Part shown: piece by piece, positions 1 to 53,093 of the stretch
Layout of the letters: every line of letters starts with the position of its first letter
Numbering within the stretch: position 1 is the first letter of the stretch
Assembly (NCBI GenBank): GCA_004322365.1
Contig: SCTS01000006.1
Location: 226,756-279,848 of the forward strand
Direction of reading: 5' to 3'
Length of the DNA stretch: 53,093 bases
Source: Patescibacteria group bacterium
GTDB lineage: Bacteria > Patescibacteriota > Minisyncoccia > Phycocordibacterales > Phycocordibacteraceae
Made by a program: the position numbers and the translations under genes
The notes under the pieces: model-generated
Databases searched by the model: none
Told to the model about the DNA's origin: nothing
What the model saw: the letters and a program-made list of their open reading frames with translations, nothing else

Positions 1-978
<978 letters not shown>

Positions 979-1001
979 AAAATATTTTTACAGCGAACTT
1001 A

Positions 1002-1214
1002 TTAATTTGATTTTCCTGTGCCTCTGCGTTTATTTCCTCCAATTTCTTGTTTTAAAAGTCCTTGTCCTTCTTCGTAAATTTCCTGCGCTTCACTATCTGG
1101 CACTCCAATAACATCAATACCATGATGTGATGCATTAAGTAGACGTTTTAGACCATCCCAAATAGTCTCTGCGTCAGTATCGTTTGCCGGACGCTCACCG
1201 CTAAAGATACCCAT
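1002..1214 (-). CDS. Hypothetical 70-aa protein inserted between rpsG and fusA
   Basis: The ATG lies 3 nt after the rpsG stop and the stop lies 23 nt before the fusA ATG, on the same strand (operon-like packing). The N-terminal half is acidic and the C-tail is basic (KRRGTGKSN). No family recognised. Confidence 0.45.
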   Translation of the reverse strand: MGIFSGERPANDTDAETIWDGLKRLLNASHHGIDVIGVPDSEAQEIYEEGQGLLKQEIGGNKRRGTGKSN

Positions 1215-1217
1215 GAA

Positions 1218-1688
1218 TCACCAAGCCAAGTGAGCGAACGCACGGTTTGATTCCGCCATGCGATGGACATCTTCGCGTTTTTTAACTGCTGAACCTTCTC
1301 CTTTCGCTGCTGCCATCAACTCATCAGCAAGCTTCAAAGCCATCGGCTTTCCTTTCTTTGCGCGAGCTGCTGAAACAATCCAACGGAATGCGAGTGAGCG
1401 ACGGCGCTCAGGTCGGACTTCACGAGGAACTTGATAGTTTGCACCACCAACGCGTCTCGAGCGTACTTCAATTGTTGGGCTTACATTAGAAATTGCTGTA
1501 TCAAAAACAACTATTGGGTCGAGTGTTTCATCTCGTTTTTTTATTTCATCGAGGGCATCGTACACAATTGTTTGCGCAACGCTTTTCTTTCCATCCCACA
1601 TAACGGTGTTGATGAAGCGTGCCAAAAATTCTGAGTCGTATTTCGAGTCAGGATTAATGACATTTTGTTTTTTGAGTCGTCTACGCAT
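1218..1688 (-). CDS. rpsG: 30S ribosomal protein S7
   Basis: 156 aa with S7-like sequence (DSKYDSEFLARFIN...GANYQVPREVRPERR...). Located between rpsL and fusA. Confidence 0.96.
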   Translation of the reverse strand: MRRRLKKQNVINPDSKYDSEFLARFINTVMWDGKKSVAQTIVYDALDEIKKRDETLDPIVVFDTAISNVSPTIEVRSRRVGGANYQVPREVRPERRRSLAFRWIVSAARAKKGKPMALKLADELMAAAKGEGSAVKKREDVHRMAESNRAFAHLAW

Positions 1689-1691
1689 ATA

Positions 1692-2105
1692 TTATTTTGC
1701 CTTTGGGCGCTTACTTCCGTAACGGCTTCGTCCACGGCGACGCTTTTCAAGACCTGCTGCGTCAAGGCGTCCACGGACAACCTTGTAACGAAGTGAGAGG
1801 TCTTTAGTACGACCACCGCGAAGCATAACCACTGAGTGTTCCTGCAAATTGTGACCCTCTCCAGGAATGTAGGCAGTTACTTCCATTCCGTTTGTTAAGC
1901 GGACACGAGCAATTTTACGAACAGCTGAGTTTGGCTTTCTTGGAGTTTTTGTTGTTACTTTTGTACAAACACCTCGTTTAAATGGTGAAGGGTAGAAGGT
2001 GGGGCGATTCTTTAATACATTGAAACCACGCGACAAAGCAACGGTTTTCGTCTTACGAGATGTTTTTTTGCGAGGGTTTTTCCTCAGTTGATTTATGGTA
2101 GCCAT
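1692..2105 (-). CDS. rpsL: 30S ribosomal protein S12
   Basis: [14 protein letters not shown]...[17 protein letters not shown]...LQEHSVV. Start set at the internal ATG 2105; the ORF opens at 2153. Confidence 0.96.
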
Positions 2106-2179
2106 TGTTACGAAAAAACTGCGCAAGGGCAGTTCGGATACTATACAAGGCAAGGCTCAAAAACGCAACAGCAGAAAGC

Positions 2180-2809
2180 TTATGTACCGACGATTACTGA
2201 GAAAAGGGTCTGCACAAAGCCCGAAAGGTACGGCCATAGTAGGTATATAGCAACAAGACTGACCATAATGAGGCCGAATGGGCCAAGCGCATACATTGAG
2301 GTTTCAAGGCGTCCGTAGGCAAGAGCGAGCTTGCTTGGAAGGATAGAACGAAGGACTTTTGAGCCATCGAGAGGGGGTATTGGAATGAGATTATAGATTG
2401 CCAGCACGAGGTTGGCATATACCACCGTTACACATACACCGAGAAATGCCCCTGAAAGTCCTAAAGACCCAGAAAAACGCAAAATAAGGCCAAATATAAG
2501 GGCAATAAGGATGTTGGTGAGCGGACCTGCTACTCCGACCATCGCCTCTCCCCATCGCTGATTCTTTAAATTGTAAGGATTATACGGAACAGGCTTTGCC
2601 CAGCCGATTAAAAAAGATGAGCCTGTTAAGGCAAGTATGCCCGGAATGAGAATAGAGCCTACTGGATCTATGTGGGGCAATGGGTTTAGGGTCAATCTCC
2701 CTGCATAGCGCGCCGTTGGGTCACCGAGCCAGTTTGCCGCAAAACCGTGCGCAATCTCATGAAGAATAATTGAGAAAATAACTATAACGATGCCGATGAG
2801 GAATTCCAT
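2180..2809 (-). CDS. Site-2 protease family (peptidase M50) membrane metalloprotease
   Basis: 209 aa with several TM segments. The HEIAHG (HExxH) motif lies in the first TM region. Confidence 0.8.
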   Translation of the reverse strand: MEFLIGIVIVIFSIILHEIAHGFAANWLGDPTARYAGRLTLNPLPHIDPVGSILIPGILALTGSSFLIGWAKPVPYNPYNLKNQRWGEAMVGVAGPLTNILIALIFGLILRFSGSLGLSGAFLGVCVTVVYANLVLAIYNLIPIPPLDGSKVLRSILPSKLALAYGRLETSMYALGPFGLIMVSLVAIYLLWPYLSGFVQTLFSVIVGT

Positions 2810-2823
2810 AGAGAGTAGTGTAT

Positions 2824-2877
2824 CAGGTTACAGCTTTCAGGTGCCAGAGTTTAATCCAAGCCGAGACCTGGAAGCTC
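2824..2877. repeat. 7-nt-periodic leader repeats in the divergent M50 / rlmB-like intergenic region
   Basis: CAGGTTACAGCTTTCAGGTGCCAG (its reverse complement GGCACCT GAAAGCT GTAACCT precedes the M50 ATG) and ACCTGGAAGCTC (precedes the ATG at 2898). Confidence 0.6.
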
Positions 2878-2897
2878 TTCGATGCTACACTCGCACT

Positions 2898-3638
2898 ATG
2901 CAACGAGAGAAAGTCTATATATATGGGAAGCATGCGGTCGCTGAAGCGGTCGAGCACGCTACACATGTGGTTAAGAAAGTATTCCTTTCCCCCGTCTTTG
3001 ATGATGAGAAAATAAAAAATCTCTTGGAGAAGAAAAAAATAACCATCGCCACACTCAAAGGGAGCGACATGGTTGGAAATGATGCGGTTCACCAAGGTAT
3101 TGTCGCAATTATCGACACTGAAGCGCTCTTGGTTCCTTTTGAAACTTTCATACAAACTCTCAACATTTCTAAAAAGCCGGCATTGGTACTTCTAGGAGAA
3201 TTGCAGGATCCACACAATGTCGGCGCAATCATCCGCTCAGCGGCAGCAATGGGACTTTCCGCCGTCTTAATCCCTGAACACCGAAACGCACCAATAACAG
3301 GAGCGGTTGTAAAAACATCAGCAGGTATGGCGTTTCGTATTCCTCTCGTCACTATTGGTAACGTGAACCAAACTATTCGTCTTCTGAAAGACAAGGGATT
3401 TTGGACATACGGCCTTGCAGGTAAAGGCGCACAATCCCTCATTGATGAATCTTTCAGCGAACCATCGCTATTTATTGTAGGCAACGAAGGGAAAGGTATC
3501 CGCGAAAAAACCGAAGAACTGTGCGATATTTTGCTTCGCATTCCTGTACATCCACGCACTGAATCACTCAATGCTGCCGCTTCCGCCGCAATTGTATTTT
3601 ATGAATGGAGCCGCGGACATCAAGGCGCTCTCAAATAA
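2898..3638 (+). CDS. TrmH/SpoU-family RNA 2'-O-methyltransferase (RlmB-like)
   Basis: Motifs LGELQDPHNVGAIIRSA, IVGNEGKGIR and SLNAAASAAIVFYE. Start moved to ATG 2898 (MQREKVYIYGKHAV); the ORF opens at 2790. Confidence 0.85.
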   Translation: MQREKVYIYGKHAVAEAVEHATHVVKKVFLSPVFDDEKIKNLLEKKKITIATLKGSDMVGNDAVHQGIVAIIDTEALLVPFETFIQTLNISKKPALVLLGELQDPHNVGAIIRSAAAMGLSAVLIPEHRNAPITGAVVKTSAGMAFRIPLVTIGNVNQTIRLLKDKGFWTYGLAGKGAQSLIDESFSEPSLFIVGNEGKGIREKTEELCDILLRIPVHPRTESLNAAASAAIVFYEWSRGHQGALK

Positions 3639-3660
3639 AAGATTAGAGTTCCAAATTTAA

Positions 3661-3703
3661 AGCTGAAAGCTAACACCTGAAAGCTGGAAGCTACCCCCAT
3701 CTC
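3661..3703 (+). repeat. 7-nt-periodic leader repeat directly 5' of the ATG at 3704
   Basis: AGCTGAA AGCTAAC ACCTGAA AGCTGGA AGCTACC CCCATCT C ATG. Confidence 0.7.
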
Positions 3704-4420
3704 ATGAGCCGACAAAACAATTTCTGGAATAAAGAATACGGTAAATCAGACCGCACTGGTGGAGCAAACCCTCATCTTGCACTCTCTGTCGAACCATCTG
3801 AAGACTTGGAAAAGTTCGGGCGATTCTTGATGCGCGAATATGGAAAAAAATTCCTTAATGTAACTGCGCAAGCACTTGATATTGGATGCGGTAACGGACG
3901 CAACCTCATATATCTTGCAAACACATTTGGCATGCGTGGCGTCGGGTACGATCTTTCAGAAGTAGCAATTACTGTTGCCAAAAAAGCGGGAGAAGGTTTG
4001 CCTCTCAAATTTTTTGTGCAAGACATGGAAAAACCAATTCCCTTGCCGGATGCGTCAGTCACTATTGCGCTCGACATGATGAGCTCGCATGTTTTGAAGA
4101 CTGCCGAGCGTGAACAACTCCGAAGCGAAATTCTTCGTGTCTTAAAACCAGGTGGGTGGCTTTTCTTTAAGTCGTTCCTTCTTGATGACGATTCTCATGC
4201 CAAGCGCCTACTCCGTGAAAGCCCAGGAGATGAAGTGGGGATGTATATTCATCCAGAAATTCATACCGCCGAGTATGTGTGGACAGAAGAAGCCCTGCGC
4301 GAGTTCTTCGAGCCCTATTTCACTATCCACAAAATCGAAAAATCCTTCAAACACAAGCACGCTGACGGCTCCGCATGGAAACGCCGAACTATCGTTGCAT
4401 ATCTTGAGAAGAGCAACTAG
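3704..4420 (+). CDS. Class I SAM-dependent methyltransferase
   Basis: 238 aa. SAM motif I LDIGCGNGRN, then LKPGGWLFF. Confidence 0.8.
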   Translation: MSRQNNFWNKEYGKSDRTGGANPHLALSVEPSEDLEKFGRFLMREYGKKFLNVTAQALDIGCGNGRNLIYLANTFGMRGVGYDLSEVAITVAKKAGEGLPLKFFVQDMEKPIPLPDASVTIALDMMSSHVLKTAEREQLRSEILRVLKPGGWLFFKSFLLDDDSHAKRLLRESPGDEVGMYIHPEIHTAEYVWTEEALREFFEPYFTIHKIEKSFKHKHADGSAWKRRTIVAYLEKSN

Positions 4421-4491
4421 CTAATCAGCACTCTATAAATCCTAAGCGTGGGATTTACTTTTCATTTTTAGGATGGTATCCTCTAAAAACT

Positions 4492-4734
4492 ATGGCTAAG
4501 GCATGCGCTGTAACAGGTAAATCATCTCTCGTTGGAGGGAGATATTCAAATCGCACTCGTGCGACGCAGTACAACCCATGCGGTAAGGTACGCCGCAAGG
4601 CAAACCTACAAAAGCACAAAATCTTTGTGCCTGAGCTTAATAAGCATATTTCGCTTCTTCTTTCAGCTCGTGCTGTAAAGACTATTGCGAAGCGTGGTGC
4701 TTTTAAGACCCTCAAGAAAGCTAATATTATTTAA
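4492..4734 (+). CDS. rpmB: 50S ribosomal protein L28
   Basis: 80 aa. MAKACAVTGKSSLVGGRYSNRTRATQ...ISLLLSARAVKTIAKRG fits the L28 pattern. Confidence 0.88.
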   Translation: MAKACAVTGKSSLVGGRYSNRTRATQYNPCGKVRRKANLQKHKIFVPELNKHISLLLSARAVKTIAKRGAFKTLKKANII

Positions 4735-4952
4735 CCGCTCTTTAAGGTAGACGGTACGCCGTTTACGTTAGGGAGTTTTTTTATTGTGAAATATATGTCA
4801 GAAAAAAGATTTCCACCAACTAAGGGCAACAGCGGACGCTCATTCCACGAAGAGTCGAAAACTCGACAATGCTTAAGCATTGATTGTTTAAAAGATGTTC
4901 CTCTGTATGTGCTCATGTTTACAGGTGGCACATGCCTTGGGTGCAGAACGGC

Positions 4953-5795
4953 TTAGTTATCTAAAGCGCTTACTCTCAGACCGTCTGATACAAAAGTGAC
5001 CCTGCCGTCCTTGCAGGTATCGAAGATAGAAATACTGAGGCTCTGAAATAAATCTACAACCTGAGGTGCTGGGTGTCCGTACTTGTTATCGCATCCACGA
5101 GAGAAGACTCCGTATGTGGGATTAACTGCTTTCACAAATTCAGGTGCACTGGAATTTTTTGAGCCATGGTGCCCCGCTTTCAGTACGGTGCTCTGAAGAT
5201 TTTTCCCGTCAATAGAAACTAAATATTTTTCAATTACCTGTGGAGAATCCCCGTTGAGTAGAAACGATGTGTTTCCATATACAACGCGCATCACTATTGA
5301 GCCCGTATTTGTTTCAATATTGGGTACATCCCTGTCTGGAAAAAGAATATCCGCATACGCACCGCCACCAAGATCAAGACGCATACCACGCCTAGCAATA
5401 ATTTTTTTCACTCCTGATTTTTGTACTGCCAGAACGGTAGCCTTCGTTGCTTTCGTATCGTTCGGAATGCCCGGCTCCAAAAATGTTCCGACCTGATATC
5501 GTTCAAATACATCAGGGATGCCTCCAAGATGATCTTGGTCTGGGTGTGTCTCAACTACCGCATCAATGGAGCGGTCAAAAAGAGGCATCACACTCCCAAG
5601 CTCCCGAAGCACTGACTTGTCTGGTGGTCCCGCATCGATAAGCATTTGTATCCCCGTAGGCCCTTCTATAAAAATAGAATCTCCTTGTCCTATATTTAAG
5701 AACGAAACCTTGAGCCCCTGAGGAACGGGAATCGTCCATACAAAAATATTCCCAAAAATAAGTAGACCGATAAGAAAAACGCGTCCCATGCCCAC
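4953..5795 (-). CDS. Membrane-anchored metallo-beta-lactamase-fold protein resembling the C-terminal domain of ComEC/Rec2
   Basis: 280 aa with an N-terminal TM anchor. HPDQDHLGG (HxHxDH) and KAGHHGS motifs. Confidence 0.8.
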   Translation of the reverse strand: MGMGRVFLIGLLIFGNIFVWTIPVPQGLKVSFLNIGQGDSIFIEGPTGIQMLIDAGPPDKSVLRELGSVMPLFDRSIDAVVETHPDQDHLGGIPDVFERYQVGTFLEPGIPNDTKATKATVLAVQKSGVKKIIARRGMRLDLGGGAYADILFPDRDVPNIETNTGSIVMRVVYGNTSFLLNGDSPQVIEKYLVSIDGKNLQSTVLKAGHHGSKNSSAPEFVKAVNPTYGVFSRGCDNKYGHPAPQVVDLFQSLSISIFDTCKDGRVTFVSDGLRVSALDN

Positions 5796-5842
5796 AATGA
5801 TATACTGCCACCGGAGCTAAAATAGCCATTCAGAAAATGTTT

Positions 5843-5877
5843 CACTAAACACTAACCACTAAACCCTCTCCCCTCAT
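5843..5877 (+). repeat. 7-nt-periodic leader repeat 5' of the sod ATG
   Basis: CACTAAA CACTAAC CACTAAA CCCTCTC CCCTCAT TCAT ATG. Confidence 0.7.
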
Positions 5878-5881
5878 TCAT

Positions 5882-6454
5882 ATGTACACTGCAAAAAAAT
5901 TCACCTTCGGAAATTTGGACGGTATTTCACCCAAACAACTTGAAGTACACATCAAGCTCTATGAGGGATATGTAAAATTCCTAAACACCCTTGAGGAAAC
6001 TGTTGCCGATTTAAAAAAAGACTCTGAAAAAAACGCGTATGCCCTTGCTGAAGTTACGCGTCGCATCGGTTTTGAATGGAACGGTATGCGCATGCATGAG
6101 CACTACTTCTCACAGTGGGAAGGCACACCTTCTCCTATTGGCGGAGCACTTAGAGATGCACTAGCAGTGCAATACAGCAGTTACGAAAAATGGGAAAATG
6201 AATTTAAAGCAGTCGGAATGATGCGCGGTATTGGCTGGGCAATGCTTTCCTATGATGCAACAACCAAAAACTTCCTTACTCACTTTGTTGCTGACCACGA
6301 GTTGGGGCAACTCAATGACACAAAGACAATTTTAGCTCTCGATATGTGGGAACACGCCTACATGGTGGACTACACTCCAGCCGAGAAGAAACAATATATA
6401 GAAGCGTTTTTTAAGAATTTGAATGGCAAATTGACTGAGTCGCGTTTCGAATGA
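5882..6454 (+). CDS. Fe/Mn-family superoxide dismutase (divergent)
   Basis: 190 aa. DMWEHAY signature, ligand-type His in MHEHYF and in LEVHIKLY. Confidence 0.85.
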   Translation: MYTAKKFTFGNLDGISPKQLEVHIKLYEGYVKFLNTLEETVADLKKDSEKNAYALAEVTRRIGFEWNGMRMHEHYFSQWEGTPSPIGGALRDALAVQYSSYEKWENEFKAVGMMRGIGWAMLSYDATTKNFLTHFVADHELGQLNDTKTILALDMWEHAYMVDYTPAEKKQYIEAFFKNLNGKLTESRFE

Positions 6455-6466
6455 TAGATTGTATTA

Positions 6467-6637
6467 ATGGTAGAAAGAGCTCCTAAAGTACCAAAGCCTG
6501 TGAGAGAGGCACCACCTTCAGCATTTGATCGAGGTAACCTCCATGGGGGAGATAGCGGCTGGGGACTTTTTTCACAAAGCTACAATCGGCGCACCCAGCC
6601 TCCTGCCAAAAAACCTGAAAATAAAGAACCTGATTAA
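6467..6637 (+). CDS. Possible 56-aa Lys/Pro-rich small protein
   Basis: The ORF MVERAPKVPKPVREAPPSAF...KKPENKEPD is below the track threshold. It ends directly at a strong hairpin. No RBS is visible. Confidence 0.25.
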   Translation: MVERAPKVPKPVREAPPSAFDRGNLHGGDSGWGLFSQSYNRRTQPPAKKPENKEPD

Positions 6638-6657
6638 AAGCCCCTTAAGGGGCTTTT
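6636..6657. terminator. Bidirectional intrinsic terminator between convergent units
   Basis: AAAAGCCCCTT|AAGGGGCTTTT is a 22-bp palindrome with A/T runs on both sides. It overlaps the comEC stop. Confidence 0.7.
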
Positions 6658-8033
6658 GTTTTTGTAATCAAAGGATAATTTTTTCTGAAACGGAACACTA
6701 GCAAGCCTACCGCTCCATACAAAAACCCGAGCATCATCAAAAGTGGCCACATCCACTCTCGTGGGATAGGAAGAGAGGCAAACGGTAGTGACCCAAAAAA
6801 CGTTGCAACAGAAATAATATAAGAAAGGACCCCGTACGCAAAGATACTTAATGGAAAAGCTAGTACGGGTGAAATAAGTGCGGTAATCGATGCAAAGAAA
6901 CCAACAAACATTGCCACAGGAACTGCAGGTAAGACGAGAACATTTGCAGGAAGAAATACTAGAGAGACTGCGCCGACAGAAAATATAAGAAGTGGCAACA
7001 CAGTCACCTGCGTTGCAAGGGTAGTTGAAACAATTTCACGAAACGGAAAATATTTGAAGTCAGGGATACATGTGAGACGGTTCGCAATTTTTTCAGAAAA
7101 TAATATAAGTCCGAGCGTTGCAAGAATAGAGAGCTGAAACGAAAGATCATACAGAACAATGTATGGATTCCAGAGAGCCATCACTGCAGCCGCAATGGCA
7201 AGCATACGAAGCGCTGCCTTTGGCCGATGCAACACAGTGGCAACCATCATTAAAAGCGCCATGATGAGTGCGCGAATAGTTGTTTCAGATCCGCCAGTCA
7301 TCACCGCGAAACCAACAACAAAAAGTGCAGAGAAGCTGTATGCAACTTTGCGTGAAAACATTTTTAGGAAAACAAAAGAGATCCACTGAATCACGAGTGC
7401 AACGTTGTAGCCAGAGAGAACAATGATGTGCACCACACCAGCATTCCTAAATGCTCCTGTTATTTTTTCTCCAAGCGATTGTTTTTCACCAAGAAGTAGC
7501 CCTGCAAGAAGTGCTGACTCAGGTTCTGGAACCGCACACTCGATACCTTTGATAAATACATGTTTAATAGATAGGAGTCCTGCGACAATTGGATTTCCTC
7601 TTCCTTCTTCTAGTTTCGTAACCTGCGGAAATGAGATTGTGTAGAGAATGCTATGCGCACGAAGATACTTTGGATAATTAAATGTTCGTCCTGAATCAGT
7701 TTCAAATAACTCTGGTTTTTTAAATTTTCCTTTCGCACTAATGCGATCCCCAAAGACGGCGGTCTCAAACGAATCTGCAAAAAGAAGCACACGCACTTTT
7801 TCTGAAATAGAAATACCATTCAACTTTTGAACCTCTACTGTGAGATGTATGGTGCGTTCGCGCTGATCAGGGTCTCTCACTACAACACCTTCAATAACAA
7901 CGCTAGTACCAACTGCATCTTCAAAAAGCGGATAGAGTTTTTCAGGAACAAGAACTGAATACACTCCTGCACCAATAACAGCTCCAATACAGAGTATCGG
8001 AATGATGTAGCGCAGTAGCCAATCGGCGAACAT
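6645..8033 (-). CDS. comEC: ComEC/Rec2-family competence channel protein, membrane part only (no beta-lactamase domain)
   Basis: 462 aa. N-terminal TM plus an OB/DUF4131-like region, then about 9 TM segments with FRNAGVVHIIVLSGYNV. Confidence 0.82.
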   Translation of the reverse strand: MFADWLLRYIIPILCIGAVIGAGVYSVLVPEKLYPLFEDAVGTSVVIEGVVVRDPDQRERTIHLTVEVQKLNGISISEKVRVLLFADSFETAVFGDRISAKGKFKKPELFETDSGRTFNYPKYLRAHSILYTISFPQVTKLEEGRGNPIVAGLLSIKHVFIKGIECAVPEPESALLAGLLLGEKQSLGEKITGAFRNAGVVHIIVLSGYNVALVIQWISFVFLKMFSRKVAYSFSALFVVGFAVMTGGSETTIRALIMALLMMVATVLHRPKAALRMLAIAAAVMALWNPYIVLYDLSFQLSILATLGLILFSEKIANRLTCIPDFKYFPFREIVSTTLATQVTVLPLLIFSVGAVSLVFLPANVLVLPAVPVAMFVGFFASITALISPVLAFPLSIFAYGVLSYIISVATFFGSLPFASLPIPREWMWPLLMMLGFLYGAVGLLVFRFRKNYPLITKTKAP

Positions 8034-8035
8034 GT

Positions 8036-8455
8036 TTAAAATCCTCGATCCATTGCTTCGTTTGCCAGTTGGTCCGCTTCGCTGTTTTCTTCGCGCGGTA
8101 TATGCATAAATTTTATTTGAGGAAATGATTCTGCAATGAGCACACGCACCTTTGTATACTGCTCTTTTAATACTGGGTGTTTGACTTTGTACTCCCCTTT
8201 CATTTGTCGGACAATTAATTCGGAATCCATGCGCACCACAACCCCATGTGGCACAGGGCTCCCAAATGAATCGACTGTCGCCCGAAGTGCCAAAATGAGT
8301 GCTTCATATTCTGCCCAATTATTAGTACGCACTCCCAAGAATGCTGAGATGCTTGCCGCATTCTTTCCTTTCAAATCTTTCACCACCGCACCAGCACCCG
8401 ATGGCCCTGGATTTCCTCGTGAGCCTCCATCGGTATAAATAATTATGTGCGACAT
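8036..8455 (-). CDS. rnhA: Ribonuclease HI
   Basis: 139 aa. IIIYTDGGSRGNPGPSGAGAV, NNWAEYEALILAL and a C-terminal NSEADQLAN. Confidence 0.9.
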   Translation of the reverse strand: MSHIIIYTDGGSRGNPGPSGAGAVVKDLKGKNAASISAFLGVRTNNWAEYEALILALRATVDSFGSPVPHGVVVRMDSELIVRQMKGEYKVKHPVLKEQYTKVRVLIAESFPQIKFMHIPREENSEADQLANEAMDRGF

Positions 8456-8505
8456 TTGGGTATTGTATCGTATACCTCAATCAAAACTTCTACAGACAGC
8501 GTACG

Positions 8506-10167
8506 CTAAACAACTACATTCTCTATCCGTAGTCGCAACTCCTTCCTACCTGCGAAGTAAGAGCGTTCCACAGAGGCTTCAATGGTGCAGACATCGCCAA
8601 CCGAAAGAAGTTCAAGTTTCTCCTTAAAAAGAGAGCGTGGAACGAAAAAGACTATTGCATCCGCCTTGCGTCCTGAGTCGTCAGCGAGAGTAAGTCTGAT
8701 ATGTTCTTTTGCTTTACCAAAATAATTAATGCCAGCAATTGAAACATTGTGAAATCTAAAAAATGGCTTGGGATTCTCCATTCCGAAAGGACCAAGGGAA
8801 CGGAGTGCATCGAACGCAACATCATTTACTTCGGCTAGGGTGAGCGAACTTTCAACTATTCCTTTATTCCTGCCACCCGAATCTATCTCCCCACCTCCTT
8901 TTGTTGTAATCAACTCAAGCGCTTGTTGAAGCTTTAATGGTAGGTCATGAATTTTTTCAGGAGAAACAGAAAATCCGCCCGCAAGTTCGTGCCCACCAAA
9001 ATCCAAAAACGCATCTTTGGCTTCCACCATTAACGAAACAATGTTCACGCTACCGTTTGATCGGCATGAGCCTTTTATCAAACCGCCATCCATTCCCCAC
9101 AAACACACCGTGCGTTGATATGTCTCAACAACACTCGTTGCCGCGATACCTAAAAGCGATGGGCGCCACGATTGGCTCCCCATCACAATGACCGAGTCCG
9201 ATGTAGGTGTCATTTCCATGCGCTTCTTTACATCTTTTGCTACACGCATGCCTTCAATTTTTCGCTCTTGGTTTAATTGCACCAACTCTTTTGCAATTTC
9301 GCGTGCTCGCACCTCTGACTCGGTAGTTAACAATTCAAAAGAAAGCTTTGGGCTTTTCATACGCGATGCCGCATTTATTTTTGGCGCAATTGAAAAAGCT
9401 ATGTCATCTTCTGCGACAGCCATAAGCGGTATGCGCTCAGCTTCAAGTAATGCTTTGAGTCCAGGGCGTCTTCCTTTTCTAAGAACGGTGAGTCCAAATT
9501 TTACGAGCGTTCGATTTTCTCCAGTTAGCGGAACCATGTCGGCAACTGTTGCAACAGCCACTAAATCTAAAAGCCATTTCTCCGAGCCTTCCGGAATATC
9601 AAACGAACCTTTTTGAATAAGTGCCTCTACTAACTTAAATGCAACACCGGTACCACAAAGTCCTTTGAACGGATACACATCGTCCGATTGATGTGCATTG
9701 ATAACTGCAAGCGCTGGGGGAAGAACTGCCTGCGGGAGATGGTGATCAGTAATAATTGTTTCAATGCCGAGAGTGCTTGCATGTGCCACCTCTACAACAT
9801 CAGTGATTCCACAATCAACAGTAACAATGAGTGAGACACCTTTTTCTTTCAGAGAATCAATACCAGAAATATTCAAACCATACCCTTCGCTTCGCTCGGG
9901 CACATAGGTTTCCACTTCATATCCAATACGACGAAAAAAATCAAATAAGAGTGCGCCTCCAGGAATACCATCGCAATCGTAGTCATGCCACACACAAATC
10001 TTTTCTTCATTTTTTATTGCCTCAAGAATGCGAGCTACTGCAACATCCATTCCCTTCAAAAGAAACGGATCATGGCGGGCATCGTAGAGAGGGTTCAAGA
10101 ACAATTCTTTGTCTGTAATTTTCCTATTCTCCAATATTCGCTCTACAAGAGGGTGCAAGATACTCAT
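8506..10167 (-). CDS. recJ: Single-stranded-DNA-specific exonuclease RecJ
   Basis: 553 aa. DHH-family motifs (VWHDYDCDGIPG, IVTVDCGI, ITDHH) plus a DHHA1-like GGHELAGG. Confidence 0.9.
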   Translation of the reverse strand: MSILHPLVERILENRKITDKELFLNPLYDARHDPFLLKGMDVAVARILEAIKNEEKICVWHDYDCDGIPGGALLFDFFRRIGYEVETYVPERSEGYGLNISGIDSLKEKGVSLIVTVDCGITDVVEVAHASTLGIETIITDHHLPQAVLPPALAVINAHQSDDVYPFKGLCGTGVAFKLVEALIQKGSFDIPEGSEKWLLDLVAVATVADMVPLTGENRTLVKFGLTVLRKGRRPGLKALLEAERIPLMAVAEDDIAFSIAPKINAASRMKSPKLSFELLTTESEVRAREIAKELVQLNQERKIEGMRVAKDVKKRMEMTPTSDSVIVMGSQSWRPSLLGIAATSVVETYQRTVCLWGMDGGLIKGSCRSNGSVNIVSLMVEAKDAFLDFGGHELAGGFSVSPEKIHDLPLKLQQALELITTKGGGEIDSGGRNKGIVESSLTLAEVNDVAFDALRSLGPFGMENPKPFFRFHNVSIAGINYFGKAKEHIRLTLADDSGRKADAIVFFVPRSLFKEKLELLSVGDVCTIEASVERSYFAGRKELRLRIENVVV

Positions 10168-10192
10168 TACAAGCTATGGTAGCATTTCCGCT

Positions 10193-10600
10193 ATGGATGA
10201 TCTTTTCTTGAAAATTGTACGGCGAGAAATACCCGCAGAAATAGTCTATGAGGACGAAAAAACATTCGCATTTTTAGACATCCGACCCAACAATCACGGA
10301 CATACGCTCGTCATTCCTAAAGAACGGTACAGAAATATCTTAGACATACCAGAAGACCTCTGGCTCGCGGTTATGAAAACCGTACACATGCTTGCACCAG
10401 TTATAAAAAAAGCAGTTGGAGCAGATGGCATTAACATTGCAATGAATAACGAACCCGCTGCACATCAGCTCGTCTTTCATGCGCACGTGCACATCATTCC
10501 CCGCTTTGAGGGCGACCAGTACCAGCCATGGACCGGCACTCCTTATAAAGAAGGTGAAGCAAAAATGATTGCAGAAAAAATACGGGGTTCTTTGAGTTAA
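10193..10600 (+). CDS. HIT-family nucleotide hydrolase/transferase
   Basis: Histidine triad HAHVHIIPR and HGHTLVIPK. Start set at ATG 10193 (MDDLFLKIV); the ORF opens at 10109. Confidence 0.9.
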   Translation: MDDLFLKIVRREIPAEIVYEDEKTFAFLDIRPNNHGHTLVIPKERYRNILDIPEDLWLAVMKTVHMLAPVIKKAVGADGINIAMNNEPAAHQLVFHAHVHIIPRFEGDQYQPWTGTPYKEGEAKMIAEKIRGSLS

Positions 10601-11715
10601 GTTTTTTTCTCAAGTGCATCTATCCCCGGCAACGTACCGTTTGCAAGAAAATCTAACATCGCGCCACCAGCAGTTGAAACGAATGTAAATTTATCCATGA
10701 GCCCGAGATTCTGAATTGAAGAAAGTGTGTCTCCTCCGCCAACGATAGATTTTGCGGACGATCCAGCAATAGCGATAGCAAGAGCGTCAGTGCCTGCAGT
10801 AAATCCTTTCTCAAAATTCCCCATCGGCCCATTCCACAGTATTGAATGTGATGCATTAATAATAGATTGAAGCGCTTGAATAGAAGCTGGAGCAATATCT
10901 AAAATAGCTTCATTCTTCCCAACCTCGCTGGCAAGAATATCTCGTCGTCCATTCGGCCCTTCTACTGTGACGAACTCCGGGAGAATTATTTTTGAATTAC
11001 CGAGCATGGCCTTGGCAGTATCATTGTCCGACACGAGAGACATTCCTACTTCATACCCTTTCGCTTTGAAAAAATCATTGGCGATTGCCCCACCGACAAA
11101 CACACGATCATATTTTTTAAGTAGTGTCTCTATTAATGCAACTTTCGTGGTGAGCTTTGCGCCACCAACTATTGCGAGAGACGGACTCTCTGGTGTAAGC
11201 GCGGGAGTAAGACCCGCAACTTCATCAAAAAATTGAAAGCCTGCATACGCTGGTAAAATTCCCGCAACACCGACAATGGATGCGTGGATACGATGAGATG
11301 CGGGGAATGCATCGTTTATATACATATCAGCGAGTGAAGCAAGTTCGCGAGTAAAATGTGCATCGTTCTTTTTTTCATCATCGCTCATGCGGATGTTTTG
11401 TAAGAGTACCGCTTCTCCATCCTGAAGTGCCTCAACAGCCTGATGTGCTTCTACACCCGCTATGTCATCAACAAATGTGAGTGGCATTTTTTTCTTGAGA
11501 TATTCATACACTGGAACCAGTGACCCTCTACTATCACTCAGGTGACTCACGAGAACCACTCGTGCCTCTCGAGCAATAAGAAACTGTATAGATTTCAATG
11601 CTCTATCAATACGAAATGGATCGGTAATCGCACCATTCACTATCGGAGCATTCAAATCCAAACGCAACAAGATGCGTTTGCCTTTGAGGTTTTTTAACTC
11701 ATCAATTGAATGCAT
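10597..11715 (-). CDS. pgk: Phosphoglycerate kinase
   Basis: 372 aa. RLDLNAPI, VSHLSDSRG and a C-terminal STAGGAMLDFLANGTLPG. Confidence 0.95.
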   Translation of the reverse strand: MHSIDELKNLKGKRILLRLDLNAPIVNGAITDPFRIDRALKSIQFLIAREARVVLVSHLSDSRGSLVPVYEYLKKKMPLTFVDDIAGVEAHQAVEALQDGEAVLLQNIRMSDDEKKNDAHFTRELASLADMYINDAFPASHRIHASIVGVAGILPAYAGFQFFDEVAGLTPALTPESPSLAIVGGAKLTTKVALIETLLKKYDRVFVGGAIANDFFKAKGYEVGMSLVSDNDTAKAMLGNSKIILPEFVTVEGPNGRRDILASEVGKNEAILDIAPASIQALQSIINASHSILWNGPMGNFEKGFTAGTDALAIAIAGSSAKSIVGGGDTLSSIQNLGLMDKFTFVSTAGGAMLDFLANGTLPGIDALEKKT

Positions 11716-11726
11716 AGAAATGCTGA

Positions 11727-12479
11727 CTACTTTTGAAATGCACGAATAATATTTGTAAATTCTTCAGCATTAACACTTGCACGCCCAGCAAGAAGTCCCT
11801 GTATACCAGGAGTCGTTGCAAACAATGTGGCACTTTCTGTATTGACCGACCCTCCATAAATAATACGCACCTTGAGCGCCCGCTCTCGCCCCCACATGTC
11901 AGCAATAGTTTTTCTGATGAACATAACCGCCTCTGCAACGACACGGGGCGACGGAGCTTGCGGAGCACCAATCGCCCACAGTGGGTCATAGGCTATCGTA
12001 AATTTCGAAGCGTCTACTGCGTTAATGCGTGCAAGTGAGGAAGTTACATTGTTGCTCAGGTAGGTGAGATATGCGCCCTCAGTATCTCGCACAGGTTCCC
12101 CCACACATACAATTGGATGCAGTTTTGCTTGTATAGCTGTCACTGCCTTTTTTGCAACAATGTCATCGGTGTCACCTTCCGCTCGACGCTCTGCGTGTCC
12201 AACAATCACATACTTAATTCCTGAAGTAACGAGAGATTTTGGGGAGACCTGCCCTGTATGCGCTCCACTCTCTTCAAAAAATACATCCTGCGTGCCAAAG
12301 GACATACGTTTTCCTCCGTATGTACTCTTCAAAAGCGGTGCGAGCGACACCTGAGGACAAAGAACCACTTCTACCTTTAGTCCACGTGGCAATTTCTTAT
12401 CAATGTCATGGATGAGCTTTTTCCCTTCAGTGGAGGTATTGATATATAACTTCCAATTTCCAACAATGAGCTTTTTCAT
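11727..12479 (-). CDS. tpiA: Triosephosphate isomerase
   Basis: MKKLIVGNWKLY..., VIVGHAERR, IAYDPLWAIG and IIYGGSV. Start set at ATG 12479. Confidence 0.93.
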   Translation of the reverse strand: MKKLIVGNWKLYINTSTEGKKLIHDIDKKLPRGLKVEVVLCPQVSLAPLLKSTYGGKRMSFGTQDVFFEESGAHTGQVSPKSLVTSGIKYVIVGHAERRAEGDTDDIVAKKAVTAIQAKLHPIVCVGEPVRDTEGAYLTYLSNNVTSSLARINAVDASKFTIAYDPLWAIGAPQAPSPRVVAEAVMFIRKTIADMWGRERALKVRIIYGGSVNTESATLFATTPGIQGLLAGRASVNAEEFTNIIRAFQK

Positions 12480-12667
12480 ACCAAAAGTAGAGCTTCTCCC
12501 GTACATGTTCGAGCAAAGCGAGTTACATGTCCGAGGACCCCGTACACCCAGCCAACTATATATTCAATATATCGCATACCCTGTGTCGAACAAGACGGGA
12601 CCTTACAAACACTACCGCCGATGACGGCGGGTGTTCTGGGGCAATTACCAACTATCAATTTCTTCAT
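12477..12667 (-). other. 63-codon upstream ORF whose first 8 codons duplicate the tpiA N-terminus; its stop overlaps the tpiA ATG (ATGA)
   Basis: ATGAAGAAATTGATAGTTGGTAATTG (12667 downward) compared with ATGAAAAAGCTCATTGTTGGAAATTG (12479 downward). Both encode MKKLIVGN, with 6 differences that are all synonymous. Confidence 0.4.
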
Positions 12668-12754
12668 TGGGAAATCGTAACACACGGAAGCTTTAAGGCT
12701 CCCGATTTGTCCAAGAGTGAAGCGATTGAGTACAAATTGCAGTCCCCTTAGGGG

Positions 12755-12835
12755 GTGTCAGCTTATAGCTTTCAGCTTTTCCGATACACAGTGTAAGCCA
12801 TCCGCTGGAAGCTGGAAGCTGGAAGCTGGAAGCTT
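12755..12835. repeat. Heptad repeat pair: reverse-orientation copy plus tandem (GCTGGAA)x4
   Basis: GTGTCAGCTTATAGCTTTCAGCTTTT (12755-12780) and GCTGGAAGCTGGAAGCTGGAAGCTGGAAGCTT (12804-12835). Confidence 0.75.
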
Positions 12836-12842
12836 TGAATTA

Positions 12843-14096
12843 TCAATCCTGCGTACGCCAATCAACAATACGAAACCCGCTGACTGTTGTTGGAGTGAAT
12901 GGTGGTGGCAATTGTGCCAAGAGGGCATCGTGGACATCTGTCCGAATGCTATAGCCTGAGATAAAGGCACCAGACGATGTCCATTTTGTGTTTACGACAC
13001 CACGGGAAGCAAAAGTACCGAAGGTATTCAGCGTGGAACGAAGCACATATGACTGCAGGTCGGTAGGAACAGCGTGCGTACCCGAGGCATCATACCGATG
13101 TCGTCCAAAGTGACCAGTACCTGCCACAAAAACACCATTCAGCTGTAATACATCGGGTGATTGGAGTGAAATCAAAACTGATCGCTCAGCAATTGTCGTT
13201 AACCCATCGTCATATGCGTGCGCATAGGTAATGTTCCCGGTAATAACAATGTCAGGCTTACTACTGGGACTCGCCACATTTGCAGCGGCGAATGTAACTT
13301 TTCCAGATACGACCCCCTCAAGCCAAACAGAATCTTCTACAAACACAACAGGACACCCTGCGGGTATGGCGTAATTTGTGGTGGCGCCAACTGAAGCAAT
13401 TATTGTATTTTCTTCCTCCCAACCTTCATCATCTGAATATCCCATTATCTCAGTAACTGCGGTAACAGGGCTTGCATCAAATGTTCCGTTCGACTTGAAA
13501 ACAATTTTGTACCCATACGCTCCACCCGATGCAGGAGCGAGATATACACCCGATGCTTGCGCATATGTTTTTAAATTTGTGAGGGTGGCAGTAATCACTG
13601 ATGTGTCAGACTTTGCTGGACTTGTTGATGCCGCAAGCGTCTGTGTTCCATACTGAGCAATAAGTGTTTTTGTATGTGATGCACTTTCCAATGCCCATCC
13701 CGTTGAACGCACTGATGCGGATGTAAGTACTCCGCAAGAAGTTATACCTGAAATAGCGAGAGAAAAATTCCCGACAGTATTTCCGTTTTCTGGATCCAAA
13801 ACTGCATGTACATATGGCCCAGACAAACCAGTACCATCTTGTATATCAGTGGGAAATTCTGAAAAGTGCCATCGGTAGTACTCAAGCCCTGCTTCAGAAA
13901 TACTGAGTGCTTTGTCGGCCTCAGATCCAAAACGCTCTTTAGTTCTCTCAAGCGTCAACGCACTCATAAAATCAGACAACAGGAAGAAAAAAACAGCAGA
14001 AGCAATGAGTACAAAAACAGTCATAAACCCTCCCACACTTCTTACGCTCCCCCCTGAGAGCTGAAAGCTGGAACCTGAAAACTTCTTATTCCTCAT
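12843..14096 (-). CDS. PilX-like / large minor-pilin-like protein with an N-terminal TM segment
   Basis: 417 aa. A hydrophobic N-terminal helix is followed by ALTLERTKERF...SISEAGLEYYRW, which resembles a PilX N-domain. It is the last gene of the pil operon and makes an ATGA overlap with the upstream pilin. The start could instead be ATG 14024. Confidence 0.55.
   Translation of the reverse strand: MRNKKFSGSSFQLSGGSVRSVGGFMTVFVLIASAVFFFLLSDFMSALTLERTKERFGSEADKALSISEAGLEYYRWHFSEFPTDIQDGTGLSGPYVHAVLDPENGNTVGNFSLAISGITSCGVLTSASVRSTGWALESASHTKTLIAQYGTQTLAASTSPAKSDTSVITATLTNLKTYAQASGVYLAPASGGAYGYKIVFKSNGTFDASPVTAVTEIMGYSDDEGWEEENTIIASVGATTNYAIPAGCPVVFVEDSVWLEGVVSGKVTFAAANVASPSSKPDIVITGNITYAHAYDDGLTTIAERSVLISLQSPDVLQLNGVFVAGTGHFGRHRYDASGTHAVPTDLQSYVLRSTLNTFGTFASRGVVNTKWTSSGAFISGYSIRTDVHDALLAQLPPPFTPTTVSGFRIVDWRTQD
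14059..14080. repeat. Heptad repeat inside the annotated 5' end of the PilX-like ORF
   Basis: AGCTGAA AGCTGGA ACCTGAA A. Confidence 0.6.
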
Positions 14097-14689
14097 ATCG
14101 CCTTTAAATTACGAAGCGTGGTAGTGGCAGTAAGTATGAATGGGGTCGTCATTCCAGGACTTCGCACATCAATAGAAATTAGTACGGACGCTACAGCGGT
14201 CACTCGACTCATATCAGTAATTTCAACGCCGGAACTGTCGTAATAACGGAAAAGCGGGATCGAGTCAGTTGTATTCTGTACGTATGTTGCTAAAGACTCA
14301 CTCATAGGCGCCCCGCTGTATGTTGGCGGAGTACCTGGACTCACAGAACTCCGAGAAAGTGTAGTCCCATTAATTTGATATTGAAATCGCGTAGCTCCAA
14401 TGCTGTTTGGAATATTACTAAAAAAAGTTAACGAGTATGCGGACATGGAAACAATTGGGTACGAACCATCATTGCCATGCGCAATGCTACGCACATCTGT
14501 CATTAGTGCGGTCAGTGCAGATCTGGCACTACTAATTTGCGTTAGAGCACGAGTCCCTGTGTTATTTGTTTTATAGAGTGCTAATACTGAATTTGATGCG
14601 CTCACCATAATCAATGAAACAACTGCGAGCGTTACCAAAACCTCTATTAAACTCATTCCTCGCTCTGTATTGTTTTTATGGTGCAACAT
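14093..14689 (-). CDS. Type IV pilin-like (pseudopilin) protein
   Basis: Class III signal MLHHKNNTERG|MSLIEVLVTLAVV with Glu at +5. 198 aa. Confidence 0.78.
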   Translation of the reverse strand: MLHHKNNTERGMSLIEVLVTLAVVSLIMVSASNSVLALYKTNNTGTRALTQISSARSALTALMTDVRSIAHGNDGSYPIVSMSAYSLTFFSNIPNSIGATRFQYQINGTTLSRSSVSPGTPPTYSGAPMSESLATYVQNTTDSIPLFRYYDSSGVEITDMSRVTAVASVLISIDVRSPGMTTPFILTATTTLRNLKAI

Positions 14690-15128
14690 AGGTAACCGCA
14701 GACATGCTGTGCGAGAATCCGCGTATATTCCAAATGGCTTCGACTTTCATCACCTTATAATCGCCCGCCCCTGCGCCATTCGCTGGATCATCCTTATACG
14801 ACACAACCGTTCGAAGTGTGTATGGAATATTATTAACAAGTCGTGATTCAGTAGACACCAAAACTCCCGAAGGAGTGCCGCCAACGGTCCCAACACTCGC
14901 ATACGGAAGTCCTCTCGCATACTCGATAGTGCCTGCAATAAGCGCGCTCGCATTGGTGCGCGACGCGATGCTCTGCACGAGAGTAGCGGACGCAGCATAC
15001 GCACCAAAAAAACCTAAAAAGATTACAAGCATCAAAGATACGGCGACAACTACTTCAATGAGTGTCATTCCCCGAGAAGTTTTGTTCCTTCCTCTCTGAA
15101 AGCTGAAAGCTGAAAGCTGGCACCTCAT
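14676..15128 (-). CDS. Type IV pilin-like (pseudopilin) protein
   Basis: ...RNKTSRG|MTLIEVVVAVSLMLV with Glu at +5. 150 aa, with a 20-aa leader. Confidence 0.78.
   Translation of the reverse strand: MRCQLSAFSFQRGRNKTSRGMTLIEVVVAVSLMLVIFLGFFGAYAASATLVQSIASRTNASALIAGTIEYARGLPYASVGTVGGTPSGVLVSTESRLVNNIPYTLRTVVSYKDDPANGAGAGDYKVMKVEAIWNIRGFSHSMSAVTYVAP
15096..15126. repeat. Tandem heptads inside the pilin leader-peptide coding region
   Basis: CTGAAAG x3, then CTGGCACCTC. Translated on the minus strand this gives CQLSAFSFQ. Confidence 0.65.
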
Positions 15129-16343
15129 CTAGATATGACTCGACAGCGAGTAGATAGGAGCAATCATCGAAATCGCAAAAAATCCAACCATGGCGCCAAT
15201 GATAACCATGAGAAATGGTTCAATGACGGTAGAGAGATCTTTTGTTTTTCGCTCAACCGATTCTTCATAAAATTCAGCGGTTTCTTTAAGCAGACTTGAA
15301 AGACGTCCCGTTTCTTCACCAACAGCAACAATCTCAGCAACTAACGGCGGAAAAAGAAGAGTATGTTTTGCAAGAGATAGTGAGAGAGGCGACCCTTCGG
15401 TAAGACTCTTCTCAGCTTCAACAAAAACCTTTTTATACTGACTATTCTCTAACACATCGTGGGTAATTTTGACCGATAAAACCATATCCACTCCTGATGA
15501 AAACAACGAGGCGAGTGTGCGGGTCGCACGAGCAACATTAATTTCAACAATCAATCCACCGATGATAGGAATCTTTAGCAGAAACCAGTCCAAGAAGACT
15601 TTCCCCTTAGCTGATCGAATTGCCAAAAGTGATACAAATATAAAAAAACTAAATAATATCAACGCGATAAATGTATTGTGAATCAAAAAATCACTAGCAC
15701 TAATTATGAATTGAGTTGTGGGTGGAAGAGATGCATGTAATTCCCTAAAAGTTCCTGACAGTGTAGGGACAACATAAATCAACATCAGTATGCCAATACC
15801 AACCATTGCACTCAAAACAATGCTCGGGTAAATAAGTGCGCTTTTAATTTTTTTCTGTAAATTAGAGGCGCGCTCCATTTGAGTAGATGCAACTCGGAGC
15901 GACTCAGTTAATTTTCCTGATTCTTCTCCGGCACGCACCATAGAAACTAACAGGGAGGAAAACATTTTGGGAAACGCAGAAAGAGCAGTAGAGAAAGTCT
16001 CTCCTTTCTTTACACTGGTGATTATCTCAATCAAAACCTCTTGCAAGTGGACATTGCGTGTCTGTCGCTTTGCTACCTCAAGTGAACGGGAAATAGTTAA
16101 GCCTGCATCAAGCATGGTGGCAAGATTGCGTATGAGAATTACTTTTTCATCAAGTGAAACGGTGTGAAAAATTTCTAAAATAGAGTCGAGTGAAAATAAG
16201 TTGTTCGCGCGCACCTCTTTGAGTTCCAGCACTCGGTCACCTCGTTCACGTATGTCGTGGTGCACTGCAAAACGATCGACTCCGTCAATGATATCGGAAT
16301 ATGTTTCACCGGTCTGACTGATCGCAGTAACTTTGAATTTCAC
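15129..16343 (-). CDS. pilC: Type IV pilus / type II secretion platform protein (PilC/GspF family)
   Basis: 404 aa. Two T2SSF-like halves, each with TM segments. Adjacent to the pilB-like ATPase. Confidence 0.88.
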   Translation of the reverse strand: MKFKVTAISQTGETYSDIIDGVDRFAVHHDIRERGDRVLELKEVRANNLFSLDSILEIFHTVSLDEKVILIRNLATMLDAGLTISRSLEVAKRQTRNVHLQEVLIEIITSVKKGETFSTALSAFPKMFSSLLVSMVRAGEESGKLTESLRVASTQMERASNLQKKIKSALIYPSIVLSAMVGIGILMLIYVVPTLSGTFRELHASLPPTTQFIISASDFLIHNTFIALILFSFFIFVSLLAIRSAKGKVFLDWFLLKIPIIGGLIVEINVARATRTLASLFSSGVDMVLSVKITHDVLENSQYKKVFVEAEKSLTEGSPLSLSLAKHTLLFPPLVAEIVAVGEETGRLSSLLKETAEFYEESVERKTKDLSTVIEPFLMVIIGAMVGFFAISMIAPIYSLSSHI

Positions 16344-16405
16344 TTTTTCAGTATAGCGCCAAAAATAATTACTAGCGTACTAACGCGTACACCATGTGTA
16401 CCTTT

Positions 16406-18142
16406 TTACTCACTAATAACTCGAAGCACTTCTTCAATTGTTGTAACTCCAGTAGCTGCTTTGAAAATACCGTCCTCAACCATAGTAAGCATACCTTCAC
16501 GCTTTGCTTGTAATTCAATATCATCGGCTGAAACCCGCTTGAGAATAAGTTCTCGTATTTCATGCGTCACGGGCAACACTTCATGTATCCCAATACGCCC
16601 TGAATATCCATCCGGAGAGACACCATTTTCTTTTGGTTTAAAGAATGGAATCTCTTTAATGGTTGCCTCTTTAGGAATAAGTTTTTCTTCTTTCAAAACA
16701 GCAAGCACTCGGTCAATGTCTACGGCAGATTTTAATTGTGCAATTTCCTCTTCAGAAAGAATGTACTCAGTACGGTCCGATGCCAGGCGACGAACAAGCC
16801 TCTGCCCGACAATGACGCGGAGAGTAGACACGAGGAGGAACGGCTCTGCTTCCATATCCATGAGTCTGGGAATAGTCGCTGCCGCTGAATTAGTGTGTAG
16901 TGTTGAAAGAACTAAGTGTCCAGTGAGCGCTGCGTTAATAGCAAGAGATGCAGTTTCAATGTCGCGAATTTCTCCAACCATGATGATGTCCGGATCTTGG
17001 CGCACAAGTGAGCGGAGTCCCGACGCAAAAGTAAATCCTATGTCCGCCCTCACTTGCGTTTGATTCACGCGAGGCATCTGGTATTCAATGGGATCTTCAA
17101 TGGTTGCAATATTCACATCAGGCGTATTTAAAATATCCAAAATCGTATACAGAGTTGTTGTCTTTCCACTACCAGTCGGCCCCGTCATCAAAATCATTCC
17201 TGTCGACTGCTTAGAGGCTGCATGTATTCGCTCTAGTGCAGCACCGTGGAAACCTAATGATTCAAGAGTAAAGCCCCCACCCCCCTCTCGAAGAAGACGC
17301 ATCACTGTTTTTTCTCCAAAATAGGTTGGCATCACGGACACACGCAAAGATACGCGCTCTTTATCTGCCTCCATTTTAAAACGACCGTCTTGCGGTAGAC
17401 GCTTCTCATCAAGTTTCAGGTTTGCCAAAACTTTGATGCGTGCAGTAACTCCTGCTGCAATATTTTTTGGCAATTCCATTGCGTCATGCAAAAGACCATC
17501 AATACGGTAGCGAACCAAAAGCATTTCTTCCAAAGGCTCAATGTGTATGTCAGATGCGCCCTGAACAATTGCGTGCCGGAGAAGCGTATCAACTACTTTT
17601 ATAACCGGCAGATCATCAGCAAGTTTTTTTAATCCGGCAGTATCTAGAGAAGGATTATCTTCTATTGATAGCGACGCGCCTTGAATAATATTGCCAAATT
17701 CTTCTTTGAGAGATTTTTGATATTGCAGTAAAGCGCTCTTAAGAGACGCGGTGTCAGTAAGTCGAGGCAGAATTTTTAAACCTATTTTCTTTTTTATGAA
17801 ATTAAGTGGCTCCAAGTCGCCCGTATAGAGCATGGCAACTTCCAATGCATCTGCAGTCTTTTTGTAGGCAATAACATTGTGCTTGCGGGCAATAGGCTCA
17901 GGGATAAGCGAAAGGACTTCAAAATCTATCTTTATGCCGGAAAGAGATATAAAAGGAATGCCGAGGATATGTGCCTGCATACGGCGAAGTTCATCTTCAC
18001 CCAAAACCCCTCCTGAAACGAGAGCGTCACTCAAAGGTTGTCCTGTGTCTTTTGCATCCCTTTCTGCAGTTTCAAAATCTTTACGGGACACTAACCCAGA
18101 ATCAATTATGAAAGTCTTTAATTGTGCGTCAGGAACAATCAT
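16406..18142 (-). CDS. pilB: Type IV pilus assembly ATPase (PilB/GspE family)
   Basis: 578 aa. An N-terminal GSPII_E_N-like domain, Walker A GPTGSGKTTT, and the VGEIRD and TGHLVLSTLHTN boxes. Confidence 0.93.
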   Translation of the reverse strand: MIVPDAQLKTFIIDSGLVSRKDFETAERDAKDTGQPLSDALVSGGVLGEDELRRMQAHILGIPFISLSGIKIDFEVLSLIPEPIARKHNVIAYKKTADALEVAMLYTGDLEPLNFIKKKIGLKILPRLTDTASLKSALLQYQKSLKEEFGNIIQGASLSIEDNPSLDTAGLKKLADDLPVIKVVDTLLRHAIVQGASDIHIEPLEEMLLVRYRIDGLLHDAMELPKNIAAGVTARIKVLANLKLDEKRLPQDGRFKMEADKERVSLRVSVMPTYFGEKTVMRLLREGGGGFTLESLGFHGAALERIHAASKQSTGMILMTGPTGSGKTTTLYTILDILNTPDVNIATIEDPIEYQMPRVNQTQVRADIGFTFASGLRSLVRQDPDIIMVGEIRDIETASLAINAALTGHLVLSTLHTNSAAATIPRLMDMEAEPFLLVSTLRVIVGQRLVRRLASDRTEYILSEEEIAQLKSAVDIDRVLAVLKEEKLIPKEATIKEIPFFKPKENGVSPDGYSGRIGIHEVLPVTHEIRELILKRVSADDIELQAKREGMLTMVEDGIFKAATGVTTIEEVLRVISE

Positions 18143-18168
18143 TCTTTGGTAAGAATAACATCAGCAAA

Positions 18169-18197
18169 GGTTTCAGGTGTGAGGTTTCAGGTGTCAG
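18169..18197 (-). repeat. Heptad leader repeat 5' of pilB
   Basis: The minus strand reads GACACCT GAAACCT CACACCT GAAACCT, a 14-nt unit repeated twice. Confidence 0.7.
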
Positions 18198-18379
18198 TGA
18201 GGAAAAAGAAGGAACGGAAATGAGAAATGAAATATCAAGAAGAAAAAAATAAAAGATGGTGCAAAAAATACCAAAAAGTTGCACTAAAAATGTCTGAGGA
18301 GGAGTACTTGACAGAGTGATTTAAGTGTAGTACCCTGCGCAGATTAGAAATGCGAGAAATTTGTTAAAGAAATTATATT

Positions 18380-18712
18380 ATGACTGACATTACTGCTGAG
18401 GGATTCAGATTCGACAGACCACGAGCTGCTCGTGTTTCAGGACAATCTGAACAATTTTTGCACACAGGAGAAATTCCTATGCTTAAACATCTTCCGTCTA
18501 TGCCTGGAAGTAGAGTCCCCGAAGGACAGAACGTTTCACTAGTGCCATACCTCGGAGAGATTATTGGGGCAAACGCAGAGATGATAAGAGATGGATTTGA
18601 TGGGGTTGTAAACCACAAAGAAGTTATTGCGTTCGATGTTGCAGCTTGGTTTGCACTGAGTTGGGCCGGTAAGCTTTGGCGTAGAATTACCCAACCTCGA
18701 GATCGATACTAG
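18380..18712 (+). CDS. Hypothetical 110-aa protein (orphan, monocistronic)
   Basis: The ORF is followed 15 nt later by a perfect 16-bp terminator hairpin. No family recognised. Confidence 0.5.
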   Translation: MTDITAEGFRFDRPRAARVSGQSEQFLHTGEIPMLKHLPSMPGSRVPEGQNVSLVPYLGEIIGANAEMIRDGFDGVVNHKEVIAFDVAAWFALSWAGKLWRRITQPRDRY

Positions 18713-18726
18713 ACTCTGGAATCTGT

Positions 18727-18761
18727 AAAACAAAAAGACACTCACAGTGTCTTTTTGTTTT
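18727..18761 (+). terminator. Intrinsic terminator
   Basis: AAAACAAAAAGACACT-CAC-AGTGTCTTTTTGTTTT. Confidence 0.8.
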
Positions 18762-18767
18762 ACTTGA

Positions 18768-18796
18768 TTGACAGCCACACCTCCCTACGTTACACT
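18768..18796 (+). promoter_or_regulatory. Sigma-70-type promoter of the nusA leader
   Basis: TTGACA, a 17-nt spacer, then TACACT. Confidence 0.5.
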
Positions 18797-18819
18797 CTTG
18801 GAGTCAGTTTCCCTCCATG

Positions 18820-18845
18820 GGTCCGCGTAGCGGGCCTCTTTTTTT
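18820..18845 (+). terminator. Leader terminator/attenuator about 25 nt after the predicted TSS and 62 nt before the nusA ATG
   Basis: GGTCCGC-GTA-GCGGGCC followed by TCTTTTTTT. Confidence 0.5.
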
Positions 18846-18866
18846 GGAAAATTGACACTTTCTTAT

Positions 18867-18901
18867 CCCTAAACCCTAGCCACTAAACGCTAACCCCTAA
18901 T
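18867..18901 (+). repeat. CTAAAC-type heptad leader repeat 5' of nusA
   Basis: CCCTAAA CCCTAGC CACTAAA CGCTAAC CCCTAAT TAAAT ATG. Confidence 0.7.
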
Positions 18902-18906
18902 TAAAT

Positions 18907-20115
18907 ATGTTCGACCTAAAAACAATAAACCTCGTCATCGATCAGCTCTCTGAAGAGCGTGGTATCCCTCGTGACAAAATGATAGAAGCAATCGAAGGTG
19001 CCGTCGCAACCGCATATAAGCGTGAGTACGGTAAACGCGACCAAATCGTTCGTGCGCATTTTGATATTTCAACGGGCGGAGTTGATTTCTACCAAGTAAA
19101 AATGGTTGTCGCGCCTGAAGAAGTGCGTATGGATGGCGACGAGTCTCCAGTGGAAGAAGGCGACGACCGCCCACACTACAATGAAGAGCGATTCCTTTTC
19201 CTTGAAGATGCTAAGAGAATTAAAAGAGATGTCGCTGTAGGTGATGAGCTCATATTCCCTCTAGAAAAGAAGACCGACTTCGGACGGATTGCCGCACAAA
19301 CAGCAAAGCAGGTCATTATGCAGAAAATCCGTGAAGCAGAACGAGCTTCAGTTGTTGAAGAATACGGTGGAAAAGAAGGCGATATCGTTCACGGTATCGT
19401 GCAACGCATTGAGCGTGGAAACCTCTATGTCGACTTGGGTCGTGCAACAGGCATCATGCCGTACCACGAACAAATCCCAGGAGAGCGTTACCGTGCGGGT
19501 GAACGCGTTCGCGCATATCTCTTCTCAGTTGAAGAGGGAGTACGCGGAGTATTCTTGCGTTTGTCCCGTGCGCATCCAAAATTCTTGGAAAAACTTTTTG
19601 AACTTGAAGTTCCTGAAATCGCAAGCGGTGCCGTCGTCATAAAAGCAATTGCCCGTGAAGCTGGCGGCCGCTCAAAGGTTGCGGTGCATGCAACAGATTC
19701 TCGTATCGACCCAGTAGGTGCACTTGTAGGTCAGCGAGGTGTTCGTGTTTCAACCGTCATGAGTGAACTTGGAGGTGAACGCATCGACATCATTGAGTGG
19801 TCAGAAGAAATAAAACAATTTATTGAAGATGCACTTTCCCCTGCTCAAATTCTTTCAATCGAACTCGATGAAGAAACACACCGCGCAGTTGCTGAAGTCT
19901 CTGAAGATCAGCAATCTCTTGCTATTGGTCGTGGTGGTCAAAATGTACGCCTCGCCGCAAAACTAACCGGTTGGTCAATCGATATCCGCCCAGTAGGAGG
20001 TGCCGTAGCTGCTGAAACTGATGAAAACGTAGCAAAGGCGGAGGAAGAAACTGAAACCAACGAAGAAAAATCTGATACTGTAGAAGAAGCCGGCGACGCA
20101 GAAGTCAAAAGCTAA
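18907..20115 (+). CDS. nusA: Transcription termination/antitermination factor NusA
   Basis: 402 aa. N-terminal domain, S1-like region (GDIVHGIVQRIERGNLYVDLG), two KH regions (GQRGVRV, GRGGQNVRLA) and an acidic tail. Confidence 0.94.
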   Translation: MFDLKTINLVIDQLSEERGIPRDKMIEAIEGAVATAYKREYGKRDQIVRAHFDISTGGVDFYQVKMVVAPEEVRMDGDESPVEEGDDRPHYNEERFLFLEDAKRIKRDVAVGDELIFPLEKKTDFGRIAAQTAKQVIMQKIREAERASVVEEYGGKEGDIVHGIVQRIERGNLYVDLGRATGIMPYHEQIPGERYRAGERVRAYLFSVEEGVRGVFLRLSRAHPKFLEKLFELEVPEIASGAVVIKAIAREAGGRSKVAVHATDSRIDPVGALVGQRGVRVSTVMSELGGERIDIIEWSEEIKQFIEDALSPAQILSIELDEETHRAVAEVSEDQQSLAIGRGGQNVRLAAKLTGWSIDIRPVGGAVAAETDENVAKAEEETETNEEKSDTVEEAGDAEVKS

Positions 20116-20145
20116 ACCCTTTACACTAACCCCTAAACGCTAACG
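20111..20145 (+). repeat. CTAAAC-type heptad leader repeat 5' of ppa, starting at the nusA stop codon
   Basis: GCTAAAC CCTTTAC ACTAACC CCTAAAC GCTAACG AAT ATG. Confidence 0.7.
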
Positions 20146-20148
20146 AAT

Positions 20149-20673
20149 ATGAATCTTTGGCACGACATAGACCCAGGAACCGCAGATGAGATAAATGTCA
20201 TCGTTGAAATACCGAAGGGCTCAAAAAACAAATACGAAATCGATAAAAAAACCGGGCTTATCGCTCTCGACCGTGTGATGCATTCCTCACAAGACTTCCC
20301 TTTTGATTACGGTTTTGTACCACAAACACTCTGGCACGATGGCGATGCACTCGATGTAATGTTGCTCACTACACACCCTCTTCTTTCAGGTATTTTAGTG
20401 CGCGCACGCCCTGTGGCAATCATGGGTATGATTGACGGTGGCGATAACGACAATAAAATTCTCGCCGTTCCGTGTGACGATGTGCGCTGGGACAATGTGA
20501 AAGACTTGAATGATGTGAATCCTCATACCATCAAGGAAATAGAGCACTTCTACTCAACCTATAAAAAAGTTCAAAATAAAGAAGTGACGGTAACTGGCTT
20601 CAAAGGGAAATCTGAGGCGGTAGAAGCATTTAATGAAGCTCAAAAGCTCTATCAAGAAAAATTTGCGAAATAG
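20149..20673 (+). CDS. ppa: Inorganic pyrophosphatase (family I)
   Basis: 174 aa. VIVEIPKGSKNKYEID, YGFVPQT and DGDALDV. Confidence 0.93.
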   Translation: MNLWHDIDPGTADEINVIVEIPKGSKNKYEIDKKTGLIALDRVMHSSQDFPFDYGFVPQTLWHDGDALDVMLLTTHPLLSGILVRARPVAIMGMIDGGDNDNKILAVPCDDVRWDNVKDLNDVNPHTIKEIEHFYSTYKKVQNKEVTVTGFKGKSEAVEAFNEAQKLYQEKFAK

Positions 20674-20677
20674 CCTC

Positions 20678-20715
20678 AAAATCCCCACTTTTCTTTCAAG
20701 AAAAGTGGGGATTTT
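20678..20715 (+). terminator. Intrinsic terminator
   Basis: AAAATCCCCACTTTTCTT-TC-AAGAAAAGTGGGGATTTT, an 18-bp stem. Confidence 0.8.
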
Positions 20716-20816
20716 GCTTTTTCACTTCCCAACACCAACAGAGCCCATATAATGTATAGAAACACCCAGATAGAGATTTGGATGGTTTCTTTTGTAAAAA
20801 ATAATAATCACACACT

Positions 20817-21635
20817 ATGAAACGCACATGGACATATAATGCACTCGCCCTTATTGCGGTAGTGCTTGTTGCTAGTTCTGCAACAATTGCATCAGCAGAA
20901 GAAACGGGCGGAAGGATGTTACCAAAAATACCTTCCGCAAAGGCATATTTGGATAATTTAGGAAACAACCAAAAAACAGATCCTCGAGCTGGCTACACTG
21001 ATCCAGTAAGACCAGGGCACCAACCAGATCGACCAACTGTAGTTGGAGGCAACGGATCCACAACAGTGGGGGTACCTCCTCGTCCAATGCCACCACGCGC
21101 TTCAACAACACCAATGCGTGATCGCATGGATGATAGAAATGACCGAATGGGTTCAACTACGCGCCCAGTAGTGCGCCCCGGGATTGCCTCAACAACTCGC
21201 CCAGGACATATGAGCACTACTACCCGCGAACGCAACGAGCAAAGAATCAAAGAGGAAATGAAACGCCTTGCTGAGAGACTCCTCGCTGTAATCCATCGAC
21301 TGGAGGAGCTCATTGTACGAATTGAATCGCGCGCAACAAAAATAGATCAGGCAGGTGGAAACACTACGGAGGCTCGAGCTGATATCGCGATTGCAAAAAC
21401 TGAAATCGCCTCAGCAAAGCAAGACCTATCAACCATACAAGCAGTGGCGGTAAGTATACTGAATGCGTCCAACATGGCAGCTGTTTCAGCAAGTCTCGCC
21501 CCTATCCGCACCACTACAGACAGTGCACAGATGCATATAAAGAAAGCGCGCGAAGCGATTGAAAGCGCAGTTAAGAAACTTGGTGTAGCAGCTCGTGCTA
21601 TCCGTCAGAACGCAACCACAACACCAAGAACATAA
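20817..21635 (+). CDS. Hypothetical secreted protein: signal peptide, Pro/Arg/Thr-rich region, then a long helical/coiled-coil domain
   Basis: 272 aa. N-terminal ALALIAVVLVASSATIASA. The C-terminal Ala/Ile-rich helical repeats resemble the extracytoplasmic part of the anti-sigma protein at 32606-33841. Confidence 0.6.
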   Translation: MKRTWTYNALALIAVVLVASSATIASAEETGGRMLPKIPSAKAYLDNLGNNQKTDPRAGYTDPVRPGHQPDRPTVVGGNGSTTVGVPPRPMPPRASTTPMRDRMDDRNDRMGSTTRPVVRPGIASTTRPGHMSTTTRERNEQRIKEEMKRLAERLLAVIHRLEELIVRIESRATKIDQAGGNTTEARADIAIAKTEIASAKQDLSTIQAVAVSILNASNMAAVSASLAPIRTTTDSAQMHIKKAREAIESAVKKLGVAARAIRQNATTTPRT

Positions 21636-21664
21636 ATTCTTTATTAGAAACTAAAATAAAAAAT

Positions 21665-22012
21665 ATGGACACAAACGAAACGACACAGACTCCTCATCCA
21701 ACCTCAACGCCACCAGCTGGAATACCGAAGAAAAGCGCTATGGCTGTTGGTCCAATTGCCGTCATCGTAATCATTGTTGGCATTCTCGCAGCAGGCGCTT
21801 GGTACTTCTTGAATCAGAACCTTGAGAAGCTATCGGCCAACGCACCAGCAGGGACGGTTGAGGAACTCCAAGCCTCTAACGATCCAGATGTGCAAGGTGC
21901 TTTGAGCCAAAGCTCATCGGACGAACTAGATAGCATTCAAGCTGATGTTTCTGCTACTGATTTTTCAGGTATTGAAAACTCTGCAGCGGCAATAAACGCA
22001 GGAGCGAATTAA
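21665..22012 (+). CDS. Hypothetical single-pass membrane protein
   Basis: 115 aa with one TM (VGPIAVIVIIVGILAAGAWYF). Followed by a terminator. Confidence 0.55.
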   Translation: MDTNETTQTPHPTSTPPAGIPKKSAMAVGPIAVIVIIVGILAAGAWYFLNQNLEKLSANAPAGTVEELQASNDPDVQGALSQSSSDELDSIQADVSATDFSGIENSAAAINAGAN

Positions 22013-22027
22013 TTTCCTGCCACTACC

Positions 22028-22062
22028 AAAAGCCCGCCCTCAAGCATTGAGGGCGGGCTTTT
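22028..22062 (+). terminator. Intrinsic terminator
   Basis: AAAAGCCCGCCCTCAA-GCA-TTGAGGGCGGGCTTTT. Confidence 0.85.
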
Positions 22063-22096
22063 GCTTTACCATGACGATGCGTTAGGATAGACACTT

Positions 22097-23164
22097 ATGC
22101 AAACAAAAAAAGACACCCGTCCAAACGCTGAAGTTTCGATTTCAGGCACAATTCCAAAAGACCTCGTCATACAGACGCAAGAAAGAACTCTCACAGCCAT
22201 TCACCGTGAAATAACTTTACCAGGGTTCCGCAAAGGCACAGCGCCAATTGAAAAAGTGCGCGAGCATGTTGGAGAAAAAGCTCTCTGGAGAGAGGCGGCG
22301 GAAGACGCACTGAAATCAAAAGTGGAAGAGCTACTAAAAGAGCATGCGGTTATGCCAATCATGCCCGTTGCCGCAACCTTAGGTGCTTCTGACATAGATA
22401 CTGATGTTCCATTTGAAATTGTTGCAATTGTTGCACCAAGCTGCTCAATTGAGAACTTCAAAGATGTTGCAAAAAAAGCATCTACCAAACTCCCTGCGCT
22501 CGATGAGGAAAAAGAACAAGAAGCTGCACTCCAGGCACTCCGCATGCAGGCACGACAAATGACGCAATCCACGGGAGACGCAACCACCATCCTCTCTGAC
22601 GACGAGGCAAAGAAGCTTGGTTTCGAAAACTCGCTCGCTGTTGAACACTTCCTCAAAGAAGAGTCGGTGCGTGCGGTGAAAGAGCGAGAACTCCAAAAGA
22701 AAAGAGGTGCTATAGCGGAAGCGCTGATTGAAAAGGCATCGTGTGCAATTCCTAAACTCATAATCGGTGAGGAAGCAGGGGCACTTTTGGAGGCAACGAA
22801 ACGCGATGTCGCAGCACAAGGTGTTCCCTTCAATGACTACCTAAAGCGCATTGGTAAAACTGAAGACACTATCCGTGCAGAACTCCAAGTGCCTGCAGAA
22901 AAGCGTGTCGCACTCGACCTTATCTTTGGTGAAATAGCCCGTGCAGAAAAAATAGAAGCTGACTCAAAAGATGAAGAACGACTTGCTCATGCACTCATTG
23001 AGCAAGGTGTAGAACACGACCGCGCGCACCAGTATGTCCGTGCAACCGTCATGCGTGAAAAAGTCTGGGAACTCCTCGGTGCTCGTTCAATTTCAAAAGA
23101 ACCAACCGAACTTATTGAAACCAACGAAGAAAAACCTGAAGATAAAGCTGCTGAAGTAACGTAG
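22097..23164 (+). CDS. tig: Trigger factor, short form lacking a recognisable PPIase domain
   Basis: 355 aa. Ribosome-binding signature LPGFRKGTAP in the N-domain, with C-domain-like helical sequence following directly. Sits immediately upstream of clpP. Confidence 0.8.
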   Translation: MQTKKDTRPNAEVSISGTIPKDLVIQTQERTLTAIHREITLPGFRKGTAPIEKVREHVGEKALWREAAEDALKSKVEELLKEHAVMPIMPVAATLGASDIDTDVPFEIVAIVAPSCSIENFKDVAKKASTKLPALDEEKEQEAALQALRMQARQMTQSTGDATTILSDDEAKKLGFENSLAVEHFLKEESVRAVKERELQKKRGAIAEALIEKASCAIPKLIIGEEAGALLEATKRDVAAQGVPFNDYLKRIGKTEDTIRAELQVPAEKRVALDLIFGEIARAEKIEADSKDEERLAHALIEQGVEHDRAHQYVRATVMREKVWELLGARSISKEPTELIETNEEKPEDKAAEVT

Positions 23165-23224
23165 TTCTTCCTCTCTTAATTGCATTTCTTGAATCAACCC
23201 TCCTCGGGAGGTATAGTGATTCCT

Positions 23225-23839
23225 ATGACGAACAAAAAAGTACAATCTCATTCGAACAGTGTCATTCCAATGGTTATTGAAAAGACCGCTCTCGGTGAGC
23301 GTGCGTATGACATCTATTCGCGTCTCCTTAAAGAGCGTATCGTTTTCTTGGGAGGTCCAATTGACGACTACACCGCTAACCTTGTGATTGCCCAACTTCT
23401 TTTCCTTGAAGCAGAGGATCCTAAAAAAGATGTATTCCTCTATATAAACTCTCCAGGTGGCTCAGTATCTGCAGGCTTGGCAATTCTCGACACCATGAAC
23501 TATGTGAAGCCTGACATCGCGACGGTCTGTGTTGGTATTGCAGCTTCAGCTGCTGCCGTCATTCTTTCGGCGGGTAAAAAAGGCAAGCGATTCACGCTTC
23601 CGAACTCAGAAGTGATGATTCATCAGGTTATGGGTGGAGTAGAAGGACAAGCAACAGACATCGCTATCGCCGCAAAGCACATCCTCCGCACTAAAGAGAA
23701 TCTCAATAAAATTCTCGCAAAGAATACTGGCAAAACCTTCGCACAAGTGGAAGCTGATGCTGAGCGTGACTATTGGATGACCTCCGACGAGGCCAAGAAA
23801 TACGGTATTATCGACGATATCTACAAGAGAGGATCCTAA
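23225..23839 (+). CDS. clpP: ATP-dependent Clp protease proteolytic subunit
   Basis: [51 protein letters not shown] lies 13 nt upstream of ATG 23225. Confidence 0.95.
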
Positions 23840-23840
23840 A

Positions 23841-23860
23841 TTAGCGTTTAGGGGATAACG
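23841..23860 (-). repeat. Reverse-orientation CTAAACGCTAA heptad element just 3' of the clpP stop
   Basis: TTAGCGTTTAGGGGATAACG. The 12-mer TTAGCGTTTAGG is identical to 39150-39161 and is the reverse complement of 20132-20143. Confidence 0.65.
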
Positions 23861-24081
23861 CAAGAAATTCTTTGCGCCCTACTCCATGCCCTGATACACT
23901 GAGAAAGTCCCTTTTATGATCAAATTTGAATAGTAGCGATAACGACCGATAATGCAAAAACAGAGCAGATACATGACGAACAGTGTTATTTTAGCCAGAA
24001 TTTTCAGTACTCTACCTAGAGACGTACACTTCGTTTAAGTTTGAACTATTTTTGTATACATCGGCACGCCGCGCGTGACCT

Positions 24082-25611
24082 ATGTCTACAACCACACTCC
24101 TCATTGTCCTCGCCCTCACGGGTCTTACTGGTATTGGTGCAGGGTATGCACTCCGCTGGCTCGTTGCCCTTGGGCAAAAGGGTTCAGTAGAACTTCAAAT
24201 CAAGCAACGACTGCTTGAAGCGAGAGAAGAAGCAAAAAGAATTATCTCCGAAGGAGAAAAAGAATCTGGCAAACTAGAAGCGGGTCTTCGTGATGAACTC
24301 CGTCTTAAAGAAGAGGCGGCGCTTCTTAAAGAAAAGCGTATTGCGGAAAAAGAAACATTCCTCGATAAACGACAGCTTGATATCGACAAAGAAGCTGAGC
24401 GTATCAAGGCGCAAATAGAAGAAGTGAAGCGCATTAAAGAGCGTGCTGACAAACTTATTCTTGACCGCGAGAAGTCTCTCCAAGATGTGGCAAGACTTAC
24501 CGAAGAAGAAGCTAAGGCCGAACTTTTTAGAGAGTTAGAAAAGAACCATGAGGAAGATATGATGGTTCGTGTTCAGAAACTCGAAATTGATGGGAAGGAA
24601 AGGCTCGATACGAAAGCCCGCGAAATACTCACCACTGCAATTCATCGCATGGGCAACTCAGTACACTCCGACGTACTCACCTCTTCGGTTCCTATTCCTT
24701 CAGACGATATCAAAGGAAAAATTATCGGCAGAGAAGGCAGAAACATTCGTGCGTTCGAAAGAGCGACGGGTGTTGATTTGATTGTTGACGATACACCAGG
24801 GGCTATTACCCTTTCATGCTTCGACCCAGTACGAAGAAACATCGCGCGCGTTGCTCTTGAGAACCTCATTATCGATGCCCGCATACAGCCAGCTCGTATT
24901 GAAGATGCTGTTGAAAAAGCGAAGGAAGAAATCGGCAAAGTAATGAAGGAAAAAGCTGAGCAAGCTGCCTATGAATGTGGTATTCACGGCCTTGATCCTC
25001 GCCTTATGTCTATTCTTGGCCGTTTGTACTTCCGCACCAGCTACGGACAAAATGTTCTTCAACACTCGATAGAGATGGCGCACATCGCGGGCGTATTGGC
25101 GACAGAACTAGGGCTCGACGTGAAGGTCGCAAAAGCAGGAGCGTTGCTTCATGACATTGGCAAAGCAGTGGACCATGCAGTCCAGGGCACGCACGTAGAA
25201 ATTGGCCGAAGAATTCTTGAAAAATTTGGCGTTGATAAGCGTGTCATTCAGGCAATGCAGGCACATCATGAGGAATATCCGTACGAAACTATGGAATCCC
25301 TTATTGTGCAGGTGGCAGATTCAATCTCAGGTGGTCGCCCAGGCGCACGCCGAGACTCTGTAGAAAACTACATTAAACGATTGCAGGAACTTGAAGCGAT
25401 TGCTACATCATTCGCTGGTGTTGAAAAGGCATATGCAATTCAGGCGGGTCGTGAAGTCCGAATCTTCGTAAAACCAGAAGAAATTTCTGACCTCCAAGCT
25501 CACGATTTGGCTCGAAACATCGCTATGCGCGTTGAAAATGAGATGCACTACCCTGGTGAAGTGAAAATCAATGTTATCCGGGAGACGCGAACAATAGAGT
25601 TTGCCCACTAA
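24082..25611 (+). CDS. rny: Ribonuclease Y
   Basis: 509 aa. N-terminal TM, Glu/Lys coiled coil, KH domain (GKIIGREGRNIRAFE) and HD domain (LLHDIGKA). Confidence 0.93.
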   Translation: MSTTTLLIVLALTGLTGIGAGYALRWLVALGQKGSVELQIKQRLLEAREEAKRIISEGEKESGKLEAGLRDELRLKEEAALLKEKRIAEKETFLDKRQLDIDKEAERIKAQIEEVKRIKERADKLILDREKSLQDVARLTEEEAKAELFRELEKNHEEDMMVRVQKLEIDGKERLDTKAREILTTAIHRMGNSVHSDVLTSSVPIPSDDIKGKIIGREGRNIRAFERATGVDLIVDDTPGAITLSCFDPVRRNIARVALENLIIDARIQPARIEDAVEKAKEEIGKVMKEKAEQAAYECGIHGLDPRLMSILGRLYFRTSYGQNVLQHSIEMAHIAGVLATELGLDVKVAKAGALLHDIGKAVDHAVQGTHVEIGRRILEKFGVDKRVIQAMQAHHEEYPYETMESLIVQVADSISGGRPGARRDSVENYIKRLQELEAIATSFAGVEKAYAIQAGREVRIFVKPEEISDLQAHDLARNIAMRVENEMHYPGEVKINVIRETRTIEFAH

Positions 25612-25628
25612 TATTGGAGCGAGAAACT

Positions 25629-25655
25629 AAAAAACGCCCCATTCGGGGCGTTTTT
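25629..25655. terminator. Bidirectional intrinsic terminator
   Basis: AAAAAACGCCCC-ATTC-GGGGCGTTTTT. Confidence 0.85.
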
Positions 25656-25681
25656 ATATTGTATATAAACAATGAAGCGTT

Positions 25682-25864
25682 TTATTTTTCCAACGCCTCA
25701 TCGAGAACCTCCTGAATTGTTCGAGGAAGTCTTCCTCTCCTCTTTCCTACTGGAGTAAGTTGTACGGATCGCTCAGGCATACCACCTGAATCATTCAAAT
25801 TGTCATCGAGAACATCCCTTAATACTCTCTGTGATAAATCTTTGTGTAGTATTCCCTCAGCCAT
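25682..25864 (-). CDS. Hypothetical 60-aa protein
   Basis: The ORF ends 27 nt before the bidirectional terminator. No family recognised. Confidence 0.35.
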   Translation of the reverse strand: MAEGILHKDLSQRVLRDVLDDNLNDSGGMPERSVQLTPVGKRRGRLPRTIQEVLDEALEK

Positions 25865-25914
25865 GGTGAGTACTATACATCTTTATTCAAAAACATCAAT
25901 ATACCTGCATGCTA

Positions 25915-25942
25915 TTGCATGAAAAAAGCCTATGTATATAAT
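25915..25942 (+). promoter_or_regulatory. Sigma-70-type promoter of hup
   Basis: TTGCAT, a 16-nt spacer, then TATAAT. Confidence 0.5.
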
Positions 25943-25993
25943 GTTTTAACGCCCTTTAGAAAATAATGGCGATTAGCCACTAGTTTATATTTC

Positions 25994-26266
25994 ATGAATA
26001 AAGCAGATCTCGCAGGAAAAGTTCACGATATGCTCGGCGGTACTAAGACACAGTCTGAGGCTGTTGTTGAAACCGTAGTTGATTCTATTATTGCTGCCCT
26101 TAAGAAAGGCGATGAAGTATCAATCGCAGGATTGGGTATCTTCTCAACAAAGATGCGTCCAGCTCGCACTGGCCGTAATCCTCGCACAGGCGAGAGCATC
26201 AAGGTTCCTTCTATGCGCGTACCAAAATTCCGCGCAGCAAAAGGCCTTAAAGATGCGGTGAAGTAA
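25994..26266 (+). CDS. hup: HU-family DNA-binding protein
   Basis: 90 aa. MNKADLAGKV...GLGIFSTKMRPARTGRNPRTGESIKVP. Confidence 0.93.
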   Translation: MNKADLAGKVHDMLGGTKTQSEAVVETVVDSIIAALKKGDEVSIAGLGIFSTKMRPARTGRNPRTGESIKVPSMRVPKFRAAKGLKDAVK

Positions 26267-26286
26267 CAACTTCTATCAATTCTTTT

Positions 26287-26312
26287 AAAAACCCGCCATA
26301 TGGCGGGTTTTT
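26287..26312. terminator. Intrinsic terminator (bidirectional)
   Basis: AAAAACCCGCCAT|ATGGCGGGTTTTT. Confidence 0.85.
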
Positions 26313-26315
26313 AAA

Positions 26316-26480
26316 TTAATGGGAGAGAATTTTTGGGATTGACGGGGTAATTTTCGCTTTCTTGCCGCGCCGACATGTACAAGGTGTCTGTCCCATATCA
26401 ATAAAACAGATGCCAGTATCGCGACACTTTTGGCAAGAATATTCTCTTCTGACAAATGCTGATTCTGTCGATGTCTTCAT
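26316..26480 (-). CDS. Possible 54-aa Cys-rich small protein
   Basis: MKTSTESAFVRREYSCQKCRDTGICFIDMGQTPCTCRRGKKAKITPSIPKILSH, with CxxC...C...CxC. Below the ORF-track threshold. Its stop abuts the terminator. Confidence 0.3.
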   Translation of the reverse strand: MKTSTESAFVRREYSCQKCRDTGICFIDMGQTPCTCRRGKKAKITPSIPKILSH

Positions 26481-26499
26481 ATCATGAGAAATGTTATAC

Positions 26500-26725
26500 C
26501 TACTGAAAAATTAAGCAAGTGAGAGTATCTTGCCCCAAGGGAATCGGGGTCAAGTTGCTAAGCTCAGACTTCGTCCGATGGACTCGTCTTTACTAAGCAC
26601 TTTCTCCCCGGGCTCGACCTTCAATCTTGAAGTCTGACTTCAAGATTGGCTTCGCGGTCTCCGCCTTTCGATTCCCTACGAAACATGCACTTGCATGCTT
26701 CTAATCCCTTCTTCGTTTCACTCAG
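26500..26725 (-). ncRNA. Candidate structured RNA: trailer element 3' of tRNA-Gly(UCC)
   Basis: Contains nested helices. These include a perfect 11-bp hairpin (26623-26647), a 6-bp hairpin (26684-26697), and a closing stem GGGAATCG/CGATTCCC (26669-26676 with 26539-46). It shares sequence boxes with the trailers of tRNA-Pro and tRNA-Arg. No credible ORF. Confidence 0.4.
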
Positions 26726-26796
26726 TGCGGGATAAGGGAATCGAACCCTTGCTATCAGTTTGGAAAACTGATGTTCTACCATTAAACTAATCCCGC
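26726..26796 (-). tRNA. tRNA-Gly (anticodon UCC), no encoded CCA
   Basis: GCGGGAT TA GTTT AATGGTA GAAC A TCAGT TTTCCAA ACTGA TAGC AAGGG TTCGATT CCCTT ATCCCGC A. All four arms pair. Confidence 0.9.
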
Positions 26797-26830
26797 GTAG
26801 AGCGTACTCTAGCAAAATATGTTCTGTTTT

Positions 26831-26872
26831 GAAAGCTGGGCACTAGTCCCTAACACCTTGAACCTGTATCCT
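26831..26872 (+). repeat. Heptad leader repeat 5' of the protease gene
   Basis: GAAAGCT GGGCACT AGTCCCT AACACCT TGAACCT GTATCCT, then ACTGAG ATG. Confidence 0.6.
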
Positions 26873-26878
26873 ACTGAG

Positions 26879-28027
26879 ATGCCCCATTTCTTACGTACGT
26901 TCTTGTTTGCATTTGCAGGACTCGTGTTCGCCATAGTTGCTGGTTTATCGACCTCTCCTGATCATGTTTCGATTTCACAAGAAAATACAGCAGTGAGTCC
27001 AGAAAACACCCCAACTACATTTGGAACGACAACAATCACCGAGGTTATTGCCGAGGCAACAAAAGGAATAGAAAGTGGTGTAAGTAAGATTACTCCGACA
27101 AAAAAAACGACACCGGTTACCGCTCCAAAAACCACCACTGCAGTTATCACACCACCTATACCTGTAAAAGAGCCCGTAAATCAAATAGCGCTCAATAATA
27201 AGGTGCGCGAGGCCATTGTTAATATCATCTGTGTAACAAAAAACGCAGGGCCTTTAAATTCTATTTCTGCCAGCGGTGTCATTATCGATCCAAGGGGAAC
27301 CATCATTACAAACTCCCATGTTGGGCAGTATCTCCTCCTTAAAGATTACCCAAGTGCTGGCTTTATAGAATGCACTATTCGAACAGGGAGTCCCGCGCAA
27401 CCAAAATACACAGCAGAGCTTCTTTTCCTTCCTCCTTCGTGGATTGCTGACAACGCAAAAAAAATAAACCAATCAAAACCAACAGGAAACGGCGAGCACG
27501 ATTATGCATTCTTACGCATTACAGGAACAGTGCACCCAAACATCACACTGCCCACAGCATTTTCATTTCTCTCGGTATCTATTACTCCACCTGAGGAAGG
27601 ACAGAGCCTAATCGCCGCAGGCTACCCTGCAGGATTTTTAGGAGGTATTACGGTACAAAAAGACCTCTATGCCAGCTCGGCAATAACGCATGTCGGAGAA
27701 TTATTTACTTTCAAAGCAGACACTATTGATCTTTTCTCTTTGGGGGGCTCCATCGTTGCCCAGCAAGGGGCATCCGGAGGCGCTGCAGTGAACGACATTG
27801 GCTCTCTCATAGGTATTATCGTAACGGCAACTGATGCGCCCGACACTGCTTCCCGCGATCTACGTGCAATTACAACCTCCTATATCATTCGAGACTTCAA
27901 AAAAGAATCTGGTGTAGGTATTGATACCTACCTTAATGGTGATACTGCAGCGGCAGCGCAAACTTTTGCCAACGCTGTAGCTCCAGCGCTCACTGCACAG
28001 CTCATACAAGCAATAGAAAACCGATAG
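26879..28027 (+). CDS. Membrane-anchored trypsin-like (S1-family) serine protease
   Basis: N-terminal TM, Thr/Pro linker, and a His/Asp/Ser triad context (ITNSHV, HDYAFLRI, GASGGA). Start set at ATG 26879. Confidence 0.75.
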   Translation: MPHFLRTFLFAFAGLVFAIVAGLSTSPDHVSISQENTAVSPENTPTTFGTTTITEVIAEATKGIESGVSKITPTKKTTPVTAPKTTTAVITPPIPVKEPVNQIALNNKVREAIVNIICVTKNAGPLNSISASGVIIDPRGTIITNSHVGQYLLLKDYPSAGFIECTIRTGSPAQPKYTAELLFLPPSWIADNAKKINQSKPTGNGEHDYAFLRITGTVHPNITLPTAFSFLSVSITPPEEGQSLIAAGYPAGFLGGITVQKDLYASSAITHVGELFTFKADTIDLFSLGGSIVAQQGASGGAAVNDIGSLIGIIVTATDAPDTASRDLRAITTSYIIRDFKKESGVGIDTYLNGDTAAAAQTFANAVAPALTAQLIQAIENR

Positions 28028-28095
28028 CCATTTAAAAATCCTCAAGACACAAAGCCCTAAGACCACACTTGACTTGGTCCCTCCACTCCTGATAG

Positions 28096-28131
28096 AGTAT
28101 GTATCACTGTAGTACTACAGTGATACATACT
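28096..28131. repeat. Palindrome copy 1 (30-bp core 28099-28128, extended to 36 bp), abutting the regulator ATG
   Basis: AGT ATGTATCACTGTAGT|ACTACAGTGATACAT ACT. The core is identical to copies at 28760 and 30569. Confidence 0.95.
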
Positions 28132-28458
28132 ATGAATAGAGCGAGTACAAAAAATAAAGTAGGCGGTAAAGAGGTACTTGGTTCAAAACAAAACCTAGAA
28201 GCTTTATATACTGCCTTTCTTTCACTAAAAAACCGCGAGGAGTGCTCTGCATTCATGCGTGACCTTTGCACCAAGGCAGAGCTGGAAGCGTTTGCTGAGC
28301 GTTTTGCCATTGCCCGCCTCCTTACCAAAGATGTTTCGTACCGCAACGCCGCAGATGAGACTGGCGCATCAACCACCACTGTTAGTCGTGTCTCCCATTG
28401 GCTTCACCATGGACGGGGCGGCTATAGCACCATCATTTCTCGATTGCATAAAAAATAA
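28132..28458 (+). CDS. TrpR-like (YerC/YecD-type) helix-turn-helix regulator
   Basis: 108 aa. LEALYTAFLSLKNREECSAFMRDLCTKAELEAFAERFAIARLL...SYRNAADETGASTTTVSRVSHWLHHGRGGY matches the YerC/YecD pattern as I remember it. The ORF-track start at 28099 is only the palindrome being translated. Confidence 0.8.
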   Translation: MNRASTKNKVGGKEVLGSKQNLEALYTAFLSLKNREECSAFMRDLCTKAELEAFAERFAIARLLTKDVSYRNAADETGASTTTVSRVSHWLHHGRGGYSTIISRLHKK

Positions 28459-28501
28459 TCTGACCCAAATCAGAAGCAAGAGAAGAAAAAATGAACTGCA
28501 T

Positions 28502-28523
28502 ACCGCCCCACAGGCGGTTTTTT
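28502..28523 (+). terminator. Intrinsic terminator after the regulator gene
   Basis: ACCGCC-CCACA-GGCGGT followed by TTTTT. Confidence 0.6.
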
Positions 28524-28759
28524 AGTATATAGAAAATAAAAACATCATGAAAAACAAAGAAACAAAAAATGTAGGTGAAGCAGATGCTCGTTCCTCAAAA
28601 GATAAAAACTATCAGTTCAAATGCAGAATGGGGTCGTTCGCTAAGGAAGACGCGGAAACACAGAAGCTGTTAGAGAGTGGAGTAGACCCTTGGGATCTAC
28701 TCCGTGAAGGATAGTGAGCGACTGAATCCTCATCGTTAAACACAAAAATGTTTTCCGCT

Positions 28760-28789
28760 ATGTATCACTGTAGTACTACAGTGATACAT
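28760..28789. repeat. Palindrome copy 2, 67 nt upstream of hisG
   Basis: ATGTATCACTGTAGTACTACAGTGATACAT, a perfect copy. Confidence 0.95.
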
Positions 28790-28856
28790 AAGTAAAGAAG
28801 GAAATGAAGAGAGGAAGTAGAGGAGTAAAAAAAATAAAAAATCTAACAATAAAAAC

Positions 28857-29708
28857 ATGAACGAAACACTAAAAAGACCGCAGCCAGATGTTTCACGCAT
28901 AGCACGAGTGATTCCTGGCTCAAGAGCCGACAGACTCAACTGGCAACGTGAAGAAGAAGATCGTGCTCGCTACACACCAAGAATTCTTCCACCTGAACCC
29001 GAGGCAATTCTTGAGTACTACCAACAAAGACAAGCAGGGCGTGAACGAGCTAAAAAAATAATCACCGAGATGGCTCAATCGGGAAACGAAGTACGCGTCG
29101 CTATACAAAAAAATGGACGGCTCTCAGCTATTGCATGGGGACTCCTTGAGACATGTCTAGAAGCAGCTGGAGTCCCAGTCACTGAAGAAGAGCGCCAACT
29201 ACAACGGAAAAATAGAACGCTCGTATACGAAATACCAAAACTACCTAACGTAAAAATAGTATCTGCACGATCAGGCGATATTGCGTGGTATATCGAGAGC
29301 GGCAACGCAGATATTGGAATCATTGGCGAAGACCAGGTACTTGAGAAAAATTCTAAGGTCGAGATTGTGGCACGCCTGGGCTTAGGAGAATGTTCACTCG
29401 CAATTGCCGTGCCGGAGGGCTCGCAAATTACGACACTCAAAGATCTGAATGGTAAAACCATTGCCACATCCTTGCCGTCAATTCTGAAGCAGTATCTGAA
29501 GGAAAAACAGGTGAAACCAAAAAACATTATCGAGCTTGGTGGCTCCGTCGAAGCAGCAACAGCGCTCGGCTTTGCAGATGCCGTCTGCGACATCACGGAA
29601 ACGGGGAGTTCGTTCGTGGCAAATGGGCTTACCGAACTTGAAACAGTTCGTGATTTTGAGGCAGTTGTCATAACTGCCAAAAAACCAAAAGTGAAATTAA
29701 AACGCTAA
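28857..29708 (+). CDS. hisG: ATP phosphoribosyltransferase, short form, with a 71-codon N-terminal extension (alternative start ATG 29070)
   Basis: The core VRVAIQKNGRL...DIGIIGED...TGSSFVANGL is HisG-like and lacks a C-terminal regulatory domain. The reading frame stays open 71 codons upstream of the canonical-looking start MAQSGNEVRVAIQK. Confidence 0.85.
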   Translation: MNETLKRPQPDVSRIARVIPGSRADRLNWQREEEDRARYTPRILPPEPEAILEYYQQRQAGRERAKKIITEMAQSGNEVRVAIQKNGRLSAIAWGLLETCLEAAGVPVTEEERQLQRKNRTLVYEIPKLPNVKIVSARSGDIAWYIESGNADIGIIGEDQVLEKNSKVEIVARLGLGECSLAIAVPEGSQITTLKDLNGKTIATSLPSILKQYLKEKQVKPKNIIELGGSVEAATALGFADAVCDITETGSSFVANGLTELETVRDFEAVVITAKKPKVKLKR

Positions 29709-29712
29709 AAAT

Positions 29713-30402
29713 ATGGAATCCAAAGAACTTGTTAGAGAAATGAACTGGGAGAAAGTGGGGGGTCTCGTGCCAGCAATTATTCAAGATACCGAAAACGGTT
29801 TGGTGCTCATGCTTGGATATATGAACGAAGAAGCACTGAGACGAACTTTGGACACTGGATTTGTGTGGTTTTACAGCCGTACCAGAAAGACTCTGTGGAA
29901 GAAGGGTGAAACGTCAGGCAACGTGCTTTCCGTCGAAGATATACGAGTAGACTGCGACAACGACACCGTCCTCGTAAAAGCCCGCCCCACTGGACCTGTG
30001 TGCCACACGGGCGATACAACCTGCTTCAAAGAAGAAGCAACAAGAAACGAGCTCTCTCTACTTTTCGGAGTACTTGAGCAACGTAAACGAGATTTACCAA
30101 AGGGCTCATATACCACAAAACTCTTTGAAGCAGGGCTCGACAGAATTGCACTCAAGGTTGCCGAAGAGTCACTTGAGGTAATCCAAGCCGCCACCAAAGA
30201 AACACGAGAGAGGACAATAGAAGAGACCACTGATCTTCTCTATCACCTTTTCGTTCTCTTGATTGAGAAAAACGTGACATTAAGAGATGTAGAAAAAGAA
30301 CTTCAAAATCGAGCCGGAAGAAAGCCTCGGGAAGAAAAAATTGCGATTCCTATCGCTCCCGATCCTCTACCTGCACGTATTCCAAACACTTCCGCTAAAT
30401 AA
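29713..30402 (+). CDS. hisIE: Bifunctional phosphoribosyl-AMP cyclohydrolase / phosphoribosyl-ATP pyrophosphatase
   Basis: HisI part: GLVPAIIQD...WFYSRTRKTLWKKGETSGN...DCDNDTVL...CHTG. HisE part: SYTTKLFEAGLDRIALKVAEE...DLLYHLFVLL. Confidence 0.9.
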   Translation: MESKELVREMNWEKVGGLVPAIIQDTENGLVLMLGYMNEEALRRTLDTGFVWFYSRTRKTLWKKGETSGNVLSVEDIRVDCDNDTVLVKARPTGPVCHTGDTTCFKEEATRNELSLLFGVLEQRKRDLPKGSYTTKLFEAGLDRIALKVAEESLEVIQAATKETRERTIEETTDLLYHLFVLLIEKNVTLRDVEKELQNRAGRKPREEKIAIPIAPDPLPARIPNTSAK

Positions 30403-30565
30403 AAATAACCAAACTAATCATGCAAGAAAAGAAAACAGCTCCGTGGCCATACACCAACGATGGACGAGCATTCGTCGGAGAAGGCCGTGGTGCACCTGAA
30501 GCAAAAATAAAACCAAAAACGAAAGAAAAGAATACACCAAGAAGAAAAATCTGAGAGAAAAGTGT

Positions 30566-30601
30566 CCAATGTATCACTGTAGTACTACAGTGATACATTG
30601 G
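30566..30601. repeat. Palindrome copy 3 (core 30569-30598, extended to 36 bp) between the his cassette and the guaA 3' end
   Basis: CCA ATGTATCACTGTAGTACTACAGTGATACAT TGG. Confidence 0.95.
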
Positions 30602-30640
30602 GTTTTCGGAAAGGGGAAAATAAAAATGGCGCCTTAAAAA

Positions 30641-32170
30641 CTACTCGTACTCAATAGTTGCAGGAGGTTTTTGGGTGACATCGTACAAAACACGATTCAC
30701 ACCACGCACCTTACCTACAATGGCACTTGAAATTTTTTCAAGGAGTTCGTGCGGCATTTTGTGCCAGTCCGCACTCATGCCATCAATAGAGTCAACTGCA
30801 CGAAGTGCAATAATGTACTCGTAGGTACGAGCATCCCCCATCACGCCCACAACTTTGAGCGGTAACAGTGCTGCGAATGATTGCCAAATCTTTTCGTACT
30901 CACCTGCCTCTTTAAGCTCTTCCGTAAATACAGCGTCTGCTTCTCGCAAGATCACGAGGCGTTCAGGTGTAATTTCACCAACAATACGAATCGCAAGTCC
31001 TGGGCCTGGAAATGGATGGCGCCAGACTAGCGCATGCGGTAACCCTAACTCTTCGCCAACACGACGCACTTCATCTTTATAGAGATCCTTCACTGGTTCA
31101 ACTATTTTCAATTTCATTCGCTCTGGCAATGTGAGATTGTGATGACTCTTTATTTTAGATGCATGTTTCGATGTTGAAGCAGACTCAACACGATCAGGAT
31201 AAATAGTCCCCTGTGCAAGATACGCAATGGGAAATGCCTTTAATTCTTCAGTCAATGCTTTTTCAAAAACCTCTACAAACGAGTGGCCAATAATTTTGCG
31301 TTTTTCTTCTGGCTCAGTAACTCCTACCAAGCGTGACAAAAACATTTCGCTCGCATCAATAACATGGAGATTTTTAAATCCTTGTGAGCGCAGAGATTTA
31401 GAAACGCTTTCCACTTCTCCCTTACGGAGGAGTCCTGTGTCAACAAACACTGCATGTAAGCGATTCCCTATCGCTTTATAGAGAAGGGTGGCGGCAACGA
31501 GCGAATCTACACCGCCAGAAATTCCAACAACAACATGACCATCACCAATTTCTTTTTTTAAATCTGCAATAATATTTTTCGCAACAGACTTCATATCCCA
31601 ATCTTTCTTAGCTTTGCAGATGCCAAAAATAAAATTCGAGATTATTTTTTTACCGTGAATTGTATGGGTTACTTCCGGATGAAATTGAATACCAAAGAAC
31701 CGGCGTTTCTCGTCAGCAAATCCAGCGTGTGCGCAGGTTTTAGTAGAAGCAGTCACTACAAAACCTTTTGGCAATTTTGTTGCTTGATCTCCGTGCGAAA
31801 ACCACACCGTTTCTTTAACCGTGAGACCTTTGAGGATGCCTGTTTTCTTTTTTATTGAAACAACTTCTTTTCCAAACTCTTTATTTTCTTTATTTTGTAC
31901 CTTTCCGCCTAGCAGATGCGCCATAAGCTGGTGTCCATAACAAATACCAAGAACAGGGATACCGAGCTCAAATACTCGTTTGTCTGGCAGAGGACCATTT
32001 TCCAGCACTGAATGAGGGCTTCCTGAGAGAATGATGCCAACGGGGTTCAAAGCTTGAATCTCCTCAATGCTCGCATCTCCATGCAAAATCTCGGCCTTCA
32101 CGCCGAGATCACGGACCCTTCTTGCAATAAGGTGAGCAAACTGTCCTCCAAAATTGAGAACTACAATCAT
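30641..32170 (-). CDS. guaA: GMP synthase (glutamine-hydrolysing)
   Basis: 509 aa. GATase domain (GICYGHQL), ATP-PPase SGGVDS and a C-terminal PPATIEYE. Confidence 0.95.
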   Translation of the reverse strand: MIVVLNFGGQFAHLIARRVRDLGVKAEILHGDASIEEIQALNPVGIILSGSPHSVLENGPLPDKRVFELGIPVLGICYGHQLMAHLLGGKVQNKENKEFGKEVVSIKKKTGILKGLTVKETVWFSHGDQATKLPKGFVVTASTKTCAHAGFADEKRRFFGIQFHPEVTHTIHGKKIISNFIFGICKAKKDWDMKSVAKNIIADLKKEIGDGHVVVGISGGVDSLVAATLLYKAIGNRLHAVFVDTGLLRKGEVESVSKSLRSQGFKNLHVIDASEMFLSRLVGVTEPEEKRKIIGHSFVEVFEKALTEELKAFPIAYLAQGTIYPDRVESASTSKHASKIKSHHNLTLPERMKLKIVEPVKDLYKDEVRRVGEELGLPHALVWRHPFPGPGLAIRIVGEITPERLVILREADAVFTEELKEAGEYEKIWQSFAALLPLKVVGVMGDARTYEYIIALRAVDSIDGMSADWHKMPHELLEKISSAIVGKVRGVNRVLYDVTQKPPATIEYE

Positions 32171-32213
32171 GCTTTATTTTACCTCGGCTCCGAACTTTTT
32201 TCAAATCCATACA

Positions 32214-32236
32214 AAATCCCGCCAATGGCGGGATTT
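32214..32236 (-). terminator. Intrinsic terminator after the small ORF
   Basis: AAATCCCGCC-AAT-GGCGGGATTT, with a T-run on the minus strand. Confidence 0.6.
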
Positions 32237-32263
32237 ATGTGAGAGAAAATATAGTCTTTCTAT

Positions 32264-32404
32264 CTAAAAACCAAAAAAATCTTTCGAGCTGTCTGCGTAC
32301 TTCTGACCATACTGCGCAGCATTGCTTGCGTTTTGTCTCGAGTCAATGCCCTCCATAATCTTATTCCACTCTTCTGGGGAATATTTACTTAATCCTTCAG
32401 CCAT
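32264..32404 (-). CDS. Possible 46-aa small protein
   Basis: MAEGLSKYSPEEWNKIMEGIDSRQNASNAAQYGQKYADSSKDFFGF. Followed by a terminator hairpin. Below the ORF-track threshold. Confidence 0.35.
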   Translation of the reverse strand: MAEGLSKYSPEEWNKIMEGIDSRQNASNAAQYGQKYADSSKDFFGF

Positions 32405-32605
32405 AATATTTTGTTATTACAAAATCTTATAATAATTCCAAGTAGGTTCGACTGAACCTACTCTTTAATACTATATAGTAATTGATACTATTTGTCAAGC
32501 ATTAACAAGACTATTCGTTAGTAATGTAATTTCAATAACACACACCAAAAAACATCCCTACGTAAGCATTGTTGGCGAAATTTTAGTGAAAAAGGTCACA
32601 ATTTC

Positions 32606-33841
32606 TTAGATTCCAACATTAACGCGGACCCTTCCTTCTCCCCCAACATTTACACTCCCTGTGTGTACCTTTGACTCAATATCTATCTGACTACTGTCTT
32701 CAACCTGTCTTGATTCTGAATTACCCTCAGTATTCTGACGATTTTCAACAGATTTGTTTTTCTTTTCGTCATCAAGAGCTTTCTCGTTCGGATGAAAAAT
32801 GTTTATTCGAACCTTTTTTGACACATTCAGATATACTGACAATCTTTTCACTGCCACTAATGCATTCTGGTATGACTGGAATGCGCTGGTGAAATCCTTT
32901 TTTTCGAAAAATGCATCACCTTTTACCAAAAGCTCTGACGCAGTCTTCACTTGCGCTTGTGCATTTAGGTTTGCGGATGCTTCAAGATTCCCCGAAACGC
33001 GCGCCAATAGAACAGCAGAGTCTTTAACTGCAGTTTTTGCCACCCCTCCCATTGCAAGAGCGGCTCTTTCTTTAGTATCTACTTCCTCTATGTTTTTTGC
33101 TGCTATTGCACTAGATGCTGAAGTGTCTTCGGAAGTATGTGCTCTCACATACACGCCACTCTCAGCCTTCATACGAAGCTCTCCTATCGTGTGCGATTTC
33201 GCACGAATAAGTTGCACGAGATCATCTGCGTCACCTTGTGTATCAATCTGAACGAGAAGCGCTTCATGAGCAGAGAGATTGCTTTCAAAATTTGACGCGA
33301 GACCGATGGCAATGGATGCATTTTTCTTTTCTAAGTCTTTCGTTCGCGCTACCGCTGAGTCAGCGTGTTTTGCAAAGTCGTCTGAAAGTTTTGCTCGTAT
33401 GTGAGCCGTCAACTTATTATCAACCGCTAGATTCGTAGCCTCGACAAGACGGCGCTCTGCAAATTTTGCTTCAAGTGTAGCTTTAGATTCAGCAGAGACT
33501 GCGAGTGTGCTCACCACCTTTTCATTGACTCCCACTTTTACTGGGTAGAGTAAATCTCCAGGCATAGCACCCTCTGCTGCATATGACGCAGTTCCCGAAA
33601 GAAGGAGCCCTAGAATTATTGCAATGGGAATATATTTTCTTTTGGAATGCATAAAAAATAAACCCGGGAATAAACTATCTTTCGCCTCCATATAGTTCTT
33701 ACCCTGAGCCGAATCTACAGTCCGTAGTGGCTTCATCGCCATGTATTCAGTCAACCCACTCTCAAGCTTTTCTTGCTCCAATGCCGAGAGCGATGTGGCA
33801 TCACCAACTTTTTTTATGTAATCAATGAGATTAATTTTCAT
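32606..33841 (-). CDS. Putative anti-sigma factor: single TM plus a DUF5667-like extracytoplasmic helical domain
   Basis: The ATG is 7 nt after the sigma stop. It has a cytoplasmic N-domain, a TM (IPIAIILGLLLSGTASYA), then GDLLYPVKVGVNEKV and long helical repeats. Start set at 33841. Confidence 0.6.
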   Translation of the reverse strand: MKINLIDYIKKVGDATSLSALEQEKLESGLTEYMAMKPLRTVDSAQGKNYMEAKDSLFPGLFFMHSKRKYIPIAIILGLLLSGTASYAAEGAMPGDLLYPVKVGVNEKVVSTLAVSAESKATLEAKFAERRLVEATNLAVDNKLTAHIRAKLSDDFAKHADSAVARTKDLEKKNASIAIGLASNFESNLSAHEALLVQIDTQGDADDLVQLIRAKSHTIGELRMKAESGVYVRAHTSEDTSASSAIAAKNIEEVDTKERAALAMGGVAKTAVKDSAVLLARVSGNLEASANLNAQAQVKTASELLVKGDAFFEKKDFTSAFQSYQNALVAVKRLSVYLNVSKKVRINIFHPNEKALDDEKKNKSVENRQNTEGNSESRQVEDSSQIDIESKVHTGSVNVGGEGRVRVNVGI

Positions 33842-33848
33842 ATGCAAA

Positions 33849-34370
33849 TTATGAGAGCATAGTGCGAAGTTTGATAATGGCACGATGAAGTCTGACTGAT
33901 ACTGTATTTTCTGTTTCACCCGTCATCTGTGAAATTTCCTTTGGAGAAAATCCGTCTATGTAGCGCATCGTTACGACTGAACAATACTCTGGTGAAAGAT
34001 TCGTGAGCTGTTCCCGCACCTTCACTACAAGCGCTTCTTCATCAATATGCTCTTCCGTTTCCCATACACCACCCTCAGCCATGTCTGCGTCTATATGCGC
34101 TCGGCGTTCATCACTCATACTATCAAGCGACTCTGCTTTTTTGCGACGGTACTCGTCAATGATGAGGTTGTGCATAATGCGGTACAAAAATCCCTTAAAC
34201 TGCTTTACTTCTCCACCGCCACGAAGATAATCCCATGCCTTGATAAAAGTATCTTGCGTAAGATCGAGAGCCTTCTCTCTAGAGCTCACCCTAAAGAAGG
34301 CGTGTCGAAAAAGTCCGTCATAGTGTTCACGGAATACCGCCAGAAAAGCCTCTTCAGTACTTCCCTTCAT
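33849..34370 (-). CDS. ECF-type sigma-70 family RNA polymerase sigma factor
   Basis: 173 aa. Region 2 (LDLTQDTFIKAWDYL, FLYRIMHNLIIDEYRR) and region 4 (YIDGFSPKEISQMTGETENTVSVRLHRA). Confidence 0.9.
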   Translation of the reverse strand: MKGSTEEAFLAVFREHYDGLFRHAFFRVSSREKALDLTQDTFIKAWDYLRGGGEVKQFKGFLYRIMHNLIIDEYRRKKAESLDSMSDERRAHIDADMAEGGVWETEEHIDEEALVVKVREQLTNLSPEYCSVVTMRYIDGFSPKEISQMTGETENTVSVRLHRAIIKLRTMLS

Positions 34371-34605
34371 GTTCTCCTATTGTAAGACGGAAAAGAAGGG
34401 TCACACTTACTGCCGACGAAAGCGAGGAGAACGGGAAAGTCCTCTTTTACATTCTCGAGCTAAGGATGGCAGAAAAACTCTTGAGGTTTCCGTAGAGAGT
34501 TTTACAAGTCGGCGAGCGAGAAAGAACATGGGAGTTTTATTTTCATGTTTTTCGAGCGAAGACGGGGCAAAGATTCGGAAGCACTCATCCGAATCTTTGC
34601 TATTT

Positions 34606-35982
34606 TTAAAGTGACAGTCTTTTATTCCAATTTTCAGCAACAGCTTTCGCTTTTTTCTCCGCAATGCCTGTATATAAGGATGGATTTTTAAGAATATTTT
34701 TCTGCGCTTCAGTCATCCTTAAAAGATACGGCGCCATTTCAGCATCGCTGAGCGCCACCTCCTCTAGCCCTTTTCCTTCCTGTCCTGCTGTAAGTGTAAG
34801 ATTTCGAACTTTTTCATGTGCATCAGGGTGACCTAAAGACGCAAGAATAATATAAAGAGGTTCCGCAGCCACTGACCCACGGCCGAGAGCAAGATTCTTT
34901 TCAAGATTCACTGTGTCTACTTTCAACTTCGACATTGTTTTAGTTAAACGCTTCACCGCAGACACCGTATATGCGATTGATTCACCGTAGGTGCGAGATG
35001 AAGCCGAATTCGTGAGGTCTCGTTGATGCTCGCTAATTTGATCGAGAAAAACAGTGACGGCGCGAGGCATTACTATCTTCCAAATGCTTTTTACATTTTC
35101 AAAATTTATAGGGTTTCTCTTTTGTGGCATCGTTGAAGATCCAACTTGAGAAGCTTCAAATTCCTCCCCTATCTCCCCTATTTCTGTACGCTGTAGTGCA
35201 CGCATATCATCAGAAAGATTTGCAAGTACACCGAGAGTAATAGAAACCTCTGCCATCAAACGCGCCATTGGTTCTGGCTGTGTTACTTGCGTTGATTGCT
35301 CTGATGCTTGAAGACCGAGCCCTGCCAATACATCATTCTCAAAACCTTCAGGGTCAGCAAAGAAAAGTGACGACGCATTGTACGCGCCAACCGCACCTGA
35401 AAACTTCCCTCGTAGTTCTTTTGCAAGGGCGTCGAGCGCTTCGATACAAACACCAAGACGACTCACATAGCCTGATAGTGCAAAGCCAAATGTTATAGGA
35501 ACCGCATGCTGTCCATGTGTACGCCCAACCTGCACCGTACCAGCTTCGCGAAGTGTTAAATCAATGAGTACTTTTTCAAGATCTTTCAGTGCAGGAACGA
35601 GAACTTTCTGCGTTGCATCACGAAATCGTGCAGCATTTGCGGTATCAATAATGTCGTACGAAGTCGCCGTCATGTGTACAAATGGTTTTGCACTGTCAGA
35701 AACTTTTGAACGAATAACATTCACAAGCGCCCTGATGTCATGCTTGATGCGCTCCTCTTCTGCGTACACTTCCTCAGAAGTAACAGATTTGCATGCGGTT
35801 TCTACTTCCTGAACAACCGCAGTCGGACACATCTTGTGTTTTTCGAGAGCCTTCAAAAGAGCAATTTCTGCTCGCATTTTGTAGTCTAAAAATCCCCTAT
35901 CAGAAAAATAAGGAAGGAGTGACTCATCCCAGTATCGGTAATCAATTGGGGAAAATGAATCAAAGGAGGTGGTTGGTCTCAT
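34606..35982 (-). CDS. purB: Adenylosuccinate lyase
   Basis: 458 aa. Fumarate-lyase signature GSSTMPQKRNP and TGRTHGQHA. Confidence 0.92.
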   Translation of the reverse strand: MRPTTSFDSFSPIDYRYWDESLLPYFSDRGFLDYKMRAEIALLKALEKHKMCPTAVVQEVETACKSVTSEEVYAEEERIKHDIRALVNVIRSKVSDSAKPFVHMTATSYDIIDTANAARFRDATQKVLVPALKDLEKVLIDLTLREAGTVQVGRTHGQHAVPITFGFALSGYVSRLGVCIEALDALAKELRGKFSGAVGAYNASSLFFADPEGFENDVLAGLGLQASEQSTQVTQPEPMARLMAEVSITLGVLANLSDDMRALQRTEIGEIGEEFEASQVGSSTMPQKRNPINFENVKSIWKIVMPRAVTVFLDQISEHQRDLTNSASSRTYGESIAYTVSAVKRLTKTMSKLKVDTVNLEKNLALGRGSVAAEPLYIILASLGHPDAHEKVRNLTLTAGQEGKGLEEVALSDAEMAPYLLRMTEAQKNILKNPSLYTGIAEKKAKAVAENWNKRLSL

Positions 35983-36179
35983 TTGGGCAGTATAGCAACA
36001 CTATAGTCAATCTTCTAAAGGACAGAAGAATTCTACTTAACAATAGAGCTTTTTTTTGAAAAAAGTGGTATTGTTTTGGGTGAAAGAAGGAGAGGAAGCA
36101 GCGTTCGGGGCGTAAGGAAGCCTTTCGCCCTCGCTCCTCGAAAAGAATACATGCGAGCATGATATTCTCTTTCTCGTCG

Positions 36180-36250
36180 CGGGGCGTAGTATACCGGTAG
36201 TACGTCTGCTTTGGGAGCAGATAGACCGAGTTCGATTCTCGGCGCCCCGA
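36180..36250 (+). tRNA. tRNA-Pro (anticodon UGG), no encoded CCA
   Basis: CGGGGCG TA GTAT ACCGGTA GTAC G TCTGC TTTGGGA GCAGA TAGA CCGAG TTCGATT CTCGG CGCCCCG A. Confidence 0.9.
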
Positions 36251-36470
36251 CAGAGTGAAACGAAGGAGAGGCGGAGGAAAGCACCTGCGTGCTTTCCTCC
36301 GAGAATCGAAGCGCGGAACGATGTTTTTCGTTGCGAAAAACCGTGAGCGGGCGATTAGAGAATCGTGCCGAGAGGCTCTGCGACCGAGCCGAACAGTTGC
36401 ACTCGCCAGTATGACGAAGCGTCAGGTGAGGCGAGAGTTGTAGGCAATTCTCCTCCTCCCCGACTAAGTT
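36251..36470 (+). other. GC-rich structured trailer element 3' of tRNA-Pro (paralogue of the tRNA-Gly-UCC trailer)
   Basis: 5' box CAGAGTGAAACGAAGGAG, a perfect 12-bp hairpin at 36273-36300, the anti-T-arm CCGAGAATCGAA at 36299-36310, and further stem-loops. Confidence 0.45.
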
Positions 36471-36474
36471 AAAG

Positions 36475-36876
36475 CTAGGATTCCAAAATTATATTTTTTA
36501 GGTGCCTTACTTTGGCAGTTTTGTTTTTCTGGTCAAGAAAGACTGCAATTACATCAAATTGCCAATCCCCTACCATTTCATGTGAAACAAGGTAGGTTTG
36601 TATAACTCGCTTCAATCTTTGAATCTTTTGTGGGTGAATGTTCTCCTCAGGGCGATGCGTTTCATGGGAAACGGAAGAACTATGGGGATCTGGCGTTTCC
36701 CATGAAACAGTCTTAACCTCAATAAATATAAGCTTATTTGAGATGTCCTTGAAGATAAGGTCTATTTCCCCATATGGTTTACGGTAGTTAGCGGATACAA
36801 ATATAAACCCTTTTCCTATAAGGAATTCTCTTGCTACATCTTCCCCGACTCTACCTACTTCGTTATGCTTAGCCAT
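36475..36876 (-). CDS. YraN-family (UPF0102) endonuclease-like protein
   Basis: 133 aa. VGRVGEDVAREFLIGKGFIFVSANYR..GEIDLIF......IFIEVKT. Confidence 0.72.
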   Translation of the reverse strand: MAKHNEVGRVGEDVAREFLIGKGFIFVSANYRKPYGEIDLIFKDISNKLIFIEVKTVSWETPDPHSSSVSHETHRPEENIHPQKIQRLKRVIQTYLVSHEMVGDWQFDVIAVFLDQKNKTAKVRHLKNIILES

Positions 36877-36890
36877 GTTTCACGTGAAAC
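36877..36890. promoter_or_regulatory. 14-bp perfect palindrome abutting the yraN-like start codon
   Basis: GTTTCAC|GTGAAAC. A second copy TTTCACGTGAAA lies at 37029-37040, and a degenerate TTTCCTGTGAAA at 37045-37056. Confidence 0.4.
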
Positions 36891-37125
36891 TACTTAAACT
36901 GTCTTTTACAAAAAATCTTTATTTAAAGCCATTTTATAGAATCATCAAACATTCACGGACAATCTATTATGTCCTTTATACACATAAGGCACAGTGTTAT
37001 CCACAAAAACCGCCATAAAGGTCAATAATTTCACGTGAAACGCGTTTCCTGTGAAATATAGCCTCAAAAGATGGGCTGGGGGTAGAAAAGCACCGCATGT
37101 CCTATTAAATTGATACCTCCCCAAC

Positions 37126-37154
37126 AAAAAATAGATGCTCAGGCATCTATTTTT
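37126..37154. terminator. Bidirectional terminator 3' of tRNA-Gly(GCC)
   Basis: AAAAATAGATGC-TCAG-GCATCTATTTTT. Confidence 0.75.
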
Positions 37155-37170
37155 AGAAAGTTTATCTTTG

Positions 37171-37241
37171 TGCGGGTATCGGGAATCGAACCCGAGTCTG
37201 ATCCTTGGCAAGGATCCATTCTACCACTAAACCATACCCGC
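37171..37241 (-). tRNA. tRNA-Gly (anticodon GCC), no encoded CCA
   Basis: GCGGGTA TG GTTT AGTGGTA GAAT G GATCC TTGCCAA GGATC AGAC TCGGG TTCGATT CCCGA TACCCGC A. Confidence 0.9.
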
Positions 37242-37363
37242 AATGTGCTTATTTATAGCACACTTCGAGTCAGTGAGACTAGGGGAATGCTCTACAGAAA
37301 CACTAATCTTATTTTGAGTGGATATTTGTTTGAAGCGAATGTGTAGCGTAGGATAGAACAGTT

Positions 37364-37435
37364 GCTCCTGTAGTGAAATGGATATCATAACTGCCTTCGA
37401 AGCAGTCGTTGGGGGTTCGAATCCCTCCGGGAGCA
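37364..37435 (+). tRNA. tRNA-Arg (anticodon UCG), no encoded CCA
   Basis: GCTCCTG TA GTGA AATGGATA TCAT A ACTGC CTTCGAA GCAGT CGTT GGGGG TTCGAAT CCCTC CGGGAGC A. Confidence 0.9.
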
Positions 37436-37560
37436 CAAAATAAAGGATGAGAATGCGAAGCATTATGGGACTATTATTTTGTAGCTCCCGGAGGGATTCG
37501 AATGGCGGAGGCGGCGAAGCCGCGAGCGAGTAGCGAGCGCACGCCGAGCCGGGATCGCGC
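37416..37560 (+). other. Inverted repeat that uses the tRNA-Arg 3' third as its left arm, followed by GC-rich trailer boxes
   Basis: TTCGAATCCCTCCGGGAGC (37416-37434) pairs with GCTCCCGGAGGGATTCGAA (37484-37502). The arms extend through CAAAATAA/TTATTTTG. Next come GGCGGAGGCGGCGAAGCC (37504-37521) and a GCCGAGCCGGGATC box. Confidence 0.5.
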
Positions 37561-37640
37561 AAATTTTCGACAGAAAATTATGCGTGATCGAATGCCTTTT
37601 GAGCTGTCTTGCTGGCAGATTCCTATCGTACAATGAGCCT

Positions 37641-39104
37641 ATGACGAAACTAGCAATCCCCAAAGAAGTCCTGATTGTTGCTGACGGTCTTGAAAATGCC
37701 GGATTTGAAGCCTACCTAGTAGGGGGTTGCGTGCGCGATATAGTTCTCGAGAAAAAACCAAAAGACTGGGATCTCACCACAAATGCAACGCCAGAAGAAA
37801 TACAAAAAATATTTCCTGAAACTTTCTATGAAAATACATATGGGACTGTTGGTGTAGTAGGGGAGTCAGAAGACCCAACACTTAAAGTTATTGAAGTCAC
37901 GCCGTATCGCAAAGAAGGAACCTACTCAGATGCTCGAAGGCCTGACATGGTGGAGTTTGGTGTTTCTTTGGAAGAAGATTTAAAACGACGAGATTTTACT
38001 GTCAACGCCATTGCGTACCGACCAAAAACAGGGGAGATGGTGGACCTACACGGAGGCCATGAAGACATAAAAAACCGCTTAATTAGAGCCGTAGGAAACC
38101 CAAACACACGATTTCAAGAAGATGCTCTTCGCATGATGCGTGCCGTTCGTCTTTCTGCAGAATTAGGATTTGCTATCGAACAAGAAACGGCTGAGGCATT
38201 GCATACAAATGCTTCACAACTTGAAAAAATATCTAAAGAAAGAATTCGCGACGAATTTGTTCGCATCCTTGAAACTGCAACGCCAATGCAGGCAATCTTT
38301 CTTTCACAAAAACTAGGGCTTCTAAAATATATTGCCCCCGACTTAGAGCTCGGTATCGGCATAGGACAAAACCAAGCACATTCATTCGATGTGTTTGAGC
38401 ACCTCGTGCGCGCCATGCAACACGCAGCTGATAAAGAATGGACAACTACTATTCGCTTAGCGGCACTCTTTCATGATGTTGGTAAGCCAGAAACACGTCG
38501 ATGGTCTGACGAAAAGAAAGATTGGACATTCCATGGACATGAAGTCATCGGCGCCCGAATCACAAAAAAAGCCCTGCGCGAGCTCAAGTTCCCCAATGAG
38601 GTGATAGAAATAGCCGTCAAATTAGTGCGTTGGCACATGTTCTTTTCAGACCCCGACAAAATTACGCTTTCAGCCGTTAGGCGCATGATAGTTAATGTTG
38701 GACAGGAAAATATTTGGGACCTACTGAATCTCCGCATCTGTGACCGCATTGGTACTGGTCGGCCCAAAGAACAGCCGTTCCGTTTTCGTAAATATAAATC
38801 GATGGTAGATGAAGCGTTGCGTGACCCTATTTCAGTTGCAATGCTGGCAGTTGATGGAGAGATGGTTATAAAAATACTTGGCGAAAAACCAGGGCCCCGC
38901 GTTGGTTGGATACTGCATGCATTACTAGAGGAGGTACTAGAGGACCCAAAAAAGAATACAAAAGAGTACCTAGAAGAAAAAGTTAAAGTTCTTTCTCTAA
39001 TGGAAGACTCTGCATTAAAAGAAATGGGTGAGGAAGGTAAGAAAGCCCGCGAAAAAGCGGAGGAGAAAGAGCTCGAAGAAATTCGAGCGAAATATCATGT
39101 CTAA
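37641..39104 (+). CDS. cca: CCA-adding tRNA nucleotidyltransferase (poly(A) polymerase family with HD domain)
   Basis: GFEAYLVGGCVRD, DWDLTT, RDFTVNA and HD region LFHDVGKP. Start set at ATG 37641. Confidence 0.87.
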   Translation: MTKLAIPKEVLIVADGLENAGFEAYLVGGCVRDIVLEKKPKDWDLTTNATPEEIQKIFPETFYENTYGTVGVVGESEDPTLKVIEVTPYRKEGTYSDARRPDMVEFGVSLEEDLKRRDFTVNAIAYRPKTGEMVDLHGGHEDIKNRLIRAVGNPNTRFQEDALRMMRAVRLSAELGFAIEQETAEALHTNASQLEKISKERIRDEFVRILETATPMQAIFLSQKLGLLKYIAPDLELGIGIGQNQAHSFDVFEHLVRAMQHAADKEWTTTIRLAALFHDVGKPETRRWSDEKKDWTFHGHEVIGARITKKALRELKFPNEVIEIAVKLVRWHMFFSDPDKITLSAVRRMIVNVGQENIWDLLNLRICDRIGTGRPKEQPFRFRKYKSMVDEALRDPISVAMLAVDGEMVIKILGEKPGPRVGWILHALLEEVLEDPKKNTKEYLEEKVKVLSLMEDSALKEMGEEGKKAREKAEEKELEEIRAKYHV

Positions 39105-39148
39105 GTGAAGAGGGATTAGGCGATGCCACATCGGGTCCGTAGGGACCA

Positions 39149-39170
39149 TTTAGCGTTTAGGGTCTAGGGG
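39149..39170 (-). repeat. Reverse-orientation CTAAACGCTAA heptad element 3' of cca
   Basis: TTTAGCGTTTAGGGTCTAGGGG. Confidence 0.6.
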
Positions 39171-39182
39171 AAGAAAAGACTG

Positions 39183-39208
39183 ATGTGCTAAACCCGGGTT
39201 TAGCACAT
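39183..39208. repeat. 26-bp perfect palindrome (copy A)
   Basis: ATGTGCTAAACCC|GGGTTTAGCACAT. Its 24-bp core is identical to 39474-39497. Confidence 0.9.
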
Positions 39209-39229
39209 TTTGATGTCCTTTAAAATAGA

Positions 39230-39268
39230 AAAAGCTCGCTGTACGGAATCCCCGTATAGCGAGCTTTT
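39230..39268. terminator. Long hairpin with flanking A and T runs (bidirectional terminator-like)
   Basis: AAAAGCTCGCTGTACGG-AATCC-CCGTATAGCGAGCTTTT. Confidence 0.6.
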
Positions 39269-39440
39269 AAGGGCAGATGCCTTTATAGCGCCTCTTTATC
39301 AATGTTTTTTGAAAGCGCGTATAACTTGGGCTTCTGATCTGCCTCAAGAAAGAACTGTCCTATATGATTATCTCCTGTCCTTTAAAAATTCCTAGTCTCA
39401 CCCTGTGCATATCATGCCCAGATATTCACTCAAATCCTTA

Positions 39441-39466
39441 ATGTGCAACCTCCGGAGGTTGCACAT
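39441..39466. repeat. 26-bp perfect palindrome with arms related to copies A/A'
   Basis: ATGTGCAACCTCC|GGAGGTTGCACAT. Confidence 0.9.
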
Positions 39467-39473
39467 GTAGTGC

Positions 39474-39497
39474 TGTGCTAAACCCGGGTTTAGCACA
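39474..39497. repeat. 24-bp perfect palindrome (copy A'), ending 1 nt before the xth stop codon
   Basis: TGTGCTAAACCC|GGGTTTAGCACA. Confidence 0.9.
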
Positions 39498-39498
39498 C

Positions 39499-40296
39499 TT
39501 ACTGGAGCTTGATTTCGAGGGTGACAGGGCAGTGGTCAGAGCCTAAAACTTGTGGGAGGATTTCTGCTTTTTTTACAGAAGAAGTAAGTGCTTTGCTTAC
39601 AAAAAAGTAATCAATACGCCAACCAACATTTCGCTCACGAGACTTTGCAAAATGACTCCACCAACTGTAATTGCCATTCCCTTTAGTAAAAATTCGGAAT
39701 GAATCAACAAAGCCTGCTTTTACGACCGCATCTATTCCTTCTCGTTCTTCTTTTGTGAATCCATGTTCACCCTCATTTGCCTTCGGGTTCGCCAAATCGT
39801 CTTCGGTGTGTGCCACATTCAAATCACCGCAGAAAATGACCGGTTTCTTCTTTTCTAACTCTTTCATGTATTGGAGGAATGCTTTATCCCACGCCACGTG
39901 ACGGAGCTCTAGACGGCTTAAATCACCCTTTGAGTTTGGCGTGTATACGGTAACTACAAAAAAATCTTCAAATTCAAGCGCTAGCACACGACCTTCTTTG
40001 TTTGTGTCTCCGTATGAATCTTGAAGCTTAAATTTTGAAACAATGTTGCTTGGAAAATCGAGAAGGACACTCTCGGGTTTCACGCGCGTAAAAATTGCTG
40101 TTCCTGCATAGCCTTTTTTCACCGCTGAGTTCCAATACTCTTCGTAGTCAGGTAAATCGACTTCAGACTGATACTGTTCTGCCTTTGTTTCTTGTAAACA
40201 GAGAATGTCTGGCTTGTATTTCTCTACAAACGGTACAAAAAGATCCTTCCTATGGACTGCCCGAATGCCGTTCACGTTCCACGATATGAGTTTCAT
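39499..40296 (-). CDS. xth: Exodeoxyribonuclease III (AP endonuclease)
   Basis: 265 aa. MKLISWNVNGIRA, LCLQETK, GDLNVAH and SDHCPV. Confidence 0.93.
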   Translation of the reverse strand: MKLISWNVNGIRAVHRKDLFVPFVEKYKPDILCLQETKAEQYQSEVDLPDYEEYWNSAVKKGYAGTAIFTRVKPESVLLDFPSNIVSKFKLQDSYGDTNKEGRVLALEFEDFFVVTVYTPNSKGDLSRLELRHVAWDKAFLQYMKELEKKKPVIFCGDLNVAHTEDDLANPKANEGEHGFTKEEREGIDAVVKAGFVDSFRIFTKGNGNYSWWSHFAKSRERNVGWRIDYFFVSKALTSSVKKAEILPQVLGSDHCPVTLEIKLQ

Positions 40297-40309
40297 ACTT
40301 CAAAACATG

Positions 40310-41212
40310 TTACTTCACTCTTTTCTTTCCATGAAACGCCTTATGGACATCGAGGAGGTGTTTGTCAGTAACATGGGTGTAAATCTGGGTAGTGGCAATA
40401 TTTGCATGACCTAAAAGGGCTTGAACGCTACGCAAATCAGCCCCATTTTCCAAAAGATCAGTTGCAAATGAGTGCCGTATGACATGCGGAGTGACTTTTT
40501 TTGTAATACCCGCCTTAATGGCGCAACTCTTTATAATGTTCTCTATAGAACGAGGCGTAAGGCGTGAAGGAATTTTTTTTCCTGTACTGTGTCGAACAAA
40601 CAAAGCTTCCGCCATATCTTGTCGTGCTTTTAAATATGCAGACACGCTGGTCTTTGCGGTAGGGGAGAGAAATACTACACGCACCTTATCGCCCTTCCCA
40701 CGAACAGAAAGTTCGTCACGGGAAAGGTCTAAATCGGTATCAAGGGCACACAATTCGGAAACACGAAGTCCTGTTGAAAAAAACATTTCCATAATTGCTC
40801 TGTCTCGAAGCTCTTTTAATCCATTACCAACCGGAGCTTTCATTAACCGCTCTAACTCGGTTGCCGTAATGAGGTCGAGCGAACGCTCAGGAACCTTTGC
40901 AAGTTCAATGTGCTCAGGTGGAAGCGCTTTAATACCTCGTTTGGCTAAAAACTTTAGAAATGCACGGAGTGCAATGAGATAGTAGTTCTGAGTCTTGCGT
41001 TTCATCATGTTGCCATTCGTACCTGGCTGGCGATTGAGCCACAAGCGAAATTCACGAAGTTTTTCTTCACTTACATCAGCAACATCACTCGCTTTTGAAA
41101 ATTCGAGGAAGCGAGAAAGGTAGTGGTCGTAATTTTCAACAGTTTTTATGCTCCGACCTTTAGTGATCTCAATATATTCAAGAAATTCTCGTTTCAGGTT
41201 CTGAATATCCAT
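40310..41212 (-). CDS. Tyrosine recombinase XerC/XerD-like
   Basis: C-terminal catalytic region TPHVIRHSFATDLLENGADLRSVQALLGHANIATTQIYTHV. Start set at ATG 41212. Confidence 0.87.
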   Translation of the reverse strand: MDIQNLKREFLEYIEITKGRSIKTVENYDHYLSRFLEFSKASDVADVSEEKLREFRLWLNRQPGTNGNMMKRKTQNYYLIALRAFLKFLAKRGIKALPPEHIELAKVPERSLDLITATELERLMKAPVGNGLKELRDRAIMEMFFSTGLRVSELCALDTDLDLSRDELSVRGKGDKVRVVFLSPTAKTSVSAYLKARQDMAEALFVRHSTGKKIPSRLTPRSIENIIKSCAIKAGITKKVTPHVIRHSFATDLLENGADLRSVQALLGHANIATTQIYTHVTDKHLLDVHKAFHGKKRVK

Positions 41213-41246
41213 ATATAAAGTATATCGTGAACTTCGCACAATATTC

Positions 41247-41275
41247 TTGCGAAAAGCCTAAGTGCGTGGTATATT
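41247..41275 (+). promoter_or_regulatory. Sigma-70-type promoter of rpsO. The predicted TSS falls at or next to the ATG.
   Basis: TTGCGA, a 17-nt spacer, then TATATT. The -10 box ends 7 nt before ATG 41283. Confidence 0.4.
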
Positions 41276-41282
41276 GGCGCAC

Positions 41283-41549
41283 ATGCTCACCAAAACGCAG
41301 AAAGCACGGGTTATGAAGACCGTACAGAAACACCAGACTGATACTGGCTCAGCATCTGTTCAAGTTGCCCTTTTAACGAAACAAATCGGTGAATTAACTA
41401 CTCACTTACGCAAGCACCTTAAGGATAAGCACTCTCGCCGAGGCCTTCTTCAAATGGTTGCCGACCGCCGAAGCCACCTCAAATACCTCGAAAAGTCCGA
41501 CAAAAAAGAATACAACAAGGTCATCAAGAACTTGGGCTTGAAAAAGTAG
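41283..41549 (+). CDS. rpsO: 30S ribosomal protein S15
   Basis: 88 aa. DTGSASVQVALLTKQIGELTTHLRKHLKDKHSRRGLLQMVADRR. Confidence 0.93.
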   Translation: MLTKTQKARVMKTVQKHQTDTGSASVQVALLTKQIGELTTHLRKHLKDKHSRRGLLQMVADRRSHLKYLEKSDKKEYNKVIKNLGLKK

Positions 41550-41942
41550 TTTGTCCTCACTTATTTAGTGAATTTGTTTTTTGAGTTTGCTACTGAAGTA
41601 GTATAGTTACTACTTAGGAAAGTAGTTTTCATACTTAATCCATATGGGAGAAGCAGGAACATTTCGTGAAGGCAGTGGATTACTCAGGAGCCCTGGCCGT
41701 AATGAACGAGCTCAAGAGGCGCGAGACGCCATAACCAGGCTCATCAACGGACCTAGAGATCCTCGTACCAAAGATGGACGACGACGGACCTTGGGAACAG
41801 CCTGAATCTTTTTTACTCGACAGGAAGTAGTATGAAGAGACGGCTACATCCGTTCTTCTTGTAAACTACTCTGACCCTAGACCGTCTATACTCAAGAGGT
41901 CGATATTTTTAAATTAATTATTTATTTTCATTAAGCTAGTTC

Positions 41943-41967
41943 CTAGAAGCTAGCACCTAAAACCTAA
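41943..41967 (+). repeat. Heptad leader repeat 5' of the NYN-domain gene
   Basis: CTAGAAGCTAGCACCTAAAACCTAA, then TTTAT ATG. Confidence 0.55.
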
Positions 41968-41972
41968 TTTAT

Positions 41973-42596
41973 ATGGCAGCAATTAAACACAAAGCACAGA
42001 GGGTAGGCGTTTTCATAGACACACAAAATCTCTACCACAGTGCAAAAAACTTATACAAAGCACGCGTCAATTTCGCAAATGTTCTTAAAGAATCAGTAGC
42101 AGGGCGCATTCTCATTCGCGCAGTTGCCTATGTAGTGACAACAGAATCTGGCGAAGAGAAAGCGTTTTTTGACGCACTTACAAAAATCGGTATCGAAACT
42201 AAAACAAAAGACCTCCAAATTTTCTATGGTGGCGCAAAGAAGGCAGACTGGGATGTTGGTATGGCAGTTGACGCTGTGAAGATGGCTCCTAAATTGGACG
42301 CCGTTATTCTCGCAACAGGGGATGGCGACTTCGTACCGCTCGTTGAATATCTAAAAAATAGCCACGGTACGCAAGTAGAAGTAATCTCCTTTGGTAAATC
42401 ATCTTCGGCACGACTCATAGAGTCAGCAAATGACTTCATAGATATGTCAGAGGAGCCTAAAAAATTCCTCATGCCTCACGGCAAAAACTTCCTCGATATG
42501 GCAGCAGAAGCAATTGGCACTGCTCCAAAACACGAAACATTCGATGATGACGACTCTGCTCCTATGGTAGTTGGGTCAGATACGGATGAGAGATAG
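41973..42596 (+). CDS. NYN-domain (LabA/DUF88-like) predicted ribonuclease
   Basis: 207 aa. VGVFIDTQNLYHSAK, KKADWDVGMAVD and ILATGDGDFVPLVEYL. Confidence 0.78.
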   Translation: MAAIKHKAQRVGVFIDTQNLYHSAKNLYKARVNFANVLKESVAGRILIRAVAYVVTTESGEEKAFFDALTKIGIETKTKDLQIFYGGAKKADWDVGMAVDAVKMAPKLDAVILATGDGDFVPLVEYLKNSHGTQVEVISFGKSSSARLIESANDFIDMSEEPKKFLMPHGKNFLDMAAEAIGTAPKHETFDDDDSAPMVVGSDTDER

Positions 42597-42599
42597 ACG

Positions 42600-42637
42600 G
42601 GAAGCTTTCAGGTTCCAGCTGTCAGCTTCCAGCTTTT
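42600..42637 (-). repeat. Heptad repeat (reverse orientation) just 3' of the NYN gene stop
   Basis: GGAAGCTTTCAGGTTCCAGCTGTCAGCTTCCAGCTTTT. Confidence 0.65.
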
Positions 42638-42777
42638 TCTAAAAAGCGAACATCAAAGAAAAACGTCTTTCACAAAAGGCGTTTTTTGCTATACTCAACA
42701 TATTAAAAGCGAGGTTCTCAGATAGGCAGGACGGCTCGCCGAACCTGAAATCTGCGAATCTCATAACAAAGAGATAC

Positions 42778-44904
42778 ATGCAAAAAAAAGAATTCTCGAC
42801 TGAGATTGGCGGGAAGAAGTTAACCGCTACGTTTACCGACCTTGCGGAGCAAGCGCACGGTAGTGTCATGGTTCGCTATGGCAACACAATAGTGTTTGCA
42901 ACGGCAGTCATGAGTAAGAAAGAACGCAATGACATTGATTATTTTCCACTCACTGTTGAGTATGAGGAGAAGTTTTATGCAGCAGGATCTATCTTAGGTT
43001 CGCAATATATCCGCAGAGAAGGCCGACCCTCTGAGGATGCGATTCTTTCTGGACGTGTCATTGACCGCACCGTGCGTCCACTCTTTGATAGCAATCTTCG
43101 CCAAGAAGTACAGGTAGTTACTACGGTGCTTTCAATTGAAGAAGACGACCCAGATATTCTTGCAGTGAATGCTGCATCAATCGCACTCGCCATATCTCCA
43201 ACTCCATGGAATGGCCCAGTGTCCGCAGTGCGCATTGGAAGAAAAAAAGGGGCGACTGATTTTATTGTGAACCCTACCTACGCAATGAGAAATGCCGATG
43301 ATGCGGAGCTCGACTTACTCGTGTGCGGTAAAGATGGCGTAGTTACGATGGTTGAAGTTGGGGCGAAGGAAATTGATGAAGATGTACTTACAGCTGCGCT
43401 CGCAAGAGGTGTTGAAGAAATTGAAAAAATACAGAAATTCCAAAAGGAAATAATCACCGCTATAGGCAAGCAGAAAAAAATAGTACCGACACGTGTCGTC
43501 GATCCACAAATTCCTGAATTCTTTAAGGCAGTAGAAGGAGAATTTGGCAAAGCAGTATTCTCAGGAGTCCCTGGTAAAGAGGCGATGGGGGAATTGAAAG
43601 ATAGATTTTTGAAAACCGTTGCTGAGACCGCTCCAGAAATAGTAAAAATGGCTGATTCATATTTTGAAGATCAGGTTGCTGAGGCAATGCGTACCCGCGC
43701 CATTGATAATAAAGAGCGCGTTGACGGAAGAGCGCTCGATGAACTTCGTCCATTGTTCGCTGAGGCAGGTGGTTTGTCCCCAATACTTCACGGTTCGGGA
43801 ATTTTCTATCGAGGAGGAACGCATGTGTTCTCAGCCCTCACCTTGGGCGGACCCGATGATTCACAAGTGGTGGATTCTATCGAAGGCAAGAAAGTAAAAA
43901 AGCACTTCATGCACCACTACAACTTTCCTCCATTTTCAGTTGGAGAAACCGGACGCATGGGTGGTATGAATCGTCGCATGATTGGTCACGGCGCACTTGC
44001 AGAAAAAGCACTCTCAGCTGCTATTCCATCAAGAGAAATCTTCCCCTACACAATTCGTTTAGTGTCTGAAGCGCTCGCATCAAATGGTTCCACATCCATG
44101 GCTTCTGTGTGCGCATCAACGCTTGCACTCATGGACGGAGGCGTACCAATGACATCTCCAGTAGCTGGTATTGCTATGGGTGTCATGTATGACAGCCCAA
44201 CTCGTTACGCAATAATGACTGACATCCAAGGACCTGAAGACCATCACGGCGACATGGACTTTAAAGTAGCAGGCACAAAAAACGGAGTAACTGCAATTCA
44301 GCTCGATGTAAAAGTTGAAGGTGTGCCAGTAGCAGTATTGGCAGAAGGACTTATTGCGGCAAAAAAGGCGCGCCTGAGTATTCTTGAAGTTATGGCTGGC
44401 GCTATTGCAGAACCACGCAAAGATATTTCACCACGTGCACCAAAAATAGTTTCCATCTCGATTCCTGTCGACATGATTGGTATGGTCATCGGCCCACAAG
44501 GAAAAAATATCAGAAAAATCGAAGAGGAAACTGGCGTCGCCTCAGTGACGATAGAAGATGACGGTACGGTATTTCTTACAGGGCTCGCTGATGCACCAGA
44601 GAAAGCTGCTCAAATAATTCGTGACATGACGCGAGTATTCAAGGCGGGTGACATTATTGAAGGACCAGTTACTCGTCTCATGAACTTCGGCGCATTCATC
44701 AAACTCAGTGCTAAAGCTGAGGGGTTGGTGCATATTTCTGAAGTTGCGCCATTTAGAATAGCGACAGTAGACGAAGCATTTAAAGTCGGAGACATTGTAA
44801 AAGTAGTAGTAAAAGAAGTAGACGATCAAGGACGCGTGAATCTCTCAATAAAAATGATTGATCCGGAATTTGCGACACGCAAAGGATTGAAGCCAGCTGC
44901 ATAG
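42778..44904 (+). CDS. pnp: Polyribonucleotide nucleotidyltransferase (PNPase)
   Basis: 708 aa. Two RNase PH domains, then KH (GPQGKNIRKIEEETG) and S1 (GDIIEGPVTRLMNFGAFIKL) domains. Confidence 0.95.
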   Translation: MQKKEFSTEIGGKKLTATFTDLAEQAHGSVMVRYGNTIVFATAVMSKKERNDIDYFPLTVEYEEKFYAAGSILGSQYIRREGRPSEDAILSGRVIDRTVRPLFDSNLRQEVQVVTTVLSIEEDDPDILAVNAASIALAISPTPWNGPVSAVRIGRKKGATDFIVNPTYAMRNADDAELDLLVCGKDGVVTMVEVGAKEIDEDVLTAALARGVEEIEKIQKFQKEIITAIGKQKKIVPTRVVDPQIPEFFKAVEGEFGKAVFSGVPGKEAMGELKDRFLKTVAETAPEIVKMADSYFEDQVAEAMRTRAIDNKERVDGRALDELRPLFAEAGGLSPILHGSGIFYRGGTHVFSALTLGGPDDSQVVDSIEGKKVKKHFMHHYNFPPFSVGETGRMGGMNRRMIGHGALAEKALSAAIPSREIFPYTIRLVSEALASNGSTSMASVCASTLALMDGGVPMTSPVAGIAMGVMYDSPTRYAIMTDIQGPEDHHGDMDFKVAGTKNGVTAIQLDVKVEGVPVAVLAEGLIAAKKARLSILEVMAGAIAEPRKDISPRAPKIVSISIPVDMIGMVIGPQGKNIRKIEEETGVASVTIEDDGTVFLTGLADAPEKAAQIIRDMTRVFKAGDIIEGPVTRLMNFGAFIKLSAKAEGLVHISEVAPFRIATVDEAFKVGDIVKVVVKEVDDQGRVNLSIKMIDPEFATRKGLKPAA

Positions 44905-44926
44905 GACACAAGAAGGGAAGGGTTAG

Positions 44927-46231
44927 GTGGGGGTTACAATGATAGACGAAATGGAAATAGACGAGGAGAACAAAAAAGCACTTGTCGACAACACTCTTCC
45001 ATCTAAAGACGAGCTTCTATTGGTTGCGCCGACACAGGAACCTCACTCCGTAATGGTAGTGAATACCCCGACACAACCTATCACTCCACCTAAACCACTC
45101 CCTGTCATTGAAAAAAATGTAGAGAAGCCGATAATGCAGGCGCCTCCATTGCCGAAATTTAAAACAGTAGAAGCATTAGCAAAAGCGGTAAGTTCTTTGT
45201 ATACAGGCAATGCGGTAGTTGAAGCAACGAAGAAAATTTTTCCTGTTGCAAAAGTTGAAAAGGAAGTCGAGAAGTCACCTTTGCAATCTACAGCTGCCGC
45301 AAATCCTTTTGAAAGAAGCGCCCGTGAGATAGGTCTCGAGGAAGAGCCGGTGAGGGAGAAAAACCCACCACCAGAAATTAACGCAATAAAAAAATCCGCT
45401 GAGACCGATACCGGGCTTCCTCGTGTGCGTACCTATGCAAACGACATCAGCACTGAAATCAGGAAACGAAACACCACACTCACTTCAATTGTGGGAGCAG
45501 AACAACAGCGAACAATAACCGAGGGCCCATACGAAGATACTGCGGCAATAACCAAACGCGCTAACCGCATGCGAATGTTTTTAATGGGATCAGTTTTTCT
45601 TATCGCCATTGGAATACTGAGCCTCGGCGCAGCGTTCGTTTTTAATAAACAAACAAACATAACCGCATCGGAGCGGTTACTCATACCTGCAAATCATTCA
45701 AGAGCGGTAGAATACTCACCTGAGGAAGCTCTACCTATCACGCTTGGAAAAATAAAAAACTCTGCAACGCTCAACCTTGGGGAAGTGGAGGCATTTGTTA
45801 TCACTAAAAACGGCATTCCACTTACCACCACCGACATCCTCGGTCTTTTTGGTGCACCAAATGAACTAGTGCGGAATGCACGGAGCGTCATGGTTGGTGT
45901 ACATGCATTTGATCGCAACCAGCCATTTATTTTAATCACGGTGTCTGCATACGACCATGCATTCGATGCAATGCTTTCATGGGAAACTCGTATGAATGAA
46001 GGGTTGGGGAATTTCTTCAGGCCGTCATCGCTTGCTCCCGCAAGCATCGCATCTACTCCTCCTGCGCTCATATTCACTGACCGTACTATTAAAAATACTG
46101 ACGTCCGAGAAAGTCAGTTGGAGTGGCACATTATGTATGCCTTCCTTCGCCCCGATCTCATTCTCATCACCACAAACGAAAGCACGCTTCGTGAGGTAAT
46201 AACTCGACTTTCACTGCAAAGCAGTAAATAG
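44927..46231 (+). CDS. Hypothetical single-pass membrane protein
   Basis: 434 aa. Pro-rich N-terminal half, one TM (FLMGSVFLIAIGILSLGAAFVF) and a C-terminal globular part. The start is uncertain. Confidence 0.55.
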   Translation: MGVTMIDEMEIDEENKKALVDNTLPSKDELLLVAPTQEPHSVMVVNTPTQPITPPKPLPVIEKNVEKPIMQAPPLPKFKTVEALAKAVSSLYTGNAVVEATKKIFPVAKVEKEVEKSPLQSTAAANPFERSAREIGLEEEPVREKNPPPEINAIKKSAETDTGLPRVRTYANDISTEIRKRNTTLTSIVGAEQQRTITEGPYEDTAAITKRANRMRMFLMGSVFLIAIGILSLGAAFVFNKQTNITASERLLIPANHSRAVEYSPEEALPITLGKIKNSATLNLGEVEAFVITKNGIPLTTTDILGLFGAPNELVRNARSVMVGVHAFDRNQPFILITVSAYDHAFDAMLSWETRMNEGLGNFFRPSSLAPASIASTPPALIFTDRTIKNTDVRESQLEWHIMYAFLRPDLILITTNESTLREVITRLSLQSSK

Positions 46232-46273
46232 AAAGGTTCAAGGGGCTAGGCTTTAGCTTCTGGGGAGAGGTTT

Positions 46274-46308
46274 GAAGCTGACAGCTGGAACCTGACACCT
46301 ATGACCTG
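46274..46308 (+). repeat. Heptad leader repeat 5' of the dksA-like gene
   Basis: GAAGCTG ACAGCTG GAACCTG ACACCTA TGACCTG. Confidence 0.65.
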
Positions 46309-46327
46309 TCTATGTTAGGATACCCGA

Positions 46328-46702
46328 ATGCTCACACAAAATGACCTCGTAAAATTTAAGAAATTACTTGAAGAGGAGAAGGTACTCCTTGAAACTGAGC
46401 TTTCTGAGCTTGGAAGTAGAAACCCTTCAAACGCATCGGATTGGGTACCATCAAAGCCTGCAGGAGATGAGTTTGGCGCCGACCGAAACGACAACGCCGA
46501 TATCATTGAAGATATGCAGGACAACAATGCTGCTCTCAATGAACTTGAAGGTAGATTGAATCAAGTGGTAAGTGCACTTTTAAAAATCACCGAGGGTACT
46601 TATGGTACGTGTGAAATTTCTGGTGAAGCGATTGAAATGGACCGTCTCGAAGCAAACCCAGCCTCTCCTACCTGCAAAAAGCACATGCGAGAAGTTATAT
46701 AA
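46328..46702 (+). CDS. DksA/TraR-family protein with a degenerate zinc finger
   Basis: 124 aa. A coiled-coil N-terminal part, then GTCEISGEAIEMDRLEANPASPTCKKH. Of the usual four Cys, only two remain (CxxS...CxxH). Confidence 0.7.
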   Translation: MLTQNDLVKFKKLLEEEKVLLETELSELGSRNPSNASDWVPSKPAGDEFGADRNDNADIIEDMQDNNAALNELEGRLNQVVSALLKITEGTYGTCEISGEAIEMDRLEANPASPTCKKHMREVI

Positions 46703-46718
46703 AAATTCTATTCCGATT

Positions 46719-46750
46719 TAAAAAACACCTCCCTAAAGAGGTGTTTTTTT
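46719..46750 (+). terminator. Intrinsic terminator
   Basis: AAAAAACACCTC-CCTAAA-GAGGTGTTTTTTT. Confidence 0.8.
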
Positions 46751-46775
46751 ATAAATTAACATCAATCGATACAGA

Positions 46776-48299
46776 ATGCCTGCTATCATGCGCACTATGT
46801 TTGCGCGCGTGTATAGCGTTCAGCCCGGATTTCCTCACTCTGAAATTGTTACCGTGGAAGCTGATGTCACTGAAAAAACACTGTACGCATTTTCAGTTGT
46901 TGGTCTCGCTGATAAAGCTGTTGAGGAGGCGCGTGACCGTCTCTCCGCTGCAATAAAACATTCTGGTTTTAAATCACCGAAGACATTCAATCACAAAATA
47001 GTTATCTCACTTGCCCCCGCCGGACTTAAAAAGGAAGGGGCGGTCTTTGATTTACCAATGGCACTTTCATATCTCTTGTCTGCCGAAGAAATTTCATTCG
47101 ACCCTACAAAAACCGCATTCCTAGGAGAATTAGCACTCGACGGAACACTTCGAGAGGTTCGGGGAATCTTACCAGCAACCCTCACTGCAAAGGCAAAAGG
47201 TTTTACTACAATATTTGTCCCTGAAAAAAACGCACGCGAAGCTGCTCTCGTTCAAGGCATTAAGGTCTTCGGAGCAACATCGCTTCGGGAAGTTATTGAC
47301 CATGTAACGGGGAACAAAGAATTAGTGGAGACTGCACATCATGCAGGAGAAAGCCTAGACAGTGAACTTCCTCACGTCGACATTGCTGACATAAAAGGAC
47401 AAGAAACTGCAAAGCGCGGCCTCGAAATTGCGGCAGCGGGTAGACACAACATTGCCTTTGTAGGACCGCCTGGCACAGGAAAAACAATGCTCACTCATGC
47501 ACTTGCAGGAATACTCCCACCATTATCTTTTGAAGAAGCCGTGGAAGTAACAGCAATCCATTCAGTTGCAGGCACTCTTACAGAAACACTTATACGCTTT
47601 GCTCCTATCCGGGCACCGCACCACACCTCATCGTATGTTGCGCTCGTGGGCGGAGGTAACGCACTTCGTCCAGGAGAAATAACACTCGCACATCGTGGTG
47701 TTCTTTTCCTTGATGAATTTCCTGAATTTGATAGGCGAACACTTGAGGCACTCCGGGAACCTTTGGAAAATCGCGCAGTAACAATATCTAGAGCCATCGG
47801 TTCAACAACATTTCCAGCAAACATCATGTTAGTGGCGGCAATGAACCCGCCCGAAAATAATGCCGACCCGCGAGAGATGGCGCGTTTTCAAAAAAAGCTT
47901 TCTGGTGCCATTATTGATCGCATTGATGTGTGGATTGATGTCCCTCATGTACCCCATGAAAAACTTGGGAGTAAAAACGAATCTGAAAAATCATTTACGG
48001 TACGGAAGCGTATTATGGGTGCCAGAGAAAAACAAATCGCACGGTCTAAAAAATTAAAACTGAGCACTCATACAAACAGTGAGCTCCCCTCAAAAGTTCT
48101 TGACGAACGAGCCGGTATTTCTGTTGACGCACAAAATACCCTCACTGGTGCTGCAAAAAATCTCAAACTTTCGCCTCGCTCATACCACCGTGTGCTTCGA
48201 CTGGCACGCACCATTGCTGACCTTGGAAATTCTGAACTCGTTGGCTCGGAGCATGTGCTTGAAGCACTCCAGTACCGTCCACGCATTTTACGTGCGTAG
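46776..48299 (+). CDS. comM: YifB/ComM-family Mg-chelatase-like AAA+ ATPase
   Basis: 507 aa. Lon-protease-like N-domain, Walker A GPPGTGKTM and GVLFLDEFPEF. Alternative start at ATG 46797. Confidence 0.9.
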   Translation: MPAIMRTMFARVYSVQPGFPHSEIVTVEADVTEKTLYAFSVVGLADKAVEEARDRLSAAIKHSGFKSPKTFNHKIVISLAPAGLKKEGAVFDLPMALSYLLSAEEISFDPTKTAFLGELALDGTLREVRGILPATLTAKAKGFTTIFVPEKNAREAALVQGIKVFGATSLREVIDHVTGNKELVETAHHAGESLDSELPHVDIADIKGQETAKRGLEIAAAGRHNIAFVGPPGTGKTMLTHALAGILPPLSFEEAVEVTAIHSVAGTLTETLIRFAPIRAPHHTSSYVALVGGGNALRPGEITLAHRGVLFLDEFPEFDRRTLEALREPLENRAVTISRAIGSTTFPANIMLVAAMNPPENNADPREMARFQKKLSGAIIDRIDVWIDVPHVPHEKLGSKNESEKSFTVRKRIMGAREKQIARSKKLKLSTHTNSELPSKVLDERAGISVDAQNTLTGAAKNLKLSPRSYHRVLRLARTIADLGNSELVGSEHVLEALQYRPRILRA

Positions 48300-48328
48300 A
48301 CGATAGCAAACAAGGTTACAATACAGGC

Positions 48329-49126
48329 ATGGCGGAAGGATCAAAAAGCAACATGTTTTCCATTTTCGGTGGCAAGAAACGCATACCGAAAGACTCCTAT
48401 AAAGCCTACCTTACTTGGGCGATTGCTGTAGACGCAGCACTCTTTTGGCTTCCTGGGGCAGGTGATTTCTTTATTCTATATTGCCGTGGCATGTGGTGGC
48501 TTAATGGATACAACACTGACAAAATGATGGCCGAAACACTACTCAACGCAGCAGGAGAACTACTTCCATTCGTGCCATGTTCAACATCATTCGTATTTAT
48601 TTCATACCGCATTAACAAAGCAAACACCGAGCCATTAGCTGGAGAAGAAAGCGAAGGAAAATCGAGAACGGAAGAGGCTGAGGGAAAAGCCATTCGTGCA
48701 CTCCAAGGAAAAAATCCTGGAACACAAGGTGGTGGACCAGAAAAACAAACGACTCCAGAAAAGAGTGGCGGTCCTGAAAACAGAGCGGGTGGGACAGGTG
48801 GGAATCGAGACGCTGAGCACTTGGTAAATAAAGATAGCGGTCGCCCGCAAAGTCAGTCATTAAAAGAGACCCCGAACAAAAGTACTCCAACATCAAATAA
48901 ATCAGTCGATGGTGTCAATCCACAGAAAAAAAATGAACCCGCACAAAACCCTGCTTACCAACCAACACAACCTGCCTTTAGGCGACCCCCCGCAAATGAC
49001 AATGCACCAATAGAAGCACCGGAATCAGAGGAATTACCTGATACTGACATAGAAGAACCTGAGGAAACAGCGACCCCAAACAACGATGAGGGAGAATTTT
49101 TTGATAACGCAAGACGCGTTGCTTAA
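48329..49126 (+). CDS. Hypothetical membrane protein with a long low-complexity C-terminal tail
   Basis: 265 aa. Two hydrophobic segments are followed by a Gly/Pro/Glu/Asn-rich region. Confidence 0.5.
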   Translation: MAEGSKSNMFSIFGGKKRIPKDSYKAYLTWAIAVDAALFWLPGAGDFFILYCRGMWWLNGYNTDKMMAETLLNAAGELLPFVPCSTSFVFISYRINKANTEPLAGEESEGKSRTEEAEGKAIRALQGKNPGTQGGGPEKQTTPEKSGGPENRAGGTGGNRDAEHLVNKDSGRPQSQSLKETPNKSTPTSNKSVDGVNPQKKNEPAQNPAYQPTQPAFRRPPANDNAPIEAPESEELPDTDIEEPEETATPNNDEGEFFDNARRVA

Positions 49127-49129
49127 AAT

Positions 49130-50302
49130 TTAAAAAGGATTTGTCGCCCCACGAATCTCGAAGTGAAGGTGTGCACCCGTTGAACGACCAGTGTTACCAG
49201 AAAGGCCGATTACCTGCCCCTGAACCACTGATGCGCCTGCAGACACCTCTGTTTTGGACAGGTGACCGTACACTGTTTGCGTTCCATTTGAACACTGAAC
49301 AACAATGTAATCACCGTATCCTCCGTTCCAACCTGAGTCTCTACTTACCAGAACCGTGCCGGGACATGATGCCATAACCGATGTTCCAATTGGAACACTA
49401 ATATCAACCCCGTTGTAGCCGTGGAGACCTTGGGACTTTCTACCGCCAATGAGAGGTCGAAGGTAATAACCTTCAACTACAGGCCCCCCTGCACCACGAA
49501 TGAGCTTTGAGTTGCCTGCCGATGTTGGAGTGGAAGATTTTGTTACCTGTGGGGCATCAACACCATCAGGGATAACGATTGAGTCACCGACCGCCAACTT
49601 TGCTCCTGCGGATAAGCTATTAAAGTCTAGTACCTCTTGCATGTCGCCCTTATACTTCTTAACAATAGACGCGAGCGTTTCGCCTTTTAAAACAACATGC
49701 TCAACTCCAGTAACAGGAAGAATAACAAGGGTATCTCCAGGACGAACTGATTTAGCGTTTGTCAGGTTATTTGCCCAAAGAATGGTATTGGGAGAAACAT
49801 GAAACATTCCAGCTATTTCTGAAAGAGAATCTCCTTCACGAACGACGTATATTGAAATCTGATTTGAGTGTGGCTTCTGATCCTGTATGTCAGCGAGAGT
49901 CCCTTCTGGTCCAGTTTCTGGAACAAGAGCTACTCCTCCAACTATAGTTATATCTCCACCACCCTTTGCTGGATTCGGATCTACATTCACTGCCGCCCGA
50001 AGAGCGGGAGTTTTTGAAGCAGAAAAGGCTGTAATAGAAGGGGTCTCTGATACGGCAGAAGATAGGGGAGCAAAAAAGTCCGACAATGAAGAGAAGAAAG
50101 AAGCATGAGCTTCTTTAAATGTACCGAGACACGAAAAAAGGACTATCACGGCAATGAAAGCCGAAACAAACTTTCTTTGTGTAGCTCGGGAACCTGCATG
50201 TGCAATGTCGCGGGCGTTGTTCTCTTTTGTTTTTATATGTAATCCCCACTCAGGGTAGCCAACAGATGTTTCAAGTAAAATGGCTCTATTAAGCCAAAAC
50301 AA
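49130..50302 (-). CDS. LysM-domain M23-family peptidoglycan metallopeptidase
   Basis: Two LysM-like repeats (YVVREGDSLSEIA, VVLKGETLASIVKKY) and an M23 domain (GVDISVPIGTSV, GAHLHFEI). The N-terminal start is uncertain. Confidence 0.85.
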   Translation of the reverse strand: MFWLNRAILLETSVGYPEWGLHIKTKENNARDIAHAGSRATQRKFVSAFIAVIVLFSCLGTFKEAHASFFSSLSDFFAPLSSAVSETPSITAFSASKTPALRAAVNVDPNPAKGGGDITIVGGVALVPETGPEGTLADIQDQKPHSNQISIYVVREGDSLSEIAGMFHVSPNTILWANNLTNAKSVRPGDTLVILPVTGVEHVVLKGETLASIVKKYKGDMQEVLDFNSLSAGAKLAVGDSIVIPDGVDAPQVTKSSTPTSAGNSKLIRGAGGPVVEGYYLRPLIGGRKSQGLHGYNGVDISVPIGTSVMASCPGTVLVSRDSGWNGGYGDYIVVQCSNGTQTVYGHLSKTEVSAGASVVQGQVIGLSGNTGRSTGAHLHFEIRGATNPF

Positions 50303-50503
50303 GAAACGCGAACGAACAGTCGTTCATTCACTATACCGAGCTGAAAATCGAAGTCAATCAATTTTTAATACCCTGGGGGACAACAAAAAAATGCCCTAAA
50401 AATTGACAGATGATTCTAAAAATATCGTAATACATAAACTGTGGCCTAGAGGGAATTAAATCCTCAGGCCTATTTTGCAACCATACTGTTATAGTGAGTT
50501 TCT

Positions 50504-52435
50504 GTGGATCACCTTAAACACCTAAACGAAGCTCAAAAGAAGGCGGTTCTGCATTCCAAGGGGGCACTCCTTATATTAGCGGGAGCAGGAGCGGGTAAAA
50601 CGAGGGTTATTGTGCACCGTATAGCTGAAATAATCCGCGAAGGTACAGCACCACAGCGTATTTTGGCAGTTACATTCACCAACAAGGCAGCGAAGGAGAT
50701 GAAAGAGCGTGTTTCCCACCTTATAAAGACCGATTTGGTTCTTTCTCCGTATGACACCCCGAGGCACGACCCCTTTATAGGCACATTTCATAGGCTGGCC
50801 TTAGAAATAATAAAAACATTCCACGGTGCAGTGGGGTTGCCAGCGCGTTTCACTATTTATGACCGCGCAGACTCTACCCGTGCCATGAGGGAAGCTATCA
50901 CTGCTGCTGGCTTCGACCCAAAACAACTAGAACCGCGCAAAGTAATTTCTATAATGAGCCGAAAGAAAGGGGAGGCCGTCGGGCAAAGAGAATTTCAAAA
51001 TGAGCACGCTTCTTCATATATAGATGAAGCAGTTGGGGAAGTGTGGGGGCGATATGAAGCCATTTTGAAAAAAGAAAAAGCGCTCGATTTTGATGACATT
51101 CTCCTTACGGCGCATTGGCTTCTTACTAACCATCCTCCTGCGCGAGAACATTTTCAAAGCGCATGGGACTACGTTCATGTAGATGAGTACCAAGACACCA
51201 ACCGCGTGCAGTACGAAATTGTAAAATTACTGAGCGAGCGCCATGGCAACATCGCGGCCGTTGGTGATGTTGATCAAAACATTTATAGCTGGCGAGGAGC
51301 TTCCATTGAACACATTATGAATTTTGAAAAAGCATTTCCAAATGCAGAAATCATTTTACTCACAGAAAACTACCGTTCCACCAAAACAATTTTGTCTGCC
51401 GCAAACGATGCCATAGCAAAAAATGTAAATCGCCGAGACAAGGAATTGCACACAAATAATGAGGACGGAGAAAAAATACAGGTGGCAGGATTTGCAGATG
51501 AAAATGAAGAATCAAACTTTATTGCGCGTGAAGCACGGAACTTGATAGGGAAAGGGCTTCGTGCAGAAGATATTGCAGTTTTGTACCGTGCAAACTTTCA
51601 ATCGAGAGTCTTGGAAGAAGGATTTTTGCGAGCCGGAGTTCCATACCAAGTTCTTGGCACTCGATTTTTTGAACGCAAAGAAGTGAAAGATGCACTCTCC
51701 TATTTGCGCGCAGCCCTAAATCCTGACTCTGCGGCCGATATAACACGCGCAATTGCAACGCCGTCTCGTGGCATTGGTAAGGTCACACTCGCAAAAATAA
51801 TTAATCATCAAGAGGAAAACCTTCCTGCTTCAGCAAAAGAAAAAATACATCTCTTTCGCCAGACACTTTCTCGCATCGCAAAAGCCATAGAGGAAAAAAG
51901 CGCATCAGAAGCCGTATATTTTGCTCTCACCGAAAGTGGCATGTGGCGTTTGTATTCTGAAAAAAATGTTGAGGATGCAGAAAGACTTGAAAACCTAAAA
52001 GAACTCGTTACTGTTGCCACAAAATACGACACGCTTCCACTGGGAACTGGTATTGAACGCCTTATAGAAGAAGCCGTACTACAGTCAGACCAGGATGAAT
52101 TAGAAAAACCAAAAGCTGGGGTAAAGCTCATGACCGTACACGCCGCAAAAGGTTTGGAATTTAGCGTTGTCTTTATTGCTGGCTTAGAAGAAGGGTTATT
52201 TCCTCATGAGCGAGATGGTGCAGACGGCGTAGACACTGAAGAAGAGCGACGACTTTTTTATGTTGCTCTCACGCGCGCAAAAAGTATTGTATACACAACC
52301 TATGCGCGAACGCGTCGAATATTTGGCACACGCTCGGAAAATATGCCTTCAGTTTTCATTACTGAGCTCGATCCCGAGTATCGCGATGTGGTAGTGTTTC
52401 CTTTCTGGAATGATGAAATCCCCTCGATCACCTAA
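50504..52435 (+). CDS. UvrD/PcrA-family ATP-dependent DNA helicase
   Basis: 643 aa, GTG start. Walker A AGAGAGKT, DEYQDTN, YRS and VHAAKGLEF. Confidence 0.92.
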   Translation: MDHLKHLNEAQKKAVLHSKGALLILAGAGAGKTRVIVHRIAEIIREGTAPQRILAVTFTNKAAKEMKERVSHLIKTDLVLSPYDTPRHDPFIGTFHRLALEIIKTFHGAVGLPARFTIYDRADSTRAMREAITAAGFDPKQLEPRKVISIMSRKKGEAVGQREFQNEHASSYIDEAVGEVWGRYEAILKKEKALDFDDILLTAHWLLTNHPPAREHFQSAWDYVHVDEYQDTNRVQYEIVKLLSERHGNIAAVGDVDQNIYSWRGASIEHIMNFEKAFPNAEIILLTENYRSTKTILSAANDAIAKNVNRRDKELHTNNEDGEKIQVAGFADENEESNFIAREARNLIGKGLRAEDIAVLYRANFQSRVLEEGFLRAGVPYQVLGTRFFERKEVKDALSYLRAALNPDSAADITRAIATPSRGIGKVTLAKIINHQEENLPASAKEKIHLFRQTLSRIAKAIEEKSASEAVYFALTESGMWRLYSEKNVEDAERLENLKELVTVATKYDTLPLGTGIERLIEEAVLQSDQDELEKPKAGVKLMTVHAAKGLEFSVVFIAGLEEGLFPHERDGADGVDTEEERRLFYVALTRAKSIVYTTYARTRRIFGTRSENMPSVFITELDPEYRDVVVFPFWNDEIPSIT

Positions 52436-53093
52436 AGCGCGCCGAGGTGCAAAACTCGGACAACATCTACTCACTAATGTTGGCATTGCTCGCGCTGTAG
52501 CTGTTGCTGCAAATGTTACCCATGGAGACAGAGTGCTTGAGATAGGGCCAGGGAAAGGGATGCTCACTAAAGAAATACTTTTGCTTGGAGGAATAGTAAC
52601 CGCAGTTGAAAAAGATCCCGCAATGGTTTCGGTGCTCAAAGAAAAATTTACTGACGAACTTAGTTCGGGTTTACTTACACTGATTGAGGGCGATGCTCGC
52701 GACTATACGCCTGATAAAGTATTTCCAAAAGGCGCATACAAAATTGCCGCAAACATTCCGTACTACATTACAGGAGAATTAATTCGTTCATGCTTAACTG
52801 CAAAAAATAAACCTGTCTCGCTTGCACTTCTGGTACAAAAAGAAGTTGCGGAAAGAATTGCACGAGGTAAAAAAGAAAGTATTCTTTCGCTCTCCGTAAA
52901 AGCATATGGCGCTCCAAAATATGTAAAAACAGTTTCTCGAGGAAGCTTCAATCCACCACCATCAGTTGATTCAGCGATACTTGCCGTGTATGACATTTCA
53001 AATAAAAATTTCAAGAAGATTGAAGAGGAAGATTTTTTTCGCATCGTAAAAGCAGGTTTCGCGCAGAAAAGAAAAACGCTCGCAGGAAATCTA
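52410..53093 (+). CDS. rsmA: 16S rRNA (adenine1518/1519-N6)-dimethyltransferase, 5' part (continues beyond the window end)
   Basis: MMKSPRSPKARRGAKLGQHLL..., VLEIGPGKGMLT, ANIPYYIT and FNPPPSVDS. Overlaps the helicase 3' end by 26 nt in another frame. Absent from the ORF track because no stop lies in the window. Confidence 0.88.
   Translation, partial: MMKSPRSPKARRGAKLGQHLLTNVGIARAVAVAANVTHGDRVLEIGPGKGMLTKEILLLGGIVTAVEKDPAMVSVLKEKFTDELSSGLLTLIEGDARDYTPDKVFPKGAYKIAANIPYYITGELIRSCLTAKNKPVSLALLVQKEVAERIARGKKESILSLSVKAYGAPKYVKTVSRGSFNPPPSVDSAILAVYDISNKNFKKIEEEDFFRIVKAGFAQKRKTLAGNL

Follow-up and report, generated by a model that had tools for sequence, protein, structure and literature searches.

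The strongly structured stretch that follows tRNA-Gly(UCC) on the minus strand of the analysed window (53,093 nucleotides of contig SCTS01000006.1 from a Patescibacteria group bacterium) raises the question whether it forms part of this tRNA's transcript or represents an element in its own right. A first-pass annotation had proposed a novel ncRNA trailer with an anti-T-arm box. The trailer is indeed real, structured, conserved and non-coding, but it is not dedicated to tRNA-Gly and recurs as a multi-copy cassette. In our interpretation it is probably an integrated gene-less DNA cassette, belonging to a family which, in CPR bacteria, targets tRNA and tmRNA genes at their 3' ends.

The features of the Gly unit and of two further units in the window are compiled in Table 1; all eight sequence stretches from which the trailer had originally been described are found in place on the minus strand. 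The anti-T box X'T (AGGGAATCGAA, 26677-26667) is the exact reverse complement of TTCGATTCCCT in the tRNA (26745-26735), i.e., of the T-loop and the 3' strand of the T-stem, the chance expectation for such an 11-mer in the 260-nt trailer being ~0.001. The complementarity noted earlier is therefore exact, but the box forms only one arm (the 5' strand) of the closing stem of the unit, its partner being a duplicated tRNA 3' end (X2). This direct repeat of the tRNA 3' end (CGATTCCCTT) had been overlooked, as had the presence of more than 20 such elements per genome. In case of the Gly unit, X2 is a 10-nt direct repeat at +178 that has lost its acceptor part; it is longer in relatives (17 nt in G002, 20 in G030, 19 in G006, 19 in L161 and 18 in L171).

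Table 1. Features of the tRNA-Gly(UCC) trailer and of the Arg and Pro units in the window
Feature	Position	Strand	Description or basis
tRNA-Gly(UCC)	26725/6-26796	-	ARAGORN; Rfam tRNA model, 76.4 bits
X1, TTCGATTCCCTTATCCCGCAC			tRNA-Gly T-loop to 3' end; segment copied by the Gly unit
Leader, TGAGTGAAACGAAGAA	26709-26724	-	Stands where most units have terminator hairpin T1
GGGAT, anti-acceptor box remnant	26704-26708	-	Full form in relatives GCGGGAT
P0 module	26678-26702	-	AG + hairpin AAGCAUGC-AAGU-GCAUGUUU + CGU; paired in MFE fold
X'T (anti-T box), AGGGAATCGAA	26667-26677	-	Exact reverse complement match
Core domain I	26611-26665	-	GGC/GCC and GACC/GGUC helices around 11-bp hairpin AAUCUUGAAGU-CAG-ACUUCAAGAUU; consensus fold
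Core domain II	26546-26609	-	Long irregular hairpin GGGG..AAGUGCUUAGUAAAGAC..GUCUGAGCUUAGCAACUU..CCCC; consensus fold, R1 alignment
X2, CGATTCCCTT	26537-26546	-	tRNA direct repeat from T-loop C56 on; 3' strand of closing stem
Private stretch, ~267 nt	26271-26536	-	Separates X2 from a terminator shared with the HU gene (convergent)
Arg unit behind tRNA-Arg(UCG)	37484-37596	+	X', class-A core, decayed X2
Arg X', GCTCCCGGAGGGATTCGAA	37484-37502	+	19-nt inverted copy
Arg decayed X2, CGAATGCC	37589-37596	+	
Pro unit behind tRNA-Pro(UGG)	36252-36453	+	Gly-type leader, P0 hairpin, X'T, class-C core, decayed X2
Pro X'T, CCGAGAATCGAA	36299-36310	+	
Pro decayed X2, CAATTCTCC	36445-36453	+	

The strong structure ascribed to the trailer is borne out by a 200-nt fold of -75.4 kcal/mol, compared to -50.6 +/- 4.1 kcal/mol for shuffled sequences (z = -5.99). 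A conserved non-coding element with covarying pairs is present in relatives: among three orthologues 45 base pairs are kept, with 8 compensatory changes and none broken. Compensatory changes affect five pairs of core domain I (consensus fold of the present genome, G000, with G014 and G002) and three pairs of domain II. The closing stem pairs 26676-26670 with 26545-26539 in all three orthologues; the partners proposed earlier, GGGAATCG (26676-26669) and CGATTCCC (26546-26539), are both present. The AAGUGCU/AGCAACUU pairing is supported by covariation and runs on into the 13-position helix that had been described as well. A GGTCGAG/CTTGACC helix, however, did not hold up, since the covariation among the orthologues supports GACC/GGUC and GGGG/CCCC helices instead. 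Domain II corresponds, in divergent form, to the class-A CACUUAGU/ACUUAGUG helix; the covariance model R1 aligns it to the class-A consensus with 43.8 bits (E = 8e-9).

No credible ORF extends across the region, the 64-aa frame 26621-26815(-) passing through the tRNA. Rfam 15 contains no known family matching the trailer even at E <= 10, only tRNAs being retrieved from the region at the gathering threshold or at E <= 10. A decayed tRNA gene, i.e., a tRNA pseudogene, was rejected as an explanation, because ARAGORN and the Rfam tRNA model matched the upstream gene only. Moreover, X' mirrors the 3' strand of the tRNA including the discriminator and the next base, and is not a copy of the 5' half.

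No T1-type terminator is located between tRNA-Gly and its unit. Among the units of this genome, only the one behind tRNA-Pro(UGG) has the Gly leader as well (the genome contains exactly two copies of GAGTGAAACGAAG, one behind each of these tRNAs); a leader of this type also starts class-C units in G006, L162 and L167. Comparison with the Gly locus revealed the anti-acceptor box to be intact, GCGGGAT(AAGGGAATCGAA), in L161, L171, G014 and G002. P0 of the Gly unit corresponds to hairpin 2 of the first-pass annotation; a 22-25-nt AG-hairpin-CGT insert, 11-12 nt upstream of the core, is found in units of 9 different tRNAs. These comparisons show the Gly copy to be old and chimeric, a class-C-type left end (leader, P0, X'T) being joined to a class-A core with the AGGGAATCGAA box as fusion point and X2 worn to 10 nt. 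A 54-aa Cys-rich ORF (26316-26480, minus strand) lies within the private stretch beyond X2, which resembles cargo: the stretch is missing in L162, where the flanks are 93-97 % identical, and small ORFs at the matching position differ in other strains.

Units of this design are located behind at least 22 of the 43 tRNA genes of this genome and behind the tmRNA gene. The tRNA is followed by an often present terminator hairpin (T1), X' (an inverted copy of X1, the 3' end of the tRNA itself, often split by hairpin P0), a Y-shaped conserved core, and X2, which repeats the tRNA directly from T-loop C56 to about the discriminator, so that the tRNA stays intact. The inverted copies behind these genes measure 11-23 nt and the direct copies up to 19-20 nt, in units of 120-250 nt with cores of 100-150 nt that fall into several classes. 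All 24 units detected by nhmmer lie on the tRNA strand, as do 51/51 class-A copies of other genomes with a tRNA nearby.

The covariance model R1, built without any copy from the window, recovers the Gly unit (26539-26675(-), 43.8 bits) and the Arg unit (37494-37596(+), 43.4 bits, E = 1e-8). In case of the Pro unit it matches domain I only (36302-36366(+), 21 bits). The recurrence of the boxes behind tRNA-Pro and tRNA-Arg, already recognized from the sequence, is thereby confirmed for both, with the restriction to the first domain in Pro, and the 25/29 identity of a 29-nt block between the Gly and Arg loci was reproduced. By nhmmer the Pro unit is joined with the tRNA-Lys(CUU) unit, the arms of which are different (E = 2.4e-16 / 7.6e-16). 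Likewise, L086 (Phe) and L132 (Glu) have near-identical cores but dissimilar arms, and two discrete arm types are found with the same core classes. A phylum-wide census with R1, in which 11 candidates were scored per genome, yielded class-A copies in at least 13 of 301 genomes, a lower bound that is silent on absence. In viral contigs the class-A pattern was matched 7 times, each time without the second box, and these matches are therefore regarded as due to chance.

The core fold is under selection, and it is so on the sense strand. In the class-A core, 95.5 % of cells are paired (77.6 % in shuffles) and covariation amounts to 0.455 versus 0.130, a value reached by 0/500 shuffles. The x:y pair of AGxCG/GAGyC covaries in 41 class-A copies (CG in 14, GC in 13, AU in 10, UA in 4), 40 of the 41 share one and the same G.U pair, and further conserved irregularities comprise G.U, A.G and U.U positions. 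The sense hairpin is more stable than its reverse complement in 66 cases, the opposite applying to 18 (p = 1.8e-5). Of 15 T-loop-type copies, 10 retain the acceptor part of X2 intact and 5 possess its anti-acceptor partner (Fisher p = 1). Since X2 is intact regardless of the partner, it represents a duplication that is not maintained by pairing. This also weakens the candidate explanation as a tRNA-like acceptor-stem mimic. The cores do not follow tRNA identity (40 changes on the core tree, shuffles 39.7) nor host lineage (Saccharibacteria/Parcubacteria label: 7 changes, shuffles 7.4), as judged from a short and poorly resolved tree with 2 of 45 branches starred.

The Gly locus was compared among 20 congeners with 90-100 % identical tRNA. 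A class-A orthologue forms the Gly trailer in G014, G002 and G006, other cores, their arms matched to tRNA-Gly, are present in G030, G003, G028/G019, G020/G009 and G010, and no unit was found at the Gly locus of G016, G005, G022, G032, G013 and G011. G016 is the only unit-less congener that demonstrably keeps the same downstream gene, with ~250 nt of unrelated sequence in this place. Strains with identical HU and shared RNase Y-HU-tRNA-protease synteny carry from 1 to 3 or more units, among which cores, T1 hairpins and cargo ORFs vary while the native terminator at the end is always the same. As T1 differs among the units of one locus, it travels with the unit. A metagenome scan with the tRNA-Gly sequence retrieved 6 loci (including L161, L162 and L165), among them no empty site with identical flanks. 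In L162, identity spans the tRNA, leader, P0 and X'T, breaks, and resumes at the HU terminator, suggesting a cassette swap relative to the present genome. Overall, units stack in arrays, swap between close strains and decay, and are sometimes adjoined by small cargo ORFs. Being present, absent or replaced at one and the same locus, they behave as inserted DNA cassettes and not like a component conserved for tRNA maturation.

The units themselves contain no ORF and thus encode no integrase. The genome harbours a single intact tyrosine recombinase, which is Xer-like and located ~13.5 kb from the Gly unit (40310-41239 in the window), and a decayed integrase fragment ~1 kb past the tmRNA unit. The 2.5-kb surroundings of 81 class-A copies contain no recurring integrase or other protein family; no neighbour family is present at more than 7 of the 81 loci, and those present are ordinary neighbours. 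An origin by reverse transcription or from a retroelement was rejected, as the reverse transcriptase domain PF00078 has no match in G000. Mobilization of REP/REPIN type by a Y1 (RAYT/IS200-like) transposase was likewise rejected for lack of co-occurrence: Y1_Tnp is present in 4 of the 13 genomes scoring class-A copies versus 139 of 301 overall, and is missing from G047, G269, G299, G328, G356, G090, G117, G140 and G186.

The closest known design is that of RtT (Rfam RF00391, rttR), which comprises 178-bp repeats in the E. coli tyrT-tyrV operon. Like the CPR units, RtT units are arranged in tandem directly behind a tRNA on the tRNA strand. Each E. coli unit carries a reverse complement of the T-stem/acceptor start (GGGGAAGGAUGAGAA) and a ~95-nt core, followed by 19 nt that repeat the tRNA 3' end directly from the T-loop on. 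The Rfam consensus closes with an X':X2 helix, as does the Gly unit (26676-26670 / 26545-26539). This shared design is not accompanied by any sequence or profile relationship. With a membership cut-off of 45 bits and E. coli controls at 133-138 bits, the RF00391 model found nothing in G000 and 40 relatives (best relative 16.5 bits, E = 0.46), and no match at E <= 10 in the window at 26400-26800. RtT is restricted to enterobacteria and there to a single tRNA (Tyr); its core folds differently, and T1 and P0 modules are missing. Members of the CPR family, in several core classes, accompany most tRNAs and tmRNA. Bosl and Kersten are said to have identified E. coli rtT in 1991 as a processed RNA. 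At the DNA level, the tyrT-rttR region of E. coli displays exonuclease-resistant 'mobilome' coverage that is raised under stress (bioRxiv 10.1101/2024.07.17.603846).

The CPR units could be functional ncRNAs of RtT type, produced by read-through from the tRNA promoter, released by tRNA-processing enzymes and acting as tRNA mimics (decoy, sensor or regulator). The X'/X2 stem would then be recognized as an acceptor/T-arm minihelix with P0 replacing the tRNA body, and turnover of the units would be secondary. The strong covarying fold, the better folding of the sense strand, the conserved G.U, A.G and U.U features and the missing terminator ahead of the Gly unit are all compatible with this explanation. 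The same applies to P0, which reproduces tRNA topology by residing at the acceptor/T boundary (+/-1) in 9 tRNAs, and to E. coli rtT, reportedly a transcript and closed by the same X':X2 helix in the Rfam consensus. However, a terminator-like hairpin precedes 42 of 51 class-A units, which argues against a general role as co-transcribed trailer, many copies are decayed, and units are dispensable or interchangeable at one locus even next to an identical neighbouring gene. Furthermore, the acceptor part of X2 persists even where its partner is missing, and X'acc and X2acc do not co-occur, from which it follows that selection does not act on an acceptor-stem mimic. Taken together, a functional ncRNA appears unlikely.

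Two further explanations dispense with a gene-less mobile element. The direct-inverted-direct triplication could have arisen spontaneously in replication, by fold-back template switching at the palindromes of the terminator and the T-loop (TTCGAA), the cores being separate hairpin repeats that colonized the site later. X1-T1-X' indeed forms a near-perfect long palindrome reaching past the tRNA into the A/T tracts of T1, and the self-complementary TTCGAA is positioned exactly at the X'/X2 junction. But template switching explains neither the joint movement of T1, P0 and core and their differences among strains at one locus, nor the two discrete arm types on the same core classes, nor 3'-end-type copies devoid of the T-loop palindrome; since no core-less triplication was among the copies inspected either, we consider it very improbable. 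Hardly credible, and the least probable of all, is a relic of an integrase-bearing island or prophage in the tRNA-Gly T-loop that has since been mostly deleted. Direct repeats that extend from the T-loop as far as the 3' end are the classic signature of tyrosine-integrase elements, and the integrase fragment beyond the tmRNA unit would fit. More than 20 units per 0.79-Mb genome, with conserved 100-150-nt cores and tRNA-matched inverted arms, speak against it, as do the absence of a recurring protein family beside the 81 class-A copies and the mere chance matches in viral contigs.

For the preferred reading as integrated gene-less cassettes, two types of recombination site provide comparisons. 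Williams is said to have reported in 2002 that tyrosine-integrase elements (islands, prophages) use the T-loop or a 3'-end sublocation of tRNA/tmRNA genes. The CPR units share with such islands and prophages a direct repeat that begins in the T-loop or at the extreme 3' end, runs to the end of the gene and restores the tRNA (here repeats of 10-20 nt from C56, the tRNA scoring 76 bits), arrays at one tRNA, tmRNA as an additional target, and variability between strains. Unlike integrase islands, they span 120-250 nt, contain no integrase or other gene, possess an extra inverted copy of the att segment, and form one core family with arms for ~20 tRNAs.

The attP(+) site of the CTX-type phages integrating via XerCD (IMEX) and the attC site of integrons are folded single-strand recombination sites, in which, as in the CPR units, an inverted site pair folds one strand into a duplex-like stem. 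Arm structure (not sequence) and stem mismatches are conserved in both and folding is strand-specific; in the CPR units this is evident from the complementarity of X':X2 and X1:X', the 66 versus 18 sense bias and the invariant G.U, A.G and U.U positions. Integration of a folded ssDNA circle predicts the order site-rest-inverted site-loop-site, with which the order X1-T1-X'-core-X2 agrees. The only recombinase of the genome is Xer-like, and small cargo ORFs occur in the arrays. By analogy, we infer a likeness of the units to folded-ssDNA recombination sites, which may extend to the mechanism. Unlike attP(+) and attC, the CPR units have the 3' end of tRNA/tmRNA genes as target and not dif or attI, no integron integrase is present, and the 'loop' is a conserved three-way junction of 100-150 nt. 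We know of no ssDNA phage or plasmid stage of the units.

Judging from the layout, the free form would be a small circle, T1-X'-core-X, folding on the tRNA-sense strand into a rod whose long stem replicates the 3' end of the tRNA gene as a duplex. Recombination between stem and tRNA gene would yield the observed order, as in the model cases in which CTX phage (by XerCD) or integron attC sites integrate as a folded single strand; the recombinase would act in trans, with the sole intact Xer-like enzyme as candidate. Several observations count against a cassette. As no terminator separates the two, the Gly unit is probably read through together with the tRNA, any resulting RNA being taken to be a by-product. 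The fit of the arms to each tRNA, with X' sitting between conserved modules, is unexplained by simple recombination models. The splitting of X' by P0 at the acceptor/T-stem boundary (+/-1) in 9 tRNAs concerns a position meaningful for a tRNA-shaped RNA and not for duplex DNA. The conserved G.U, A.G and U.U positions and the sense bias suit an RNA equally well as a single DNA strand, and the processed-RNA status attributed to the similarly designed E. coli rtT points in the same direction. One may speculate further, although this is rather doubtful, that the units represent a new class of mobile DNA: gene-less rod-like ssDNA circles of ~150-250 nt, the stem of which replicates the 3' end of a chosen tRNA or tmRNA. 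The sole Xer-type recombinase or a junction-resolving enzyme would insert them, restoring the tRNA and providing a new terminator. Their arms could be rewritten for any tRNA, arrays would serve as a tRNA-anchored, integron-like landing pad for small cargo genes, and the long-unexplained rtT repeats of E. coli would go back to this mechanism as a relic.

The CPR cassette family is widespread and new relative to Rfam 15 and the literature searched (full-text searches retrieved no description), its design being known from E. coli rtT. In annotation, the units should be kept apart from tRNA pseudogenes, from att relics left by lost prophages and from regulatory RNAs specific to one locus. The shared design offers a testable explanation for the 45-year-old oddity of the tyrT operon, and the matching of arms to tRNAs may be of use for programmable insertion. 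If the cassette reading is true, about half of the tRNA genes in these minimal genomes hold a gene-less mobile element smaller than any known autonomous transposon, several kb of the 0.79-Mb genome would be accounted for, and tRNA 3' ends would represent sites of small-gene exchange in CPR bacteria.

The stretch 3' of tRNA-Gly(UCC) belongs to a widespread family of gene-less cassettes located at tRNA and tmRNA 3' ends, of which it is an eroded, chimeric copy. The first-pass annotation described it as a candidate novel ncRNA with an anti-T-arm box, and each stretch quoted there is found at its coordinates: the 11-nt AGGGAATCGAA is the exact reverse complement of the T-loop and 3' T-stem strand of this tRNA, a second copy (CGATTCCC) is present, and a block shared with the Arg locus is identical at 25/29 positions. 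The 200 nt downstream of the tRNA have a folding energy of -75.4 kcal/mol (z = -5.99 vs. shuffles), in keeping with the strong structure claimed, contain no substantial ORF and match no known family in Rfam 15, even at E ≤ 10. The structure underlying the ncRNA reading is real, whereas a dedicated role is unsupported.

The window corresponds to C5:226756-279848 of the source genome G000 (787 kb, 8 contigs, 44 % G+C). In G000, 43 tRNA genes are predicted by ARAGORN, most of them without encoded CCA, and at least 22 of these 43 are trailed by two copies of their own tail. One is inverted and complements, without mismatch, the T-loop together with the 3' strands of T-stem and acceptor (11-23 nt); the other is a direct copy of the 3' end (up to 19-20 nt), beginning at T-loop C56/G57 and reaching the discriminator base or 1-2 bases past it. 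Searching G000 by nhmmer with ten seed units yielded 24 regions, each with the same orientation as its neighbouring tRNA; the only one lacking an ARAGORN tRNA lies 3' of the tmRNA gene. Units are generally arranged as X1 - T1 - X'acc - P0 - X'T - core - X2, where X1 is the tRNA 3' end, T1 a hairpin bearing A and T tracts, P0 a further hairpin, X' the inverted copy and X2 the direct one. At least three core classes are present in G000: A (Gly-UCC, Arg-UCG, Ile, His, Ser-GCU, Thr-GGU, Arg-UCU, Cys, Gln and tmRNA), B (Glu-CUC, Arg-CCU, Arg-CCG, Met and Lys-UUU) and C (Pro-UGG, Lys-CUU and Val-CAC). A pattern search for class A retrieved records from Kaiserbacteria, Paceibacterota, Saccharibacteria and other CPR/Patescibacteria.

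Coordinates of the features discussed (window positions, unless a contig of G000, C4 or C5, or an accession is named)
Feature	Location	Strand	Remarks
tRNA-Gly(UCC)	26725/6-26796	minus	
AGGGAATCGAA box	26677-26667	minus	
Gly-type fold, closing stem		minus	7 bp, X'T with X2
Gly-type fold, domain I	26665-26611	minus	
Gly-type fold, domain II	26609-26546	minus	
CGATTCCC, second copy	26546-26539	minus	
54-aa ORF	26316-26480	minus	Cys-rich (MKTSTESAFVRREYSCQKCRDTGICFIDMGQTPCTCRRGKK...)
Palindrome TTCACGTGAAA	36879-36889 and 37030-37040		two copies between tRNA-Pro unit and tRNA-Gly(GCC)
CCA-adding enzyme gene	37584-39104	plus	directly 3' of tRNA-Arg(UCG) unit
Xer-like tyrosine recombinase	40310-41239	minus	only intact one in G000
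tRNA-Trp trailer	C5: about 63950-64317	minus	
tmRNA gene	C5:196756-197150		Rfam tmRNA 99 bits; missed by ARAGORN
tmRNA class-A unit	C5:197224-197319		R1 50.8 bits; 74 nt downstream of tmRNA; 10-nt anti-acceptor box and 28-bp palindrome through T1
Decayed Phage_integrase fragment	C5:198213-198434		two stop codons; ~1 kb beyond tmRNA unit
Stack behind tRNA-Glu(CUC)	C4:34574-35129	minus	four units, order class B, A, B, A
E. coli K-12 tyrT-tyrV-rttR (L160)	NC_000913.3 1286709-1287622		dissected for comparison

The tRNA-Glu(CUC) stack carries Glu-matched arms on two of its units, while one of its class-A units is nearly armless (GTGAC ... GGTGACCAC). Behind tRNA-Trp, a long hairpin (GCCACGCCGAAG...CTTCGGCGTGG), a small ORF (~77 aa, GIY-YIG-like by eye) and, at +360, 13 nt directly repeating the tRNA 3' end are found; this trailer appears to be an insertion of another type, with a protein gene, at a comparable site. 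The listed GTG start of the CCA-adding enzyme gene (37584) overlaps the last 13 nt of the tRNA-Arg(UCG) unit, so that translation probably begins at the ATG near 37642 instead.

The class-A and Gly-type fold is real and under selection. Three orthologues of the Gly-type core (G000 and its relatives G014 and G002; 78-80 % identical) share 45 consensus pairs, of which 8 display compensatory double changes and none is broken, the covariation check thus supporting the structure. The class-A alignment comprises 41 copies, i.e., 39 from public genomes (pattern GGTCGAGNNCACTTAGT) plus Ile-GAU and Ser-GCU of G000. Over its 30 consensus pairs, 95.5 % of cells are paired (77.6 % with shuffled columns, 27-37 % with partners slid), and the covariation score is 0.455 (0.130 with shuffled columns, 0/500 reaching the observed value; 0.045-0.064 with partners slid). 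Every Watson-Crick combination occurs in a 3-bp helix G-x-C/G-y-C with A/G flanks on both sides, 40/41 copies preserve one G.U pair, and conservation extends to A.G and U.U oppositions. The covariance model R1, built from these 41 copies (none from the window), detects the Gly unit with 43.8 bits (E = 8e-9), the Arg(UCG) unit with 43.4 bits and, by domain I only, the Pro unit with 21 bits, confirming that the same boxes recur behind tRNA-Arg and tRNA-Pro. In the variable hairpins P2 and P3 the tRNA-sense strand is more stable than the reverse complement (66 vs. 18, Wilcoxon p = 1.8e-5); therefore, the sense strand is the one that folds, as RNA or ssDNA.

At the tRNA-Gly(UCC) locus, units behave as inserted DNA. 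The tRNA itself is 90-100 % identical across 20 genomes of the genus, and the sequence downstream varies: G014, G002 and G006 carry a class-A orthologue, G030, G003, G028/G019, G020/G009 and G010 other cores with Gly-matched arms, and G016, G005, G022, G032, G013 and G011 no unit, the downstream gene being clearly common only to G016 among these six and the other five representing different contexts. Arms follow private substitutions of the tRNA (ATTCCGC in G004, ACCCCGC in G009). An exact look-up of the HU protein encoded next to this locus identified strains with matching RNase Y-HU-tRNA-protease synteny. Between HU and tRNA, L170 and L171 have a single unit (259-271 nt), L175 has two together with a cargo ORF, and L167 and L168 have at least three, always terminating at the same native terminator beside HU. 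Since T1 is distinct for each of these units, it moves with the unit and provides the tRNA with a terminator. Terminator-like hairpins separate tRNA and unit in 42/51 class-A copies; none does so at the Gly locus.

The metagenome contig L162, with flanks 93-97 % identical to G000, is identical to the latter across tRNA, leader, P0 (CATGCAAGTGCATG) and X'T box. Past X'T, where G000 has the Gly-type class-A core, L162 has one of class C, then a decayed X2, T1 and X', and finally another, different core of class A. Because identity stops at this point and different cores follow, the Gly copy is a chimera, the left end of a class-C-type unit being joined at the AGGGAATCGAA box to the core of a class-A unit. 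This explains the restriction of its leader GAGTGAAACGAAG to one further site, behind tRNA-Pro (class-C unit). Its X2 is eroded to 10 nt and followed, up to the HU terminator, by 267 nt containing the private 54-aa ORF. This stretch is absent from L162, other strains (L168/L169, L175) have different small ORFs at this position, and it looks like cargo in a cassette array.

Arms are of two discrete kinds: T-loop (X2 spanning C56 to the 3' end) and 3'-end (X2 only CACA; X' complementary to the final 5 nt of the tRNA and the 5 nt that follow). On a tree of 48 cores, which is short and weakly supported, tRNA identity changes 40 times (39.7 in shuffles), the Saccharibacteria/Parcubacteria label 7 times (7.4) and arm type 10 times (14.3, p = 0.006); it nevertheless contains near-identical cores that carry different arms, e.g., Phe in L086 and Glu in L132.

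An insertion cassette is the favoured interpretation of the unit, held with moderate confidence. For its mobilization we infer a small circle T1-X'-core-X that would recombine via X with the tRNA gene, generating the order X1-T1-X'-core-X2. The sense strand of this circle would fold into a rod, with the three-way junction of the core at one end, the T1 loop at the other, and a stem of X' paired with X running on into the A/T tracts. Such a model would explain the X1-T1-X' palindrome reaching beyond the tRNA, the need for X' and the strand-specific folding; the rewriting of X'acc, X'T and X2 for a new tRNA with P0 and core kept would not follow from it. A folded-strand route has its closest precedents in the folded attP(+) on which XerCD acts in CTX-type phages and in integron attC sites, and in G000 only the Xer-like recombinase is on offer. 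Encoded ~3 kb from the tRNA-Pro/Gly(GCC)/Arg cluster, it scores below the cut-offs for XerC (249 bits) and XerD (241 bits) and above that for XerA-type proteins (239 vs. 220 bits). Two Y1 transposase-like genes occur in G000, but Y1 genes are missing from 9/13 genomes with R1-scored copies and hence do not represent the mobilizer. G000 encodes no reverse transcriptase domain, and no recurring protein family was found beside 81 copies. The folded-strand/Xer route is a tentative and rather doubtful proposal.

Alternatively, the unit could primarily act as an RNA resembling RtT (RF00391), the rtT/rttR repeat of E. coli tyrT, which is considered unlikely. The E. coli unit, one of which is located between tyrT and tyrV, comprises 178 nt: an antisense box (GGGGAAGGATGAGAA, the T-stem/acceptor start of tRNA-Tyr in reverse complement, altered twice in the loop part), a core of ~95 nt and a 19-nt direct copy (AATCCTTCCCCCACCACCA). 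In addition, it includes AAGGTTCGA, which repeats the 5' strand of the tRNA-Tyr T-stem and the beginning of the T-loop in sense orientation. The Rfam consensus is closed by exactly the helix of antisense box and direct copy, a design shared with the CPR units, whereas the profiles are unrelated. Only the placement of P0 fits an RNA mimicking tRNA better than it does a DNA site: in units of Val, Leu (two), Gly, Arg, Thr, Glu, Lys and His, this 22-25-nt insert (AG-hairpin-CGT) is found 11-12 nt upstream of the core, which corresponds to the acceptor/T-stem boundary ±1. Of the 15 T-loop-type copies that were parsed cleanly, 10 retain an intact acceptor part of X2 and 5 possess its anti-acceptor partner, without co-occurrence of the two (Fisher p = 1); X2 therefore represents a duplication rather than a maintained strand of an acceptor-like stem. 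For E. coli, raised coverage of exonuclease-resistant DNA over tyrT-rttR under stress, its cause left open, was described in a mobilome-sequencing preprint (10.1101/2024.07.17.603846), which is compatible with, though no proof of, a DNA form. The CPR cassette family is absent from Rfam 15, and no description was found in the literature searched. The Gly trailer shares its design with RtT while belonging to a different family.

Follow-up and report, generated by a model that had tools for sequence, protein, structure and literature searches.

Palindromic putative operators of a HisR-type, TrpR-family repressor beside hisG-hisIE in a patescibacterial genome

The regulator gene, the his genes and the palindromes

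The window (the whole 53,093-nt stretch of DNA that was analysed) comes from a tiny groundwater bacterium of the Patescibacteria. It contains exactly three copies of a 30-bp sequence, ATGTATCACTGTAGTACTACAGTGATACAT, at 28099-28128, 28760-28789 and 30569-30598, alongside a gene for a small regulator and two his genes (Table 1). The chance expectation for this 30-mer is 0 copies, and none of 100 shuffles contained any match. No further copy was found in the window when up to 3 mismatches were allowed, and a scan with the 14-nt half-site (up to 2 mismatches) recovered only the six arms of the three known copies. These coordinates, and the lack of a fourth copy in the window, are as given in a preliminary description made from the sequence alone. 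So are the longer palindromes formed by copy 1 (flanks AGT/ACT) and copy 3 (CCA/TGG), both 36 bp, and the distances from the 30-mers to the regulator ATG at 28132 (3 nt), the hisG ATG at 28857 (67 nt) and the guaA stop at 30641 (42 nt). That description missed the extension of copy 2, which is perfectly palindromic over 32 bp.

The regulator matched the Trp_repressor family (E 1.6e-23) and, with 84.1 bits against a cutoff of 42.2, the YerC/YecD model TIGR02531, and this HMM search bears out its previous assignment to the YerC/YecD type. The score of 24.2 bits against the TrpR equivalog, TIGR01321, was below the cutoff of 67.25. Among solved structures, the regulator is closest to 3frw, 3kor and 3g1c (E. 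eligens HisR), with E values of 1e-17 to 2e-20. An N-terminally extended protein starting from an ATG at 28099 (MYHCSTTVIHT...) was rejected, as this ATG is missing in the relatives L003, L007 and L008.

The earlier calls of hisG and hisIE also stand. HisG aligned with TIGR00070 over residues 79-272 (157 bits), following an N-terminal extension of ~78 aa that is kept in L017, L020 and L021. The window contains no other his genes. The two small ORFs match no family in Pfam or NCBIfam. The 55-aa protein is conserved in L002, L020 and L018 and missing from L001, L006 and L017, and the 44-aa protein is conserved in L001, L002, L017 and L020. Neither contains His, as already noted in the preliminary description, and because they are conserved as proteins they are best regarded as small genes, not leader peptides. 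A His leader attenuator, T-box or riboswitch was rejected, as the small ORFs lack His and there was no Rfam match; only tRNAs were found in the whole window at the gathering score, and at E below 1 the region 27900-30800 gave only chance miRNA matches.

Table 1. Features of the regulator-hisG-hisIE locus, with coordinates in the window
Feature	Coordinates	Strand	Description or basis
Promoter of the regulator gene	28069..28098	+	Sigma-70-type; -35 TTGACT 28069-28074, 18-nt spacer, -10 TAGAGT 28093-28098; promoter scan
Copy 1	28096..28131	.	36-bp perfect palindrome; invariant 28-bp core 28100-28127; candidate autoregulatory operator
hisR-like regulator gene	28132..28458	+	108 aa, TrpR-family helix-turn-helix; PF01371, TIGR02531
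Intrinsic terminator after the regulator gene	28502..28524	+	ACCGCC-loop-GGCGGT then T6
Small ORF, 55 aa	28547..28714	+	Ends ...VDPWDLLREG; protein-level conservation
Copy 2	28759..28790	.	Perfect palindrome of 32 bp, placed 67 nt before hisG; candidate second operator or roadblock
hisG	28857..29708	+	ATP phosphoribosyltransferase, short form; TIGR00070
hisIE	29713..30402	+	Bifunctional PR-AMP cyclohydrolase / PR-ATP diphosphatase; NF002747, 259.6 bits
Small ORF, 44 aa	30420..30554	+	PWPY..AF[VI]GEGRGAPEAKIKPK; last gene of his unit; protein-level conservation
Copy 3	30566..30601	.	36-bp perfect palindrome in 86-nt spacer between 44-aa ORF and convergent guaA
guaA	30641..32170	-	GMP synthase; convergent neighbour, outside regulated unit; context

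Copy 1 and the promoter of the regulator gene

CTTGAC and TAnnnT occur at the same spacing in 12 related loci, with the spacer sequence free to vary, and the regulator promoter across relatives reads TTGACn-17/18-TAnnnT. In 10 related Paceibacterota genomes with regulators that are 66-99 % identical, the core of copy 1 (TGTA TCAC TGTA GTAC TACA GTGA TACA) has 99 % column identity, compared with 60-71 % in the flanks. It always starts 1 nt past the -10 box, and its end lies 0-5 nt upstream of the regulator ATG. Copy 1 would then cover the transcription start and the whole of the short (~26-nt) 5' leader up to the ATG. Because copy 1 abuts the -10 box and fills the leader, a bound repressor should block RNA polymerase, leading to autoregulation, and the prediction that copy 1 is an autoregulatory operator is strongly supported by the comparison of relatives. 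The core contains NNACT half-sites (TCACT-n3-GTACT) spaced 8 bp apart on each strand, and may represent a pair of dimer sites that overlap with an 8-bp offset, like those described for TrpR.

The possibility raised in the preliminary description that an RNA hairpin hides the regulator start codon is unlikely, as the predicted transcription start falls inside the left arm. Since the extension of the left arm is the -10 box itself, the full copy 1 hairpin cannot form in RNA, and what remains in the transcript has a stability of only about -8 kcal/mol. The regulator gene is followed by an intrinsic terminator that is kept in every relative, including those that lack copy 2.

The regulator with the recognition helix SRVSHWLHHG is paired with the invariant core. 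In L007, SRVSHWYHHG is paired with TGTATCACTGTGTTAACACAGCGATACA, and in L008, SRVAHWLNHG is paired with a palindrome that is imperfect but retains the GTA/TAC blocks. More distant relatives (L010, L030 and L031; regulators 48-53 % identical) have other motifs at the same position after the -10 box, two of which are of the Firmicutes TTTA/TAAA type. In L010 and L030, hisR is followed by full his operons, and L031 is on a 2-kb contig. In the distant relatives, altered putative operators at the same position go with a changed recognition helix.

The proposal of YerC-type repressors of his genes in Firmicutes, on which the preliminary description drew, is real: YerC is HisR, a histidine-dependent repressor of the TrpR family with palindromic operators (PMC9413887). 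HisR operators precede his genes, transporter genes and the hisR gene, of which about half are autoregulated, and histidine is needed for binding (PMC9413887); the sole published test of histidine-dependent binding was of the R. gnavus HisR. By homology, the effector of the regulator described here may be histidine. The published regulons are from Firmicutes, Proteobacteria, Actinobacteria and Synergistetes (Ashniev et al. 2022, PMC9413887).

The regulator examined here belongs to the same YerC/YecD subfamily, and hisR is the first gene beside his genes, as in Proteobacteria, with hisG and hisIE directly downstream. A palindrome is located directly upstream of hisR, at the -10 box in 12 loci, and further sites precede hisG (6 genomes) and a transporter gene (4 genomes), where the relation to a promoter is not evident. 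The regulon would again comprise hisR, his genes and a transporter. We therefore consider that the three 30-bp palindromes are likely to be operators of the adjacent HisR-type (YerC/YecD, TrpR-family) repressor.

However, there are differences from the published systems. This locus is from the Patescibacteria/Paceibacterota, which are outside the published survey. The invariant core is 28 bp, not 20 bp, and its consensus, TGTATCACTGTAGT|ACTACAGTGATACA, fits neither published 20-bp consensus (cacTTTAn6TAAAgtg or TGTAnTArnnnnyTnTTACA); what is shared is limited to the TGTA..TACA ends and the CACT / NNACT elements. The recognition helix is SRVSHWLHHG here and SRVNRSLNYG there. Lineage-specific motifs are the rule in the HisR family. 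Only hisG and hisIE are linked here, the transporter is an uncharacterized 7-TM protein, not YuiF or HisXYZ, copies are found at 3' ends, and the perfect palindromes can be as long as 48 bp. E. coli TrpR, with its operators at trp, aroH and trpR, shares the fold, autoregulation, an operator overlapping the promoter, the TGTA...TACA ends, and NNACT-type half-sites 8 bp apart that permit tandem overlapping dimers. However, the regulator is not a TrpR equivalog, the half-site register is off by 1 bp per side, and the effector here is presumably not tryptophan.

Copies 2 and 3 and further copies in relatives

Copy 2 is present at the same place in L002, L006 (44 bp), L017, L018 and L020 and missing in L001 and L007. 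It was acquired within a subclade, between the regulator terminator and hisG, and probably acts as an operator or roadblock. It most likely puts hisG, hisIE and the small ORF under the control of this repressor, by serving as an operator upstream of them or by blocking read-through. A promoter scan next to copy 2 and hisG found no recognizable canonical promoter; TTGAAC, 19 nt upstream, was rejected as a -35 for copy 2/hisG, as it is present in only some lineages and needs TATGTA as the -10. Autoregulation and control of the his genes had both been proposed in the preliminary description. The comparative data uphold the first at copy 1, but we only infer the second, via copy 2, because there is no promoter beside it and L001 and L007 keep hisR-hisG-hisIE without it.

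Copy 3 is found only in the window and in a sister genome, where it is kept despite ~10 % divergence. It is missing in L017 and L020, which also lack the 86-nt spacer (the stop codons there are 1 nt apart), and in L001, which has a different palindrome at this position. It is probably a recent copy in a newly gained spacer between the convergent his unit and guaA. The guaA gene has its own promoter, TTGAAA-17-TAAAAT, ending 5 nt before the ATG. Copy 3 lies between AAAAG and TTTTC, with 4 U within 5 nt on both strands, and was flagged by the terminator scan on the minus strand only. Its hairpin has an energy of -25 to -27 kcal/mol. U-tracts are lacking at copies 1 and 2. As copy 3 lies between convergent gene ends, promoter control does not explain it. 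It is probably a bidirectional hairpin terminator, a protein roadblock or a tolerated dispersed copy, and would most likely part two transcription units as a hairpin and/or repressor roadblock, or merely be tolerated.

Of 185,579 species genomes, 6 contained the 20-mer core, in 10 stretches altogether, and 8 further stretches came from metagenomes; plasmids, phages and viral contigs gave no match. All 6 species genomes are from Paceibacterota that have this regulator, with 1-5 copies each. The preliminary description had named beforehand the behaviour of a dispersed repeat (REP/MITE) as the outcome that would speak against operators; the core is instead confined to this clade at these low copy numbers. 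A DNA uptake sequence was also rejected on copy number.

A second target is found in 4 genomes at an orthologous position, between an IMPDH-like gene and the gene for the 7-TM transporter, one site having a single mismatch. The transporter has no match in Pfam or NCBIfam. Its fold resembles cystinosin, SWEET and the KDEL receptor (TM-score about 0.5, E 0.03), a weak match that suggests a PQ-loop/SWEET-like protein. An operator upstream of the transporter gene in relatives would give a classic HisR regulon of hisR, his genes and a transporter. Other features count against the operator reading. Where a site precedes a gene, its centre is 52-85 nt from an apparently leaderless start (TAnnnT-N6-ATG), farther out than a classical repressor site, and about half of the extra copies (copy 3 of the window, L024, L016 and L019) are between convergent 3' ends, where there is no promoter to control.

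Perfect palindromy continues past the core to 32-48 bp, with different flanks at each site. Covariation in the flanks is significant: 61 % of cells are paired, compared with 48 +/- 2.5 in shuffles, and none of 500 shuffles reached this value. In the extension of copy 1, the bases immediately ahead of the ATG pair with the -10 box, which is not transcribed. The pairing is thus a DNA-level effect, most likely due to template switching, which is documented to homogenize and extend inverted repeats (PMC8794818, PMC13100816). Extension of the arms would be a mutational by-product, with template switching during replication homogenizing and lengthening them. The documented cases resemble ours in homogenized arms that include symmetric double substitutions, in outward growth with site-specific flanks, and in the report of the effect around dimeric transcription-factor sites (PMC8794818, PMC13100816); they differ in that the process here is deduced from comparative patterns alone. 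Pre-existing terminator stems were rejected as the source of the palindromic flanks, as the flanks have 5' T-tracts and 3' A-tracts.

Alternative explanations and significance

It is unlikely that the palindromes are mainly RNA or DNA hairpins that act independently of the regulator, as terminators, insulators, 3'-end stabilizers or REP-like elements. If transcribed, they would have stabilities of -20 to -27 kcal/mol (z-scores -5 to -8), and copy 3, between its A-tract and U-tract, has a terminator-like score. Several extra copies are between convergent genes or past 3' ends, the flanks covary with pairing kept, and there are symmetric double substitutions in L002 copy 3 and L032. However, the core is invariant in sequence, not merely complementary, across genomes that are ~10 % or more diverged, and L008 keeps the sequence blocks though the stem is broken in three places. 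The truncated copy 1 hairpin described above also argues against this explanation. Most of the extra copies, with a T-tract 5' and an A-tract 3', have the wrong polarity for termination on either strand, the genuine terminators of this genome are hairpins of a different kind (A-run / GC-stem / T-run), and there are only 1-5 copies per genome.

Copying without function, in which copy 3 and perhaps copy 2 are pasted, operator-derived foldback repeats that are tolerated and perhaps titrate the repressor, is quite unlikely. Copy 3 is lineage-specific, in a spacer missing from relatives, and the extra copies differ between closely related genomes and share flank remnants (YCTCNCT-A) resembling the -10 region beside copy 1. 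Spacers between convergent genes are places in which neutral insertions survive. Two unlinked copies in the sister genome, L024 and L025, have the same rare symmetric G/C variant, and this favours copy-and-paste spread over site-by-site selection. Against this, copy 2 is kept in place in at least 6 genomes and the site at the transporter gene in 4, which argues for selection, and copy 3 has survived the divergence of the sister genome from the window. A search for signs of transposition found neither a transposase nor a target-site duplication nor any other signature, and no association with a RAYT was found. REP/BIME elements and foldback MITEs are likewise short intergenic palindromes, often between convergent genes and with copies seemingly related by copying. 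However, they number tens to hundreds per genome, and here one copy is always integral to a promoter and the core does not vary between genera.

Site-specific recombination sites (attC-, dif- or IMEX-like) bounding exchangeable cassettes, a reading close to the mobile module of the preliminary description, are very improbable: identical sites do frame hisR and hisG-hisIE, the genes after hisR vary (hisG-hisIE, hisG alone, methyltransferase + HalD-like, AstE/AspA-like, nothing), and an XerC/D-like recombinase is 10 kb away beside another pair of identical palindromes, but the his cassette also occurs with copy 1 alone (L001, L007), the alternative cassettes in L003, L008 and L004 have no flanking copies, cassette variation is not at the palindromes, gene order and orientation are constant and none of the relatives shows an inversion or deletion between copies, the site is symmetric throughout and lacks an asymmetric central region, and its fixed place relative to the -10 box is left unexplained.

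The palindromes most likely belong to a known kind of switch, the HisR system, here in a further phylum and with additional copies whose spread and lengthening are unusual. Two related and more far-reaching readings, which we hold to be fairly unlikely, are a self-propagating operator, a minimal foldback repeat copied to intergenic sites, lengthened to as much as 48 bp by template switching and rewiring the small regulon of a reduced CPR genome, and a purine-shunt regulon that responds to an effector other than histidine. The first is based on the rare variant at two unlinked loci. The second is based on hisG and hisIE occurring alone, near guaA, purB, an IMPDH/GMP-reductase-like gene, purN and purO, which would allow purine interconversion (ATP -> PR-ATP -> (AICAR)). 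With only hisG and hisIE present locally, control of histidine biosynthesis may be the wrong physiological label.

Transcriptional regulation in the Patescibacteria (CPR) is almost unexplored, and this locus is a rare, complete putative promoter-operator-repressor unit, in which a defined site of 28 bp adjoins a sigma-70-like promoter that is conserved, and the putative regulon is small (hisR, hisG-hisIE and the 7-TM transporter gene). It would extend the reach of the HisR family to another phylum, and the longer operator suggests tandem binding of dimers. Sites that appear to be duplicated to new loci and to grow into long perfect palindromes bear on the evolution of both regulons and inverted repeats. 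The locus keeps no more of the histidine pathway than its first three steps (hisG and the bifunctional hisIE), near purine genes and in an organism expected to be an auxotroph, which raises the question of the purpose of these enzymes.

The palindromes and their gene setting

Exact copies of the 30-mer ATGTATCACTGTAGTACTACAGTGATACAT are located at 28099-28128, 28760-28789 and 30569-30598. When up to 3 mismatches were allowed, no further match was found in the window, and none in 100 shuffles; isolated half-sites outside the three copies were likewise not found in the 53-kb window. The palindrome set is a real, non-chance feature. The preliminary description had reported three identical 30-mers with no other copy, next to a YerC/YecD TrpR-like regulator, hisG, hisIE and a convergent guaA, and both the repeats and the gene calls were confirmed (see table). 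The remaining long palindromes in the window are of a different type, namely bidirectional terminators with an A-run, a GC stem and a T-run. The window is a chromosome segment of Patescibacteria (Paceibacterota), as all regulator homologues are from Paceibacterota and typical housekeeping genes surround the unit.

Coordinates of features in the window and in loci of related genomes (L handles)
Sequence	Feature	Position	Details
Window	Copy 1	28096-28131	36-bp perfect palindrome
Window	Regulator (hisR)	28132-28458	YerC/YecD TrpR-like, 108 aa; PF01371 E 1.6e-23; TIGR02531 84 bits
Window	Small ORF	28547-28714	55 aa; C-terminal end ...VDPWDLLREG
Window	Copy 2	28759-28790	32-bp perfect palindrome
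Window	hisG	28857-29708	
Window	hisIE	29713-30402	
Window	Small ORF	30420-30554	41-47 aa across relatives; PWPY..AF[VI]GEGRGAPEAKIKPK
Window	Copy 3	30566-30601	36-bp perfect palindrome
Window	guaA	30641-32170	Convergent to his unit
Window	Second palindrome set	39183-39208, 39441-39466, 39474-39497	Perfect palindromes
Window	XerC/D-like recombinase	40310-41239	
L003	Slot after regulator	5371-6959	Methyltransferase, HalD-like 2OG oxygenase
L008	Slot after regulator	6366-7755	227-aa protein without assigned family, AstE/AspA-like hydrolase
L004	Slot after regulator	6316-7085	Only short ORFs

The two tiny ORFs show protein-level conservation among relatives, and are likely to be real small proteins rather than leader peptides. 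The content of the slot after the regulator differs from one relative to another, within a conserved flanking synteny (clpP-rny-hup-protease ... guaA-DUF5667-ECF sigma-purB). The preliminary description had also considered a mobile or recombining module. This reading of the palindromes as borders of a recombining cassette was rejected, as the his cassette exists in relatives without flanking copies, other cassettes occur without sites, and no rearrangements were seen. Known cis-RNAs were also rejected as an explanation.

The site upstream of the regulator gene

The loci of 13 regulator homologues (48-99 % identity) were compared. In all of them, a sigma-70-type promoter (CTTGAC, 17-18 nt, TAnnnT) lies upstream of the regulator gene, and the palindrome occupies the stretch from 1 nt past the -10 hexamer to 0-5 nt ahead of the regulator ATG. 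The 28-bp core TGTATCACTGTAGTACTACAGTGATACA has a column identity of 99 % over 10 genomes, compared with 60-71 % for the promoter spacer and flanks. By comparison, hisG, hisIE and intergenic DNA of the window are 8-13 % divergent from those of the sister genome. The recognition helix of the regulator and the upstream site change together across relatives (see table). Full his operons are present in L010 and L030; the L031 locus lies on a contig of 2 kb. Autoregulation through copy 1 is, as a prediction from these comparisons, strongly supported.

Regulator identity to the window protein, recognition helix and upstream site in related loci
Locus	Identity (%)	Helix	Site
Core clade	76-99	SRVSHWLHHG	TGTATCACTGTAGTACTACAGTGATACA
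L008	67	SRVAHWLNHG	Imperfect palindrome; GTA/TAC blocks kept, stem broken
L032	66		Core with symmetric T>C / A>G change
L007	65	SRVSHWYHHG	TGTATCACTGTGTTAACACAGCGATACA
L030	53	SRVSHWLHHG	Yet another motif, same position
L031	52	SRVSHWLHHG	Firmicutes-type TTTA/TAAA motif, same post -10 position
L010	48	SRVSKCIEYG	Firmicutes-type TTTA/TAAA motif, same post -10 position

With transcription from the start predicted 6-8 nt past the -10 box, only part of the left arm of copy 1 would enter the RNA, and the leader hairpin is then weak (-8 kcal/mol, z -1.2). This argues against occlusion of the regulator start codon by an RNA hairpin, an alternative raised in the preliminary description. Canonical terminators were rejected for copies 1 and 2.

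Read directly, the core is TGTA TCAC TGTA GTAC TACA GTGA TACA. On both strands it contains TCACT-n3-GTACT, in which NNACT elements follow one another at an 8-bp interval, matching the GNACT half-site and 8-bp spacing reported for TrpR. The 28-bp core also fits a reading as a pair of 20-bp TGTA...TACA sites, at core positions 1-20 and 9-28, that overlap with an offset of 8 bp, so two repressor dimers may bind it in tandem. An 8-bp periodicity is also present in the 28-bp operator region of L010.

Sites at hisG, at other genes and at 3' ends

The 20-mer core was found in 10 stretches in 6 Paceibacterota MAGs (185,579 genomes, one per species) and in 8 stretches in a metagenome scan; plasmids, phages and viral contigs contained none. 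The genome-wide copy check proposed in the preliminary description gave 1-5 copies per genome carrying the core, and so few copies do not behave like a REP or MITE. Two classes of extra copies can be distinguished: those upstream of genes, and those located after genes or where two 3' ends converge.

The first class includes sites upstream of hisG in six genomes (copy 2 in the window), of a small gene in L029, and of a gene for a 202-aa 7-TM protein located downstream of an IMPDH/GMP-reductase-like gene. The last site is orthologous in four genomes, in one of them with a single mismatch. The 7-TM protein gave a confident model (pLDDT 93.7), which has a weak likeness to cystinosin, SWEET and the KDEL receptor (TM-score ~0.5), and on this basis the protein is a predicted PQ-loop/SWEET-like transporter. 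A 20-bp perfect palindrome, GTATACGATATATCGTATAC, lies at 2832-2851 in L035, between the terminator of the IMPDH-like gene and the HisR-type site of the 7-TM gene.

An intrinsic terminator directly follows hisR in all relatives, including those without copy 2. Copy 2 is located between this terminator and hisG, ~67 nt ahead of the ATG, and in some lineages the conserved 55-aa ORF also lies between the terminator and copy 2. A promoter scan found no canonical promoter adjoining copy 2. At hisG and the other site-associated genes, a -10-like hexamer (loosely TAnnnT; AACAAT at hisG) is found 6-8 nt before the ATG, and these genes look leaderless. A leaderless start would put the centre of the operator 52-85 nt ahead of it and, given this distance and the lack of an adjoining promoter, we infer that copy 2 either is an operator at an unusually distal position or blocks read-through as a roadblock. 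It is plausible that hisG-hisIE is controlled through this copy.

Several genes lack a Shine-Dalgarno sequence and have a good -10 hexamer that lies 5-6 nt ahead of the ATG, as at guaA (32176-32204, minus strand; TTGAAA-17-TAAAAT-5 nt-ATG) and, in relatives, TATACT-N6-ATG and TATAAT-N6-ATG (L013 around 5908-5935; L029 around 1000-1019). This suggests that leaderless mRNAs may be frequent in this lineage.

The second class includes copy 3 and sites in L024 (between a livF-like and a TrmB-like gene), L016 (between msrA and a Zincin-PurO operon) and L019. Copy 3 sits in an 86-nt spacer that is differently treated among relatives: in L017 and L020, which lack the copy 3 spacer, the two stop codons are 1 nt apart, and in L001 the spacer is filled by a different palindrome. 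In the window, A- and U-tracts flank the copy 3 palindrome, and the guaA strand gave a terminator-like score there. No promoter can be under the control of copy 3. Most plausibly it insulates the convergent units, as a hairpin and/or through bound repressor, or is a tolerated copy; we regard it as probably a recent insulator or dispersed copy.

The L001 palindrome, between the small ORF and guaA (8108-8136), has the core GACATCGTATGTC, which is shared with L019 (976-1000), where it precedes the his-type palindrome by ~20 nt. This core may represent a second hairpin family of the lineage.

Spread of the sites and relationship to known HisR regulons

Palindromy extends beyond the core. Perfect palindromes reach 32-48 bp, and their flanks differ from site to site, for example CCCTCCCT/AGGGAGGG in L013 versus TTTTCTCT/AGAGAAAA in L015, where the site is orthologous. 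The pairing of the flanks is statistically significant. Paired cells make up 61 % of the flanks, versus 48 +/- 2.5 % after shuffling (0 of 500 shuffles reached 61 %) and 36-49 % in slid controls, and the flank covariation score is 0.41 versus 0.20. At copy 1, the flank pairing joins the untranscribed -10 box to bases just ahead of the ATG, indicating pressure at the level of DNA, not RNA. Symmetric double substitutions were found in copy 3 of L002 and in L032. Replication template switching homogenises and expands inverted-repeat arms (PMC8794818, PMC13100816), and would fit both the flank pairing and these substitutions. The same G/C variant at two unlinked loci of the sister genome (L024 and L025) indicates that the extra copies are probably related by copying.

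The second palindrome set in the window consists of TGTGCTAAACCCGGGTTTAGCACA, present twice 290 bp apart, and ATGTGCAACCTCCGGAGGTTGCACAT; it lies next to the XerC/D-like recombinase gene, in a 394-nt spacer that separates the convergent genes cca and xth. These start with ATGTG and end with CACAT, as does the his palindrome. Two families of short intergenic repeats also recur, 7-nt periodic AGCTGRA runs and C/A-rich CTAAAC(C/G)CTAAC-type tracts, the latter mostly just upstream of start codons (3650-3693, 12799-12835, 14048-14085, 15090-15132, 42601-42650 and 46253-46300 for the two families; also 5838-5870, 18862-18894, 20112-20144 and 41936-41968). Both occur beside palindrome sites in relatives (L016, L019), and may be leader or translation-related elements.

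YerC has been identified as HisR, a TrpR-family repressor of genes for histidine biosynthesis and transport, with 20-bp palindromic operators of lineage-dependent sequence and autoregulation in about half of genomes; DNA binding by the Ruminococcus gnavus protein requires histidine, and Patescibacteria were outside the scope of the survey (PMC9413887).

In the 53-kb window, hisG and hisIE are the only his genes; hisZ, hisA, hisF, hisH, hisB, hisC and hisD are absent from it. Among relatives, L007 has hisG alone, and L003 and L004 have no his genes. HisG is the short form, with a conserved ~78-aa N-terminal extension. The his unit neighbours guaA and purB (context 30641-35982), and in relatives the same operator is found near the IMPDH/GMP-reductase-like gene, purN and a PurO-like gene. 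Together, the reduced his set in the window, these neighbours and the operators near purine genes hint at a role for hisG-hisIE in purine interconversion.

We consider it probable that the palindromes serve a HisR-family repressor of this CPR bacterium as its set of operators. The logic is that of the published regulons, namely hisR, his genes and a transporter. However, the phylum (CPR/Patescibacteria) is new, the core is 28 bp rather than 20 bp, the his gene set is truncated and lies beside purine genes, the transporter target is new, and the operator copies spread and lengthen.
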